From Amphiscolops sp. MND2022 (lineage: Eukaryota): DNA of 64,000 bases. How positions within the stretch are numbered: position 1 is the stretch's first letter; each line of letters opens with the position of its first letter. The notes under the pieces were generated by a model. It saw nothing but the letters and a program-made list of their open reading frames with translations, was not told where the DNA came from and did not search any database. This document shows, piece by piece, positions 1 through 64,000 of the stretch. A program made the translations under genes and the position numbers. The stretch is from contig OZ076421.1 of the NCBI GenBank assembly GCA_964187785.1, forward strand, positions 33,294,001 to 33,358,000, read 5' to 3'.

Positions 1-102
1 AAGAATAAAGGAAGACTAACAGTCCTGAACGATGCTGCCGAAGAGCTCCAATTTCACAGGGAAAAATTCATCCATAATGATTTGCCACTCCAGGTTTTGA
101 AG

Positions 103-186
103 CTGAAAAGGAAAATGAAGCCTAAAAGGTTATGTTACTCCACGAGTTAACAGATCATGGCTACTAGTGTATGGCAACAAAATTAC
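103..186 (-). other. Predicted 84-nt phase-0 intron
   Basis: AAG|gtaatt...ttccttttcag|CTT joins VRNK to LQNLEWQII. It matches the position of intron 37397-37489 in copy 2. Confidence 0.65.
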
Positions 187-871
187 CTTATTCCGGACTC
201 CTTGCATGGGATGTTTCATTGCAGTCTTCGTCAGATTGTCCACGATGTCCTTCCAGTTTGCAATCAGCTCTTAGCATAGAGCAGGAATTGTGGAGAGCTA
301 TAGTTCACATCTGGCCATCGCCTTTAACAACAAGACTCAAGGTCGGCTCGACTAAGGAATCGACAAGCCGCAAAAGAAAACTCACCTGAACGAGGGTAGG
401 CATGTTGCCAATCCATGGTAGTTCTTGACAACCATTGAGAAAGCCTAGCAAGAACTTGACTTGGGAAAAGATGTCAATCTTTCCAAAAACACTGCCCCCA
501 GTTTGGTGAATCAGATGTGGGAGCGACATTGAGCTGAATCGGAAGGGGTATTGTAAGCCTTGCTGATAAAGGGTACATCGATCTAAGGTTTGCACTATCT
601 CCACAGTACATCCAGACACACTGACTACTTTGGGTGTTAAAGAGAGAACTGAAAGGACCCGCGAAATTGAGTTGAAGATGCCACTTGAGGGTTCTGATGT
701 GAGCTTGTACCGACACATGTACACGCGTACCAACGAGGTAGACTTCCAGTATCGGACATAAACTAGCCCGTATATCCCTTTCTTCTCAAATTCGAAAGAG
801 TAGAATCCAGTTGCAGATATACAGCTCGAAATATCGGTCATGGCACAGGAGAATATGTGATAGAATATAGT

Positions 872-949
872 CTGAAAAGGAAAACATGGTATTCCCCAAG
901 TGAAAAGAAAAGTCCTTGGTGTCCTTGAAACTATAAGGAAAGAACCTAC
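872..949 (-). other. Predicted 78-nt phase-0 spliceosomal intron hidden inside ORF 305-1522
   Basis: The minus strand reads ACG|gtaggt...ttccttttcag|ACT. It removes the 26-aa stretch VGSF...FPFQ, which is absent from the paralogues, and they have an intron at the same position. Confidence 0.75.
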
Positions 950-3931
950 CGTTAATTTGGTTGCACCCCAATCGAAAGGGGAAAAGAGTTCCTGGTGGTT
1001 GGCAGTTACCCCCTTTTGGGTCCACAAAGTCTGCAGCAAGGAGACGTTACCACAGTAAGGGACGAATAAGCCGATGAGGGAAATTTGCATCGAAGCTCGA
1101 GTTTCCGTTGGGTTGGTAAATGCTCCAATCCCCGCCATGTGTTCATCGTAGAATGGATACTTGTCTCCAACGTCTACTAATGGTGCATCTATAAATAGGG
1201 GCTTTTCCTTTTCAAGCTCCAGTGGTGTCAGAATGTGTCCGTCTTTACCTCGGACTTCGTGGCTGGTTACCCCTGTGACCTCATTGACTTTTGTCAAGTA
1301 TTCGAACCTCCATCGCTGGTCTTTACGTAGATGGGTTTCGTATCGGAAGAGGCGTATGATTTCCCGGGCTCCCTTTGATTTTAGCGACACATTAGCTTTG
1401 GATAATTGACAGTAGAATTTATGCTTGTTATGGACTGGATCTAAGGGACCTGTGACGAAGGTTTTAGTCCACTTTATGCCATTAAAATACGCCTCCTTCA
1501 TTACCTTTCCGGGTTTCCCCACTACCTTCCTGCGTTTTCGTGGAGGGCTGGGATTGGCGGGACTACTGGTCTGTCCTTGGCATAGTTGAGCTAATGGCTG
1601 GTAGTCATCGACACATTATCCTGGATTGAGGACTGCAGGGATGCTCAACTCAACTAGCACGTTACCAGAGCTAGTTCCTTCTCCAGTCTTGGAAGTTTGT
1701 CCTTGTACTTGTCGAGTGAGATATTCGTCCTCAGAACTTAAGGCTCCACTAGTGTATCCTGTGGTGGAATATCCACTCATGAGAGTCTTGTCACCTGAAC
1801 CTTCTGAAGCGCTACGCCTTCGTGGTAGCTTGGACTTAGATAATCTCGCATTTGAAATACCAAATCTCATGGCTTCATTCATTAATGCTCTCATGGCATG
1901 GATGGACGATAAGACGGATTCATCCGCCAAGGCCCCCAGCATGTTTTGTACCAGGCTTTCAGTGAAAGCAATAACCAGGTGATCCATGGGCAATGCAATG
2001 GGAGTGGTTTCACTAAAACACTGCCTAAGGAGTGTCCGCCCTTTAGCCGACAATTGTCTAGGTTGAGAGACCGTGGGGAGCTCTGATTTAGTACACTCTA
2101 CGTCGCTGGTGTCTCTGAAGACACCTTGGCTGTTTTCAATAGACTCGAAGATGTCAGAGTAGACAGTAGCAGCTTGAATTTGTTTCTGGGTATCGGCTCC
2201 GGCGATGTCAAAAAGATCCCCGATTTCACTGATGTCAGTGGGGAAATAATCCACTCGCTGTGGTTGTCCGCTCGTCTCACTGACTGTGTCAAGTTGCGCC
2301 TGTAGGGTATCTGAAACTTCAGTGGAATCTTCCTGTTCAGAAGGAACAGCTTCAATTCGCTGTGATTCAGATGATTTAGTTGGTACTGTCTCACTTCTTC
2401 CTTCTCCTTCTCAGATGGAGTGGCGGGGCATGTGTCTGGGGTTTGCTCTCCTGTCGCAGAAATATTCACCAACGTCCTCTCGACGTAAGTAGTGAAACTT
2501 TCTTCCGTGGATGGACTGGTGGGATCTGTTCCTGCATGAGTACCAGTGACAGGAGTTTGCGTGTCAACAGCTGTAGCGTTGGCGTGGGGAACAACATAAC
2601 ATGTTCGGTAACTGTGCCATCTGGGTCCGTCTGTGCGTTGGATGAATTCTCAGTAATTCCGAGGTTTTGATCTGAAGACATGTCTAAAACACGACGAATA
2701 TTATCGGTGAACTTCCTGTAAGAACCAATTGCCGCGTTAAAAGTATTCCGGAAGCAGACTAATATGAACACTTGTGAAAACTTGTGTTATTTGGACAGGA
2801 AGTACTCAAACAAAATGAGAGCCCTAATCAAGCCTCAAATTAGTTTGAACCAGAAATTTGAAAATTAAAAGGTCTTGAGACGTACTGACCTGCTTGCAGT
2901 GGTTTGGACTGTTGGATTCAGAATTGACGTTTTGGGATGAAAACTGTATCCACAAATCTGACTGAACAGCTGATTGTTCGCACACTGGAAGGGAAATCCT
3001 GAAGGCTGGAGCCTGGATGTCGATAATCCCAAGAAACGGACGGGATCCGGGCAGATGCAGGGCTGTTCGAGGGCGTGTCCCAAAAAATGAAATGGATGTA
3101 AATTCATAAGAATACAAATAAGCTCGACTGAGAGACTGGATACAAACGTTGACTAAACAACTAGGTAATACTGGTGAGAGAGTATTTGATAAAAATTGAA
3201 TCGAATGGTGAATTAACAATTTGACAAAATGTCGAGATTGGAGTTCGTGGATATACAATTTGGTGTCAAATTTACAATTATTTACAAGTTACGCTATTAT
3301 GTAGATAAAGACTGCCAGCTATATCTGCAATATTTTGCAATATTCTCAAAACTTTGTTATTTTATGCAATTACTCCGTTATTTTATAATTATTTCATTAT
3401 TTTACCATTTTATTTCATTTTTATATTATTTTCAAGGTCATATTATTTTATTATTATAAGAATTTACGGCCTTGAATCGCCATTTTACGAATGAAATCAT
3501 ATTTACGAAATCTGATTGGCCACCACGGGGAGGACGAGACAGCGTGGCCTTCGGACGTATCTTCACCCACTTAAAACCTTCAAGTGGGACAAGAGTGTTA
3601 ATAAACACTCATCATGATGCTTAAGAAGTAAAAGTGGTGTTGAGGACCATGGGTGTCAACAATGCCGCCATCGGCAGTTTCAAAGTGATCAGAGTAACTA
3701 GTTGAAAGAATGTTACCCGGAAAGTTTTGTTATTGAAAAATAATTCAGAAACGAAAAAGAAAATCCGGGAAAACGCAAACCGAGAAACAACGAGACACAG
3801 CGGTCTCACAAAGGAGAGGATCGTCAATATTGCAATTTCAATTAATCAAATCAGTTGCTCCAGAAACGTTGACTTAATTTGAAATTTTTCGCTTCTCCAA
3901 GATTGCCAAAAAACTGTTAAAAGATAGATTT

Positions 3932-4753
3932 ATGTCTGATATCTCTGAGACATTTCCAATGAATTTCCAAGGCGCTGCTCAATCAGAAGGGGCCCCGGCA
4001 ATTATATGCACTTCTAGTGATGAGGAGGAAATGATGGACTCAGACTGTGGGTACTCTGTGGACGATTTGTACTTATCGTCGGAAGAAGAATCAACAGATG
4101 TAGAAATCATGGCTAGATGCATCGAGAGACAGCTAACTGAGCCAATTGCCATTCCCAACCCCGGGACATCAAGTGCGCAAGTTAGGTGTGGGACACCTAA
4201 ACCAAGCTTCCCAAATTTTCCTACATTCTCTCAGCAGTTTTTTAATCTGGGTTCAGGAAATGGACCGGTGGGACAAGATAGCCGAATCAAGGCCAATCAC
4301 CCCATCAACATTTGTAGGGATTTACGCACTATGATCGATACGCCAATGTTGCCTTCCCCAGAAGTCAGAGGGCCGTCCTGTATGCAAGAGACGCCAACTT
4401 GCTCATATTCAACGGACACTGCCTCAATCAAAACAGTTGCGAGCCACTTTGACGGCATGGCTTTATCCGAGTGCGCTGGCCTTGCAGGTTGTTCAGAGTG
4501 CGTAATTTGCGGGAAATCGGTCCAACAAATTCGAGCGGAAACAGTCAATGATTATATCGATAAGACTGTCGTGCCGGGTGAAACCCTTGCGGAGACTGAG
4601 AGGAGGAAAATGGCCTTTCTGGACGGGATGGCTGTAGGCACATATTTACTCATACCAGGGGGAGTGTCGCAGGCAGCCGCCTGCGATGGCAACTGGTACT
4701 CAGTAGCCTTTGGCTACGACAGAGTTTTGCCGGGAACGATCCCCCTCAACTAA
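3932..4753 (+). CDS. ORF-X (273 aa), retroelement accessory protein of unknown function: acidic N-terminus with a SIM-like motif, Cys cluster, C-terminus inside the LTR
   Basis: Uninterrupted ORF containing AIICTSSDEEE and CAGLAGCSECVICGK. Its last 28 codons lie inside the LTR and are conserved in the LTR at 59920. Confidence 0.7.
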   Translation: MSDISETFPMNFQGAAQSEGAPAIICTSSDEEEMMDSDCGYSVDDLYLSSEEESTDVEIMARCIERQLTEPIAIPNPGTSSAQVRCGTPKPSFPNFPTFSQQFFNLGSGNGPVGQDSRIKANHPINICRDLRTMIDTPMLPSPEVRGPSCMQETPTCSYSTDTASIKTVASHFDGMALSECAGLAGCSECVICGKSVQQIRAETVNDYIDKTVVPGETLAETERRKMAFLDGMAVGTYLLIPGGVSQAAACDGNWYSVAFGYDRVLPGTIPLN

Positions 4754-6198
4754 AGAAGATCAAAGATCGAGCGCGACAATCAGGCTCAGAAATTAAAGTA
4801 AAAAGAGAACGGAACTTTTACGACAAACTACTTTGTATTGTTATTTCAAACATGTAGCTATATCTATTTAGTTACTTTGTTATTTTAGTTACTTTTCAAT
4901 TTGTAAAATTGATCAAATACAATAATAATTGGACATCAAGGCGTACAGGTAGAGGAAACGAGTTCAAATGTTTCTTCCCCTGTCGCTGAGGACGGCCAGT
5001 CCGATTATTAAATTGACCAATCACAGCACAGTAGCTGGTTAATTCATTCATTCTAGTATGGCGCTGCTTTGTATAATCGCCGTACTCGGCCTTTGTTCGT
5101 CTGTTTATTTAATAGAGATTAAAGGACTGCTAGTCCAACTTGCCAAGCACCGCCTTTAATGCATCAATATATTGGTCCATTCATGTTGAATTGGACATTG
5201 AGGACGTAAGTCTTCGGCGCTAATATAGGTGCAATTATATTCAAGGAGTGTTGCTATTTTTTATTCCCCGGACTTACAGGGCTAAATACCATGCAATTTG
5301 TTAGTTGACACGAAAGTTTAAACATACATGTAAAACATGTAGCGTTGCATTGTTGTTATGTTGAGGACGTTGCGTCCACATGAACAATTCAAGCCGACAG
5401 GCTTTGATGTATATTTTTAGACCATGATGTTATAACTTGATGCTATTTATAGCTCATTGATTCTAAAAATAGTCCCATGATGCTCCAAATTGGAGCTGTC
5501 ACCCTAGCAAGGGTATATAAACAAGGTACTCGTGGTCCTTAAGACGCAATTTTGAGAATCTTCACCGAAAGCAGTATTTTATCATTTATACACTGTGAAC
5601 AAGTACTATCAACTATTTGTTGGTAAAGTTTATGGGGATAATTCAAATATTTGCCCAATAGAAACATTTATGCTTTCCACAAGAAGACAGAAAGCTAAAG
5701 CTAGGAAATCGAGAGAATTAGACATTTTGTCTGATATAGATAACGGAGACATAATGCTAGGGAATTCAGGAGAAAATCCCGTAGAGAGAGAGTTAGCAGA
5801 TGCGATTGAACAGTCCTCTGTCCAAGGAGACTACGAGGCAAATGAGTACCGAGGGAACAATTATAGTTTCACACAAGAAAAAGAACCGCTTAGACAAAAT
5901 GGATTTAGACAATCTATTGAGACTTTTACGAACGAAATCAATCTTAGATTGTCTCAAGAAATGGATTCCATGATGTCCATGGTCCATAACCAGATAAACA
6001 GAGCGATTAGCACTGCTATATGAGAATAGTCATTCCAGAGATTCAAAACATTGTTAGCTCAATGTCGTCTTCGGGAAATAGGGACACTGAGGCCAGTATG
6101 TCCCCAAGTAGTCAGGACAATAGGGAAAACAAAAATATTGAAAAAGGACTCACGGTCCGTTGGTGATTTAAGAGACGCCACCGGAAGTGGTCACTACA
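4665..6198 (+). mobile_element. 3' LTR of a Gypsy element whose pol lies left of the window
   Basis: Preceded by a polypurine tract AGGGGGAG (4657-4664). Starts TGTCGCAGGCAGCCGCCTGCGATGG, nearly identical to the LTR start at 59920. Contains CCAAT, TATATAAA (~5514) and the gag N-terminus. The right end (..CTACA at 6198) is inferred, and no PBS follows it. Confidence 0.7.
5670..6198 (+). pseudogene. gag: Gag N-terminal segment encoded within the LTR (disrupted)
   Basis: MLSTRRQKAKARKSRELDILSDIDNGDIMLG aligns with MPTTRKQKKARKSREAETLSDIENLDIMLG at 61068. A stop lies at 6021-6023. Confidence 0.75.
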
Positions 6199-6474
6199 GT
6201 ATGTTTCAAGATGTGGTAATAAACGCGTTGCGTCTGTCAGATACTGGTTTGTAGAAGTGTCGTGTTTCCCCAAAAATTACATATGCCGTTCAATGTGATT
6301 AACAGTAAAAAAATCAGAACATCAGGTGCTGGAAAGCTATGCTGAGGTTGAACATTAGTGAGTTGATCTAAGTATTCGCAATAATCAACACTTTTTTGAT
6401 AGAACAAACAGTTTTTTGATGGAAAAAATTTTTAGTTAGGGAAAGGTTGTTGCTTTAGAATAGGGACTCAAGTG

Positions 6475-7410
6475 AGAATAATTCCGCTGATTTCACTCGG
6501 CGGTTGTTTGAATTCTATCTCAAAATTTTTCCACAGATTTTACTCAGTGGTTGTTTGAATTTAACGTAGAATACTTCCGCTGATTTCACTCGGCGGTTGT
6601 TTAAATTCTAACTAAGAATATTTCCGCTGAATGCGCTCAGCAGTTGTTCAAATTCTATTTTAGAATATTCCCAATGATTTTACTAAGTGATTGTTTAATT
6701 TCTATCTTTGAATAAGTCCACTAATTTTACTCAGTAGTTGTTTAATTTTTACCTTAGAATAATTTCGCTGATTTTACGCGGTAGTTGCTAAAATTCTATC
6801 ATAGAATAACTCCACTGATTTTAGTCAGTGGTTGTTGAAAGTTTTACTTGGATAATCTCCAACTAATGCAGAAGGGAAAACTGACTAACGTCACATAAGG
6901 TTACCTAAAAAATTTGGACTAACTTATCTTGTAATTTTGTGCTTTATTTAAAATGTCTTAAGTCTATTCGGGAATCAAGTGAAAGAGAGAGACATTAAAG
7001 AAACAAAACGTGTCAGTTTAAACTCGTACTAATTATATATATTTTTCATTCTGAGCTAAACTGAAACGTTTTCAAAATGAAAATATAGAGCTTCCAGTTC
7101 TCTCTGTAAAATTTATAAACTTTTTCTGATGAGACTGATAAAGCTACTTTGCTGAAGAAATAAAATAGATTGTAAAATCGCAACTGATTTAAGTAAAGAA
7201 TGGAATAGGTACTGCTATGCCTAGAAGAAGATTTAGACCTAACATCAGCCTTTCCTTCAACAATTCAACATAATTGCTCCCTCTGACTTTTTCCGTAAAC
7301 AGACAGCTCATTTACGTACACTGCCGAGACTTTACTCACGCAAATTCCGTTTTTCGCACGTACACGCAAGGCAGTTCCTTTTCAGTAGAACATGTAGCTT
7401 TTGAGACTTT
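6475..7410 (+). repeat. Dispersed ~930-bp non-coding repeat, copy A, starting with about 8 degenerate ~47-bp tandem units
   Basis: Unit AGAATAATTCCGCTGATTTCACTCGGCGGTTGTTTGAATTCTATCTC. The whole block recurs at ~30805-31690 in the same orientation. Confidence 0.8.
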
Positions 7411-7559
7411 CTTACTCACTTCGAATCAATAATGGAATAGTCCCCTGAAATTTTTTCACAAAATGCTAAAGCAGATGAACTGACTAATAGTGACTGATAG
7501 TGATAGAACTGTCCCTTAAAAAGAGAAAACAGAAAAAAGTATCCATGCGTGTGACAAAC

Positions 7560-7576
7560 TGGTGCGACCAGTGAGG
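7560..7576 (+). promoter_or_regulatory. Candidate primer-binding site of the env-bearing Gypsy element
   Basis: GTGTGACA-AAC-TGGTGCGACCAGTGAGG about 1 kb upstream of gag. No matching second LTR was found. Confidence 0.3.
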
Positions 7577-8576
7577 CACCTTTTTCTCTTTTAACAGAAA
7601 AGCAAATAAGCAATCGGTTAACTACCTAATACACTTTTTTTATTTCTGACTTTCTTTTTCCTCCTACTGCCACAATATTTAGCTTCATTGGCTCAAAAAA
7701 TCATAAAACTACTAGTAATTACTCCAACAGAATCTTTCCAACTTAACAGCGTTCTCGATAGTTTATGCATCACTCAACATAGTCCCCTCAATTTACAAAA
7801 TAGTTGTTAGATATGATTGATTTTTACGAGAAACCCATTAGATTACATTCAGTCCTAAACAAGGATGCAACTAATTTTTAACTCTGTATTCAAACCATCA
7901 GTGGGGAAATTCAATCGAGTCCAGACGGACACATATTAAGCAAAAGCCCGTCTAGGTCTTCTCGGACACTGATTTAAGGCCGTAAGCCCAGTGGGTGTCC
8001 TAGAAACTATGTACCATACCGAGGTGGAATCCTAGATCTCTAGTCAAAGTACCCTAGTGTTTGCATGATAGTCATCGGGGCTCCGCGCACTTAATCTTGA
8101 GGACAAGAATGACTCCTTATGTTATTTGGTTGTATTTCTCTTCCAAAAGCCACGGTCATCCAGTGGATAAATTACTTTCTGGATTGACTGTTCACTCCAT
8201 AGTTTCCTTACCTTGAATTCGGAGGATTGGTATACCCCGAACTACCCTATTACCAAGTATCTCACAGTAGTATCTTACCAAGTAACAATAGTGGGATTTG
8301 TAAGTATCCCCTAACTTTGCGACTGAAATATTGAGCTCGCGGAACGTACTTCTCCTAAGTTGAGACGTCCGATGTTCAGTTTTTTATAACATACTACTGA
8401 GCATATGCTAAGTCAGACCTGCCTAATACTTATCATATTTAGAACTCTTGCAAGACCAACTTTTACCCTAGTCCTTTGTGGTTATTCACAGAGACCTGGA
8501 GTATCATACATCATTGAACCTTTAATTTATTAATTGTTGCTTTGTTTTCTATCTCTAATAAATTCAATAGCACACA

Positions 8577-10035
8577 TTGACTGCGGAAAAATACTTGGCT
8601 TATCCAGACCTCGGCAGAGACCAAATCACAGGAACAGACCCGGATCAAGGTCCTGAACAGTTTATACAATTAATCGAGGAGAAGTTCCGATTTTTTCATG
8701 GCGATACTCCAGCGAACGGAGTAGCACTTGACGTCTACAACTGCAGAAGAAAATCCTACTTTGCCACACTACCAAGAGGACCAGCAGCGGAGTGGTTCGG
8801 GACCAGTATAACAAACGCTAACACATGGCAAGAAATCAGAAAAAGGTAGGTTCGTCACAAGATTTGCAGATGGCAGAAACAAATTCTGACACGGAATGGT
8901 AGCTGAACACGTCACCAGACGAGATGGAGAAGAAATAAAAATTTTCTTACATAGAATCAAAACTGTCGTGGGGAAAGGCTGGCCAGAAGATCTTGCTGCC
9001 GTTGCACAGAACTACAGAAACGCCGAAAGAGCAGCACAAGACAACCAAAGATGACAAAGGTGCATCGACTACTCACTGAGAGTCTTAGGACCACCAAACC
9101 TAAGAGAAAAGGCCCACGAATATCTAATGGATCATCCGAACGCTACTTGGGAGCAATTCCTTCAAGCTGCAATAAACAAAGACCTGTCCTACACTGTAAC
9201 TAACGCCCTCACCGGTAGAAAATCACACGCAGACCCACTCATACAGGAAATGCGAGACGAAATGAAGCGAGTCAAACTACAATTTGAAGAACAGACAAAC
9301 ATCACGATAGACGCAATAGAAAAAACTGTAGACCCGAACGCTACCGGACGAAGAATGGCCACCCGGTTTTGTGGTTTTTGCAAAAGAAAAGGACACACGC
9401 CTAACTGGTGCAGAAAGAAGGTAGAAGACGAGGAAGACAATAAGGTTCAGAACGAAGTAAACCCAGAAGGAAGAACAACCTTCACCAACAATTACATGAA
9501 AAGAACTGGACCTGGACAAAGCTCAAGATTTCAGTCAAGACTACCTAACTCAGAGATTCAAACCCATAGGGCGGTGGCACACCAGCTGGCACTGGCTGGA
9601 GTTATGCAGTCATACCCTACGTGGAATCGATTTGATATGCCTCAACCCAGAAACTTTACCTCAGAACGCAGAGCGACGAAAACTAGATTCAGCTCTGGTA
9701 ATCAGAGACTTCCACCAGAGGGGAGAAGACCCTTTTCCAACAAATCTATTAATTCTGGAAGCGTTTACCCAGGACCCCAAAGAGCAAGATCTCTATTTAA
9801 CTTCAACAGAGACCAGTCTAACCCTTTCAATCGCAACATACAACTTCTTCTACTGAGAAATAACTCAGTCTTTCTAAGACCACAAAACAGAAATGAAAGA
9901 TCAAAATCCCCCACTCAGACTTACCATCAAAGGTTCCCTAAAACTAACGACATGGGACTTTCCAACAAAGTACAGTTTCTCAAAACTGATTACTCGGGGA
10001 ACTCTGTCGCAACTTTTCGCCCTTCAAACTACTAG
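8577..10035 (+). pseudogene. gag: Gypsy gag (frameshifted)
   Basis: Capsid-like LPRGPAAEWF..TWQE segment and zinc knuckle CGFCKRKGHTPNWC, followed by pol motifs. Confidence 0.8.
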
Positions 10036-13000
10036 GGACTCCAAAAACTTGTGACTGCAGCACTGTCTTCTGAAACTTAGTCTGAATCTTTAATATTTTG
10101 CTGCCGGAGACTTACGAAAGGATTGTGTATTAGAAATCGAATTTCTTCTAGACACTAGGGCAACTTCTCCAATCATCAACTACAGAACTTTTAGAGTACT
10201 TTGTCAATTTCAGCAAGGCCTCGAACTCAGCAGGAGCAATAAAACAACACAAAATTTTTATGGACAGATCATCCCAATGATGGGATACATCAATCTGAAT
10301 CTCCACTACGATTCCGATGGACAACATAACATTTCACGGACAGTCTGGATACCAGAAATGAAAACCCACAACCTTCTTCGAATGAATTTCTGCCTTTAAC
10401 AAGTTAACAAAACACACTTTGATCTTCCGGGGACAAAACTCAGAAGACCGAAAATTACCTTCTGCTACGGCAGTCTACAACTGAACAAAAGTTACCCTTG
10501 TGTATCACAAATACTCTCTGTCCAGATCCATTACTCAAAGTATATCGAACCAAAGACAACAAGATGATACAAATTTGCACCTGAAAACAGTAAGAGCTCC
10601 TTTCCTCCCGGATTTACGTTCCTACCCAACAGACAGACAGTTTTCACAGGATTTAATTTTATAGATGTCCTCTGCACAAGATTTGAAAAGACATTGCCAA
10701 TTGTCAAGGAAAACAACAAAAACTATACGATCCCCCTAGTAAAAGGTACAATTGGATACTCAATGCTCGATATCCTAGACAAAGAAATCCCAAAATATCA
10801 AAATAGAAATCCTACCGAGCTCGCATACACCATCTTCAACAAAAACGAGGAATAAAACGATTGTTCTCAACTACACTCTACGATCAATTCTCAAAATATG
10901 AACGATTGCCTCAGAATCGACGGAAGAAACTCAACTACTACCCTTAGCAGACCACACATAATCATCATCTTTGTCACTAAGGACTTAAAACCAGCGAAAG
11001 GCATTTCTGAAGAAGTTTTTACAAACGTATCCCAACGAAAGCACACTTACTAAAGGACACACAGAATGTAGAGACCATACCTTACTGGAACGGTTTATAT
11101 ATGAAACGAGACTCTGAAACTGTTTATATATGTCCTTGTTACAAATGCTAAATCCAAAGACAAAATCGACCCACAGACACAACACATTTCCGAACAATTT
11201 CATCTCAAACATAGAAAACTGGAGACACATTTCACAAGCGATGCAGGTCCTGTCAACCACCTTGCGACAAGCAGTTTAAAATCTTCAGGTCTAAAGAAAA
11301 CAACGAACGACTGCTAGGGTACTACCTACAATACCAGAACAAAGACGCAGTGCGATACATCAAAGAATTCGACTTTCTCTACTCTGACCTTACTGACGAA
11401 GAACTTGTTCTCTTGATAGACCTACTTATGGATGCGAGTGATGTATACTCTCAACACAATGTCGACGTTGGGAAAACTCGGCAGAGATTAAACACTAAAC
11501 TGGAAACAGGAGCAATTCCGAAAAAAACAGAGACCTAGCAAAGTAGAACCACAACTACGAGAAAAGCTCGAAAACTACTTACACAGCTCAAAGATGCAAA
11601 AATATTCAAGGAAACGGGCGATGATGACGAGATGGGATCACTATTCGTAAATCCCTTTAACTTACAACCGAAACACAACTATGTTAAGCTGATTACAGAC
11701 GCAAGATATTTGAATTCAATGACAGACCTGACAAACTACTCCTGGCCTTTGGAACCAATACAAACCATAATGACACTCAACAACGGGAATATCTTCTCAG
11801 TAAGTGATCTTTCTAGCGCCTTCCACCAAAACCCATTAGACGAGCCTACTCAGAAGCTCACCACCTTCATCGTAGGGGGGAAACAATATTCCTTTCCAGA
11901 GGATTCTATAGATTGAAAGGACTACCAACTTTTTTCAGCTGTATGATGACTATTCACTTCGAACCCATTATCAAGAAGAAACAAGCAATTACCTACATCG
12001 ATGACACGTTGATACAAGCCAAAAGGAAACAACAAATGTTCACGGTAATCCAAGAATACAATAGCTTACTACAAAAAACAGGACTAAAGGCCGCACCCGA
12101 AACAACTCTTTGTTTCTTAGGGAAAGTAAAATTTCTGGGACACGTGATAGCAGCAGAAGGATTACCACCTGTGGCAAAACGAGTCAGAGACCTACATAAC
12201 CTAAAATCGCCAAAACAAAAACCGAGGTTAAAAGCGTCCTTGGGGCTCTGGAATTTTACAGCTGCTACATCAAGAACCTCCATGTCGATAGCAGACCATT
12301 TTACGAACTCTCAAAGCAGGACACAAATTTTGGTTAGAGCCAAGAATACGAAACCCACTTCCAAGAAATGAAAAGGATAATGAGCGAAGACGCAGTCGAT
12401 GCGGTACCCTAAACAAAGTACTCATTCGACATTCACGTCGATTCGTCTAATGTAGGAACCGGATATATCCCAATACAGCAGTTTCCCGAAGGAAAGCGAA
12501 TCACTTCCTTCAATTCAACAGTTGTTGCAAAAGAAGAACAAAAGATGTCCACACTACACAGAGAACCATGTGGAATAGTTTCCGCCCTTCACGAACTCTA
12601 CATCATCGGATCTCCCTTCCCAATTTACTTATAGTGTGACCACAAGCCAGTCATATATCTCTGGGACAAAAAAGACAAATTTCACTGCGTGTTTTCAGGT
12701 ACCAAGTAATCATATCGACTTTCCCAAATCTGGAAATAATATGGACTCCTGGAAACAACTGAGCTTTTGCGGATATACTCAGCCGCAATGTCTCCATCGA
12801 AGAACACAAAAAGCATCAACTGAGTCACAAAGGCCTACCTAACGACATACACTTCTTCAATAAACATGGTACTACAGTACACTACAAAATAAAACACGAA
12901 GAAAACGAAAAGGCATCAAAAAACGACTTCTACCTTATCTTGTACGACAAAGGGCACGAACGGAAATTTCATCATCTGCACAATGATGGAAAGAACTTCA

Positions 13001-13556
13001 CGGTCAACAATCTCAACGAGGAACCTAACTTGCCAAAAATAGAATCTGCACAAAATTGGTTCGATGCTGGAATGTAACTAGGAAATTACAAAGAGCTACG
13101 AACCAGATCCGGCACACGATATAGCACTTCAGATATATCACAAAATACTTACAGCTCTATCAACAGCGACGCGGACGATGAAGCTCCTACAGAAGATGAA
13201 CGTCAAGATGTGAACGAAACTATGAGTTGAAAACAGAAGACTTAACGGCGCCTAACCTACGTGCCTCTGAAAAGGTTAAAACAATAGAAATTCTCGATCT
13301 GTCGAAAACTATTACAGGAAAACACAGAACTTCAGCACGAGAACTCGTTAGCCAACTCGACAAGCTATCCAAAGAAGTAGAACTCAAGGTCACAACGATC
13401 ATACAAGAACAAATAAATGACCCAGTGCTCACTGTAGTTCGACAGTGGATAAAACGGGCCTACACCGAAATCACCCCAGTTACAACACTCGAAAGGCCTC
13501 ATGCGTTACTTTCAAGAGTTCGATAGACTAATAATAGAAGAACACGGAAACCTGAT
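10036..13556 (+). pseudogene. pol: Gypsy pol, protease-RT-RNase H part (many stops and frameshifts)
   Basis: FLLDT(R)A at ~10151 (protease), FSVSDLSSAFHQ, YIDD at 11994-12005, KVKFLGHVI, and RNase H IHVDSS. Confidence 0.9.
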
Positions 13557-14904
13557 TACGATACATGTCCCGCAAAAGTGGAAAGTGATCACTTGGTTTA
13601 AATAGTATTTTGGGTAAAATAGTCATTTACTGTAAATTGGTCAAAGACTGTAGTAATCCACTCGTGTAGTGGTGCAGCACAGTGTAATATGAACGCGGTG
13701 AATTCCAGTCAAAATGCGTAGTTAGTAAATAGTGTAAAACAGTCAAAATTTACAAGCTATTTTAGTAAGGTGTAATTGAGTCAAAGTTTGATTAAATTCT
13801 TCTTTTAATGAGGTATTCATTTACTAAACTACCGAAAAGTGTAAAGTAGTCGAAGTTTGACTAGTTTACGGCAATCTAATAATTGCTTCAAACACATTAA
13901 TTTACATTGGATAGTTGCTTGGAGTTTAATTACTTTGACTAAATTACGCATTAACTTTGATTAAATTACGCGATTACACAATTAACGCATACGTACATTA
14001 ACACATACATACATACACCAAAGTTTACATTGGATGACACATGCATGCAAAAGAATTCTAATCATTTAGTATGACTAACTATTTAAGTCAAATTAGGGTT
14101 TAATGATTTGAACTAATTGCTCACTGATCATGCCAGTAAGCAAAACTTTTAAATAGAAACTTTATGATTTGAATTCGTGATTAAACTCAAATCACTCAGA
14201 GTTCAATACTAGTCATCATTGAATCAATACGGAAAAACGGAAACATCTAGCAAGTGAAATTGATCCATTGCAATCTTCACAACAAAGTTCATATAACCAT
14301 CTTTAATATAGGTAAACCAATGACTTACAAAACGCGTAAAATAGTCAAGTTCATTACTGTGCTAGATGTTTAAACATAAACTAAACGTGTGTTCATTTTC
14401 CAACACACCACAGTGTTGAAGTATTGTTAGTTTGATGCATTTACAATCTTTGAGACCCTTCAGAGGCCACGTTCTCGGCGTGGGTCTTGTTATGGGCGAC
14501 ACTATGTGATCCCCTAACTGAGAGTTTCTTTAAAACTAAATTATACTGGGCAAAAGTAATTTTTCGTTGAGATTTGTAATCTCAGCAGTTATTTGTGCCC
14601 GACAAAGTTGATGGAAAAGTTTCACAAAACAAAAATTGTTGAAGAGAAAGTGGTCACGAATTTACAAATACAATTTCGTGAGTTCATTTTTTTCACCGGG
14701 TTATCAGTTTTCTTTTTATGTTAAATGAAAGTAATTTCATTTTTATGTTATTTGAAGCTGAAAGGCTTGAAAACCAAATTTTTGAATAGCTACAGAGATT
14801 CTAATTATATGAATATATACACCACATATACCACAAGTGAACGACAAGCAGCGCCACTTTCCTTTCACCTACGAAACTGACTTTGACAAAACTTCAAAAG
14901 CGTA

Positions 14905-14981
14905 AAAATTTTGCTTACTGTCATGATCAGTTTGATTAAATCAAAATTAATCAAACTGATCATGACAGTAAGCAAAATTTT
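14905..14981. repeat. Perfect 35-bp inverted repeat with a 7-nt loop
   Basis: AAAATTTTGCTTACTGTCATGATCAGTTTGATTAA-ATCAAAA-TTAATCAAACTGATCATGACAGTAAGCAAAATTTT. Confidence 0.95.
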
Positions 14982-16208
14982 GAAACATAAACCTTAAGGT
15001 TTGGATTTTTGAGATTACTGAAACATTAACGCATTGGAGTGAAGCATTGTAATAATACAAGCGTGATTGTAAAGCTGTTTAAAATGCAATCGTTACTTAG
15101 AACTGTTTAAAATATTATACAATTCAATTACAAAACATTATACAAGTCAAGTTTTTGATTTCAAAAATTTAAATTATTTTGTATCATGGATAGGCGCTAT
15201 ACAGAATAATAAATTATTCTTAACAAAAAATTCCTAAATGTATAACAAATCATTAGAAAGATCATGTAAAACATCATCAAAAAAATCAATTCAACGTTAG
15301 GACAAATTACAAATTAACAACTTGTTAATTGAATTTAGGAGTCGTGAAAAATATCAGTATGTTAGTTACACAATACAGTTAGTTATGCAATACAGTCGGA
15401 GAAACGAAAGATAAATTTGTGTGAGTTCAAATTTGTTTGCAATGCAACGGCATGTGGGGGATGGTGGCGCAGTTGATATTTCCCTTGTGTATGAAGTGAA
15501 GCTAGCACCGTTGTCTACCGCCGGATCCATCCCTTCACATACACACTCCTCGGCGACTCTATACTGACCACTCTGTATTACCACTTCACAGCGATCGGAA
15601 GGCATGATTGGAAGGTATAATTGATGGTCCAATTAACTGCGCTACTGCATCCTTTTTTGACATGAAAAAAAATCCGTTGCTGATCGTTGGTATTCCCTTT
15701 CACAGCGATAGGAAGGCACAATTGAAAATCCATCCCTTTTTGATTTGAAAAAGAATGAATCAGTTGTTGACTGTTGTTATCACAGCGATACGAAGGCACA
15801 ATTGAAGATTCACTTCATCCCGTTTTGATGTGAAAAAAAAAGAAGAATCAGTTGTTGATTGTTGAGCGATCAAATGATTTTTGATCACTGTATAATCAGA
15901 TTGCATTTACGCAACTCGTTAAACCTGGCAACGTAATATTTTTCATGTATTATCACGCGTGTGTTGATACAATGTTGCAAACAAAAGTTCACTTCGATGC
16001 TTGATGTTTTAGTTAATGCAAGTATTGAACATCAACATAACATCAGTATTGAATGCTGATTTGTATCGAATTCTAAGTGATTTGAATTCGAAATGAAGTT
16101 CATTTTGAATAACTGGCAAGATTAGATTACCGGTAAGATCTGCGAACAAACTTTTGGTTCCGTAATCTTGTATAATTTTGATTTTTATTCGAATTGAATT
16201 TCAATTTT

Positions 16209-16271
16209 GGGGAAATGAACCCGGTCCTAGAGATCGACAGCCTTGTATGCTACCGTTTATGCCACCGATCC
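16209..16271 (-). pseudogene. tRNA-derived (SINE-head-like) fragment
   Basis: The minus strand reads GGATCGGTGGCATAAACGGTAGCA...GACCGGGTTCATTTCCCC, with A-box-like and B-box-like motifs at tRNA spacing. The cloverleaf is not intact. Confidence 0.35.
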
Positions 16272-16566
16272 TTGTAGTCAATTGGATTTCAGTACCTTAT
16301 AATCTTGCACTGCTCAGCAAATTGCGTTAATTGAATAAATATATAGCGGGAGGAACCCTAATTGGCTGACGATATATTAAAATGAACTGTTCTGATCATG
16401 ACGGTAAGCAAAATTTTCAAACGTATTTTTATGATTTGACTTAATTGCTTCCTGAACATGACTCTATTCTCTAGAATGCTCTATTCTCTACAAGAAACAA
16501 ATAGCAAGCACACTCTCAGGGGATAAAAGATGTGTCGTGTACTAACACTAAAATTGGAAAAGGTTT

Positions 16567-16766
16567 NNNNNNNNNNNNNNNNNNNNNNNNNNNNNNNNNN
16601 NNNNNNNNNNNNNNNNNNNNNNNNNNNNNNNNNNNNNNNNNNNNNNNNNNNNNNNNNNNNNNNNNNNNNNNNNNNNNNNNNNNNNNNNNNNNNNNNNNNN
16701 NNNNNNNNNNNNNNNNNNNNNNNNNNNNNNNNNNNNNNNNNNNNNNNNNNNNNNNNNNNNNNNNNN
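16567..16766. other. Assembly gap (200 N)
   Basis: Run of N. Confidence 1.
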
Positions 16767-17062
16767 CTGGAAGTTTCAGTTTTTCTTGGGAATGAAGCTT
16801 TTCCATCTGCCTTTTGGACACTTCACTTCAAAGAGTTTCTCGTCAATTTGCTCATTGTCAAACAAACAAAACATGACTACTTGTTGTCAAAACTTCCAAT
16901 ATTTGTTATTCAAATATTTTGTTATCCAAATCTGGGGAACACTTACAAAACATGCTTCAACATCAAACCATCAAAGCATATTAAAATCAAATCTTCTCCA
17001 ATTTAACATAATTTCTCAGAAAAAATTAACCTAAATTCTCTTAAGTTCGTTTTACTGCTTTG

Positions 17063-17360
17063 TTTGAATTAATTGCTCACTGATCATGACAGTAAGCAAA
17101 ATTTTCAACAGTAACTTATGATTTGAACTAATTGCTCACTGATCATGACAGTAAGCAAAATTTTCAATGGTAACTTATGATTTGAACTAATTGCTCACTG
17201 ATCATGACAGTAAGCAAAATTTTCAACGGTAACTTATGATTTGAACTAATTGCTCACTGATCATGACAGTAAGCAAAATTTTCAACGGTAACTTATGATT
17301 TGAACTTATTTCCTACTGATCATGACAGTGAGCAAAATTTTTAATGATAAACTTTTTGAT
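17063..17360 (+). repeat. Five tandem ~59-bp units with a palindromic core
   Basis: TTTGAACTAATTGCTCACTGATCATGACAGTAAGCAAAATTTTCAACGGTAACTTATGA. The same motif occurs at ~14100, 14905-14981 and ~16390. Confidence 0.9.
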
Positions 17361-17888
17361 TTGAATTCTCGTGAATAAATTCGAATCACTTAGATCACCA
17401 ATACAAATCATCATCCAATAGTGATGTTTTTTACATTAACTCAAACATCAATCTTCGGAAGTCAAATTAATGCATTTCAATCTTCACAACAAAGTTTATA
17501 AAACCATCTTTAATATAGTTAAACCAATGACTCACAAAACGCGTAAAGTAGTCAAGTTCATTACTGTGCTACACTATTTGACTAATATACACCACGTAAT
17601 TAGTAAGACGGCGTAATTCAGTCAAAATGCGTAGTGGAAAATCGCGTAATTTAGTCAAAGTGCGTAGTACTGCATAAGTGCGTAATGCAGTCAATAAGTG
17701 TAAATTTATGGACCGGAAAATAGTGTAAACCAGTCAATTAGTGAAATTTAGTCACTCAGTGTAACTAATTATCACTTGGTGTAATAGGAAAAAAGTGTAA
17801 AACAGTCAACATCATAATAACTCACTGTGATTGGTTATTAATGCAAAACGCAAGATCTGGGAACTTGCTCGCGGGGATATGTATCGTA

Positions 17889-19640
17889 TTGCTCCTGTTT
17901 TAATGAGCCAACGGACGAACCGGCAGAAGAAAAATTGAGAATTTGCTTATCAGTCTCACTATTTCTAGCTTGCTTCAGAATGGGACCTTACAATGACCTC
18001 GGACACCACATGCGCGCTGAAAAAAGTGTTTCTAAAGGCAAAGCGCTTTTACTACTGGCCAGGGATGCCGACTGGGTTTGTGCCCTTACACAAGACTGTG
18101 TTAGCTGCCAATTTAACAAATCCAAACAACGAAGACACAACGAGGTTCCACTGGAAGACTGCAAAAACGAAACTCAAGTATTCATGACGGTTCATATCGA
18201 TCACAAGGTACCACTCAACACTCCCAGTCGTGGAAATTCACATTGCCTTCTCATCATCGATGCCTTCTCACGTTATTTGAAGGCATAACCAGTCAGGGAC
18301 ACGGGAGCACAATCAACAATCAACGCAATGGAAAAATGCATCATGCAGTATGGCATACCGCAATCTATATTACATGATAGAGGAACAGTTTTTGTAAACA
18401 CGGAAATCGCCAATCGGACTAAACAATTTTGCGTTACCCTTCGACCAGGAACGGCACACTCACCTTGGACAAATGTAGAACTCCAAAACGAACACATTGC
18501 ATGAAAATGGAAAACCTTCCTAAACAAAACAGGAATTAACTGGGACGAACTAGCAGCTAAATTTGCATTCGCCCACAACACAAGCGTCAACCACACAACT
18601 GGACAGACACACTACGAAATAGTGTTCTGTAACAAACACAAACACCTTATGAGTCTTAAGCTGGGACTTTATAGGAACAAAAACAAAAACTGCCAGTCAC
18701 TGTTCCGCAAAGATCTACCTCCCCCTTGCCATAGCGAAAACAAAGTAAAAAACGAACTACTGAACGAGTTATTACAACCAAAACTATCACAAATCATGCT
18801 AGAACGAGAAACAGCCTTCAAAAAGGTCTATTATCCACATAAGAAAAACGCAGAAAACAAACAGCTCGATCACTCGCTTACAGAAACAGGTTTAAACGCG
18901 GACATCACCTCAATAGGACAAAAAGTTTTGCTAGAAAACCAACGAAAGGATCTCTCCAAAAAGTAAAAAATTTCAACAAATGCGATTAGGATTCTTTACA
19001 GTTACCAAGAGAAATACCAACACAACTTACCAAATAAAAGACAATAAGAACCCTGAGTACCTCCGAACTGTACATAGGAATCATCTAATAGAGTACTTTC
19101 ACAAAGAGGAAACACTGCCCACTATTATCGCAGAATACACAACCCCCACGGTGGAGACACGGATTACTATAATAACTTGGTCAAAACTAGAATTGAACAA
19201 CTTAATGTTTCAGAACAACAAACTCCTGGGGATCTCTGCGTTTTACCAGTTCAAAACCAACAAAACTAGACACTCGTCCGCGAAAGGGCGAGAATCTCAC
19301 AGAGCACAGACTCTGGCATCATTTCTCCTGAGAGTCAATTGTTGATTACACTAATGACTCCTGCCCAGCCTCCCACATCCTGCGCCCGTGGTTCAACAAC
19401 CCCTATCTTAACACTAACGCAACAACAACCAACACCTGAACCACCAGCCAACAGCCCAACATCTTCATCTAAATCAACGACTCCCTTGCAAGAACTACGA
19501 AGAGCTGTAGCATTGAAAAGAACCCCCGCTACCAACGTGCACAACCAAATCAAGAAGCCCCACAGTCCATACTTTGCGATAGAACTCGAGTTGGTTTTAG
19601 GTCGTAACTCTCGTCATGCCATACCATAAAGTTTATCTAA
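17889..19640 (+). pseudogene. pol: Gypsy integrase with GPY/F-like region and low-complexity tail
   Basis: HHCC region (LGHH...DCVSC), IIDAFSRY, LHDRGTVF, and LGFFTVTKRNTNTTYQI..VHRNHL. Confidence 0.9.
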
Positions 19641-20405
19641 ATTTACCTTGGCAAGTTCCCCGAGAACTGCAATCCTTGGGAATCCTACAAGTTACCATTT
19701 CAAAAATCTACTCGACATACACAAACAAACAAGTCAGAATTTGTTTTTACTCCTCGACCCAAACTCTCACCTACAAGATCGACCCAAGCATCGCAAATCA
19801 AACCTTCCATTACAGTGCAAAGGCAAGCTATTTTGCTGCTTGTCATGGAATTCCGGGACACGAAAAATGAGACAGTGCGTACAGCTAAGCATTTGTTACT
19901 GGAATCCGTAGAATCCGGGACTGGGACAAATTTGCCAATTTTGCACGTTTAAAGGTATGGTCGGGCAATCCGAGGTATTGAAAGCACAAAATTGTTCTTT
20001 GAGCAAATTCATCTCGCCTATGCACTCTAATGTCATCTACGTCAGGAACCAAGATCCTTTGCCAATCTATACCAACACCTAGCATACGATGCAGTCATAC
20101 ACCACGACCTTTTCCTAGAAGAACTTCTATTCTACATGCCTACCCTAATACCTGACCTACAACCTTCCCTACCTAATACTCAAAAGGATCATTCTGCTGC
20201 TCTACTTTCTCCCCACCTAGCTCCTAGCTGACTTCATTTTCCCGATAAAACACTATTTTAAATTTTATCATTATGTTTTGATACACTTTGTGCAACCCCG
20301 TAGTGTAAATCACCCATAGGCGGACGAAGACCTAAGCAACTAGAAAAATGAATAAGGGTTAGAGTGGAGTAGCCTAACCGGCCTACTTCACTTCTAATAA
20401 ATCTT

Positions 20406-21011
20406 TTAGTAACTGTTGGACCGCTCAGCGTTGATCAAGTCAAGCCACAACCGACGAAAAGGCCCCCGTTGGTAAGTAGTCAGCTGGGAATAGCCACGAA
20501 TGAAACTTCTGAGCCGAAAAAGCAAGACTTCTCCCTGCTGGGCTAAGAGTCTTGGCTCCCACTGGCGCCCAAATAATTGCATCAAACAAGATGCGAATTC
20601 CACTGATATAGGTATCGCACCCACAACTATAAAACTGCGGAAGCCTCTAATCCACCGAGTTCTCTCGACCCACTCCTCCAGCCGGCAAACCTCCCCCCAA
20701 TCATATAAGTCCACGAAGGACTCATTTTCCAGGTTACCTGTTTCTCCGGTTTTCGCAAACCGTGCGGAGGACTCACGGGGGAATCGTAACTACGGGAGCC
20801 CCAACTAGACGAGATGTATCGGGGCGACTAGGTGCGGCCACAGACACAACTGACGGAGCCACCGAAACGGCAACAGAAGTGGCAGACACTGAAGGGGCGG
20901 GGGGACCTCAACAGCTACCAACTGCGAAGAGACCACAACGGTTGGAGAAGTCGGGGCGGTAACGCCCGATGCCCCACTACTGGCAGGATTATTCACATTG
21001 TTGCTGCTCAT
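20406..21011 (-). pseudogene. Antisense accessory ORF (~200 aa after correcting two frameshifts), function unknown
   Basis: MSSNNVNNPASSGASGVTAP (S/V/A/P-rich) joins to ESFVDLYDWGEVCRLEEWVERTRW...LWLDLINAERSNSY*. It is a GC-richer island between integrase and env. Confidence 0.45.
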
Positions 21012-21627
21012 TACTGAACACAAAATAACTATAGATAAAGTTACGTCATGTAAACCTGAATAAACACCCACTGATTTGAAATTTATTATATACATGCATA
21101 ACAACTTATCTTATAATCCAACTATATAATTTAGTATGTCTAGACTGATGACTTTATTGTCAGATTTGCTTTCTTTGACGAATATAAACTAAGTTACAAA
21201 AGATTTCAACGATGATCATAATTTTCAACGCGACAGTCGCCTTTCACAAATCACCGATAACCAGAAGGAACCCTCTACGCATAACAAACATCATCATCCA
21301 AGCCTACGCAATTGCAGAAGAAGAAAGTGAAACTTACAAGTGTGTGCGGGACCTACCCCCTACTGGAAAGTTTCCTCTACAATAACACACCGCCTCGAGA
21401 ACTCGAGAAGTCTTCGCGAAAGCCAAGTAAGTCATTTGATGTCACCTCCCGAGGTTTCCATCTCCCGTGACGACCAGGACTATTTCCAATCACATTTTCA
21501 ACCTCCCGCTATAGTTCTTTTCCCCATCCATTTCGGATCCAAAATACGCTAATCTCTTCCTAACTTTCAAGCAGTACAAACTTCAACACCCTGACGTCCT
21601 CAAAGACAAAGCTTCCAACGACTTCAA

Positions 21628-22147
21628 GTAGTCCATTAGTGCGTGTGCGAGACCTGCAACTTATTTTGAGTCAGTATCAACTGAGATAATCCAATGTCCA
21701 GGTTGGTGAGGTCGGAGGCTGTGGATTTCGATTTGAATTGTAGAAGCTGTCTCTTTCCAGGCAATAAAAAGGATTTCAAGAAGCGTTTCGAGGTGACGCC
21801 AGAGGCATTTTAACTGGATTTTAAACATCGTTTATGTCGAAAAGAGAGTGTAGGGTTAGCTACGAGTGTTATATCCAATAAATAAAGTAAGTTACTTCAT
21901 TTTTTGGATATAACACTCGTAGCTAACTCTCTTGTCGACATAAACGATGTTTAAACTCCAGTTAAAATGCCTCTGGCGTCACCTAGAAACGCTTCTTGAA
22001 ATCCTTTTTATTGCCTGGAAAGAGACAGCTCCTACAAGGCAAATAGAAATCCACAGCCTCCGACCTCACCAACCTGGACATTGCTTTATCTCAGTTGATA
22101 CTGACTCACATGAAGTTGAAGGTCTCGCACACGCACTAAAGGACTAC
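21628..22147. repeat. Long inverted repeat, ~250-bp arms with a 25-nt spacer
   Basis: 21628-21878 is the reverse complement of 21904-22147, apart from scattered mismatches and small indels. Confidence 0.95.
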
Positions 22148-22282
22148 AGACAAATTGCATACCTCGATCACATTCACCCTCTAGCACCTTTCCTTCTCAC
22201 CAAACTCAGCGAGTTTCTAGACACGAGGAAACGAAACAAACCCTCTCCCAGTTTCCAATCAATCCGCGACAATAACTACTGA
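21947..22282 (+). CDS. Small sense ORF (111 aa) upstream of env, function unknown
   Basis: ATG-initiated ORF. It runs past the right arm of the inverted repeat, so this arm is likely the original copy. Confidence 0.35.
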   Translation: MFKLQLKCLWRHLETLLEILFIAWKETAPTRQIEIHSLRPHQPGHCFISVDTDSHEVEGLAHALKDYRQIAYLDHIHPLAPFLLTKLSEFLDTRKRNKPSPSFQSIRDNNY

Positions 22283-22620
22283 ACCTTAACAAATGGTTGA
22301 CGTTAACCTTTTTCACATTTCTATTTCGGCACTTTTTAACAGTAGTGAGGTTAATACTATAAAACTTTAACTTTCGCTGCCGGTTTGATACTACAGCTTG
22401 CCTTTTTACGGCCTTACTACGGATCCTCAGCTATACAAAAAACAAAAACAAAAGGAAATTAAAATACTTACCTTACACTTAGGCACGTTTGAACAGTACT
22501 GAGGATACTACTATAAAATTTTAACATCCGCTTAGTGCAGTGCCCACTAAGCTCCCGGTTTGATATTAAGCTTGCATTTTTACGGTCTCTACTAAAAACA
22601 AACTCACTTCTTTTTCAAAC

Positions 22621-23290
22621 ATGAAACGTCACAACGTCCAATGCCGAACCTCGCTCTAGCGTTGCAAAAAAACTGCAAGTTACTCATTTCGACTGCGGCG
22701 AGCGAAATGACCCAAAAAAACTCTACGCGTTGAATCAAGTAGAGCAATGCAATGTGGCACCTGAAGATTTAGAAGTAAATCGTGCGAGCGTAACGTTATA
22801 CACTAAACATTTCTGCCGCACTATCAACGCCACTATGTGCCATGTGATACATCACAGTGAAAAATGGCATTGTGGTCATTATGACCACTCCAGTATGTCA
22901 ATCCTACACAACGGAATCACTAGCTGTCTTTCCGGGTCACCCGAAACTTGTAAAGCTATGGGTGAAGGCCGAGAAGTCATAATCCATGGCCAATCCCTCA
23001 AATTTACGAAAGGCAGGAAACAAGTACAGACAAGGCACGCAAAATATGGAAATGGTTGGGACGGAAAACTTGATCTTGATACCAGTAACGAGTGCAAGAG
23101 TGGTAGATGGATCAAACGCGAAATGTTCGAATCTCATATGCAAGACGCCGATTTGTCAGTTTAAAAACCCGCGACGGGGATGTCCTCACAGCTTTTCAGA
23201 TGATTCTCCCTTGCCCTCTTGAGCAACTTGGCTGCAAAACAACGTCATTGGACCCGTACGCCTATACATGGGCAGAACCCGATAACTGCG
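22621..23290 (+). pseudogene. env: env-like glycoprotein, 5' part (class III viral fusogen-like)
   Basis: THFDC, INATMC..KWHCGHYDH, PETCK, NECKSGRW and LPCPLEQLGCKTTSLDPYAYTWAEPDNC give a Cys/Trp pattern resembling chuvirus G / herpes gB-type proteins. Confidence 0.7.
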
Positions 23291-26200
23291 TGTAACGGCT
23301 GCTTGATCCCTTCAGTTGACCAAACTTTACACCGCCCTGAATTCGGTGCTCGGCACTGCGGATCGTTACCGAACACTGCTTGCTTCTTAGATTAAAAGGA
23401 CTGTATCTTGACTCAGTAGGATCCAATGATCCCGAATTGCACTTCTTCCTTGTCTCTTAACACGTCCAACTCTCCACAAGTTGAGAGTAACTAACTTAAT
23501 CGCCCTAAGCCTTTGGCGAAAAGTCGAAAAGAGGTGAAGAAATGAATTGAGAATTGAAATGATCCTAAGACCCAACTTGAATACATCTTTCCAATCAATT
23601 TGTGCTTAACTAGTTATGGTATACATATTGTTTACAATTCTTCGATAAATATAAGTCAAAATATGAAGTGTAAATAAATGACATTTAGGTGAATTATTGA
23701 AGTTATTGGCTATGTAAACAAACCATAGTGTGGGTATAGCATGTTGGTTAGGTGGGCTCTAAAGCATGTCTACACAATGTAAATATCATCAATTGCAACA
23801 GAGTTACATTCTAATGTGGTCATAATGGTAAATAGCAAAGTTTACATTATTGGCACCATGACCTTGAATTTCACACATATGAGGGGTAAAGGGGGTTATA
23901 ATGGGTGGATGACCTTGAAACTGGGCCGGTGGGTCCGTGTTAGGTACTTGCACATGTGTGCCAAGTTTCATGGCTCTATGATTAATAGTCTTGGAGAAAA
24001 CCCATTTGGGGGGGGTTTGACGAAAATTGACGATCGAATATTTTTCAAGTTTTCATCTAAGTTTCTAATAGTTTAAGTCTTGTTTCTCAATCAGCACGTT
24101 ACGTTCTGAATTGAATTTCTTTGCCGATTGATGACCGGCGCCAACATTGCCGGCCCTGTTTTTTTCCCGAAAATCACTTTCATAGAACATGGGTGCCAGT
24201 CTCACTACTGGTGGTCTGAGATTGTCATCAGTCATCGTTGTTTTTCTGAGAAATTCTGTACCGTAGTCATGTTTGCCAGTTGTTTGCTGTGTTCTTTCTC
24301 TACTGCAATGCTTCGCCAGCTCATTATCTAATCCCGTTCACTGACCATAAGGTAGTTTTCGACAAGTTCACATAATACAACCAAGTGTTTCCAAAAACTG
24401 TTCTCTCATTTGAAGTGAATTAGAAGATTATCCCATACTTGATCGTCAACGTCCGACATTCATTGAGTTCAACGAATTCCTTTTCTCTTGAACCTTTAAC
24501 AGGTATGTTACAAAATTGCTTCAGTACATTTAACTCGACATCCATAATTACTTCAACATCCAAAGAATAGATTTCCAGATAAGTCGAAAATGTCTCCAGA
24601 CAGTTTCCCAAGATTTGCTCTGCTACATCTTTCCTCATCAAAGTTGACTGACCGCGGGGGAGATATGTCAAAGAGGGTTCGTTCTCTAATCGTTCCATAC
24701 TCAAGCTTTCAATTTGGCGTTCGGAAGAGATTATTGAATCATCCATCATCATCACCAATAAATAAAGAGAATTTCCAACATTACAACGACTGGAGTTTTT
24801 TCTTTTGTGTTCAAGGCTCTCTTTGCATCCAATAGGGGAGGATTTGTGTTGTGAACTCAGTCGCAGCGCTGCATTTTGCTCTTTGCTTACAGACACGTCG
24901 TTTTTCGTAGCTACATCCGAGTTTTCTCCAAACAACTGCAATGCCGTGGAGTTTTGCTTCCGCTTCGGTTTGTAGAGATTCACTGTGCTTCTCTCACCAC
25001 AAAACATTCTTTTCATTTAGGTTTTTATCCGCTTCGATAGATCAGCAGAAACTTCCAATTTACCAAAAGACCCATGCCGAGTCCACATTGTCTTGAAAAG
25101 TGCAGCCGGCCCATTGCAAGACCCGTTGCTCCAACTTGTTGTTGGTACTTTCAAAGAACACATTTGCGTTCTTGTCACTGATACGTTGTCTGTCAAATCA
25201 TGTAAACAAAATGTGTCATCTCGTGTTCCATTCTCATTCAACTGAGATCTTTCCTCCGTTCCATGAATCAGGTTCCAGTTATGTTCAATCTTCCAAATTC
25301 TTCTCTTCGATTGCTTGCGGTGGCCGTTGCTCAATTGAGTTTCATCAATGTCGTTAGCTTGTGCCACTGCGTCCATTCCAGAGTTTCCATTACCAGTCCA
25401 AGGGTTCCATATATTACTATGACTCGGGATAGTTTCTTCTAAAAGACTTTCATTGAAGTCGAAATCCGATTTCTTTCCAAAGGTTGCATTCACGATTTGT
25501 GTTTCAGTTTTAGCATTGCCTTTCGCGGGTTTATCATGTTTCATTGCAACGTGGCATAACTTTTGATACATGACCATTTCATTCAAGTCTTCTGGCAGTG
25601 TATATCGTTGCTCATTCACAAAGTCATAACTTTTGACAAACTCATAACATCTGTTTCTTTCTTCAAGAAGTAGAGTAATGTCAAAGAACACTGTCACTTG
25701 GAATAGTTTCCCCTCTCGCACGTCCTGTAGTACGGTGGAAACTTCTGCTGACCTTCCTTGCAGCAGTTCAAATTGCACGCGCGGTTCTTCCAAAGTTTCA
25801 TTTTTCGATGATGCGTAGGCTAAGCTTCGATGCTCTGGCATTGTTTCAGTCATTTTGTAATCCAAAGTCTCCTCTGTTTGCACTACCAAGTGCTCACTCA
25901 TGACCAAGTGAATCTCTTCTTCAAAAACTTGTTCTGTATCCACGAGGAGGGTTACTGATTGGAAGTCTTGCCAGCCATTGTCTACAACGAACGTTTCTGG
26001 CCAGTTCCACATCCATTCTGCGATTAGATTTTTCGAGGTTCCTTTGTTTGCATTGCTTTCAACATTTGTCATATTTGAGTCTTCCTGTGCATCACGTTTG
26101 ATAGTTTTGTCTTGCAACTTTCTATGGTTTGGACACTTGTCTGAACACTTCATCTGCTCAGGTTTCCATTTTTTCACTGTACACTTTCCTTTTGTTGTCC

Positions 26201-27553
26201 AGTCAAGAGTTTTTAGCGAAACCATTTCTTCTTGCTTGCCCAAACGTTCGTCTCTTCTTTTCGGCGATTCATTGTGATCACTTGAACTTTGTTTGCTCGA
26301 AGTCTGCTCTGTTTGAATTTGCTTCACAGTTCTCATCATTGAACAATTTTCAACGCTTTTTTGGTTCGAGCGCCAATGTGATCCAACAATGAATCGCCGA
26401 AAAGAAGAGACGAACGTTTCTGGCCAGTTCCACATCCATTCTGCGATTAGATTTTTCGAGGTTCCTTTGTTTGCATTGCTTTCAACATTTGTCATATTTG
26501 AGTCTTCCTGTGCATCACGTTTGATAGTTTTGTCTATCAGTGTTCGGTAACGATCCGCAGTGCCGAGCACCGAATTCAGGGCGGCGTAAAGTTTGGTCAA
26601 CTGAAGGGATCAAGCAGCCGTTACATTTGGTTCGCCGACCCGGACATCATCGATTGGGCGGACATCATCAGTTTGGCGCGGACATCTCGTCGGTGGACCA
26701 AATGTAACGGCTGCTTGATCCCTTCAGTTGACCAAACTTCACGCCGCCCTGAATTCGGTGCTCGGCACTGCGGATCGTTACCGAACACTGCTTGCTTCTT
26801 AGATTAAAAGGACTGTATCTTGACTTAGTAGGATCCAATAATCTCGAATTGCACTTCTTCCTTGTCTCTTAACACGTCCAATCTCCACAAGTTGAGAGTA
26901 ACTAACTTAATCGCCCTAAGTCTTTGGCGAAAAGTCGAAAAGAGGTGAAGAAATGAATTGAGAATTGAAATGGTCCTAAGACCCAACTTGAATACAGCTT
27001 TCCAATCAGTTTGTGCTTAACTAGTTATGGTATACATATCGTTTACAATTCTTCGATAAATATAAGTCAAAATATGAAGTATAAATAAATGACAATTAGG
27101 TGAATTATTAAAGTTATTGGCTATGTAAACAAACCATAGTGTGGGTCTAGCATGTTGGTTAGGTGGGCTCTGAAGAATGTTTACACAATGTAAATATCAT
27201 CAATTGCAACAGAGTTACATTCTAATGTGGTCATAATGGTAAATAGCAATGTTTACATTATTGGCACCATGACCTTGAATATCACACATATGAGGGGTAA
27301 AGGTGGTTATATAGGGTGGATGACCTTGAAACTGGGCCGGTGTGTCCGTGTTAGGTACTTGCACATGTGTGCCAAGTTTCATGGCTCTATGAATAATAGT
27401 CTTAGAGAAAACCCATTTGGGGGGGGGTTTGACGAAAATTGACGATCGACTTTTCTTCAAGTTTTCATCTAAGTTTCTAAGAGTTTAAGTCTTGTTTCTC
27501 AATCAGCACGTTCTGAATTGAATTTCTTTGCCGGCTGATGACTGGCGCCAACA
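23291..27553 (-). mobile_element. Non-autonomous BEL/Pao-like LTR element (4263 bp) inserted in env
   Basis: Direct repeats at 23291-24146 and 26703-27553 with TG..CA ends, and a 5-bp TSD CTGCG (23286-90 and 27554-58). On the minus strand the LTR starts TGTTGGCGC like the BEL LTR at 48097, is preceded by GGGCCGGCAA and is followed by TTTGGT. No RT or integrase motifs. Confidence 0.8.
24420..26600 (-). CDS. Internal ORFs of the non-autonomous element (527 aa, then a stop, then 198 aa in the same frame); unknown product
   Basis: ORF track entries 25017-26600 and 24420-25016 abut. The block DKTIKRDAQEDSNMTNVESNANKGTSKNLIAEWMWNWPETFV occurs twice. Confidence 0.45.
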
Positions 27554-27558
27554 CTGCG

Positions 27559-28900
27559 TGCTTGCAGTACACAGGTAAGAAATGATGAATATGACCAAAC
27601 ACGGACATAACTACTATATTGTTAACGGCAACAACTCCACTACAATGTTCATATTCGACGATTACAGCGGGCCTTAGAAATATTGCAACAAGCCCGACGA
27701 CGTATACCAAACCAACTACACATCCCTGTACGTTTTGATCCAATTTGGTGACTTCGACATGAGATCCGGCAGACGGTTAGGCATCTCCATGGGAGAAACA
27801 ACCGAACTCCACTATTACTCACCTGAAGATGGTTCTGGTAATGGCTGACTCCACCTCTTCAAAGGCCCTTGCGACTCCAACCCCAACACACCTCATTATC
27901 TGAACATGGATTACGAGTTGCACCAACAAACAAAGTTAGTTTATCTTTTCTTTGAGAGCACCAAACTGCTCGAAGCCTCAGAGATCCAGCTAATTGAAAC
28001 ACAATGTGAGCAAGACCAGACCCAAATCCTCACTATACTATCTTGATGTTATCAATGGAAAATCCTCGCCTCGCCTGATACATGATCACGGGAAATCGCT
28101 CTATGCTCCTGAACACATATGGTAGCCTCGCTTGGCCATATCACTGTCCAGAATCCAACTCACCACTTCACACGATGAACCAATGCTACGACCGCATACC
28201 CATCTTCTACAAAAGGGTGGTCGCCTTCGTGGACCCCATAACCCTACAGACCTATCCCAACGCGAACTTGCAAAATTACAGCGATCGCATTAAGAACCTC
28301 TTTCAATTGGACATGGACGACAAAGACTCCTGGTTTACCATTATTCCCTCACCCGCTTTCTATGGACCCAAAGACATCAAACCAATGATTACCAGATTTT
28401 TCCTGGATCAAAAGATGCGGAAATGTTCACCTCTAAACACATCTCAGAATTTTGGGAAAACATCCTCATCAGCGCAGCGTCTTGTAATGCCCTCCTGAAG
28501 ATTTCACGTCAGCTCATCATACTATCAATGGCCCATAGCGGACCCGAATCTGTTCCGTATCCAAACCTTGTACAGATTTTCACGTTGACGGCGTGATATC
28601 ACCCGGTTACTTTAAAAATCAGTTCCCCGAAACATTGGGAAGTGTATCTTACGTACTAGAACTCTTCGACGCGTATTTTGGCGCATTCTTTTCATCAAGG
28701 TTATTATCGATATCGCCATATTAGTCTTCCGCTATTTCGAACTTCGTGGCCTTTCAGGTAATGCCCTGAGCTTCACTAAAACCTTGCTCAGTGCTTCGTA
28801 CAATCTTTTCTTTACCTCCGTTTTAACTTCTGTCTTCACCCCGCGAGCCCCTTCCGAAGATAGCATTGAAGATAAAAACAGTAAAGACAGCAGACGAAAT
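27559..28900 (+). pseudogene. env: env-like glycoprotein, 3' part (right end approximate)
   Basis: Resumes in frame (DNC|VLAV) after the CTGCG TSD. Contains QCEQDQTQIL..MENPRLA, YHCP..NQCYDRIPIFY..FVDPIT, and a hydrophobic segment near 28650-28760. Confidence 0.7.
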
Positions 28901-29588
28901 AAAAAAAGTAGAACTTGAAAACTTGTGACAAAACAGGGAATCTTTAAACCCCTCAGTACAGATCTTCGTCGCTCCAATTTGAATGACAATCTCATTTCGT
29001 ACTTTACTTTTAGCATTTAGAACCATTATTCGACCTATCAAACCTGGAAGACGACTCCCCCATTCCCACCTTAGAAGACGACTTAGAAATAGAACTGTTA
29101 TCCCCGTCGGACCTGCAGTCACCAGTGTTGCCCTCATCTATCACCTTCCTGCTAGACCCCCCATGCTCAACAGTCCACTCTCCATCTCCAAGAGCCCTTA
29201 CAACAACACCCTCATCTTCGACGACTGAGCAACCGCCCTTTCCACTGACATTCACCGAAGAAGTAGCACCTATCACCTCAACCCAACACCCACCCAGACT
29301 TGACGGGAAAATCATTAGAATGGTAATCCCAAGAAAACGACACCATCAATGGAATAACAAAATAGCAGAGGAGGCACCATTGATAAAGCAACAAAAAAGA
29401 TAGTACTTCACCAAAAGGGCCAGATATGCTAAGAAACCTCGCTTTTTTGCGAATTTGTATACCCTTCTCCCACAATTCTCAACGTGGAAAATAGTTTTCT
29501 GGGACTGCAAGAGACAGGAATAAACCATTGAAAACCCAGCACTAAAAAGACAAAGACTAACTGTCACTCTACGATCAATATTCGCACA

Positions 29589-29807
29589 ATGAGTCAAAGG
29601 CTAAATCCAAACGCTAGTCCTTTCATCCCACAATTTAGCCTTCCTTCCCCTGAAACTACTAATAACTGGCCACCCATATCAAGAACAGACGATCCAGATG
29701 AACGCGAGATCCTCGAGGGAAGAAAAAGGTTAAACAAATGGATATCGGAATTAGTAACTTCAACTAACCCACGCTGTCAAGTGCCTTTTAAAAGTCCCAA
29801 GTGCTAA
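29589..29807 (+). CDS. 72-aa ORF with an N-terminal PAM2-like (PABP-binding) motif
   Basis: MSQRLNPNASPFIPQ. It lies just upstream of a G-tract (CCGGGGGG at ~29871) that may be the PPT. Confidence 0.55.
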   Translation: MSQRLNPNASPFIPQFSLPSPETTNNWPPISRTDDPDEREILEGRKRLNKWISELVTSTNPRCQVPFKSPKC

Positions 29808-29885
29808 AGAGACCTCCCTTCATTTCTGACCAATCCCACAATCCCAAAACCCAGTTCTATTTTTACCTTACCGGGGGGTTGAGCT

Positions 29886-30300
29886 GTCGCGTTATGACTA
29901 ACGTTTAACAATCAGTAATTAAAAAGCAACTGCAATAATAAAGAGCTCAACAAAAATCACCTGAAATAATAAAAAGCTCCACAATCATCCCTGGGCTACA
30001 GTGCCGTTTGTATGCAAAAACCACTTGCCGAAATACGAAGAATAACAATCATCTTTATGCTACAGCGCAGTTTATAATTAAGAAACACCTGCAATAATAA
30101 AAAGCTCAACAATCATCCCAGGGCTACAGTGCCGTTTGTATTCAAAAAACACCTGCAAAAACAAGGCAGGAAATTGAACTAACCTGGAATTGGAGGGATT
30201 TGAATACTAATGTTTGATTGAGTAGGGCGGCTGGCAGCGCTGGAAACAGAAGCCGCAAAATAAAAAAGTAATTGAGGGATACAAATACCGCGGGATTGCG
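29886..30300 (+). repeat. Candidate 3' LTR remnant of the env-bearing element, with internal ~125-bp direct repeats (right end approximate)
   Basis: TGTCGC follows a G-run, and CAATCATCCC.GGGCTACAGTGCCGTTTGTAT occurs twice. No 5' partner LTR was found. Confidence 0.3.
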
Positions 30301-30804
30301 CAAATGAAAATTTCAATCACTTACTGTGGTAATTTAAAATCTAAAGCTAAACATTGATTAATTGAATGCAAAAGAGGCTACCCAGGCACTCCAGCAGAAA
30401 TGCTGAACTGGCTTTATACGGCGTGCACAGGCTGGAGCTTCATTCTTTCCGCAAAACCGGCAGAGTTTAGACTCAAAATAAGCTCTCGTCTTCCTTCACT
30501 TCTCTTGCTCTTCTCTTTTTTTGCTCCAACTCTCCCTCGTCTCTTATCTTCCCTCTTTTGTGTTGTTTCTTCCTTGGATTTGAAAAGGTTTTTCTTATTC
30601 TACCCCTTCTCTTGCTTTGGCTCTCATCACAGAAACTTTCTCTTGTCCCCAAAACATCCTGAGTTATACTTCTCGCAACTGAATTTTCTTTCTTGGAAAT
30701 TTTTCTTCACTTCTATTTGGTCCTCGATTTGTTGAGTCGAAATTTATTTATACATTTTTTGTGGAGATTTCTACTTCTCATTTTTTCTAACTAGAATTCT
30801 AAAT

Positions 30805-31690
30805 TAAAATAATTCCACTGATTTCACTCAGCGGTTGTTTAAATTCTAACTGAGAATAATTCCGCTGATTTCACTCGGCGATTGTTTGAATTCTAACTTA
30901 GAATAGTTCTGCTGATTTTACTCAGTGCTCGTTTAAATTTAAACGTAGAATAATTCCGCTGAGTGGCTCAAACTCAGCATTTGTTTAAGTTCCATCTTGG
31001 AATAATTCCGTTGATTTTACTCAGTAGTTGTTTATATTATAACTTAAAACAATTCCGCTGATTTTACTCACTGGTTGTTAAAATACTATCTTAGAATAGT
31101 TCCAACGATTTCACTCAGTGGTTGTTAAAGTTTTAACTTAGATAAATTCCCACTAATGCCGAAGCAAAAAACTGATAAACGTTACATAAGCTCACCTAAA
31201 GTAATTTCGACTAACTTATCTTGTAATTTTGTGTTTTGTTTGAAAAGTCTTAAGGTTATTTTGATATCAACTGAATAGAGACAATAAAGAAACAAAACTT
31301 GTCAGTTTGAATTAGTAATGTTTTTAATATTTTTTTATTCAAAGCTATACCAAAACGTTTTCAAAATGAAAATGTAAAGCTTCCAATTCTATCTGTATGT
31401 TTTATACATTTATTCTGATGAGACTGATAAAGCCACTTTGCTGAAGAAACAAAAAAGTTTGAAAAATCGCACCTGAAGTATGGAAAGAATGGAATAGGTA
31501 CAGCTATGCCAAGAAACATTTTCAGACTTAACATCAGTCTCCCTCTAATATGTCAACATATATGCTACCTCTAACTTTTTCCGTAAACAGACAGCTCATT
31601 TACGTACACTGCCGTGCACTTACTCAGGCCATATCCTTTGTTCGCAAGTACACGCAAGGCAATTCATTTTCCGTATAAACTTCTGAGACT
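30805..31690 (+). repeat. Dispersed repeat copy B (47-bp tandem units plus a unique tail)
   Basis: Colinear with 6475-7410. Confidence 0.8.
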
Positions 31691-32050
31691 TTATAATCCT
31701 GTTCTGGAATGTTTTACCAACAAAAATTTTCCCAAGCACTGTCAAACAATTTCTTTAAGTCTTGATTTCTTATGACGAATTTGTTTTGATTTTTCTGGCT
31801 CAAACACGATCATCGATTTGAAATTTAATTATTGTACTCTTATCCTGCAGAAAGTTTTCTACTTTGCAATCAATCGATAAATATTTCAACATGAATGTCT
31901 TCGGACGACTTTTGATAGACCTTTTTTCCCAGGCGCAACTCCATGTTCGGAACAGATGACTTCTTGCACTTTTTGCGAAGGTCCCATTGGATGATGTCGT
32001 TGCTCTGTTCATTTTTGAATATGGCCCCAGTCACAGGTTGTGGATATTCT

Positions 32051-34175
32051 TGTTACGACTATTTACCCTGGTAGTTTCATGAGTAGTCGCAGTGGTTTTA
32101 GTTTTAAATGGAGTTGAGGTTGCATTTTCCGGAACGTTTTCGGACTCAGAGTCAGTTTCATCGGAAGCTGTTATCACGGTTTGTGTTCTAGTTGTAGGGG
32201 CTATTAGTCTTAACACCTCCTTTTGGTTTTCAGCTAAGATTTTAGTAAGGTCAGACATTATTTCTTTCCTCAGCGAGGATTTGATTTCTTCTAGATTTTC
32301 AGTAAGTACTCTAGGAGATTTGCTCGTTCCCGCTACGGGATTTAGGTTCTGGCTATTCTCAGGTAATGGGGTTTCAATTTCAGTGGAAACTAGTTCTTCG
32401 ACAGATTTTCTTTTCTGGCTTTCAGTAGTCATTTTCAGCAAGAGAGAGAGAGGAGTAGTTTCTTTGAAAAATTCTAATTCTCCAAAGAAAATTGATTTTC
32501 TGAAAACGAGGTTTTAACATAGCAGAAAAAGCACTGATTCAATTATTTTACAAATTCCTGGGTATATATACTTTCACAGCATCATTGGTTCCTCACCTAA
32601 AAATTCCTAGGAATCCCTAAAATCGGTTTTGTTCATTAAAAATGCTTAATCACCCTTATTATTTCAACACTTCAATTAATTGTTCATACTTTAATATTCC
32701 TGGTCACGGCTCCTTTACGGAGTGCCTTGTTGAAATCATTTTTGTTCAACAACATCATTTCCGGTTTGATCGCGGAAAAGGCGGCAAAACAAAAGTTTAG
32801 TTGAATTTCTATCAAGAGAAGCACGCTGGCGTGAACAATGATTCATCCCAAAACTAGTGAAAATCATCTGTTCGCGGCAAAAGATTGACAAGCAGAATTG
32901 ACTACGGAAATATCTCGGACTGATTTTGGATTAATGTAGTGCATTATTTGAAAAGGGACAAATGATGCTGGAAAATGGTCAATACAGGTCAAGGACTGAA
33001 CTAGCAGATAACATGGCACAATATAGTTCTAAACTAATTTTAAATGTGTTGAAACATAATGGCCAGATCATTTAGTTCAATGAACATAACGTAATAAACA
33101 TACAAAACACTTTTTCCAAAATGAAGGAAAGCACCTTTTATTTGAACAATTACCTTGCCTTAACCTGCAGCACGATCATTTCGATTAGTTATAAAAAACG
33201 GAGAAAATTCGGAGGAGTATTATATAAACATTATGATATTTTGAATATTCCGACACGATTCCGTATGGCATGGGGAGTATTTCGGTATATTAAAATAATT
33301 TTGATCTTGCAACTTTTTCCTTAGTCGTTCTACACGTATTAACATTAGGTATAACCTCATTTATTTACAATTTGCTCCGTAAGCGCTCCGTGCGTATTAA
33401 GATTAGGTATAGCTTCATTGCTCTACAATTTGCTCCGTAAGCGCTCCGTGCATATTAAGATTAGGTATAGCAGGCTTGCTGTCAACGGAGCAAGAACGGA
33501 TTGATAAGCCATTCTTAAATCATTTTTAGTGACGTCACTAGAATAATTCTCACTAGCTTGAGCGCAAATATGCTGGTTTTAGATGTAACGCTATTGGTCC
33601 AAAAAATTAGAAAGACCAGTGCTTTACTTGTTTGAGCGACGCTGTCATAACGTTTTAAGAGCTTACTCAAATTACTTGACTGCGATTTGAGTGGGTTTTA
33701 ACAGCTACTTCAACTACTGGAAACAATTCCATTATGCTATTTTGTGTTCTTTTCATTTTACATTGTATGTATTCCGTTGGGATCGCGGAATTAAATAACG
33801 TTTTTAATGTTTTCATTCTAATGTGGAAGAGGAAACGAATGATCCCAGAGTTAAGAATGTTTTGGTTTTGTAGTTTAGATTGGTATAGAATTTTCAGCAG
33901 ACGAAAATGGAAGTAAGAAAAAAAACCGCGTATGAAAACATTAAACCGGAAGTTTCGTTTTGTCCAAAAATCACTTTTGGATATTTTACGTTGCGCTTCC
34001 GTTTGATTAAAATCCCTTTTGCTTCGATATTAGTTCGTGCTACAGTTTAAGTAAAAGTTAGTAGTTAGTTAAAGTTTTACTTAGTTACGTCCAGCTCACT
34101 CATGGCCTCGTCCTTTGGCGAATTTCGGGATTCCTCCACAGCAAGAAAAATCCCGACCGGGAGCGGGTCGTGACA
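32051..34175 (-). repeat. 3' LTR (2125 bp)
   Basis: Colinear with 45132-47091 and contains ~170 bp missing from the 5' LTR. It encodes the gag N-terminus (ATG 32432) and the ORF-X tail (stop 34096). Confidence 0.95.
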
Positions 34176-34770
34176 GGGCGCCTCTATAGTTTGTTGGCCA
34201 GGGTCTGGGGCAGAGTGGGATTTCCCACGTAATAAGCACGGGCTGCTTTCGTGCTCTTCTGATTCTCGTCGAGGTTAATGAATTTCCTCTCCCGGCGGTA
34301 CAGTAGTAGTCTTCTGTCATTGATAGCCCATGAGCCTCCTCTATTTCTTGGATGGAAGGTTCGTCTAAATCATTCAACTTCTCTGACTTTGAAGGAGGAG
34401 CATATTCCTTTTCGTTCGTGGTGTCTGTAAGTACGGGGGAACGTGTCAGTTAGGGCATTTCCCGGGACGAATCCGGGTCTTCGTAACAATCAGAGTTTTT
34501 TTTCTGATGTGATTCGACGACAAAAGCTTCTTCCGGGTCAGACTCGAATGTCGACGATAATTCTTGAGTGGAATCAAGGTCCGCCTCACTTCCCCGCCAT
34601 ACTTCTACAGAGGAATCACTTAGATTAAGTCTCCCCACCCTGTTTACGGGCGGAGTTTTGAACGGGGTATTGTATCTGTGGTTCTCTTCATCCGAGGAGA
34701 TGTCGATGACAATGGCATAGTTGTCCGTTTTGCTTTTGGCGGATTTTTATCTGAGTTTTGAAAATTCAAT
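34096..34770 (-). pseudogene. ORF-X homologue (frameshifted) with a SIM-like motif; ends inside the LTR
   Basis: (L/M)NFQ...AIVIDISSDEE compares with MNFQ...AIICTSSDEEE at 3932. The region is acidic, and its last ~26 codons lie inside the LTR. Confidence 0.55.
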
Positions 34771-35265
34771 TTTAGTTGAACTTCTCTTTACGTTTATTGT
34801 ACGGCAAATAAAGAGGTCAATTCTCTTCCGTTCATGTTTTTCCTGCATTCCTATTGGCTGTTACTTTCTTTTATTTCGGTTCGTTTTACCTTCGGAAAGC
34901 GTTTCATTTCCATCTGCGCTGTGATTGGCTGAACCGTTGAGATGAAGTTACTAAATTTGAACTTCGTTATGGCGTTATCAATTTTTTTCCGGTGATGATC
35001 CGTGTGACGTCATAAATTGGAAAATGATATGCTTTCTTTTAGAGCATCTAGATAGTCAGATTTATCCCTTGATTTTTCTTTGCTTTGGAAGCGATATACT
35101 TCCGTCTACGCCCTATTGGGCTTAGGTGCAAAATGACGTGATATATTTCTTTTTCTTGAGTTATGTTGTCTTTTTGACTTTTGGTTTTCGTAGCTTCTTC
35201 GTTGTCTTTTCTTTATCTTTCTTGATTGTTCTTTTTGTTTTATATTTCTTGAGTTGTTGTTTTGG

Positions 35266-38200
35266 ATGGATGGTGATTCTGTTCCGCCTGCTGGTACCGG
35301 CGCAGGGTTCTTCAGCGGCAATGAGACGACATTGAATTTCACCGAAGATGACGTCGTCGCTTTGGATGTGGATATTTCTCGTTCTGCTTCAGGTTGGTAA
35401 AATCTTTCTGACATACGTGGGTATTTGGACTATCTTCTTTGGTGATCAGCCTTTTTAGTCTTACCCGTAACTGCGACGCGTCAAACCAGATCTTGATTTT
35501 CAGTAACTCAGCCCATTGCTCTTCCTGGAAATAGCACCTTTACGAATGCTGGACGTTCCTTGACTCCCACGGGGCTTCCTCCCATTACCCAGGCATTTCC
35601 AACTGGCTCTGTCAATGCTGTTTTGACAACTGTGCTCTCTGGGTCTGGGCTTGCTACCTCTTTGCTGCCTAGTTCCTCTGTTTTGCCGGTGGCTCCAGAT
35701 GTCGATCCTAGTGGTTCACGAGGTGTCGAAGCAGTCAGTTCTCAGCTTCGGGATGCTACCGTTGACAATGAGCCTCGAGGAGGCGAGGCTGTTCCGCCCT
35801 CTCCGGAAAAAGGTGGAGAAGATGTGGGTAATGCCGGAGCTGAGACGTTGCAGAATAAAAAACCGGGGTGTTCCCGTGAGCTGTCGGTCAAATTTGCTAC
35901 TCCGCTACAGCAACGACAAGGTGGTCGTTCACCCACTTTGCATGAACTTATGGACGGGTGATGGAGCAGTTAGTTTCTTTTTTTTTCTCTCTCTCTTTTT
36001 TCCCTCGTTTGTTTGGTGGTATACTGCTTATATGCGATTATCTGATTAGGCTTCTGCTTGAGTTTCCTTTCTCTCACTCAGGTTTTCGTTCTCTTTTCTC
36101 TTTAAGTTTATTTCTTGGTATACTATTTTAGTATCTTTTGTAGGCAATGAGGTGGAGGACGTAGCTTTCCCCGGCAGTACTCCGTTAAGTCCTGTCGATT
36201 TGGCGCAGTTTGGTCGTCACCTGATTGCTGAGGTGGAGAATGGGGCCGTGCAAAGTATCGAAACAGGTACGTTGGTGTTCCATAGTGAACGAGGGTTGTC
36301 CGTTAGTGTTTGTTGGGGCTTGTGGTTTGTACGAATCTTTGCCGTTTTCAACAGGTAGTTTGTTGTTGTTGGCAGGTTTTAAAAAGTTGTCCAAGAAGAT
36401 CGGAGATCGTTGTCAGCGCCGAGTGCGGACTTATGGAAGTCGCAAGCTTTTGAAAAGACGGATGTTGTCGTTGCATCCTGCGTATCCCGATTTTGTCAGT
36501 GGTGCCAAATGCGGAGAGCCTACGTATTTCTTTTGTCGCGTCTGTCAACGTGATGTGCGAATGAAGACTCATGGATCTGGTGAGTTTAAACGTCACTTTT
36601 CATCTGATGGACACTGGTTTCGTGATGTGTGCTTCAGAGTGCACGCAGGGCTGCCCATATATAATAGGTTGCTAGAACCTATGGAACTAACAGCTAACCA
36701 AATTGCGGAGTATAAGGCCCAACTTTTTGTTGACCTGGCAGGAGGGTTCCCTTTCTCTGAAGATTTGTTACCCAAGCATGAGCAAGCGGGTTCAAAGGTC
36801 CCGTTTATGACAATGATCTCGTCTGTCTGTGAATGGCTCCGGAGTGGCAGCGACTTCACATTGTTGCGACGTTTCGTTTGTGGGCGTGTTTCCGTGCCTC
36901 TCTAGGAGAAAGTGGGCCTGAGTATCAGTTGAATTGGAGCCGAACTGAGACCGTGGTAAGGAGGGATATTATGTACTTTGGGTGGGCGTCGGGTTTTTCC
37001 TGTTCTGGGGGGGGGGGAATGAGGTATCTGTTGCGATTGAGATTTTTGTAATCCTGTAGTTCTACATTGTTTCAGGCTTTGCTGTGTCGTGGGCTCGCTC
37101 CTCGAGTGTTACGCTTAGTTCTCAGTGCAGTCGGGACACAAAATGAGTACACACTGTTTTATGAGAAGGATACGGACGTCGAGCGGTGTTTCGTTGTGTG
37201 CTGGCTGGACAACACTCTAAGGAAAATTTGTATTAGGCAGGAAGCTTTAGACCTGCTTCGTAAAGTTATCCGTCTGGGTTTCGTTGCCTTCCCGGACCTT
37301 CGTGAAGTTCTGACGGATTTGGTCGACTTGTGGCCGTCAATTCGTTTGTTCATTCGGTGTACTGGATTGCCTCACGTGAAGGATCAGGCTGATAGTGTTA
37401 GTGTTGTATTTTTTTGTCAACTTTTTCCCCATTTTGGGTGTTTCTTCTTCTTTTGGGATTGTTTTCGTCATTCATCAACTGTTGTTTAGTTGAGAGGAAT
37501 GGATTCGACTGTGATTTCATACGGACTGGTGGCGTATTGCTTTGGGTTGTTGCAATTGATGCTGGATACTTTTCATATTCATTTACCGAAATTGATACAG
37601 GGACGTAGCGATTATGCATTTCATGGCTATGGCGAATTGTGCAACCTCGTGTATTGCCTGCTGATGAAAACTCGCGAGTTGTCAAGTCTTCCTGGTATCC
37701 ACGATTGGGATTCGTACATGGACGTGGAGAAGGTGACGAGTTTCCCTGTTTCTCCTGTGGACGAGTTTTTGTCTCATTGTGAGTATGGGAAGTCGCTTTT
37801 AGCTGCAAAGACGAGTGAGATGCCGAAATTTCGTGGACGCTGTAAAGAGTTTATTGATCGTCTTGCTTTCCTGTTGGTAGAGAGCGCCAGCACACGGTCC
37901 CTTGTCTCGAAAAGTCTATGCAGTTTTTGCCCTGAGCTGATGTTGGAGGGTGACGATAAGTCTGCGTTCGATCTGTTCTCTGAGTTATGTGGTCTTCTGG
38001 TGGGGTGCGACGCTTTGTCTCGGGAGGAATCCAATGCAGCTGTGGATGAGTATAATGCGTATGTCATTGAGAAGCGAAGACAACATAACTGTTTGGAGCG
38101 GTCTGCCAGTACGATCCCGGATGTACGCCGTTATCTGTTTTGGGTTTGGATGTACTGCGGGTTTCCAAGTTGTGTTGCTTGCTCGTTGGTGAACCAAATC

Positions 38201-38765
38201 ATGAGTGTCTTCCTTCCACTATTGAATTGGGGGTTGCGGGCAGACTGAGGGGAATGTCCCTTTGTGCTGCAGAATTGTTCAGTCATATGTGCTGAGTGAC
38301 GGCTACTCTCCGCAATCATTGTTTGCCGAGTCGACTTTGGGTCTGATCCGAGATGCCATCGCTAATGCTGGGCTGTTCTCTATTGGAGCTGATTTTAATG
38401 TGTGGGAAGATTTGTGTGATCCTGGTGAGGATTCATTCATTGCAGCTTTTTGTGATTTGTTTAGTGAGTTTTTGTCAAAGCGGCAACGTTCCAGTGATGA
38501 ACATTATGCGGAATGTAACTGAGTCAATCATTTGTCGCGTGCAGTGCAGGGATCCCGTAACAGTTCCGTTGTTCGGAGCCGTTCTAATTCTTCTGTTGGG
38601 AAGGAGAAAAGCGATGGGAGTAAGGCTGGCGAAAAAAGCACCGTTATGAAGCGAGTCGAGAAACCGAAAAAATCTAATGCCCAAGCTGGTGGTAGTAAGA
38701 CAACGACTCCGAAGAAGAAGCCAAAGAAGAATGTTGATCGTCCCGTGTATCATCATATTAAATAA
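35266..38765 (+). pseudogene. Antisense accessory gene copy 2: BED finger, hAT-like body and basic tail; at least 4 introns
   Basis: FFCRVCQRDVRMKTHGSGEFKRHFSSDGH, YTLFYEKDTDV, AVDEYNAYV and a KKKPKK tail. GT-AG introns at 35969-36143, 36267-36375, 36956-37075 and 37397-37489 each restore the frame. The stop is 37 nt from the convergent pol stop. Confidence 0.75.
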
Positions 38766-38802
38766 CTTTCCTGTTTTGGGGCATCTTTTGTAAAACTGTT
38801 TG

Positions 38803-41800
38803 TCATTCTTTTGATGTTACTGAATGAATTATGATTTTGGGCTTGTTGGTGTCCTTTAGTTTAGATAGTGAATTTAACGCAGCTACTACGGTTCGGTTTA
38901 GCGTGTCAGTCGTGTTTAGTAAGTCCTGAGTTTGAGGAGTTTCATCCGTAGTGACAGCGTCTATCATCCGGAAGTCAGGGTGTGCATTAGGTCTAGGATT
39001 AGGCCGTAGGTTATATCTTTTTGTTTTTCTGGGATTGTATCCAGCAACTATAGGCGGTAGTGTAGGCGGTATTGGGGGGCTTTCCATAGGCGGCGGGGTC
39101 GTTATAAAGGGGTTATCGCTGACGTCCAAGTTGAATGACGTATCATTTCCGGGGGATGTGGTATCCTCGGTTGTCTTTTCCTCTGCAGTTGTTATAGTTG
39201 CTTCATTGTTCGTTGTATATCGGTCTTCAGTTTGCACTTCCGTGATCGTAGCTTCTTCATTTTCTTTTTCCGATGAGTTTCCGAACAGAACTTCTCCGAA
39301 TTCGATTTCCCAAGCTTGCGCGTACCAATCGAAATGGGTTGTTTTAACCTCGGGATCTGGAAGATGATCTTTCACTTTGACTGTTACGTCAGGTACTCGT
39401 TGATTGGGCGCATATAGCCTTAGACGAATTCTATGGAGGGTTTGCGTGTATCTTGTTCCCGTTCGTCTTACGACGTAGTTGTTATTAGAAAGGACTTTGA
39501 CCACTATGTATGGTCCCGTCCAAATGCAATCTTTGAAAGCGAATTTCATTAACTGGTTATCAGCCTTCGGATTCAGGACGTAGCAATAGTCATTGACTTT
39601 CAATGGCGTTGCTGTCGCTTTTTTATCATAATATCGCCTAAACTTCAAATAGGATTGCATGAGGTTGTCCATGGCTGACTGATGAATTTCAGTGATTTAC
39701 TTCTGTAATTCATCCGTTAGGTCTTCGTTGGCGTCTTTTTTCCATTCTGGCTCGAGTCCCAGTTTGATGTCCAGAATGTTGTACGGGATGCGTCCGTGAA
39801 ATACTGTTGTCCGTTCGCAGCCAAGGCTTTCATGATAGCTTGTGTTGTAGTTCATGACTGCAATTTGTACGTATTTATGCCACATTGAACGGCGTTCTCC
39901 CGTTGATATTTTGAGGGACGTTTCCAAGGATGCATGCGTTCTCTCAAGTATGCCGATTGTTAGTGCATGTTTCGTCGTTGCGTGGCTAATCCGTATGTCA
40001 AGTGTCTGTGCTGTTTGATTACGACATCTGAGCGGAATTGTGATCCTTTGTCGGTGAGGATCACCGTAGGTAGATAACAGTGGCGTGTCATTACGTCAAT
40101 TATGCATCGGCCTACTGACCTGGCTGGCATGTCCTGAGTAGGGTATGTGAAGAGGTATCGAGAGAAAACGTCCATCATTGTTATGATGTGCTTGCATCCA
40201 TTTGATGAGGGTAAATTTGGTAGGATGTCAACTTCTAAGCAATACTCTGGGCCGAATGTAAATTCCGTGTTGCTCAGCATTTTTGGGCGTATTTGTCTCG
40301 TGTCAATCCGTTTGTTGGCTATGCAGTCAGGGCAATTGATTACCGAAGCTCTGATTTTCCGTGCAAGTCCCGGATAATAGTAGTTTCTCCGGCTTTCTTG
40401 GATCATCTTTGTTATTCCTGGGTGTTTGTTGGTTTTTCCGTGCAGTGTTGATAGAATTTCTGGGACTCTATGTTTCGGTATGAGGATTTGGTGATGCCTG
40501 ACTGTGCCATCCTCTCCGTAATATTTGCGCATGATAACTCCATCTTTGACTATTATTCGTTCTTCGTGGCGTAGCAGATTTTTCCCTCGAGGTTCAGTTT
40601 TGAGGAGGTGTTTGTCGTATTCTTCGTGAAGTAGACGTAACTTTAGCGCTTTCAGTATTGGATCCGCGTCTTGTTCTTTGCGTATTCGGGCATTTTCCTT
40701 GATGGCTCCAAATGCATAGACTTCCGTGTTGAGCGGTATGTGAACTGTTTCTGCTACTTCAGTGGATAGGTTTTGTTGATCTTTTTCGTCCACTGCTCTT
40801 TGTTTGCTAAGGGCTTTCCTTGCAAAAACTTCTTGTTCTGATTCGTCTTCTTCGTCTGGCAAGAAAAAGAGTTGTTCTTCATCAGCAACATTTGTGGACT
40901 GTAGGTTGACTTCAATGGGCGCCGTTATAATGTCGTCTCGTAGCTTGAGTTGAACCTTTTCTTTTGGTGTTAAAGCCAGGTGAGACAGAAAATCGGCTGC
41001 TGTGTTTTGTGACCCGGCTACGTGCATGATGCGGAACTTGAATTGTAGTACGTAGTCACAGGCATTCCAGAGAGCGGGTGGCGTTGTCTTTGTTTGGAAA
41101 AATCTTGGTACTGATCTGTTGTCCGTTAATACTAGGGTTGGTAGTGTTGTTTCCCATAGGATGTGACGGTATTCTTTGAATGCGTTTTAGATGGCGAGGA
41201 ACTCTTTGCAGTATATTGACATTTTTAACTGTGACGGAGAGAATACGCGTGAGCCGAAGGCAACTGGTGCGAAGGTTTTCCGTTTGTAGAGTAGTTTTTT
41301 GTCGTCGTTTCCTTCTATCATTAGCGCGTATCCTGATGCTCGGAAGCTTGCGTCCGTCATTAGTACGTAATGTTTCCCTGCAACAGGTTGTCTGAGGGCT
41401 AGTCCACATGCTTCCGCTAGGCTTGCGTTGATGGTTTTGAAGTTGTCAACAAGTTCTTTTGATATGGTGATTTTTGCATCTGCTTTTGAGAGTTCATACA
41501 TTCCGATCACCTTTTTGGACAGTCGTGGTTCGTAATTTCTGTAGTAGTTGATAAATCCAATGTTTTTCTTGTTCTTTGATCGGGGAAATCTGATTTTTGC
41601 CAAGAAGTTGGTGACTTTGTGGTCTTGCGGAGCTGCTGCGTTAGCTGTGATGGTTCTTCCGAGAAATTCGATTTGGGTAACGCCGAAGTGGCATTTCTCA
41701 ATTGTGAGTTTTAGGCCAGCTTTGCGAATGCATTTGAAAACTGCTCTGATGTTCTTGATGAGTTGTTCCGTTGTGTTGGCGGCGATTCCAATATCGTCTA

Positions 41801-44111
41801 CGTATTGGGCACACTGGTCTGCTTTGATGACAGTGTCGAGGTATTCCCACATGAAGCTCGAGAATGCTGACAAGGCCCTACAAAGTCCTTGGGCTAGCCT
41901 ACGATAGGCAAACGTTCTACTAGCAAAATTAAATGCAAGGAGTTCTACTGACCTTTGATCCGCCATTTGGAGACAGTGGTAGGCTTGTGAGCAGTCGAGT
42001 TTGCAGAACAACTGTTTCCCCGCTAGGTGTGGTGCAGCATCTGAGAGGGTGCTGATGGGGTGGTTGTTGTTTATGTAGTCGTCTGAGGTGAGGGCGTTGA
42101 TCTTCCGTAAGTCACCTAGGAGCCGCAATTTGTCGTTGGGTTTGCGTTGCGCAAAAATGGGGCGAGCATATTTCAAAAATGGGAGGGTTGTGATGATCCC
42201 ATATTTGTGCATCAGTGCTAGCTCTACTGTGAGGTCGTTTTTGAGGTTGATGGGTACCGGTAGACTCTGCGTGTATACTGGTTTGTCATTTTTGGGAGTT
42301 AGGCAGACCTTGAACTGGGTGTTCATTCTGATGTCTAGCCGGTGGCGTGCGCAGATGTCGTTGAAATCGACTATGATGGACTCCAGATTTTCACGATCCT
42401 CTCCCGTTATTAACGAATCATTCCATTTGAACATTGAGAGGAATTGGGATCTGGATTTTTCGTCTTGTTTGGTTTCCAGTTCTTCTAATTTTTGTAGTCC
42501 CCGTAGTTCTCGCAGAAGGCGCTGCTGGATAGGTGTGTGTTCCGGTTCATCTCCGGGATTTTCGGGAGTAGGGAACCAGAATTTTTCTTCTGTTTGTTCT
42601 GGGGAATCAATTTGCATTAGTGCATTTACGCACGCAACAACATCGTCGTGTTCGGTGAGTAGATTGAGGGCTGCTATATCTACTGCTCGTATCAATTTCG
42701 TTTCCTCAGGTTTCAGTATTTGTAGCTCTGCTAGTTTCGTGTGTGGCGTTATTGTATAGGGGAACTCTGTGGTGTTCGCTATTTTTATCGCCACTCGTTT
42801 GTCTCGTGCTGTTGTTATTGCTGGGGCTACCACAAGTTTTGCATTTTCGTCAAACTGTGGTGTCCCAGTTGTCCCAGTTATTGGGTGATCGTTACTTACA
42901 GTAATGGACGCGTGGATGATCCGTGTGGCCTGTGCTGGAATGGTGTGTTTTTCTTCCGTCTTGATGGTGATGGGTTTGGGGTTGCACTTTTGCATTTCAT
43001 CCTTTAGAGCTAGGGTGATTTGTATTTGAGAGAAGTCTATTGTTCCTTGTGCAGTATCTAGGATTGCGGAATGTTTCCGGAAAAATGCTGGACCGATGAT
43101 CGGGTAGGATGTTTTGGTCATGATGATGAAGGTCTCTTCGAACGTGTAGTCGCAGATTTTGAACTTCAAGGTGTATGTCGCGCGAGCTTTTTCGAGTTCG
43201 GTGTTGGCATATTGTATTCTGAAAGTGGCGGAGGGGCCTTTGCAATTATGGCTGCATTGGTTTCGTTTTGTATCTTGTCTGCATCCTTTTCGCTGATGAC
43301 GTTGATGTCGGCACCCGAATCGACTAGTGCATCGATTCTGGTGTTTTTGAAGTCAAGGGGTATGAAAAGCATTCTTCTCTTCTTCTTGAGAGTAATTGCT
43401 GACATCAACGGAAAGTAGTCGTCATCTTTGGCATGTTGTATGAATTCCTTTATGACGTTGAGGTCATAGGGCAGTTGTTGTGGGCATTCTGTTACTTCTC
43501 CATTTTCGTGGTGATTTTTCTGTGTTGGTAGTTTGGGTGCTGTTTTTGGAGGTGATGCTGTAGGATAGGTTTTTCCTCGTTGTTCTCTTTCTTGTTGTGC
43601 CCATATCGTTTTATCCTCGATGCAGATGATGTTCTCTGCATCTATCGGTGTTGACGTGGTGGTGACGGGTACTGTCGGGGACGGTGTTGTCATTTTTAGG
43701 TTTGGTGACGGCGGCGATGGTAAATTTGTAATCTCTGTGGATTGGGCTTGAGGGTTTGGGACCTGGATTTTGAAAGAGAGTTTATTTGTGTCATAGATGG
43801 TTGGTTCGTCTATAGTCTCTGTCATATATGTAAATGCGCTCGGTTCTTTTATTCTGGCAGAGGTCTTTTGAGTGTCGCATAATTATCGGGTGACTCCGTT
43901 ATCCATTGGGGTAGTGGTGTTGGGTCCTTTGGGTGTCTGGCATTGTGTCTAAGTATCATGCCTACGTTCCAGCGACGTTGCCAGTCCTGGGTTGATTCCT
44001 CGTTGCTTTCTGTGAAAAAATCCTCTTCATATCTATTTGGGGGGTCATCTATCGTGTACGCCTTGCGTCTACCGTTCCCCCGAAGCGGAGGCGCGGCATT
44101 CTTGGTTTTTT
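38803..44111 (-). pseudogene. pol: Gypsy pol (a few frameshifts and stops)
   Basis: LVDSGA (PR), LDCSQAYH and YVDD (RT), LMTDAS (RH), HPG..CPDC / DVFSRY / TDKGSQF (INT), and WTGPY. Confidence 0.95.
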
Positions 44112-45507
44112 GGCTGGATTTCAACAATGGGGATCGGTTGTTCGCCAATTTGGCTTGTGGGTATGGCGAACTCGTGTCGCTTTTTCCTAGGGTCATTCGC
44201 CTCATTAGCTCCGTACCAACAGTTTTCAGTTTTGTGGAGTTTTCTACAAGTATCGCATTTAGGTTTGGGTAGTTCATTGATGTTGGGGATGCCGTTCTGC
44301 TTTAGTTTCATAGTAGCGATCTTTTCGTAATTTACGGCATTGTGCCTTATAATGCCCATATTTGCCACAGTGGAAACAGTTTCCTCGTTGATTGAGTTCC
44401 TTTTTGGTTCCGTAGGGCAACGTCAACCGCGTTTAAATGGTACTAGAGTGGTTTCGTCTGGGGCGCCCAGGCCATTGAGGCGCATCTCTATTTCGAGATG
44501 TAGGACAATGTCGCTATACGGTTTGTCCTCGAGGTAGGCTCGGTTAAGAATCTTTTTGACATGGTCCGGCATTTTGGCGTATATAGCCTTGTCTTTACAT
44601 TTTCGTGCTTCTGAACCGAACGCTTCTTTAGCTGTTTTTTGCTAGTGTGTCTAAGAATTCGTGTAGTTTTTGCTTGGTTGGATCAAAATGTAGCGAGTCC
44701 CATTCGCATCTCGCTTTGGCCGACAATTGAAAATCTCCGAAGCGCCGTTTGAATGCCGTAATTACCTCCTCTAGGTTGTTTTTCTTGGCGTCGTCTAAGT
44801 TGCAATATGCCTGCAGCGCATTGCCTTGTAGTAGTGAGTGAAAGTAGTTGATTTTTTGAATTTCTGTTAGATGTGGGTACATTTTTTTTGTTGTTTCGGA
44901 ATAGGTCCTCGAAAAGTTCGAATTTTTTGGACTTACCATCAAACACAGGTAGGGATGCAGTGAGTGCTTTTGGCATTGAAGGCGGGTGAGGTGGTGGGTG
45001 GGTTTCCGGTTGGGGAGCGAATAATAGTCTTGATGTCGAAGGTCGTTCGTTGGGTGGCAGACTTTGTGGACGGTGTGGTCGCGTCTTCTTTTTCCCCAGA
45101 TTCGTGGAGTCATTGAGGACTCCTGTCACCATGTTACGAGCCGGGGTAGTTTTATGAGTAGTCGCAGTGGTTTTAGTTTTAATTGGAGTTGAGGTTGCAT
45201 TTTCCGGAACGTTTTCGGACTCAGAGTCAGTTTCATCGGAAGCTGTTATCACGGTTTGTTTTCTAGTTGTAGGGGCTATTAGTTTTAACACCTCCTTTTG
45301 GTTTTCAACTAAGATTTTAGCAAGGTCAGACATTATTTCTTTCCTCAGCGAGGATTTGATTTGTTCTAGATTTTCAGTAAGTACTCTAGGAGATTTGCTC
45401 GTTCCCGCTACGGGATTTAGGTTCCGGCTATTCTCAGGTAAGGGGGTTTCAATTTAAGTGGAAACTAGTTCTTCGACAGATTTTCTTTTCTGGCTTTCAG
45501 TAGTCAT
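44103..45507 (-). pseudogene. gag: Gypsy gag starting inside the 5' LTR
   Basis: MTTESQKRK at 45507, LPVFDGKSKKFELFEDLF, knuckles CFHCGKYGHYKAQC and CDTCRKLHKTENC, and A AAA AAC at 44111-44105. Confidence 0.9.
45120..45131 (-). promoter_or_regulatory. Primer-binding site
   Basis: TGGTGACAGGAG immediately follows the LTR end ACA, and the same 12-mer follows the LTR at 61660. As recalled, it is one mismatch from the complement of a tRNA-Leu(CAG) 3' end; this is not verified. Confidence 0.8.
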
Positions 45508-47091
45508 TTTCAGAAAGAGAGAGAGGAGTAGTTTCTTTGAAAAATTCAAATTCTCCAAAAAAAATTGATTTTCTCAAAACGAGGTTTTAACGTAGCAGAA
45601 AAAGCACTGATTCAATTATTTTACAAATTCCTGGGTATATATATTTTCACAGCATCTTTGGTTCCTCACCTAAAAGTTCCTAGGAATCCCTAAAATCGGT
45701 TTTGTTCATTAAAAATGTTCAATCTCCCTTATTATTTCACCCCTTCAATCAATTGTTCATACTTTAAAATTCCTAGTCACGGCTCCTTGTTCCTAGTCAC
45801 GGAGTGCCTTGTTGAAATCAATTTTGTTCAACAACATCATTTCCAGTTTGATCGCGGAAAAAGCGGCAAAATAAAAGTTTAGTTGAATTTCTATCAAGAA
45901 AAGCACGCTGGCGTGAACAATGATTCATCCCAAAACTAGTGAAAATCATCTGTTCGCGGCAAAAGAATGACAAGCAAAATTGACTACGGAAACATCTCGG
46001 ACTGATTTTGGATTAATGTAGTGCAATGTTTGAAAAGGGACAAATGATGCTGGAAAATGGTCAATACAGGTCGAGGACTGAACTAACTGATAACATGGCA
46101 CAAAATCGTTCTAAACTAATTTTAATGTGTTGAAACATAATGGCTAAATCAATTAGTTCAATGAACATAACGTAATAAACCTACAAAACACACTCTTTCC
46201 AAAATGAAGGAAAGCACCTTTTGTTTGAACATTTACCTTGCCTAAACCTGCAGCACGATCATTTCGATTAGTTATAAAAAACGGAGAAAATTCGGAGGTG
46301 TATTATTTAAATAATATGATATTTTGAATATTCCGACACGATTCCGTATGGCATGGGGAGTATTTCGGTATATTAAAATAATTTTGATCTTGCAATTTTT
46401 TCCTTAGTCGTTCTTTACGTATGAACATTAGGTATAACCTCATTATTTTACAATTTGCTCCGTAAGCGCTCCGTGCGTATTAGGATTAGGTATAGCTTCA
46501 TTGCTCTACAATTTGCTCCAAGAGCGCTCCGTGCATATTAAGATTAGGTATAGCAGGCTTGCTGTCAACGGAGCTATAACGGATTATTAAGCCATTCTTA
46601 AATCATTCTTAGTGACGTCACTAGAATAATTCTCACTAGCTTGAGCGCAAATATGCTGGTTTTAGCTGTGACACCATTGGCCCGTAAATTTATAAATACC
46701 AGTGCTTTACTTGTTTGAGCGACGCTGTCATAACAATGTAAGAGCTTACTGAAATTACTTGACTGCGATTTGAGTAGGTTTTTACAGCTACTTCAACTAC
46801 TGGAAACAATTCCATTATGCTATTTTGTGTTCTTTTCATTTTCGATTGTATGTATTCTATTGGGATTGCGGAATTAAATAACGTTTTTATTGTTTTCTTT
46901 CTAATGTGGAAGAGGAAAAGAATGATCACAGAGTTAAGAATGTTTTCGTTTTGTAGTTTAGGTTGGTATGGAATTTTCAGCAGACGAAACCGGAAGTAAG
47001 AAAAATAGCCGCGTATGAAAACATTAAGCCGGAAGTTTCGTTTGTTTGCTTTCACAGCAAGAAAAATCCCGACCGGGAGCGGGTCGTGACA
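45132..47091 (-). repeat. 5' LTR (1960 bp)
   Basis: Pairs with 32051-34175 but is visibly diverged from it. Confidence 0.95.
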
Positions 47092-48096
47092 ATTCTTTTA
47101 TATGCTGTGAGGGAACAGATTGCGTTCTTTTGCTGTTTTGACCTCTCCCATCATCCTAGCGAGTTTTTCATTCATTTCGTTTCCCAATGCGGACATTTCT
47201 CGGTTTGTTCTATCAGAGATTCTCTGAATCCACACTTGCACACTTGCATCCCATTCGCGTTTTGTGTGCTATCATTTGAAACTTGATCTCTTTATCTAAC
47301 TGAAATAATATTTTCAAAACTACTGAGAGTCTCAATTAAAAATGCATTAGCTTGTGACGGCTTTGCTTCTCAACCACTTATCTCTTGCTCGTCCTCGTCC
47401 TGCTGGTAATTGTCCTCGTCTATATCCCCTGGCTGCTTTTCTTGTTCTCCATGCTCAGTTCGAATAGGATGCTGTTTTGGCGCAGAGAAGGATTTCAATT
47501 AGGTTGAAGAAAGTAAAGTAGTATTGAGTTGATAACAATCTCAGAGAGATCAAACATACAACTGACTTGGCGAAGTGAAGTAGAAGTTAGAATGAAATCA
47601 ATCACAGTTTGCGTATTTAACACAGATAGAAAACGTCGGTCTGATTTCCGCAGAGGTTTTCTGAAGGAATGCAAAAAAATCTCCTTTTTGTACGAACTAT
47701 TTTTTGTTGCGTGGTAAACGTGTTTAGAGAATCATTCTTTCATAACTATGACGCAATATCCAAACATAGAGCTCCGTTGTATCACTGAGTTTTTAAACAG
47801 GATTATGCATGACAACATAGTTATGACTAGAATCCTGCATGAGGTTTACTGCACTGCATTCTGATTGACTGTTGTCTTCATCACGTTACAAGTACCGTTG
47901 TTTGAATTAACAAAACCACTTATGACAGTACGTAGTGTGAGTCAAATCATCCATAACTATTTGTTCCTATTATATACTGCACAACTGTGGATAAATAATC
48001 TTGATGATTAATACTTCCAAACGCCATATTAGACATCTGAGAAAGGTGAAGTTATCGTGTTTTATGCGGCAAACCATGTCTAGCATTCACATCGAG

Positions 48097-51000
48097 TGTT
48101 GGCGCACGACATCACTATGATCGCGCAGTAATTTATAGTCCACCTAGCACTGTGGATCAGTCTTTACCTCCGAACCGGTCTGCGCGAGTGGGAATCTGCG
48201 ACAGTGCTCTTTTTTGTTTCTTTGTTTATTCATTCCTTGACGATTAAATTTGATCCATCACTTTGCCGTAACATTAATTATATTGCTCATTTCTCATTTA
48301 TAATTTTTACTGATTGATGTTCACTTACTCATCGATAAAATGCTCAATGTTGCAAACGTGTATAAACAACCTGCAAAAACCTTTTTGTTGCCCTTGGGCT
48401 GTAAGTGCCATTCATGTTTCCCAATAACCAGTCAACAACCAGTCTTCATTTTTTTACTATTCTTTTTTCAATTATCCTTCGTACACACAGTCAATAAATG
48501 TTCTCAAATATAGATCTCTTGCCTTGAGTCAAGATCCATATCGCAATAGTTTGAACTCTATCTTTGAGTTCCTTCAATCTTCGTAGTTCATACTTTTTCT
48601 TGAGTTTCCCCGTTGTAGCTTGAGAGCTACCCCGAAAAATTGGTGACCTCGACGTGATATCAACAGCAAATGGATCAGGAGGTTCAAACGGCTCTGGTGG
48701 TGAGATGAAGTTGCCTCAGCTCAAACGATCAAGAGGGGCTCATCGCGTTGTGTTCACAAGACGGGCAACAGCAATCCGGCAAGCAAGTGGATCGCTCGAG
48801 GGTGTTCAAGTCACATTGGAGTTCCTGATTGATCATCGCAAGATGCTGACAGAGTTGGATTCGCAGATCCCACAACCCATTGAAGACGACGATGAACTAG
48901 TAGCCGAAGTGGAGGAAGCGGCTGACTTGTTCATGGCAGCAGAAAGGGCAATCAATTGGTGTCCGAGCAAGATCAAGGAGTTGCAGCCTCCAAGTCCAAG
49001 CGGCGTAGTGGTACCATCAAGTGGCAGTCTGACCACGCAGCTCCCTATGCTGACAGTTCCTTCATTCAGCGGTGAATACACACAGTGGGTCTCTTTCTGG
49101 GACCAATTCACAACACTGGTTGACCGTAAAATTGACATGACCAACGTTGAGAAGCTATCGTACTTCAAGTTATCAGTGAAGGGTGATGCAGCTCAGATAG
49201 TTTCATCCCTGTTGGTCACTGATGCAAACTACGACTTCGCGAAATTGAAGGCGCTCTTAGCTGCAATTCATGCCCTACCAGCCATAAAGAAGGAGTCAAG
49301 TATCGAGCTGCGAAAATTGCTGCGAAAACTGTTTAGAAGCTTTGAGGCTTCCCGTCAATCAATGGGATGCATTACTAGTGTACTGGCTGCTGGAGGAACT
49401 TGATGCTGAATCAACGAAGCAATTTGAATTGGCTCATCCCGGCAAAGATGTGTTAACATTCAAGGAGTTAACTACATTTATGGATAGACGAAGCCGCGTA
49501 TTGGAATCCAGTGGTGACCAGCCTGAGGTCCCTAACCCCAAGACGACTCCCAAGAAGGTGCATCAGGAAGCCTACTCCTCAACTGTTGAGCACTCAGCGA
49601 CTTGTCAGATGAAAGAATGCAATTGATCACATTCAATCTCCCAGTGCGATCGCTACAAACAGTTGGGCGCGCGTGAGAGAAAGGCAGTGGTGAGGAAGCT
49701 CAAACTGTGCATGAACTGTTTGGGGCGGCATTTCGTGGCTGATTGTCCATCGAAGTTCAGCTGCCGCACTTGCAACGGGAGGCATCACACATCGCTGCAT
49801 TTTGATCGTCCAGTCGAGCAGCAAAGTGGTGCGATGAGTGGGGCTACATTCAGTGGTCCATCTGTGCTTCTGTCAACAGCAATGGTTGGCATAGAAGATG
49901 CAGCAGGAGAGACATTGATGTTTCGAACCTTGCTGGTCTCTGGGTCTCAAACATCCTTCATTACAGCGGATGTCGCATCAGAACTCAACATCTCCCGTTC
50001 AACAGTCGATGTGAAGATCTCAGGGATTGGTGGACGGCAACAGGCAGCAAAGGATTCTGTCAATCTTGTGATTGGTCATGATAATGTGAAGCAGCAGTAT
50101 CGTGATTTCATCAAAGAATTTGTGGATATTGGTCATCTTGAACAAGCGCCTCAGACGCATGATTTGTGTTACTACTTACCCCATCACTGTGTGTTCAAGA
50201 ATAGCACAACGACCAAGCTCCGTGTCGTGTTCGATGCTCGCAGCAAATCCCCGATTAGAAAACCGCTTGGAGGACGATGTGTTTGATATTCTCATTCGCT
50301 TTTGCCTACACCAGTATGCCATGTCGGCAGATGTGGCAAAGATGTACCGACATGTGGCTTTAGACAAATCAGATCGTGACTTCCATCGAATTCTGTGGCC
50401 TGAATAAGTGACAGATGAGATCCGAGAATTGCGTATGACCTGTGTGACGTACGGTGTTGCCAGATTCTCCTACCATTCAACCCGAGCGCTTCAAGAGAGT
50501 GGTAAAACAAACGGACCCAACCCCAACACATTAAATGTGATTCTCAATGACGTCTGGGTTGACGATCTACTTAGTGGAGCTGATACTCTGGAGGAAACAT
50601 GTGTGATTCAAGACGATTTGTTTGAAACCCTGAACAAGAACTGTCTCCCACTACGCAAGTGGAGCAGCAACGAACCCCAACTGGTCACTCGTCTTCTTAA
50701 AGATCTTCAAGAAGCTGGCGAGGCTTACGAAATCAACGACAAAACCCGTCAATTCAAAACACTGGGACTGACGTGGCATCCTTTGTGTACGAATGTTGTA
50801 GCGAGTATGTTTCAACCATTACCAAACGAACTTTACTCAGTGATGTTTCAAAGCATTTTGATCCAATTGGCATTATAGCCCCAGTTCTCGTAGTAGCCAA
50901 GGTCATCATTCAGTCTTGCTGGAAGCTGGATCTAGAGTGGAATGATGCAGTTCCAGATGATGTGTCACGGCAATACACAAACTGGAAAATGACATAAGCT

Positions 51001-54000
51001 CGCTATCACAACTCAAGATACCCCGGAAGGCGCTGCCAACCAACTTGTACGACGAAGCATCCTTGCAAATCTTCTGTGATGCCTCGGAAAAAGCATAGGG
51101 TGCCTGTGTCTATCTGGTAACAGTCAAAGATGACATCGTCTCCTCAATCCTCATCTCCTCCAATTGCAAAGTGGCTCCGAATAAACCCTGAACTCTCCCA
51201 CGACTTGAGCTCTTGGCAATTCACACTGGTGCCAAACTTGCAACAGCAGTCAAGGGGGCACTAACAAAATCAAAGCACGCATTGAACATCTCTGTGCTGT
51301 ACTCAGACTCAACAATCGCCCTCTCATGGATCAAGGCAGACCCTGCTCGATAGCATACGTTTGTGTCAAACCGCGTGTCCCAAAATCAGTCAATGCTCCC
51401 GTAAACTGAATTTACTCACGTACCATCAGAGGAAAACCCAGTAGGTCTCAGCTCACGTGGACTGCTAGCAACGCAGTTGGTGGCTCAGCAGAAGTTCTGG
51501 TTTCACGGGCCTTTGTTGTTGGGATCATCATTTCCTGACCAACCTCAGACTCACCTCACAAAGGAGGAAGCCCGCCAAGAAGTCAAATCCTTGACAGTGT
51601 CAACTTCGCCCAGTAATTCATTAGTAGAGAATTTCAATTCACTAGTGAAGTTATTACGAACCTTGTGCATTTGCAGATCAGCATTCAAGAAAGATCTCAA
51701 GAAGATCTTTGGCCGGGAGGAAATGGCTCTCGCCTTGTATGCGGTAGTCAAAGCAGATCAGATGGTACACTTTGAAGCCGAGCTCAAAGCCCTCTCAAAT
51801 GGGGAGTCCATTAACCCGAAGAGCTCAATAGCACCTCTGTATCCATTCATTGACAACGGCTTCAAGAGGGTCGGCGGCAGATTGGCCCACGGGTACTCAG
51901 TGACTGACGATCAGCGGTTCTCTTTACTGGTGTCACACCGAAGCAAACTGACTACACTTGCAATCAACGATGCCCACAAGCGAACCTTCATAGTGGTCCC
52001 ACAGTAACAGTGGCAGAGATGAGACGTCAAATCGTGGTCACTCAGGCAATGAAGAAGGCGTCAGCGTGTTCCAAGAACAGCGTTGAGTGCTTCCGCTTCA
52101 ACTCAGAGCCAACACAGCGGCTCATGGGTGACTTGCCTTCCAGTCGCATAGAGGTTCCGAACGTGCCTTCTCTTGTGTGGGCCTCGACTTCGCAGGACCT
52201 CTAACACTCAAAAATGGAATTGAATGTGTCAAGGGTTACGTAGCTGTGTTTATAAGTTTTGCTTCAAAGGCAGTTCATCTAGAGGCAGTATCATCACTGA
52301 CGTCAGATGCGATGGTGGCAGCTCTAAGACGATTCATTGCAAGACGTGGCATTCCCAGTCAAATTGTGTCCGCCAATGCAACCAACTTCGTGGGTGCAAG
52401 GCGTGACCTCAACTAGTTGGAGAAAGTGGTCCGGGCAGGGGCACAATCATACAGCAGCATTGAATGGCTCTTCATTCCTCCTCGATCACCCAATTTCGGC
52501 GGAATATGGGATGCAGCGGTGAAATCAATGAAGCAGCATTTGCGTAGAGTCATGGGCAATTCCATTCTCAACTACGAACAGATGACAACAATTTTTTCGT
52601 CCACTGATGGCTCTCACAATCAATCCAGATGACATCCTTGCGATCACTTCGTCGATGCCTGTCAATGGCAACCGATTGGATGCTATCCCGGAACCAAGTT
52701 TGCAGAAGATGGATGTCCGAGAGCATCCAGGTCAAACGATTTCGCTGTATTCAACAGCTACTCTCTCAACTTTGGAAGCAATGGTCTTTTGAGTATGTAG
52801 CATCACTTCAGCCGCGAGGCAAATGGCGGCAAGAACGTGCAAACCTCTCAGTTGATGACGTGGCACTGATCACAGACGATGGCATTCCACCACTGCAGTG
52901 GAGCATTGGTCGAGTAATGCAATTAAAGCTTGGTCATGATGGCTTAGCTTAAGTGGCATTAGTGAGAACATCGCGCGGTGAGTTCACAAGGCCTGTCAGC
53001 AAGCTGAGACGTCTACCAGTTAAGGTCACTGACCTCCACAATGCAAACGTTGAACGTCATGCACACAATGAGAAGCAGCACGAACGACAATGAAACTGCG
53101 TGCTGTGGCTTAGTGGTTAACGTTGAAGCAACAGTGACCCATTAGATAGCCGCCAGGTCGGTGGTTCCAGCCCTGCCCACACCCCCACTCCTGCCTCGCT
53201 CTGGCGAGTAGTTTCCAAATTCCTAAGGGAACTTTGCTCACAAATCTTTCCTATGATATCTTTGCCATGGGGGAGATGAAGGGCGGGGCGAGGGAGGAGG
53301 TTTAGTGAGTGAAGAGAATAAAGGAAGCCAGCCACTATTTCATTATTTTCTGCAGCCGCACACACCCAACTCAATTACTCAAAGTGTAATCAATCCCCTT
53401 ATGGATGCTGATGGTGCAGTGATGAACTCAATAATCCAATAATCCCTCATCAAAAGGTCTGGAGTTCGAATCCCCGAAACACAAAATTTTAATTTGTCCT
53501 ATTTAACTCAAACTCTTTAACTCTGCTATTTGTATTATTCACGGGTGCTTCATTTCAAACTGTATTAGCACGAGCGCTAACCATGTATTCAATGAAGCTG
53601 AGACTTCAAGGCCGGCGGGATGTTGGCGCATGACATCACTATGATAGCGCAGTAATTAATAGTCCACCTAGCACAGTGCATCAGTCTTTGCCTCCGAACC
53701 GGTCTGCGCGAGTTCGAATCTGCGACAATGCTCTTTTTTGTTTCTTTGTTTATTCAATCCTTGACGTTTAAATTTGATCCATCACTTTGCCGTAACATTA
53801 ATTATATTGCTCATTTCTCATTTATAATTTTTACCGATTGATGTTCACGTACTCATCAATAAAATGCTCAATAATGCAAATGTGTATAAACAACCTGCAA
53901 AAACTTTTTTGTTGCCCTTGGGCTGTAAGTGCCATTCATGTTTTCCAATAACCAGTCAACAACCAGTCTTCACATTTTCACTCTTCTTCTTTCATTTATC

Positions 54001-54163
54001 TTTCGGTCACGCCGTCAATAAATGTTCTCAAATATAGATCTCTTGCCTTGAGTCATGATCCAAATCGCAATAGTTTGAAATCTATCTTTGAGTTCCTTCA
54101 ATCTTCTTAATTCGAACTCTTTCTTGAGTTTCTCCGTTGTAGCTTGAAAGCTACCCCGAAACA
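48097..54163 (+). mobile_element. BEL/Pao LTR retrotransposon, degenerate, with internal deletions (6067 bp)
   Basis: 543-bp LTRs at 48097-48639 and 53621-54163, TSD TCGAG, PBS TGGTGACCTCGACGTGAT (tRNA-Trp type) at 48641-48658, and GGCCGGCGGGA before the 3' LTR. Confidence 0.95.
48654..53030 (+). pseudogene. BEL/Pao gag-pol
   Basis: VPSFSGEYTQWVSFWDQF, CMNCLGRHFVADC, CRTCNGRHHTSLH, LLVSGSQTSF, ADVAKMY, WVDD, FCDASE, GLDFAGP, GGIWDAAVKS, and LWKQWSFEY..LQPRGKW. Confidence 0.92.
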
Positions 54164-56974
54164 TCGAGTTTCTTAATTTTACGTACAGTATTACTGTGCT
54201 AAAGCGCCGTATAATTCAGTCTTTCCTTGCACTACTGCATAAAGCATTCCTTTGTGATTAGTAGGGAAGATATATGAATTTTACAATCGATCGTTTGTAA
54301 AACTAACATTATTCGCGAGTGCTACATGACATTATTAGGTAATATAACTCAACATTGCTATTACTAAGACATCGTTTCAAGTTTTACATGTCTTGTGTTT
54401 TTTAGTTTACCAAGTTTCGGTTACTTGCTGTTTTGAAAGGTGCTTGAAAATTTTGCAGTTGTGGCTGCTGAAGCAAACAGGCGCCGCTTCGAAACTGTCT
54501 ATGAATGCTTGTGATCTGATGTTTCTCTCTCTACTCGTTTGTTACTGGTATTATGTAGCTGTTTTTTAGGCGGCCAGGGCATTTATGACAACTTCATTGT
54601 AGATTTTAATGCACAAATGGCATTTCTCTTGCACATAGGGCATTACAGGTGGGTTAAGCTGTCTCCTGCTGACTTTCGTTTACCTGCGTGCTTGATCACC
54701 ATTCTAGGTTGCGTTCATATCTGCTGCCACGGGGTTGTTATGTGTTCACTGAGTGTCCAGTTATTATTGCCCATTGCAGTTGTTTTAATATTTGATACTG
54801 TTGGGGTCGTTAGAGTGTTGAAAGCTAGCAATACCCCGTACGGTTATTGGATTTTATTTTAGTTAATCAAGTTGGACATGTAACTGAGTATTTGATGTAC
54901 TTTATGGATCCTTAAGGGTGTTTGCAATGTCCCCCTGTTGCGATTGTTTATGTAGTTTCGACTTTGCTATTGGATTTCACGTGGGATTAAAAAGATGTTA
55001 TTGGTGTAGATCTAATGGGACGGTTAAAGTGAAGGTTGTCAAGAACGTTTCCTACACTTTTTTTGGAAAAGTAGATATTTGTCTTACTGAAAGCTCATAT
55101 ACCATCGGGAAAACTGCTGTATCACAAGTATTGCTAGGAACAATGGCGAAATTAGCGCTTAGTAGTAAGTTTTCATCATTATTTTCACTCATTTCGAAGA
55201 ACGAACTGGGAGAGATAATGGAAATTCGGTATGTTCAGATACTATCCAACACCCGTTTCAACACAAAGTATAGAAGTTTTATATTGAAAAATTTAGAATT
55301 GCGAATTAAAAATACTTTATTGAAAATACTGAGAACTGGCGAATTGCTGCAAGCGACTGCAAACGCATTTTCGTCAAAACCACAATAACATGCGTTTTTA
55401 TTAGGATTACTAAAGATTAGTATAAGAAATCCTATTTGAGTATAATGAATCCTTTTTGTGTATAAGAAATACTGTTTGTCTATATGTTCTCCGCGGAAAT
55501 AGTATAACTTATACTTGACACTAGTATAAGAAATCCTTATAGTGGGGTTATTTATTAGAAATCCTAATAAGTCGCACTAGGTTTTTTGATAGCAGGGATA
55601 TAAAATCCTCCGTTTTCACCAAATATTAAAAATCCTTAAATTTTCGAAAAAGTTAAAACTTACAAATAGGTAATAATAATACAAAAAATAATACATTAGG
55701 GGCCAGTGAAAATTCCCTTGTGGAGCATTTAAGGTTATTTAATAAACTTTTGAGGTTCGTGAAAGTTGTGTCTTGTAATGTATCTTGCTCAGTCTTTCTT
55801 TTACTATTTCGCTTCCGATAACGTCTATTACCGCCTATTTTCCCGATTCAAGTTTCTAACAGGGTTTCAATCTACTGACTAGACCGTTCGGTGAATTTCG
55901 CGAGAATGAGAGTTCTCTTTTCCTCCCAGCTGATGGGTGTTTGCCCAGGCTTTCATCGAGTTGTCAACATTTCGCGGTGTGATTCTTTCTTCTAAATCAC
56001 GTTTTTCCCGGTAATTTCGAGGTTGGTGTTGGATAATATTTTCGACTCCCATTAAACAATTCCACAGCAGAAGTGACCATTTTCTGAATATTTTATACTA
56101 AAAAGACATGATTTGAATAAATATGTACCAAAAGTTTTGAAATTAGTCCAGTACTTGTTTTCTTAGCTCATGTATCTACTGCTCCAATATGATGCATGCT
56201 TTGTGATGCATGATGATTCATTTTGTAATGAGGATGATATATGTGATCACTTCATAGTTAATCACTGTTGGTCAATTCTAATTTGCGTCGTCCTGCATGG
56301 TGCTTCACTTGTCACATATTTCAGCTAAGGGGTGATGCATCATACGTATGTAAATGGTTTCAAAAATGCAATCTAACTCACCAATCACTCTGGCAGATTT
56401 GATTCGTTTTCACTTAGCACATCCAACCAGCGCGTTAAATTTGCGCAATTATGCAAGTGGAACTTTCTTGAAGTTTTTTTGGAAGCCATGCTGCATCTTG
56501 ATTTCTTTGGGAAGTCAAAGTTGTCCTGTTTAAAATTTACCTAGTAATTGTTTCACAGTTTTCCAACGTCATTCTGTTTCCTACCTGTTTTTACGTTTCC
56601 GATATTTGTAGCTTTGTAGTACTCTTGTAATTCCAAATCACTTTTTTCAAACATTACACATTCATCACTATATTTTCGTTCTGCCTTCACACATATTGCG
56701 ATCCAGAAGCTCATCTATTGCCATCCTTATCGAAAACGATAATCTCCTAAAGAAAGGAATGCAATTTTTTCTCTGGAGCGACAACATGCTGATACTGTTT
56801 CAGTGCATGGCAAGCTTGGATTTAAACATTTCCCGTATAAAATCTAGCGGTATTGTTTTAGACGTCTCAGATTGAATATAAGTTGGCCAGTCTTAAACTT
56901 TCTCGACTATCTTCAGATTGGTCATTTTCCGAGTTCTGATTTTGATCGAAAACGTAGATTTCCTTATTTTCTTA

Positions 56975-57121
56975 CCAAATTTTGTTTCAGATTTGTCCCC
57001 AGCAGTCACTGCTGGGGACGAATCTGAAACAAAATTTGGATAACTCTGGATTAAATTTGGATTAAATTTGGATTAAACTCTGGATTACTAATTGCTGGTA
57101 CGGTACCAGCAATTAGTAATC
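56975..57121. repeat. Two adjacent hairpins (32-bp arms with 1 mismatch; perfect 19-bp arms), each with a 1-nt loop, separated by ~11-bp GGATTAAATTT-type repeats
   Basis: 56975-57039 and 57083-57121 read directly. Confidence 0.95.
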
Positions 57122-57129
57122 AGGAGTCA

Positions 57130-59919
57130 ACAAGACCAGAAAGGTTGTCCCAGTTCAGAAAACTTTGGTGGAGTGTTGCTTCGTCAAAGATACTCTCTTG
57201 ACAAAGACAACTGTCTCACTGAATTGGTGCCCCAAGTTTTTTGAACGACAACATAGACGAGTTCATTGACGAGGACTTGCCTGCAGATGTTATTGTTGAG
57301 CGAAAAAGACATACGCCGGCAGGTGTTGCATTCCTGATTACTGCAATTAGCCAATGTCCCTCTAGATGGAGTGCCCCCTGGACCATCGTCTGCCCCAAAC
57401 AACACGCTCCAGATCGTCGTAATAGGTGGAGAACAATTCGCTTCAAAGTTAGTTTCCAAGGACAAGCTTTCAACTTCGAAAGGGTCCCCTTACATGCAAT
57501 TCCTTACTAAGGCAAGCTTCTGAAAATAAAAGCTCAAGATCTGGAGCCAAAGAACATAACAAAAAATCCTGAGTCAGCCCTGCAAATCGAACCTAATTCG
57601 AGGTCTAAGGTTTTTGGACAGACTAGTTTGGAGCGCTTACTTGCAGAAGATGCTGGAGAAACTGCCGAATCTCACAGAAGGACACTGTTGCAATGGACGT
57701 TAGTCAACCCAGTACTGTTTCTTTTCGAGATCAAAAACGACAATCCAGGGCTGAAGCGTCTGTAACTGCAAAGTTTTCTTTTGTCTTCGCAAAGGAGTAC
57801 CAGTTCGGACTCAGATACTGATCCGGATTCAAAATCATAATTTTCATCAGCTAAAAAACTTATAGCCACCAAAAGTTCCCATGAAGCGACGTGGAAAACG
57901 TAAAGAGGGCAGTTCTCCGAGAAAATGAGAAAACCCCAGAATATCCTGGCATGGTGAATGTATCACAAATATCCGATCATCAAATTCTTCGCCACTGCAC
58001 CTGCTGATGTTGCCACATACCCTTTAAAAGTATCGCTGTGGTGTTTGTTTGGTCGACATTCCGTGAAGACCAATGTTCCATTGGAGATTTCAGGCATTAC
58101 CGCAGCGATACTCAACTGGTAAAGGAACATAGGATGCGAATGGAAACTCCAGGAGGACCATTGTTTGACAAAGAGTGCAATGAGCTTGGCGGAATGGGTC
58201 CTATTTACGCTAAGGAACGAACCAAGCGAGAGTATCTCATCTCACCGAAATTGGTCTATTACTTTCTTCGAGCAGAGCAACAGGATCAACCCGATGAAGT
58301 AAACCCCGAAGTTCCCGGCTAGGAGATCCTATCCCAACTTGGTCTCCTCACAATTGGAATACGGCAAGGAGGCTGTTTGGACTCAATAATCACTCTCTGG
58401 CAAGACCTTATGAAGGAAACAAGGACACCCGAGCCAATTTCGCTACAAGACTGAAGGCCACACAGACTTTTCGTCAGTTGAAATTCTTGTACTTCTTTTC
58501 TTCATAGAATTGTTGTAGTGGTATGGTTTTGCTTTGCAGGGACTTTGTCCCATATGTTTCGTGAGTTACTTTCTTTCTGTGTCACGTCGGTCGAAGCTAC
58601 TGGCAGCTACTCACTTCATCTTGCTGTTCGTTCTTGAAAAACAAGACGGTTCGTCACTTTTTTGTGCTGGCAACTCCCTGCACAGCTTGGACATCGCTGT
58701 CTTCCATGGACAATTGAAAAAATCCTACCATGCTCATACCTAGAGTCAATCGTTTTCTAGCTCTACTGGACAAAGAGCTTCAACTGTTGTTTCTCTCAGG
58801 CTTCACCCGGTACCTCGCTGGGAACAGTTTATGTTCGTACCTACTGTGCATATCATGGACAGGTTCGACTATCGGAGCGTACTCGACCTCTTTTTACTGC
58901 GACTCCGGTCTGTCCGTGAACTCTGGTATGTCTTTGGAAATTCCTGATGTTATGTTTTCCACATTCCCAGAGAGTTAGACTTTTGTATGTTGTCGTTACT
59001 TCATGTTTTCGATTTAGTTATTTCATCTAACAGCTATCATCCAAAATAAACAATCCATGTGAACTTGTGAATTGGTCAGTTTCCAATCTGTTTCGTAGGT
59101 CAATGGTTTCCAATGTTTGTGTAAAAATCTTCGTTTCTCGGGAAGAATTTTGGACTTCTATTAGATATTTTAATACTCATTGGGTTGATTTATTTTCTTC
59201 CCAAGATGTATTTTCAACAGATCAAAGCATGATACATTCTCGCTTCGCATTTTTGGTTTTTAGATTCCCTTTATGTATCAAGAAACTTGCACCATAATGC
59301 AGCAAATTGGTTCTTTTAGTCGTTTCTTTTTCTTCAGTTCTCATTTTTGACTCTACGTTACTTAACGCAATAAATCAGCAGATGAATTGTGCCGTAATAT
59401 TATCATGTCTTGTTGATCTTTGCGCGTGCACAGATTAGTTATTGTATTTGTCTCGTTGCCTTTTCGCCATTTTCTAACACGTGAATTTTTTACTCTAATC
59501 ATTGCAATGACAGTTAGTCCATGCAGTTTTGCTTCAGGTTGATTTCATTTTTGTTTATGAGCTCCCATATGCTGCGGAGATCATGGATCGCCTGATCTCA
59601 AATTGGGACCAGGTTACTTCTCAACGACGGGGCAGCAGAAGCGTGCCAGCATTAATTTGTAAATACCTTGTTACAAGCGAGTTAGCAACATCGTCTTTCG
59701 CCCATCTTTCTTTGACGAAGCAGTGATTCGAGAAGGCAGTGGGTCTCACTACATGGACTCATTACATCTAACAGCGGGCTACTGCGTGCAGCAAAGATGG
59801 ATCGTCCCACACTCAAAGCTAGTGATAGTGAGTGAATACTTGTCGCTCATGGCCAAGTTCCGGTCAGATAAGGTATCCAGTCCCAACGAATAGGTCGATT
59901 TCTTTTCCCGTTATTATGA
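57130..59919 (+). pseudogene. Accessory gene copy 3 (BED/hAT-like), heavily decayed and cut by the LTR at 59920 (left end approximate)
   Basis: KFFATAPADVATYP-KYRCGVCLVD-SVKTNVPLEI-RHYRSDTQL at 57980-58130, QD*RPHRLF|gtcagt..ttgcag intron at 58473-58539, SVEATGSYSL, and SFFDEAVIREG..IVSEYLSL near 59700-59860. Confidence 0.65.
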
Positions 59920-60936
59920 TGTCGCAGGCTGCCGCTTGCGATGGGACACGAATCACAACGACTACTAACGAACAAGAAGCCGTACCGGGCACTCTACCCA
60001 CATTTTAGGAGAATTATTCAAAACTTTCAGTAAAACTCACTGTTGGTTTATTACATTCATTATGTATTCGGATTGAATATTAGTCTGATTAATACCCGTG
60101 TTAGAATTCAAACGGTGATGATTATGTTTATATGATGAATTGTTTAGCAGTGACGTAATGTAATAAAGGCAAGTGTAAAGCTTAAAGGAAACGAGTTCAA
60201 GTGAACGAAACTCCAATTCCGGAGACGTCACTTGAGCTCATTTCATTAGCCAATCAGAACGCTCTATCCTGCTGTGCATTATACTGTCATATTTGTTTGG
60301 CCGTATACGGCCACTTGACGCTATACTTTATTTTGTAAGCGAACCAAAGGCAAATGGCCGGATTAGGCCATTCCAACTATTAGCTTTTGTAATTGTTTAA
60401 TTTGAGTATGCGTGTTATTTAAAGTCATGTAGGATTATATTTGTATTTAGAAGGCGCTAATGAGGCTATTTAAACCCAATTGATGTAGTTGTGACCACCA
60501 GTCATAAAACTCTAAATACTAGTCCAGCGGACTAAACCGGTCACTTTAATTGGATGGTACCTTTGTCAAATGGCCGAATTGGGCCGCGCTCACTTTTTAT
60601 TAGTGCATATAATTAGAGTTGCTACCTGATGAATTAGCCTGCGTGTGCAGGCACGTGCCTTAGATATCTCACATACCTGTTGACACAAATATTACTTTGA
60701 AGTGTCTGAACATGTATTTGCCTTGATGTTAATTGTTACGGGAATGCGGACTAAACCGTCCCCCGTACTTTGAAGCCATCATGAGTATGTAATTGAGTGC
60801 ATTCCTCAGGAATTCTTCCGACCCTAAATTCCTGAATCGCTTTGATGCAATAGCTATTTTCCAATCCTCGTAAAATCTCACGATCCTTTAGAGTATGTAA
60901 ACATTTCAATAATATGTGGAAAATGTGAGTGTCACA

Positions 60937-60974
60937 CCTCAGGAGGTATATATACATATACCTCCCTTCTGAGG
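60937..60974 (+). promoter_or_regulatory. TATA-like element within an imperfect inverted repeat, ~120 nt upstream of the gag ATG
   Basis: CCTCAGGAGGTATAT-ATAC-ATATACCTCC(CTT)CTGAGG. TATA-like motifs also sit 120-160 nt upstream of gag in the other two LTR families. Confidence 0.45.
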
Positions 60975-61067
60975 GGACACAATTTGCTTTCTTTCCATAA
61001 CGTTCAGTTCATTGATATTACCAGTTTTCCGAACTAATTCAATATTAACCTCGGACTTTCTTTCTAA

Positions 61068-62786
61068 ATGCCTACTACTAGGAAACAGAAGAAAGCAAGG
61101 AAATCTAGAGAAGCAGAGACGCTATCAGACATTGAGAATTTGGATATTATGCTCGGAGGAAACCACTTTGATAGAAATGAGAGGAGTGAAAGTATGTATA
61201 GTAATCAGGCCGGTAGACCAGAAAGCTTATTTGAAGACGAACTTGAAAATGAGAATGAGAATGAGTTCCCAAACCCAGGAAATAATGGACCTAGCCCAAA
61301 TACCGAATTAGGCCAAAATTCAATTAGGGAGAGTTCAAGTGTTGAGATCAATAGACTGTCGAGCGAGTTAAATTCCCGTATATCTCGAGAAATGGACGAA
61401 ATGATGAACAGCGTCAGTGTTCAGATTCAAAGGGCAATAAATGAAGCGATCAGTAGTCAAATTTTGCCTCAAATCCAAAACGCAGTTATGGCCGGGTCTG
61501 GACAGTTGACCAAAGGGAGATGGAACGTTCCGGCCGAGAGACCAGAAGGATATTCCGAAGTGCTGCAAAACTTAGAACCTAGGAATAATTCTAAGAGTAA
61601 GCAGGCCAATGACCGCCCCAAAGACGGATTCACGAGCACGATCCCTCGTGCTTACGACATGGTGACAGGAGACAACGAATCTCCACTTCAAGTTCCCGAG
61701 TTTCTCACGGGACGAGTCTCATCCAGAAACCATCTCGACAGGTCCTATGAGGACATCAACCATGACACGACGATCCCAGCGCAAGAGAGAAATGCTCCGG
61801 CTGCTCAAACCGACCCTATTACTCGACTGGCAGATGTCTTGACAACGATGCAGAATAGGCCGACAGCCCAACAACTCACTATACGCCCAGTCAATTCCAA
61901 CACAATGACTTTTGACGGCAAGAGTGAAAAATTCGAACTGTTTGAGGACCTGTTCCATACGATGATCAAGATGCAACCGGAAATGACGGAACAGATGAAA
62001 ATAAATCACTTCCACTCATTGCTGAGGAAGAATGCTCTCCAAACCTTCCTGAACATCAGCTCGAGTAAAAGACAGACTTTAGAGGACGTATTGGTCATAT
62101 TCAGACGAAAATACGTCAAGCCCGAATCACAAGCGACTGCCAAACATAAATGGCACCGTCTAGTCTTTGATCCCAACACGATGAAACTGCCAGATTTCCT
62201 TGAAGAATTAAATCAAGGGGCAGAAAAAGCATTCGGGGATCACGCGCAAAAAATGATTGACAGTTTGCTCTACGCAAAACCGCCACCAAAACTGAAGCGG
62301 TCTATAAATATGGCCAGACTCGAAAATGGCTCTTATGACGAAATAGTTGCTCATTTAGAGAGAGAGTTAGAACTAAATGCCCTAGAGGAATCAGACGACC
62401 TACCAATGGCCACAATGACCTCCTCGACAACAAAATCCAAGACTCCTCTAACTACTGGGCAAATGTCGGACATCACTTGCAACTATTGCAAGGAGAAGGG
62501 CCATATGGTCAAAGACTGTGAAAAATTGAAGAAGAAAAAGGAAAAAGATGCCCAACAAGGCAAACAGACTCAGAAAAAGACGTATCCGGAGTGTGGCACT
62601 TGTGGTAAAAAGAACCACCCGGAAGAAAGATGCTGGCAAGGCGCTGGTGCGCATCTCAAACCCAAACGCACCAGACCAGATGATGCCAATGACGGTAAGC
62701 CCAATTCAAAAGCGCAGAAACCGCAAAACAAGTCAACATCTTCAAACTCACAATCCTCATCTTCTAATGATGAGTCAAAAAACTAA
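61068..62786 (+). CDS. gag: Gag (572 aa) with two zinc knuckles; first 197 codons inside the LTR
   Basis: FDGKSEKFELFEDLF, CNYCKEKGHMVKDC and CGTCGKKNHPEERC, with no interruption. Confidence 0.95.
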   Translation: MPTTRKQKKARKSREAETLSDIENLDIMLGGNHFDRNERSESMYSNQAGRPESLFEDELENENENEFPNPGNNGPSPNTELGQNSIRESSSVEINRLSSELNSRISREMDEMMNSVSVQIQRAINEAISSQILPQIQNAVMAGSGQLTKGRWNVPAERPEGYSEVLQNLEPRNNSKSKQANDRPKDGFTSTIPRAYDMVTGDNESPLQVPEFLTGRVSSRNHLDRSYEDINHDTTIPAQERNAPAAQTDPITRLADVLTTMQNRPTAQQLTIRPVNSNTMTFDGKSEKFELFEDLFHTMIKMQPEMTEQMKINHFHSLLRKNALQTFLNISSSKRQTLEDVLVIFRRKYVKPESQATAKHKWHRLVFDPNTMKLPDFLEELNQGAEKAFGDHAQKMIDSLLYAKPPPKLKRSINMARLENGSYDEIVAHLERELELNALEESDDLPMATMTSSTTKSKTPLTTGQMSDITCNYCKEKGHMVKDCEKLKKKKEKDAQQGKQTQKKTYPECGTCGKKNHPEERCWQGAGAHLKPKRTRPDDANDGKPNSKAQKPQNKSTSSNSQSSSSNDESKN

Positions 62787-64000
62787 TTTCGCCACGACTC
62801 CAATACAACGAACTGATATCTGTCCGACAATACATCAGATCGGACCCCCCAACGCAAACCTTCCACCAATACAATCAGCAATTGATGGGCTACCCCTCTG
62901 TTGTCTGGCAGCAGCAGATGGAAAAAGCTACCATCATCACCTACAATAACACCCATTTATTCCAGAAACCAATTCCTGTTTGGGACCCTGATTACACCAC
63001 CACCTTTACTACCCGGTTCAGGCCTATTCCCCTAATCGATGATTACAATCCAACATACATCGATCCAGACTACGGCAGAGATCCCTATTGGGACACCGAG
63101 CTTTACAACCAACATTCACTGCAATTTCAATATGTCCTGGACGATATTGACCATTACAACAGAACAGTCCACGAGAATCCTCCAATTACCCATAACAAGA
63201 AAACACGAGCGCTAATTGAAAACTGGCAAATGAATGATGGTACAAACCACCCAGTGTTCCCAAACCCACTGGGGACCGAGAATCCTGAAAACAGTGGTGA
63301 AACCACGCCACAATCATTGCTAGACGAAAAACAATTCCAGAACGTACTTATCACCAGAGAAGGTGAACCAGACTGTATACCCCTGTCAACCAACATCAAC
63401 CTCAAATGCAAAAAACGCATGCTTTATTTCCCAATGGACTTTGGGGAATTGACCATTGATGGATTAATAGACACCGGAGCACTCTCCAGTGCAATCCCTG
63501 AAATGGACCTCCGGAAAATCCGCCTTCTATCTCCACAATCTGTTATCCGAGAAGGTCCCCCTCCGAACTTCCAAATCATGGTCGCTAATGGGCAACTGGA
63601 AACTCCTAAGAGTACCATAGAGCTCAAATTCGAAGTTGGTGACATTGAGTTCCATGAAATCTTTATAGTAATGGAACATTTGACAGGACCGATCATTGGA
63701 CTAATGTTCCTTCAAAGAAACGATACAGTGCTGGACATGAGACAAGGGATACTGAATTTCCCGTTCTTTTCAATGCAGCTTAAAACGACTGACCATAAGT
63801 ATTCAAATGTATTAGAACCAATTCTCAACCCTATTGAGATAACAATTCCACCAAATGACAAAGTCCTAATTAGGACCAATTCCCTACTCTACCCTGAGAA
63901 TGCTGTCACTGGAATTTTGCAACCGAGCGACCTTCTACATGAGGAAGGCGACATCACATTTTGCCCAGCTTTGGTCACTCTGAATGATGGCAATATATTG
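62777..64000 (+). CDS. pol: Pol N-terminus, expressed by a predicted -1 frameshift; aspartic protease
   Basis: A AAA AAC at 62777-62783 lies directly before the gag TAA. The -1 frame is open to the window end, with LIDTGA at ~63464-63481. Confidence 0.9.

Follow-up and report, generated by a model that had tools for sequence, protein, structure and literature searches.

ORF-X is a real, constrained coding gene at the 3′ end of an LTR retrotransposon, and its last 29 codons double as the flank of the purine tract and the start of the LTR. By sequence comparison, its protein family is new, and the place it occupies in the element is of a known kind. We analysed this gene in a window of 64 kb (the whole stretch of DNA considered here), which is a nest of LTR retrotransposons within a 1.07-Gb genome. 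Our preferred reading, to which we assign a probability of about 45%, is that ORF-X may act as a SUMO-engaging regulator of the element's own transcription that is expressed internally, like herpesviral IE2.

A constrained gene that runs into the LTR

The focal element is of the Ty3/Gypsy type and spans ~15.5 kb, with ORF-X as its last sense ORF. Its 5′ LTR is found outside the window, between 9.26 and 7.72 kb ahead of the first position; the LTR pair is 94.5% identical over about 1.53 kb and has TG...CA ends, and a 5-bp target-site duplication flanks the element. As originally predicted, the LTR begins inside the 273-aa ORF at 3932–4753: the partner LTR and the target-site duplication place its start at 4665, and everything in ORF-X from base two of codon 245 onwards is LTR sequence. 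Related copies of the element show the domain order protease, RT, RNase H, integrase (Pfam), as in Ty3/Gypsy LTR retrotransposons. The focal pol shares 71% DNA identity with lineage C; since it is split into several pieces, the focal copy is decaying. RT cores of lineages A, C and D are 89–98% identical to one another, and the RT of lineage B is 83–86% identical to those of the other lineages.

The LTR at 59920 encodes SQAAACDG-x13-PGTLP-xx-stop, because the 3′ LTR of its element overlaps an orthologue of ORF-X outside the window; the three synonymous differences from the ORF-X tail that had been named (GCA/GCT, GCC/GCT and GGC/GGG) are correct. The gag frame of lineages A, B and C opens within the LTR and continues across the primer-binding site. 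With a gag start and an ORF tail inside the LTR, coding sequence is therefore present at both LTR ends. A purine-rich tract is absent before the 3′ LTR of lineage C, where a C/G-rich stretch encodes A-P-A-V instead, and also of lineage B, where GCGCCC precedes the 3′ LTR; the missing tract notwithstanding, young copies of lineage C are numerous and nearly identical.

Table 1 Features of ORF-X, its element and related elements in the window
Feature	Position	Strand	Remarks
Antisense gene pieces	308..2649	-	Between pol and ORF-X; continues upstream of window
Conserved non-coding motifs	3238..3520	.	Between ORF-X and antisense gene; candidate internal promoter
In-frame N-terminal extension starting KIAKK	3899..3931	+	18 synonymous vs 1 non-synonymous differences
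Candidate near-cognate start ATT	3902-3904	+	Context C-A-A-R-ATH-G-C; putative start use
ORF-X	3932..4753	+	273 aa from first ATG; last 89 nt in 3′ LTR
SIM-like motif 1	4001..4030	+	Residues 24-33, then serines and acidic run; degenerate here (Thr27)
Second hydrophobic-SS-acidic repeat (46-53) and reverse-type SIM-like stretch (51-60)	4067..4111	+	
Cys128 and [ST]P-x-SPP proline-directed phosphosite-like cluster	4313..4372	+	Putative function
Conserved C-terminal domain	4445..4690	+	His172, C190-x-x-C193, helical hairpin (197-211, 219-235), LTR-encoded SQAAACDG with Cys251
Purine tract	4657..4664	+	Directly 5′ of 3′ LTR; also codes P-G-G of ORF-X
Focal 3′ LTR	4665..6198	+	1534 bp; opens with ORF-X tail, closes with gag N-terminal part (ATG at 5670)
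gag starts in LTRs	5670-6198 (+), 61068-61486, 32048-32432 (-)		
ORF-Y	34096..34770	-	Lineage B; same position as ORF-X; ends in own LTR (34175 onward)
Lineage-C 5′ LTR	59920..61486	+	LTR pair of that element 99.4% identical

ORF-X orthologues in three lineages (A, C and D) show 31–52% identity, versus the 89–98% of RT, and that of the element at 59920 matches ORF-X with 27.5% identity over residues 48–271 (E 2e-17). By this comparison ORF-X appears far more divergent than RT, as for a host-facing protein. Genome searches with ORF-X proteins returned at least 141–150 matches each from 5,937–8,099 first-look candidates, figures that are not copy numbers, and public sequence collections contained 65, 203 and 558 matches to ORF-X relatives. 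Neither a name nor a Pfam domain occurs among the public-collection matches listed, and none of the 10 divergent clusters checked contains a named member; three of these 10 lie on contigs of 1–4 kb, one with a JGI member, and may come from other hosts. ORF-X has no Pfam family at E 0.1, and divergent members gave only sub-cut-off, mutually unrelated Pfam matches. A search of PDB sequences with the ORF-X profile returned one match (E 2.6), the ESM Atlas no usable match to residues 165–273, and tblastn against phages no match. Fold searches of PDB and BFVD with a low-confidence model yielded nothing at E 0.001 (best Z 5.7, a generic helical hairpin); empty searches with so poor a model are no evidence of a new fold. 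In the literature searched, from which subscription journals were mostly absent, no title or abstract start describes a protein of the ORF-X type, and the TE catalogues of acoel genome papers could already list these elements.

We determined the selection acting on ORF-X from 103 loci, of which 81 had an unbroken frame (by pattern) and 70, in 15 subfamilies, were kept; dropped loci had no in-frame KIAKK-type motif, one was rearranged and one had a shifted tail. Between subfamilies, dN/dS is 0.13–0.18 in the 3 of 105 pairs with dS under 1.5, the remaining pairs being saturated, and within nine subfamilies pooled pN/pS is 0.06–0.41. Selection across copies is thus purifying and not near neutrality, in agreement with the constraint originally proposed. 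Ascertainment by protein similarity and from unbroken frames only biases dN/dS downwards, but can produce neither saturated synonymous sites nor codon periodicity. By region, in a hand-picked set of 15 disjoint pairs drawn from 30 of the 70 loci, pN/pS is 0.12 for the SIM-like segment, 0.27 for the linker and 0.19 for residues 171–244, and no region has a value near or above 1.

The LTR-encoded C-terminus was claimed to be under protein-level constraint, and this holds beyond chance: in the same 15 pairs, pN/pS of the LTR part is 0.20, and leaving out the first 11 nt gives 0.19 (Fisher P about 1e-30), and its mismatch rates by codon position are 0.076, 0.069 and 0.255. Two control segments (150 nt after the stop and 150 nt before KIAKK) are flat at 0.16–0.19 with no codon periodicity, and frame-breaking indels predominate in them (30 of 38 and 38 of 47). 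Conservation at the nucleotide level, imposed by the LTR end and the purine tract with the ORF or its tail incidental, would account for the scarcity of synonymous changes at the LTR tip, where pS in the first nine LTR codons is 0.15 compared with about 0.4 elsewhere; DNA-level constraint therefore acts there too. As the explanation of the tail it is extremely improbable, since codon-periodic divergence and a pN/pS of 0.19–0.22 persist further into the LTR and the controls are aperiodic, and for ORF-X as a whole it is refuted by the subfamily and pair results.

The window holds several further features. A dUTPase-like segment (weak Pfam match to Herpes_ORF11, E 0.04) lies between protease and RT at 42700–43121 (-). 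A further large element occupies 6470–31692, with repeats at 6510–7410 and 30794–31692 that are 79% identical and contain 47-nt tandem units; within it, a cysteine-rich ORF piece at 22835–23164 may be env-like and has no Pfam match. A BEL/Pao-type element at 48097–54164 (DUF1759 at 48705–49403; 544-bp repeats, 92% identical) adjoins the 5′ LTR of the lineage-B element, and long inverted repeats are located at 21628–22147 (222 nt, 94%) and 26538–26790 (102 nt, 97%).

SIM-like motifs and the C-terminal domain

We surveyed 137 near-full-length relatives (of 384 proteins) together with the window copy, grouped into 22 clusters at 60% identity, for a strict SIM core, [VI]-[VI]-x-[VIL] or [VI]-x-[VI]-[VIL], with an adjacent Ser/acidic run. 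Across the clusters, residues 24–31 form an island of 0.57 mean identity, compared with 0.21 and 0.25 in the flanks. The strict forward pattern occurs in 11 of the 22 clusters (2% of shuffles), the reverse pattern in 6 (5% of shuffles) and a forward or reverse pattern in 18. Conservation among intact copies is partial: 101 of 138 proteins carry the strict form, but 9 of 22 clusters, the window copy among them, fail even a relaxed forward pattern. The two N-terminal motifs from which a phospho-regulated SIM had been proposed, AIICTSSDEEE in ORF-X and AIVIDISSDEE in ORF-Y, both exist and are the sole matches to their pattern in the six frames of the window. The proposal stands for the conserved family-wide island, which by its sequence fits the phospho-regulated SIM pattern, but not for the copy in the window, whose AIICTSSDEEE is a degenerate private variant that fails the forward patterns; Thr27 occurs in 1 of 22 clusters, and this copy matches only the reverse-type pattern, at residue 57. 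Residues 1–50 of the low-confidence ORF-X model have a pLDDT of 43–46 and no secondary structure. The host genome has SUMO and Piwi-domain genes. The first exon of host SUMO shares 83% and 80% identity with its counterparts in two convolutid acoels, so the host is probably an acoel flatworm-like animal.

The steadiest residues of the motif are Tyr26 (17 of 22 clusters) and two serines (22 and 20 of 22), and its most invariant part, Y-[IL]-S-S-[DE], goes beyond what a SIM requires. In lineage D, the hydrophobic core is lost at the motif and a reverse-type motif occurs further on. The near-invariant Tyr-SS and core loss in one lineage make other partners of an acidic motif possible. The motifs could then be acidic activation or docking motifs for another host factor, e.g. 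a general transcription factor or an elongation factor, and might work together with the antisense zinc-finger protein or tether integration. The Tyr at motif position 3, the paired serines and the lost core are joined on this side by the repetition of the hydrophobic-SS-acidic units and by the antisense gene, which is arranged divergently and matches a C2H2 zinc finger weakly (Pfam E 0.002, below cut-off). We nevertheless regard this explanation as doubtful, because the commonest form of the motif fits the SIM pattern exactly, a reverse-type pattern is present in the lineage without the core, and the core of lineage B is canonical, with Asp instead of Tyr.

Lineage B contributes a second protein. 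ORF-Y, of about 220 codons, enters its LTR in the same codon phase as ORF-X; its copy in the window has two in-frame stops, 7 of 20 loci are unbroken, and pN/pS is 0.06–0.40 in 21 pairs. This ORF had been described as a homologue of ORF-X that likewise ends in its LTR. It does end in the LTR, but homology is not detectable beyond the N-terminal motifs: ORF-Y and ORF-X gave no tblastn match, and the ORF-X profile scored at best 1.8 bits on ORF-Y, compared with 4.8 bits for the best of 280 shuffles. All that the two share is a KIAK-type start and the SIM-like motif. That two unalignable, constrained proteins both keep the motif is the best argument for the motif as the functional core.

Downstream of the motifs, conserved positions of the middle region include C128 (19 of 22 clusters), P138 (21), S140 (20) and P141 (21). 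Just before the [ST]P-x-SPP cluster, at 4322–4357, many members carry L-x-P-[IVLM]-x-[DE], more weakly in lineage A, which we take to resemble the PP2A-B56 docking motif.

The C-terminal domain and the LTR-encoded residues are the most conserved parts of the protein (identity 0.42 and 0.87). A CxxCxxC cluster had been suggested here as a metal-binding site; this is wrong because its first Cys, C187, is present in only 3 of 22 clusters, and the real feature is CxxC (C190 in 22 of 22 clusters, C193 in 20) with His172 (19) and the LTR-encoded Cys251 (22). These Cys/His residues could form a zinc site, and the constraint on the LTR part might be explained by such a site, as it would be completed by C251. 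The predicted model (mean pLDDT 53, pTM 0.25) contains a confident helical hairpin at 197–235, and the LTR-encoded tail is under pLDDT 50. The prominence of this domain, which all three lineages sampled carry, also suits a role in replication or in the particle (RNA export, packaging, reverse transcription) exerted through C-terminal metal binding, with the N-terminal motifs merely controlling the stability or localisation of ORF-X. We judge such a role improbable: the constrained ORF of lineage B has the N-terminal motifs and no detectable C-terminal domain, the motif part therefore being what all lineages share, and no conserved basic RNA-binding stretch occurs except in the N-terminal extension.

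Putative non-AUG start and internal promoter

An I-A-K-K stretch lies in frame 5–13 codons before the first ATG in all four lineages. Of 135 loci examined, 115 could be anchored on the SIM frame, and a search of the DNA in any frame found the motif in 104 of these, in 99 of the 104 in frame. ATT, ATA or ATC serves as the Ile codon in 95 of 97 cases, with A at -3 in 96 of 97 and C at -4 in 85 of 97; G at +4 was imposed by the search pattern. No in-frame Met was seen upstream of the candidate start, and in-frame stops occur as near as two codons before the Lys that precedes the Ile codon. In one copy, ATG replaces the Ile codon and is followed by an in-frame stop. AUU, AUA and AUC can initiate translation, helped by a purine at -3 and G at +4 (PMC5666671). 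These features suggest that initiation is probably leaky and uses two starts, the near-cognate AUH at 3902 and the first AUG. The alternative to a non-AUG start is a transcription-start motif that merely stays in frame.

Two further explanations were rejected. Splicing into KIAKK fails as a general explanation, because in 12 loci the stretch from the upstream in-frame stop to the Ile codon contains no AG. Subfamilies lacking the downstream ATG did not hold up either: among 16 further loci, 15 had the motif and 15 of 15 kept the Met. Met-less copies are private changes, and the downstream ATG is kept at the subfamily level.

In all four lineages, pol and ORF-X are separated by a long antisense gene; it is broken into ORFs with splice-donor-like ends and includes the weak zinc-finger match. 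An origin from a hAT transposase, a resemblance noted by eye, was dropped when Pfam gave no support, and a piece of the gene searched in the ESM Atlas returned only scores under 0.9. The intergenic span between this gene and ORF-X measures 650 nt, and its conserved motifs sit 340–690 nt upstream of ORF-X. They comprise (i) a 13–15 nt motif at 3238–3250 that is identical in 14 of 15 subfamilies, (ii) a CGCCATTTT-type motif at 3477–3486 and (iii) a putative reverse CCAAT box at 3512–3520, found 339–387 nt upstream of ORF-X in 13 of 15 subfamilies. From this arrangement we infer an internal promoter between ORF-X and the antisense gene that is perhaps bidirectional. On the antisense strand, the motif at 3238–3250 follows a pyrimidine-rich AG in most subfamilies and resembles a splice acceptor; as the start of an antisense ORF it was rejected for want of a conserved frame.

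Proposed function and comparison with known systems

In the regulator model that we favour, ORF-X would be translated from a subgenomic RNA driven by an internal promoter shared with the divergent antisense gene, with a longer form starting at the near-cognate AUH codon and a shorter one at the first AUG. The product would be a mostly disordered motif scaffold that combines one to three acidic SIM-like motifs and CK2-type serines with the proline-directed phosphosite cluster and a small Cys/His metal-binding helical domain. ORF-X would bind SUMO or SUMOylated nuclear proteins, and this engagement would raise or tune transcription of the element in the manner of herpesviral immediate-early transactivators.

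Drosophila piRNA silencing requires SUMO (10.1101/533091), and the original prediction read ORF-X as a possible anti-silencing factor. As such, ORF-X would act at its own loci, either by competing for the SUMO-dependent steps of heterochromatin formation that piRNAs guide or by removing those steps. We consider this unlikely. No region of ORF-X has the elevated pN/pS, near or above 1, that would speak for it, no ligase, protease or DNA-binding domain is recognised, and no evident sequence-targeting part exists in ORF-X, unless this function comes from the antisense zinc-finger protein; family specificity is a property of known TE anti-silencing proteins, VANC among them (PMC6719617). By analogy, a SIM does not specifically indicate anti-silencing, HCMV IE2, the closest of the characterised cases considered, being a transactivator. 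A more elaborate version appears less likely still: a cassette resembling those of complex retroviruses, in which a bidirectional promoter would yield a zinc-finger protein from a spliced antisense RNA and a multi-SIM protein initiated at a non-AUG codon, which would jointly target element loci and block SUMO-dependent piRNA silencing, which would explain the thousands of copies of the clade.

Extra ORFs in LTR retrotransposons are known, almost all of them without a function, and it is mainly for plant DNA transposons that proteins countering silencing have been documented (PMC6719617). The ORF-X family offers a testable animal candidate, with a sharp SIM-like island, a host SUMO and natural variants as controls. 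The same stretch of DNA serves as primer tract, integration end and coding sequence, and the gene has a likely conserved non-AUG start in a retroelement.

In position, ORF-X recalls the additional ORFs, antisense ones included, that plant Retand elements carry between pol and 3′ LTR (PMC11963269) and the extra ORFs, ORF3s, at the same place in bdelloid rotifers (PMC5408684). The elements share the order gag-PR-RT-RNase H-integrase, a long region from pol to LTR and an antisense gene of unknown function. Here, unlike in Retand and the rotifer elements, a second gene, in sense orientation, runs into the LTR and has SIM-like motifs and a probable non-AUG start; in Pfam, ORF-X matches no TRP28, env, GDSL or DEDDy family.

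VANC of Arabidopsis VANDAL DNA transposons, the best-documented TE anti-silencing protein, is, like ORF-X, a TE-encoded accessory protein that evolves fast between families (PMC6719617). VANC belongs to another TE class and kingdom and has no Pfam similarity to ORF-X.

Accessory genes of complex retroviruses overlap U3, among them HIV nef, MMTV sag and foamy virus tas/bet. ORF-X differs from these by residing in a Ty3/Gypsy element with no env recognised in the region, and no similarity of sequence or fold was found; like them, it is a 3′-terminal, putatively regulatory ORF that extends into the LTR and is probably translated from a subgenomic RNA, and an antisense gene lies close by.

The closest parallel may be the phospho-SIM of HCMV IE2, a transactivator with a CIVI core in which adjacent CK2-phosphorylated serines raise SUMO affinity 8-fold (10.1101/655282), and phospho-SIMs are likewise described in PML, PIAS1 and Daxx (PMC4276917). 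Unlike IE2, which has S-D-S, ORF-X has S-S, together with a near-invariant Tyr in its core, and the likeness does not imply sequence homology. ORF-X resembles the phospho-SIMs of IE2, PML, PIAS and Daxx in its four-residue hydrophobic core, followed by serines and acidic residues; in those proteins the motif lies in a disordered region.

Follow-up and report, generated by a model that had tools for sequence, protein, structure and literature searches.

A decayed, very probably env-bearing Ty3/Gypsy retroelement with a predicted class III fusogen in Amphiscolops sp.

Does the cysteine-rich, env-like region downstream of a Gypsy-type pol in the genome of Amphiscolops sp. belong to that pol, and what kind of fusogen did it encode? 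To address this question, we analyzed a 64-kb window (64,000 nucleotides, the whole stretch of DNA under study, in whose coordinates all positions are given). What remains at the locus is very probably a Ty3/Gypsy LTR retroelement that carried an env (operationally, an errantivirus); the copy is old and dead, and at least two insertions have since entered it. Its order would be LTR-PBS-gag-pol-(spacer)-env-(small ORFs)-PPT-LTR. We regard the copy as dead because its env carries at least five in-frame stops and seven frame changes and lacks the signal-peptide stretch, as judged by mapping 15-residue tiles of P0001, an intact natural relative, onto the window. Intact env and pol ORFs, which the catalogue of Chary & Hayashi (eLife 14:RP108449, PMC13524379) takes as its criterion, are lacking in the window copy and present in database relatives. 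Searches for relatives of the locus gave 41 pattern matches among metagenome contigs and nine among viral contigs, none of them confirmed.

Two plus-strand pieces, at 22621-23290 and 27554-28979, belong to a single decayed env into which a younger LTR element has inserted. The upstream piece corresponds to residues ~20-236 of P0001, and the downstream piece to residues 237-715, which comprise the central helix, domain IV, the transmembrane segment and the tail; Pfam, tblastn and tile mapping identified both. Of 47 tiles, 45 map colinearly onto 22632-23289 and 27570-28946, with the remaining two falling in the signal peptide and in a short stretch near residue 500. By tblastn, clean pieces share 76-87% identity with P0001 and two frameshift-spanning pieces 43-56%. 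Two separate window ORFs match the PF24664 profile colinearly, at positions 22-133 (E 5e-7) and 348-461 (E 3e-5). The translations also contain the motifs by which an earlier note on this DNA had recognized the env, namely H/YDC, WxCG, CxxxxxGC...YTW...C, NPxLA and CYxRIP. The insert that the note had removed to join the pieces is real: a minus-strand element occupies 23291-27553, with LTRs at 23291-24150 and 26703-27553 (861 bp, 95.4% identical) and a 5-bp target-site duplication. Its internal 530-aa ORF matches no Pfam family above cut-off, and the element is apparently non-autonomous. P0001 and P0003 match only the env at 22.6-28.98 kb, and the window yielded no other env. The window also holds a minus-strand Gypsy element, with no env family in its 3' region.

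The fold was examined through P0001, a 715-aa protein from a 128-member cluster in which nine of the 15 listed members measure 714-715 aa; the env family as a whole counts 1,247 representatives at E<=0.001. PF24664 was found in all 11 env relatives scanned, with no other family, and in P0001 at E 6e-34. By Foldseek, the check that the earlier note had proposed, all 40 listed PDB matches of the P0001 model are herpesvirus glycoproteins (best E 3.8e-12), and the top BFVD matches are glycoproteins of chu-, xinmo- and qin-related viruses (best E 3e-30); the model is a monomer with a pTM of 0.46 and reaches global TM-scores of only ~0.2 to PDB gB structures. A wide VIA search returned gB at Z 8.0 and gB domain IV at Z 7.9 (rmsd 3.7, 155 residues), values of Z <=8 being weak alone, followed by the rabies, Chandipura and thogotovirus glycoproteins. 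Searched against the PDB by sequence, the env profile had no match. Fourteen cysteines of the ectodomain are conserved across 81-100% of the aligned rows, and hydrophobic segments lie at the N-terminus and at residues 606-637 of P0001, which combines a class III fold with a signal peptide and a transmembrane segment. These models support the assignment of the env family, by predicted fold, to the class III (gB/chuvirus-like) fusogens, in agreement with the note's preference for this class over the F type. An F-type (class I) env was rejected, given PF24664 as the sole family in those relatives and the lack of an R-x-K/R-R (furin) site in P0001.

Upstream of env, a decayed gag at 8580-10035 (plus strand) was recognized in translation, with a CX2CX4HX4C knuckle at 9370-9411. 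No Pfam family matched the gag region; Atlas feature leads of 0.84-0.90 point to gag/zinc-knuckle clusters and serve as a lead only. The 5' part of pol (10037-13572, plus strand) comprises protease, a macrodomain remnant, reverse transcriptase (RT) with YIDD, RNase H and a bridge. It is colinear with P0178/P0179 (57-77% identity over the main pieces, with one unassigned region following the protease) and matches RVT_1, RT_RNaseH and RT_RNaseH_2. Colinearity with P0178 breaks at residue ~1180, where 4.3 kb of AT-rich insertion or insertions, assigned to neither strand, occupy 13573-17895 and include an assembly gap (N run ~16567-16766). The 3' part (17896-19604, plus strand) contains the integrase and a Gypsy-type C-terminal domain, with 61% identity to P0178 residues 1177-1724 and matches to rve and Integrase_p58_C. 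P0178 itself matches PF17917, PF17919, PF17921 and rve above cut-off and PF22938 and SH3_Tf2-1 below it, and the best PDB match of a pol relative is Ty3-G Gag-Pol (E 2e-56). The order PR-RT-RH-IN, the Gypsy-type RT/RNase H and the integrase C-terminus mark the pol as Ty3/Gypsy-type, as had been read from the sequence earlier. The BEL domains DUF1759, Peptidase_A17 and DUF5641 are absent from nine pol relatives and from the frames scanned at 8500-13600 and 17820-22650, on either side of the AT-rich insertion. All three were detected in a separate BEL element of the window, which holds BEL elements at 48097-54164 and a DUF1759 ORF at 61068.

The earlier statement that paired LTRs were not found proved too pessimistic, as a candidate pair brackets gag-pol-env. 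The candidate 5' LTR (6470-7556, plus strand), found by repeat matching, ends in ACA and is missing its upstream part; the candidate 3' LTR (29885-31692, plus strand), found by repeat matching and sequence, starts with TGT. Positions 6510-7410 and 30794-31692 are 79.4% identical over 911 columns, and the 3' copy shows no counterpart to the final ~145 bp of the 5' LTR. A 47-bp tandem array lies inside the candidate 5' LTR. Both copies are incomplete and have lost their outer ends, so a target duplication cannot be read. Three nucleotides past the 5' LTR end is a PBS-like site that starts with TGG (7560-7576, plus strand); its motif has no match in the published PBS table of Chary & Hayashi, and no tRNA gene was found within the window. 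A weak PPT-like site (29866-29884, plus strand) has a G6 run (29873-29878) located 6 nt ahead of the TG start.

Most likely, pol and env belong to one element. The earlier note had rested their linkage on order and orientation alone; both stand, and the candidate LTRs, the PBS- and PPT-like sites, matching contig sizes and a fusion protein add support. A C>G, A>T strand bias is common to gag, pol, env and the post-env stretch, and pol and env are similarly decayed against their respective relatives. Contig size, a proxy that carries neither position nor orientation, is shared with one of 30 pol-cluster members by four of the 15 listed env-cluster members, against none of the 15 for 105 other pol rows; by this proxy env P0012 and pol P0247 both lie on a 12,398-bp contig. 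In the database ORF P0058, a pol relative and an env relative are fused. Equal-sized pol contigs were found for none of ten members of a second env group and for one of 28 distant env proteins, the 15 contig sizes of the P0248 cluster match none of 35 distant env contig sizes, and none of the 107 pol-set proteins includes an env. The 3-kb pol-env spacer (19605-22600, plus strand) contains ORF remnants and a 222-bp inverted duplication (21628-22147), and its stretch 22376-22420 matches the N-terminus of env relatives. A spacer ORF at 21944-22279 has no longer homologue (none of 60 candidates passed, which is weak evidence).

Could the two halves nevertheless have separate origins? It is possible, though unlikely, that the locus is a chimera, in which recombination or mis-assembly brought together two different copies or subfamilies of one env-bearing Gypsy family, the first contributing 5' LTR-gag-pol and the second env-3' LTR. 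An LTR identity of only 79%, LTR ends that do not match, the 3-kb unexplained spacer and the N gap in pol would fit such a history; however, the order is canonical, pol and env have diverged from their relatives to about the same degree, and old age alone accounts for the LTR identity. The family-level conclusion would stay the same under a chimera. We give very little credence to a non-retroviral endogenous viral element, that is, a chuvirus-like glycoprotein cDNA inserted once into a Gypsy element and never its env. The nearest structural matches are indeed glycoproteins of negative-strand RNA viruses, but the top rows share no more than 13-17% identity with these viral proteins, the surroundings gave no match to any further RNA-virus gene, and the family is multi-copy, with many full-length ORFs and the size given above. 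That the env came from a BEL/Pao (Anakin-like) or other element and adjoins the Gypsy pol by chance is very improbable. Mosquito Pao elements commonly carry chuvirus-like glycoproteins (Dezordi et al. 2020, PMC7642597), and BEL elements stand in the same window; against this, BEL domains are missing from the scanned frames, and both the P0058 fusion and the contig proxy matches link the env family with a Gypsy pol.

As an env-bearing Gypsy element, the locus is not the first of its kind. Ty3/gypsy errantiviruses with HSV/gB-type ENV are known from many animals, with 221 occurrences of the label ENV_HSV in a table of 1,512 elements (PMC13524379). That a class III env in a Gypsy lineage would be a new, separate capture, as the earlier note had envisaged, is not supported. 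Among the gB-type errantiviruses the locus counts as a new member, though a dead one, and the pairing itself was already known. Its family shares with these elements the order gag-pol-env, a Gypsy pol, multiple copies, and a class III env that has conserved cysteines, a signal peptide, an ectodomain and a transmembrane segment and in which a furin site is not obligatory; the locus differs in its long candidate LTRs (~1.9 kb), the 3-kb pol-env spacer, the Pol macrodomain and its dead state. Flatworm elements are reported to be ordered gag-env-pol (PMC13524379), in contrast to gag-pol-env here. The env family appears to lie outside the ENVs aligned by Chary & Hayashi: in a crude test against their domain I-II table, five of six family-typical 4-mers had no match and the sixth matched a planarian C1a element (PMC13524379). 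Anakin elements likewise are LTR retroelements with a chuvirus-like class III glycoprotein, and have a BEL/Pao backbone and occur in mosquitoes (PMC7642597), whereas the backbone here is Gypsy without BEL domains. Chuvirus/xinmovirus/qinvirus-related G (PF24664), herpesvirus gB and rhabdovirus G share the class III fold and domain order with the modelled env, although identity is at best 13-17% (gB ~10%) and this family's env is encoded by a retroelement. The locus adds one more lineage to the published pattern, possibly from a host group outside the survey.

By analogy with gB and rhabdovirus G, the intact family Env would be a signal-peptide-bearing, single-pass, disulfide-locked, trimerizing glycoprotein. 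Its domain-I fusion loops would enter the target membrane, and refolding would then fuse particle and cell. Such fusion would let the element pass from one cell to another, such as out of the soma into the germ line, a route taken by Drosophila gypsy, before ordinary reverse transcription and integration. The window copy is incapable of such movement; the many full-length env ORFs in the family suggest that env continues to be of use to the element.

A more unusual lead than the env pairing is the macrodomain embedded in Gypsy Pol. The window retains a TARG1-like remnant at ~10930-11230, with the C-terminal half missing, and the Pol-embedded domain matches human OARD1 in P0178 (E 1.2e-8) and P0234 (E 5.5e-20). 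Unlike TARG1/OARD1 (C6orf130), it lies within a Gypsy Pol, between protease and RT; fish epsilon-like ERVs have macrodomain ORFs (PMC4977317) rather than an embedded domain. The word 'macro' does not occur in the main text of PMC13524379, and a limited search of papers, mostly from outside subscription journals and not extending to Repbase annotation, gave no description of a macrodomain in Gypsy Pol. Of 54 other relatives that carry the domain, 39 have the GCG(L/V)D loop and 24 have HC(I/V)S, with neither in any of 23 relatives from the element's own pol clusters; the xxTK motif is kept in 21 of these 23. We take these motifs to correspond to the ADP-ribose-binding loops and catalytic Lys/Asp of TARG1/OARD1. 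Judged from sequence, the macrodomain is degenerate in the element's own family and also partly deleted in the window copy. Should the domain prove active in sister families, this would suggest that hosts use ADP-ribosylation to defend themselves against LTR retrotransposons; RNA-virus macrodomains offer a parallel.

We speculate, as a doubtful reading, that the family represents a 'complex' errantivirus lineage absent from the published catalogue, which would combine a class III env with accessory host-interference genes (the Pol TARG1-like macrodomain, a PAM2 micro-ORF and further pol-env ORFs). In such a lineage the macrodomain would act as a counter-defence against ADP-ribosylation, still intact in the sister families but turned to another purpose in this one, and the micro-ORF could recruit poly(A)-binding protein through its PAM2 motif. 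ORF remnants 3' of env span 29014-29807 (plus strand), and the last of them, at 29589-29807, contains a PAM2-like motif that matches PF07145 with E 6e-4 and 19.7 bits, against a cut-off of 20.

On both sides of 23291-27553, the plus-strand sequence of the window (22621-23290 and 27554-28979) is, judged by homology, that of a single glycoprotein. Two unedited window ORFs match the Pfam family PF24664 (Monjiviricetes_fusion) in colinear order, and the best longer homologue (3 matches among 151 candidates) is P0001, an intact 715-residue natural env relative with 79% identity. On the window, 45 of 47 P0001 tiles were placed in order, with the insert falling between residues 236 and 237. The interruption proposed in the earlier note is borne out by LTRs 95.4% identical over 861 bp and a 5-bp target duplication, and the env motifs it cited were found in window translations. 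The window copy is dead: it carries at least five in-frame stops and seven frame changes and lacks the signal-peptide stretch. By eye, 13 of the 14 cysteines conserved in the ectodomain are retained. The nested LTR element at 23291-27553 lies on the minus strand and has no pol, its 530-aa ORF matching no Pfam family above cut-off; it also contains an exact internal duplication of 126 bp, and its LTR end recurs in inverted orientation at 26538-26639.

PF24664 is the sole Pfam match in P0001 and in all ten other env relatives scanned. Hydrophobic segments lie at the N-terminus of P0001 and at about residues 606-637; the protein has no R-x-K/R-R site, and the 14 cysteines are conserved in 81-100% of aligned rows. 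Its AlphaFold2 model, for which the alignment of natural relatives held 49 of the 177 env-set proteins, has a mean pLDDT of 75.5 and a pTM of 0.46 as a monomer. With this model, Foldseek returned 110 PDB matches at E ≤ 0.001 (best E 3.8e-12), the best 40 of which are all herpesvirus glycoproteins, 39 being gB by title. Among 191 matches in BFVD, the top ones are glycoproteins of chu-, xinmo- and qin-related viruses (best E 3e-30), with an identity of 13-17% in the top rows. A Foldseek-independent wide structure search gave Z 8.0 for gB, in first place, Z 7.9 for its domain IV (rmsd 3.7, 155 residues) and Z 6.8 for another HCMV gB fragment, followed by the rabies, Chandipura, Bourbon and Thogoto glycoproteins; each single Z is modest. 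Measured against gB structures in the PDB, global TM-scores lie at about 0.2, low because the domain arrangement of the monomer model is uncertain. An ESM Atlas feature search was consistent with the class III reading (0.97), at low recognition value, and the env sequence profile found no match in the PDB. The class III, gB/chuvirus-like assignment made in the earlier note is thus supported by the modelled fold through agreement among several class III families, not through any one score.

The pol upstream is of Gypsy type, as had been suggested. Its 5' part (10037-13572, plus strand) and 3' part (17896-19604, plus strand) are colinear with the intact relatives P0178 and P0179. They are separated by 4.3 kb of AT-rich insertion or insertions (13573-17895), in which a 59-bp tandem array and an assembly gap occur. 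The top PDB match of P0178 is Ty3-G Gag-Pol (E 2e-56), and its Pfam domain set is Gypsy-like.

Several observations join this pol to the env. Where the earlier note had found no paired LTRs, we see a candidate pair: a 0.9-kb repeat (6510-7410 versus 30794-31692, 79.4% identity) brackets the element, in register as the common part of putative LTRs of about 1.9 kb. The left copy extends as far as an ACA end at 7556, and a PBS-like TGG site lies behind it at 7560. On the right, the sequence opens with TGT at 29885, after a weak PPT-like G run; both copies are incomplete. A plus-strand bias of C over G and A over T runs through gag, pol and env into the stretch after env, whereas the pol insertion lacks it and, in the env insert, the AT skew is reversed. 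In the 90% cluster of P0001 (128 members; 714-715 aa in nine of the 15 listed), four of the 15 lie on contigs equal in length to that of one of the 30 members listed for the two nearest pol clusters. With 105 other pol rows of mixed origin as the control, the count was 0 of 15 (rough binomial p 0.02), equal length being a proxy for co-location. The distant env P0012 and the pol relative P0247 are both on a 12,398-bp contig; no equal-length pol contig was seen for a second env group (0/10) or for 27 of 28 distant env proteins, and the cluster of the pol relative P0248 gave no such match with env. Finally, one of the 177 env-set proteins, the natural ORF P0058, fuses a segment related to pol (51% to P0178 897-980) with one related to env (47% to P0001 353-557); it probably arose by internal deletion from a related element.

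Taken together, we consider it highly probable that the locus is a decayed Gypsy element carrying a class III env. A chimera of same-family elements is a minor possibility that would leave this conclusion unaffected. That the env is an endogenized RNA-virus gene is very improbable. Least likely is ownership by a BEL element, as BEL markers were absent from the scanned frames of the env-linked element but present in the positive control, a separate, decayed BEL/Pao element of the window (48097-54164, plus strand; own 544-bp LTRs 92% identical; DUF1759, Peptidase_A17, DUF5641).

Nematode BEL elements carry a gB-like env. A chuvirus-like glycoprotein is described in mosquito BEL/Pao elements in the accessible part of Dezordi et al. 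(PMC7642597). The earlier note held that a Gypsy-borne class III env would be a separate capture, but the kind is already published: Chary & Hayashi (PMC13524379) report that intact Ty3/gypsy elements bearing an env of F-type or HSV/gB-type occur across the animals, with cnidarians, ctenophores and tunicates among the hosts. There, a mosquito BEL chuvirus-like glycoprotein used as bait yielded 114 gypsy elements, and the label ENV_HSV occurs 221 times in a table of 1,512 elements; the genome list covers some animal phyla, not all. In a crude test against its ENV sequence table, five of six family-typical 4-mers had no match and one matched a planarian C1a element, so the window env family seems absent from the aligned ENVs, though the figures and the full sequences deposited outside the paper may include a closer relative. 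The window element is a further member of the published Gypsy and gB-type env kind.

In Pol of this Gypsy clade, a TARG1/OARD1-like macrodomain sits between protease and RT (window about 10930-11230; P0178 residues 277-353; residues 72-201 of P0234, another pol relative), matching human OARD1 at E 1.2e-8 for P0178 and 5.5e-20 for P0234. It was matched in 77 of 149 pol proteins examined, and none was detected in P0248 or its long cluster members. The GCG(L/V)D loop occurs in 39 of 54 other relatives with the domain versus 0 of 23 from the window element's own clusters; the loops thus look canonical in other families and degenerate in this one, and the window copy lacks the C-terminal half. The region between protease and macrodomain (about 10450-10800; P0178 about 60-165), which we take by eye to resemble a degenerate dUTPase fold, had no Pfam match. 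No description of a macrodomain in Gypsy Pol was found in the literature searched, and the accessible part of bioRxiv 10.1101/2021.11.30.470311 held nothing relevant to one; macrodomain ORFs of fish epsilon-like ERVs are mentioned in the part of a review available to us (PMC4977317). Just before the PPT, a small plus-strand ORF (29589-29807) has a PAM2-like motif (PF07145, 19.7 bits against a cut-off of 20). Macrodomain and PAM2-like ORF are putative accessory functions, and the boldest reading, in which they would be counter-defence genes of a complex errantivirus, seems doubtful. The pol-env spacer (19605-22600) holds ORF remnants and a 222-bp inverted duplication (21628-22147); its compositionally distinct stretch at 20260-21100 may be another insertion.

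Anatomy, homology, decay and the modelled fold are the demonstrated part of this account. By analogy with established class III fusogens, the glycoprotein of intact copies would be a membrane-anchored trimer that drives fusion by inserting its domain-I loops into the target membrane, and Gag-Pol particles could then enter neighbouring cells, plausibly germ cells. According to PMC13524379, such transfer from soma to germ line is established for the errantiviruses of Drosophila and only proposed elsewhere. The many full-length env ORFs in the P0001 cluster are compatible with either selection or recent amplification.

A second Gypsy element (32070-47043, minus strand) has 1.9-kb LTRs of 94% identity, and no env family was matched in it. 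Its pol is followed by about 5 kb that looks coding but is unexplained, with antisense ORFs at 35497-38248. Another DUF1759 gag begins at 61068.

Follow-up and report, generated by a model that had tools for sequence, protein, structure and literature searches.

We examined a stretch of 64,000 nucleotides from Amphiscolops sp. MND2022 (contig OZ076421.1, positions 33,294,001 to 33,358,000; hereafter the window), in which a sequence-only reading had described three highly divergent copies of a cargo gene with intron positions in common. That reading had taken the constancy of the positions, against differing intron sequences and lengths, as a sign of long-term selection for a spliced, expressed gene. 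All five intron intervals that it named run from GT to AG, are T-rich (38-55% T), and adjoin the peptides quoted for them, and formal comparison upholds, at all five, the homology of position on which the claim turned. Intron A, a phase-0 intron at W+6, occupies a homologous position in all three copies, as judged by per-exon profiles and by alignment; the second common phase-0 intron, intron B, lies at a homologous GT..AG site in copies 1 and 2. The copies themselves can be called homologous because one profile per exon matches all three, and the profile of the zinc-finger exon, built from other copies, matches them with E values of 8e-77, 1e-56, and 1e-20. An invariant Trp occupies the seventh residue ahead of intron A (18/18 alignment rows and 40/40 loci of the family described below), and copy 3 carries a TGA codon in its place. 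The acceptor of copy 3, described before as displaced by 1 nt, is so displaced: protein similarity calls for an intron of 66 nt and the AG gives one of 67 nt, which shifts the frame of the exon that follows by one base. The intron bodies differ among the copies, with a likeness of 0.41-0.55 compared with a mean of 0.52 and a maximum of 0.59 for shuffled sequences.

As listed in Table 1, copy 1 contains two introns beyond those named earlier, X and C (the latter extending from position 20 leftward beyond the window), and upstream in copy 2 there are a further three intron candidates (U1, U2, and U3). The 78-nt intron A of copy 1 is in frame and free of stops and is thus no proof of an intron when taken alone; the family supplies the proof. 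Copy 2 has suffered an internal deletion, so that its exon A-B holds 107 codons versus 207 in relatives, and it belongs to a subfamily without introns X and C. Copy 3 represents a third element type, of which a decayed 3' portion is present. All three copies carry stops, frameshifts, or deletions. Further, we note that nested insertions are common within the window and that a fourth element of the family lies just to its right.

Table 1. Features mapped in the window, with positions counted from its first nucleotide.
Feature	Position	Strand	Remarks
Cargo gene copy 1, clade R	1..2700	-	Antisense to its element; last exon extends left of window; stops and frameshift
Copy 1 exon with C-x2-C...H-x5-H (BED-like) zinc finger	950..1546	-	Ends at W+6
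Copy 1 intron A	872..949	-	Phase 0, 78 nt, GTAGGT..TCAG
Copy 1 exon A-X	386..871	-	162 codons, predicted RNase H-like core
Copy 1 intron X	322..385	-	Phase 0, 64 nt, GTGAGT..AAAG
Copy 1 intron B	103..186	-	Phase 0, 84 nt, GTAATT..TCAG
Copy 1 intron C, donor end	1..20	-	Phase 1; total 152 nt, remainder left of window
Second accessory ORF, element-sense	3878..4753	+	Head to head with cargo gene; extends into 3' LTR
3' LTR, copy 1 element	4664..6198	+	94.5% identical to 5' LTR 7.7-9.3 kb left of window
3' LTR, copy 2 element	32070..33960	-	94.0% identity with its 5' LTR
Second accessory ORF remnant, copy 2 element	34450..34746	-	
Cargo gene copy 2, clade K	35266..38765	+	Antisense to its element; frameshifts, stop, internal deletion
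Copy 2 upstream intron candidate U1	35393..35503	+	Phase 1, GTTGGT..TCAG
Copy 2 upstream intron candidate U2	35958..36143	+	By eye; degenerate donor
Copy 2 upstream intron candidate U3	36267..36375	+	By eye; GTACGT..GCAG
Copy 2 intron A	36956..37075	+	Phase 0, 120 nt, GTAAGG..TCAG
Copy 2 intron B	37397..37489	+	Phase 0, 93 nt, GTTAGT..TTAG
pol of copy 2 element (protease, RT, RNase H, integrase)	38803..44301	-	Frameshifted; tail to tail with cargo gene
gag remnant, copy 2 element	44628..45453	-	Start inside 5' LTR
5' LTR, copy 2 element	45145..47043	-	Then TGG-starting primer-binding-site-like sequence
Decayed remains, colinear with copy 3	54464..55213	-	Match clade M stretch upstream of cargo gene (accessory ORF / 3' LTR end)
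Cargo gene copy 3, clade M	57901..59920	+	Heavily decayed; no pol directly adjoining in window
Copy 3 intron A	58473..58539	+	67 nt, GTCAGT..GCAG; downstream exon one base off frame

The elements that carry the cargo gene are Gypsy LTR retrotransposons of ~14-16.5 kb in the copies fetched, arranged in the order 5' LTR, gag, pol, cargo gene on the opposite strand, small sense ORF, and 3' LTR. In the copy 2 element, Pfam finds RVT_1, RT_RNaseH, Integrase_H2C2, and rve in the order typical of Gypsy pol, and a protease match is present in the element at 61068. The sense-strand pol is open over 1,700+ codons, so the sense-strand genes show no introns. The integrase lies on the strand opposite the cargo gene at 40/40 cargo loci, and the 30 best integrase matches, which represent one clade only, all have the cargo gene antisense behind pol; this position between pol and the 3' LTR (40/40 plus 30/30) is the one known from plant Retand antisense ORFs. 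The two LTRs of a pair are 99.0-99.95% identical in seven of eight stretches of a first set, the eighth holding a single LTR, and 99.9, 99.7, 98.3, and 94-96% identical in four of five stretches of a second; TG..CA LTR ends and 5-bp target duplications were seen in 3/3 elements examined. When the 1.07-Gb genome assembly was searched, three queries returned 3,934, 6,829, and 10,996 first-look candidates, of which 150, 150, and 115, respectively, were scored, and most of the matches listed were stop-free. The element family is large and recently spreading, and none of the sampled copies from its young, fast-spreading subfamilies lacks the cargo gene. A BEL/Pao-like element was also met in this setting.

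Cargo genes of the family fall into three deep clades, K (with copy 2), R (with copy 1), and M (with copy 3), to which four core intron sites (A, X, B, and C) are common. Between K and R/M, the core exons are 12-21% identical and the integrases 50-61%. Junctions were placed at the best match of 18-residue flanking peptides, and the dinucleotides were not consulted. Seed peptides came from GT/AG sites selected manually in three loci and were supplemented with canonical calls in subsequent rounds, so the seeds themselves are not independent, whereas each placement at another locus is. Of the 144 introns placed by homology in this way across 40 less redundant loci, 138 were bounded by GT..AG, compared with 0/144 at each of eight shifted control positions (a first, redundant set gave 184/190). 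Profiles of these introns yield the splice consensus GT[A/T]AGT at the donor and a T-rich acceptor. The core exons have 162-165, 44-45, and 27 codons in all clades, with one locus frameshifted, and the three Trp anchors are present at 40/40 loci. Retention of the intron would close the reading frame in 138/144 cases, the other 6/144 reading through in frame; at one locus (L036), intron B is present, 99 nt long, and in frame. Intron A comes in 25 different lengths, which fall in all three frames, in a set of 26 near-identical young copies, 25 of which have an exon A-B of 621 nt. At their exon borders, these introns are of the spliceosomal U2 type, and they would presumably be removed from the RNA.

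All four introns are found in 25 of the 40 loci. Intron B is absent from seven loci, intron C from two, and intron X from seven, the last being all of clade K, and in every case the flanking exons are joined exactly. On the cargo tree, B was lost three to four times and C twice, and X underwent either one loss or one gain, according to where the root is placed; there are at least six separate exact losses among the 40 loci, each of which spared neighboring introns 81-135 nt away. Microhomology at the intron ends was considered as the cause of the losses and rejected (mean of 0-2 nt, and 0 for C). When 1.84 billion proteins were searched with a profile, 640 matched at E ≤0.001. The 150 matches listed are all fragments spanning one or two exons, and among them Val (GTN) stands at site X in 64/72 R/M-type proteins that extend to this site versus 1/26 K-type proteins, intron A is absent with the Trp in place in three proteins, and site X is read straight through in two R-type proteins. 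The exact losses offer a natural series for the study of intron loss.

The exon dN/dS comparison that the sequence-only reading had proposed was carried out on 20 pairs of family copies. Synonymous divergence was saturated in 15 of these, at dN 0.15-0.45, and of the five measurable pairs, four gave dN/dS values of 0.03, 0.05, 0.08, and 0.14, which denote purifying selection; the fifth, a pair of close, decayed copies compared over 234 codons, gave 0.65. Because the exons downstream of the introns can be translated only after splicing, and the constraint covers them, these values support a spliced, selected gene. Cargo gene and integrase agree in their deep clades, with a distance correlation of 0.72. 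Of 23 strong cargo splits, only 10 are also seen in the integrase tree, which is poorly resolved, and there is one supported conflict, from which it follows that some recombination occurs. Overall, comparison of the sequences supports long-term selection for a spliced gene within the retroelement family. The original proposal thus stands at the level of the family, with expression as its inferred part; it does not extend to the three copies in the window, all of which are broken.

The cargo protein consists of a long acidic or low-complexity N terminus, a zinc finger, a transposase body, and a basic tail. The C-x2-C...H-x5-H finger in the upstream exon is invariant (18/18 rows). Pfam scans of the cargo exons returned no family, including no Dimer_Tnp_hAT, and no match to zf-BED, and in profile-profile comparison the finger aligns with host BED fingers but with a probability of 0.3%. 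A structural model of exon A to B (pLDDT 74) has the order helix, three strands, helix, strand, helices. With Foldseek, Hermes chains rank 1-7 against this core model (E 5.3e-4, probability 0.99), and with VIA, Hermes is matched over residues 152-344 (Z 5.4, rmsd 10.3) at rank 15 among RNase H-like folds, behind actin-like ones. For the model of the part after intron B (pLDDT 66), Hermes is first of 48,161 chains in VIA, with 197 residues aligned to residues 338-601 at an rmsd of 8.2 and a Z of 6.2, a value in the tool's "common arrangement" range; Foldseek gave no match for this C-terminal model. Each of these scores is modest, but the two models, folded separately, match abutting ranges of Hermes, 152-344 and 338-601, in order. 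Every common family named among the Atlas neighbors of the finger-plus-core piece is a hAT family (scores of 0.83-0.88), which we treat as a lead only.

Sequence comparisons with hAT proteins were negative throughout. A PDB profile search with the cargo gene gave no match, the cargo profiles matched none of 1,833 ORFs from 32 host hAT loci, and profile-profile comparison with hAT gave probabilities of 0.1-0.3%. For the last exon, no longer homologs and no Atlas match were found; a search of phage records yielded no cargo relative, and one for DUF4371 had no match anywhere, the controls being likewise silent. The sequence-only reading had pointed to the hAT transposases of the host, a hint that holds by predicted fold and fails by sequence. 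We note that the host hAT ORFs fetched (five long ones, of 597-697 codons) are uninterrupted and that three host hAT loci with short ORFs look like broken or deleted copies. A BED-like finger, an RNase H-like core, and a helical insertion domain, colinear with Hermes, are predicted, and the cargo protein is in all likelihood a derivative of a hAT transposase by origin. Catalytic columns were mapped to Hermes by offset and secondary structure, a mapping inferred in this way rather than by residue-level superposition and built on the roles that we take the Hermes residues to have. By this mapping, the column of the first Asp holds E in 13/20 rows and T or A in 7/20, that of the second Asp has no D or E in 20/20 rows, and in the RW motif the Trp is kept and the Arg replaced; the C-terminal helix region, inspected in 18 rows, has no ER motif (with the C-terminal Glu). 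Intron A falls near Hermes residue 151, close to the start of the catalytic domain. The protein is thus predicted to have a hAT fold and no transposase activity; the catalytic DDE looks to be lost, and the protein does not look like an active hAT transposase.

We conclude that the cargo gene is, with little doubt, a spliced, selected gene protected by its antisense orientation. The best explanation as a whole, to which we give a probability of about 0.6, is that it is an antisense multi-exon gene for a catalytically dead hAT derivative, likely the element's own DNA-binding regulator. A hAT transposase gene would have been taken up, in reverse orientation, by an ancestral element. Packaging and reverse transcription would act on RNA of the opposite direction, in which the splice signals of the cargo gene go unread, and the introns would be copied to each new insertion; their antisense position, which keeps them from being spliced out of the template for reverse transcription, is the likely reason for their persistence. 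After insertion, the gene's own antisense promoter would drive a separate cargo transcript, which the host spliceosome would splice and which would then be translated. The protein would enter the nucleus, bind element DNA, and promote transcription of the element or shield it from silencing. The domain anatomy, together with the retention of the gene in every sampled young copy, suggests a DNA-binding factor that works in the nucleus to the element's benefit. The regulatory role of the protein, argued from domain anatomy and by analogy, has odds that are close to even at best. Among roles, we rank an activator or anti-silencer first, an integration tether second, and a repressor third. The fullest version, in which an intron-bearing hAT was captured backwards, disarmed, and turned into the element's sequence-specific activator or anti-silencing factor, with thousands of copies recording exact single-intron loss, is offered tentatively, its chances being somewhat below even.

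The same gene with the same origin could instead encode a protein that acts on the new DNA copy, either as a tether to preferred chromatin or as a nuclear carrier. Two parts of the protein, the hAT body and the zinc finger, are of DNA-binding types, the tail is basic, nuclear import of the pre-integration complex has been proposed for plant antisense ORFs (PMC7264820), and the elements cluster, with three in the window and the fourth just to the right. However, a repeat-rich genome would be expected to show such clustering in any case, and a protein made from its own transcript would serve any copy in trans. We regard this role as unlikely. Improbable, and more so than a tether, is a brake, i.e. 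a repressor or means of copy-number control that limits harm to the host in the manner of HBZ in HTLV-1. Retroviral antisense proteins made from spliced antisense RNAs suppress transcription from the 5' LTR (PMC10186651), and the layout and the DNA-binding anatomy are the same; a brake that acts in trans should nevertheless be easily lost, we infer, and the retention of the gene in all sampled copies of fast-spreading young subfamilies argues against one.

We consider it very improbable that the antisense RNA, and not the protein, is what matters, whether through double-stranded RNA or small-RNA control, with introns that aid RNA processing. Antisense transcription of retroelements can be regulatory (PMC7264820), and one upstream intron, U1, is conserved in sequence across six clade K copies, as other introns are not, and can fold, its hairpin having covariation support in only 3/38 pairs. 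Against this stand the strong amino acid constraint and the fixed codon counts in all core exons. That U1 might hide a sense-strand exon was ruled out, as indels in U1 shift the frame. Finally, a hAT transposon that inserted into one retroelement and hitch-hiked without function, its GT..AG sites being leftovers or chance, would be in keeping with the nested insertions and decayed copies of the window, but no inverted repeat flanks the gene in a search at ≥40 nt only, and for the family the idea is refuted by purifying selection, by splice sites that are kept while intron bodies are randomized, and by deep cargo clades that match those of the integrase.

How the antisense multi-exon gene compares with known systems bears on what is new in it. 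Domesticated hAT proteins have DNA-binding roles. In DAYSLEEPER/SLEEPER, ZBED1/DREF, GTF2IRD2, and FAM200/ZBED5, a BED finger and hAT body are reused without transposition, as is proposed here, but these proteins were adopted by host genomes, whereas the cargo gene was adopted by another transposon and is still high-copy. The plant Tat/Retand Gypsy elements have antisense ORFs (Grande gene23, RIRE2, and Retand TRP28, or transposase_28, PF04195, with a plant mobile domain) that, as here, are antisense, placed between pol and the 3' LTR, and kept in most copies; the Grande product is nuclear and has its own promoter, and a regulatory role has been proposed (PMC7264820; PMC11963269; PMC4408406). 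The cargo exons differ from these ORFs in having no PF04195 (TRP28) match by Pfam and in encoding a nearly full-length hAT-like predicted fold with two to four core introns plus upstream ones. In its main text, PMC11963269 does not use the word "intron"; in its relevant passages, the review PMC7264820 urges a search for spliced antisense transcripts, treats a transposon origin as then unsupported, and reports the origin and function of antisense accessory genes of LTR retrotransposons as not known. Similarly, brtn of the fungal Boty-like Ty3/Gypsy elements (Zhao et al. 2011) is an extra antisense gene behind pol (PMC7264820; PMC4227169; bioRxiv 10.1101/2021.04.13.439636). HTLV-1 hbz and its deltaretrovirus kin have a spliced antisense transcript and encode a nuclear regulator of the virus's own transcription, like the role proposed for the cargo protein (PMC10186651); unlike the cargo gene, with its transposase origin and several introns within the coding region, hbz encodes a bZIP protein of an exogenous retrovirus and is spliced near its 5' end. 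The Ty1his3-AI indicator obeys the same strand rule, by which only the strand on which an intron can be spliced loses it (PMC8074290), and is an engineered mirror image of the present case: its intron faces the element RNA and is lost, whereas the cargo introns face away and are kept. No such gene was found in the accessible portion of the literature on rotifer, annelid, orchid, and brown-alga LTR elements, and full-text literature that includes few subscription journals and excludes Repbase and supplements contained no hAT-derived or multi-intron antisense gene of an LTR retrotransposon. The antisense layout is known; derivation from a hAT, several deeply conserved introns, and exact losses of introns apparently are not.

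The family gives antisense accessory genes an origin that can be traced, to a hAT transposase, together with a fold prediction and a role that can be tested. It would be a case of one transposon class adopting the enzyme of another, as host genomes do. If the proposal is true, a gene with multiple introns, built like a host gene, can pass through reverse transcription by virtue of its antisense orientation, and retroelements could carry ordinary multi-intron genes indefinitely, provided that these face backwards. We also note that annotation based on ORFs splits such genes into meaningless pieces.

We note that the introns of the cargo gene disappear singly: intron B is absent while introns X and C, located 135 nt and 81 nt away, respectively, remain, and intron C or intron X is missing from other copies (see the table). 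This one-at-a-time pattern fits poorly with conversion of the gene by fully spliced cDNA. One of the loci without intron B (L033) is the antisense cargo gene of a fourth element of the family, located 4-7 kb beyond the right window edge. Further, in near-identical young copies (L004-L030), the length of intron A ranges from about 130 to 203 nt through slippage in T- and G-runs, which is consistent with copying of the intron by reverse transcriptase.

Six divergent clade K copies (the window copy and five other loci) show strong conservation of the DNA sequence of U1, the candidate for the first intron on the upstream side of the gene in this clade, although its indels shift the frame; in all cargo introns other than U1, the sequence is randomized between copies. 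The conserved U1 block is probably a cis-element (i.e. a binding site or an RNA signal). A long hairpin, predicted with scant covariation, may possibly form in U1.

All three clades contain a second accessory ORF of about 250-340 codons, which is element-sense, lies head to head with the cargo gene, and extends at its end into the 3' LTR. A Pfam scan of this ORF returned no match. It has a conserved motif in which hydrophobic residues precede acidic ones (I/V-x-I-S-S-D-E-E) and which resembles a SUMO-interacting motif. The gag gene begins far inside the LTR, with roughly 100-200 codons there, so that a piece of gag is present in each LTR and the primer-binding site is located in gag. In pol, a weak dUTPase-like match (PF04797, E 0.05, residues 132-209) sits between protease and RT.

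Features of the cargo-bearing family and other repeats
Feature	Window position	Strand	Other loci
U1, clade K cargo gene	35393-35503	+	L034, L036, L040, L042, L044
Second accessory ORF, element-sense	3878-4753	+	
Second accessory ORF, element-sense (remnant)	34450-34746	-	
gag start inside LTR	45145-45453, 32031-32513, 5556-6023		
pol with PF04797 match	41190-43352	-	
Fourth family element, start	61068-64000		L033
Intron B absent			L060, L063, L067, L033, L142, L148, L095
Intron C absent			L034, L089
Intron X absent			clade K
Fusion glycoprotein remnant	22625-23161	+	
Fusion glycoprotein remnant	28079-28498		
BEL/Pao-like element	48097-54161		
Tandem arrays and long inverted repeats	6470-6880, 30779-31170, 14103-17571, 29916-30161		
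Two long inverted repeats	21628-22147, 26538-26790		
Run of N	near 16570-16770		

A viral fusion glycoprotein remnant (PF24664, E 5e-7) lies near other Gypsy fragments and marks an envelope-bearing element from a different lineage than the cargo-bearing family; no cargo-gene signal was found at either of its two stretches. The tandem arrays (units of 47, 59, and 64 nt) and both long inverted repeats have no relation to the cargo gene. The window also holds a decayed element (direct repeats 92.6%; DUF1759 match, E 3e-13) resembling BEL/Pao, a group typical of animals.
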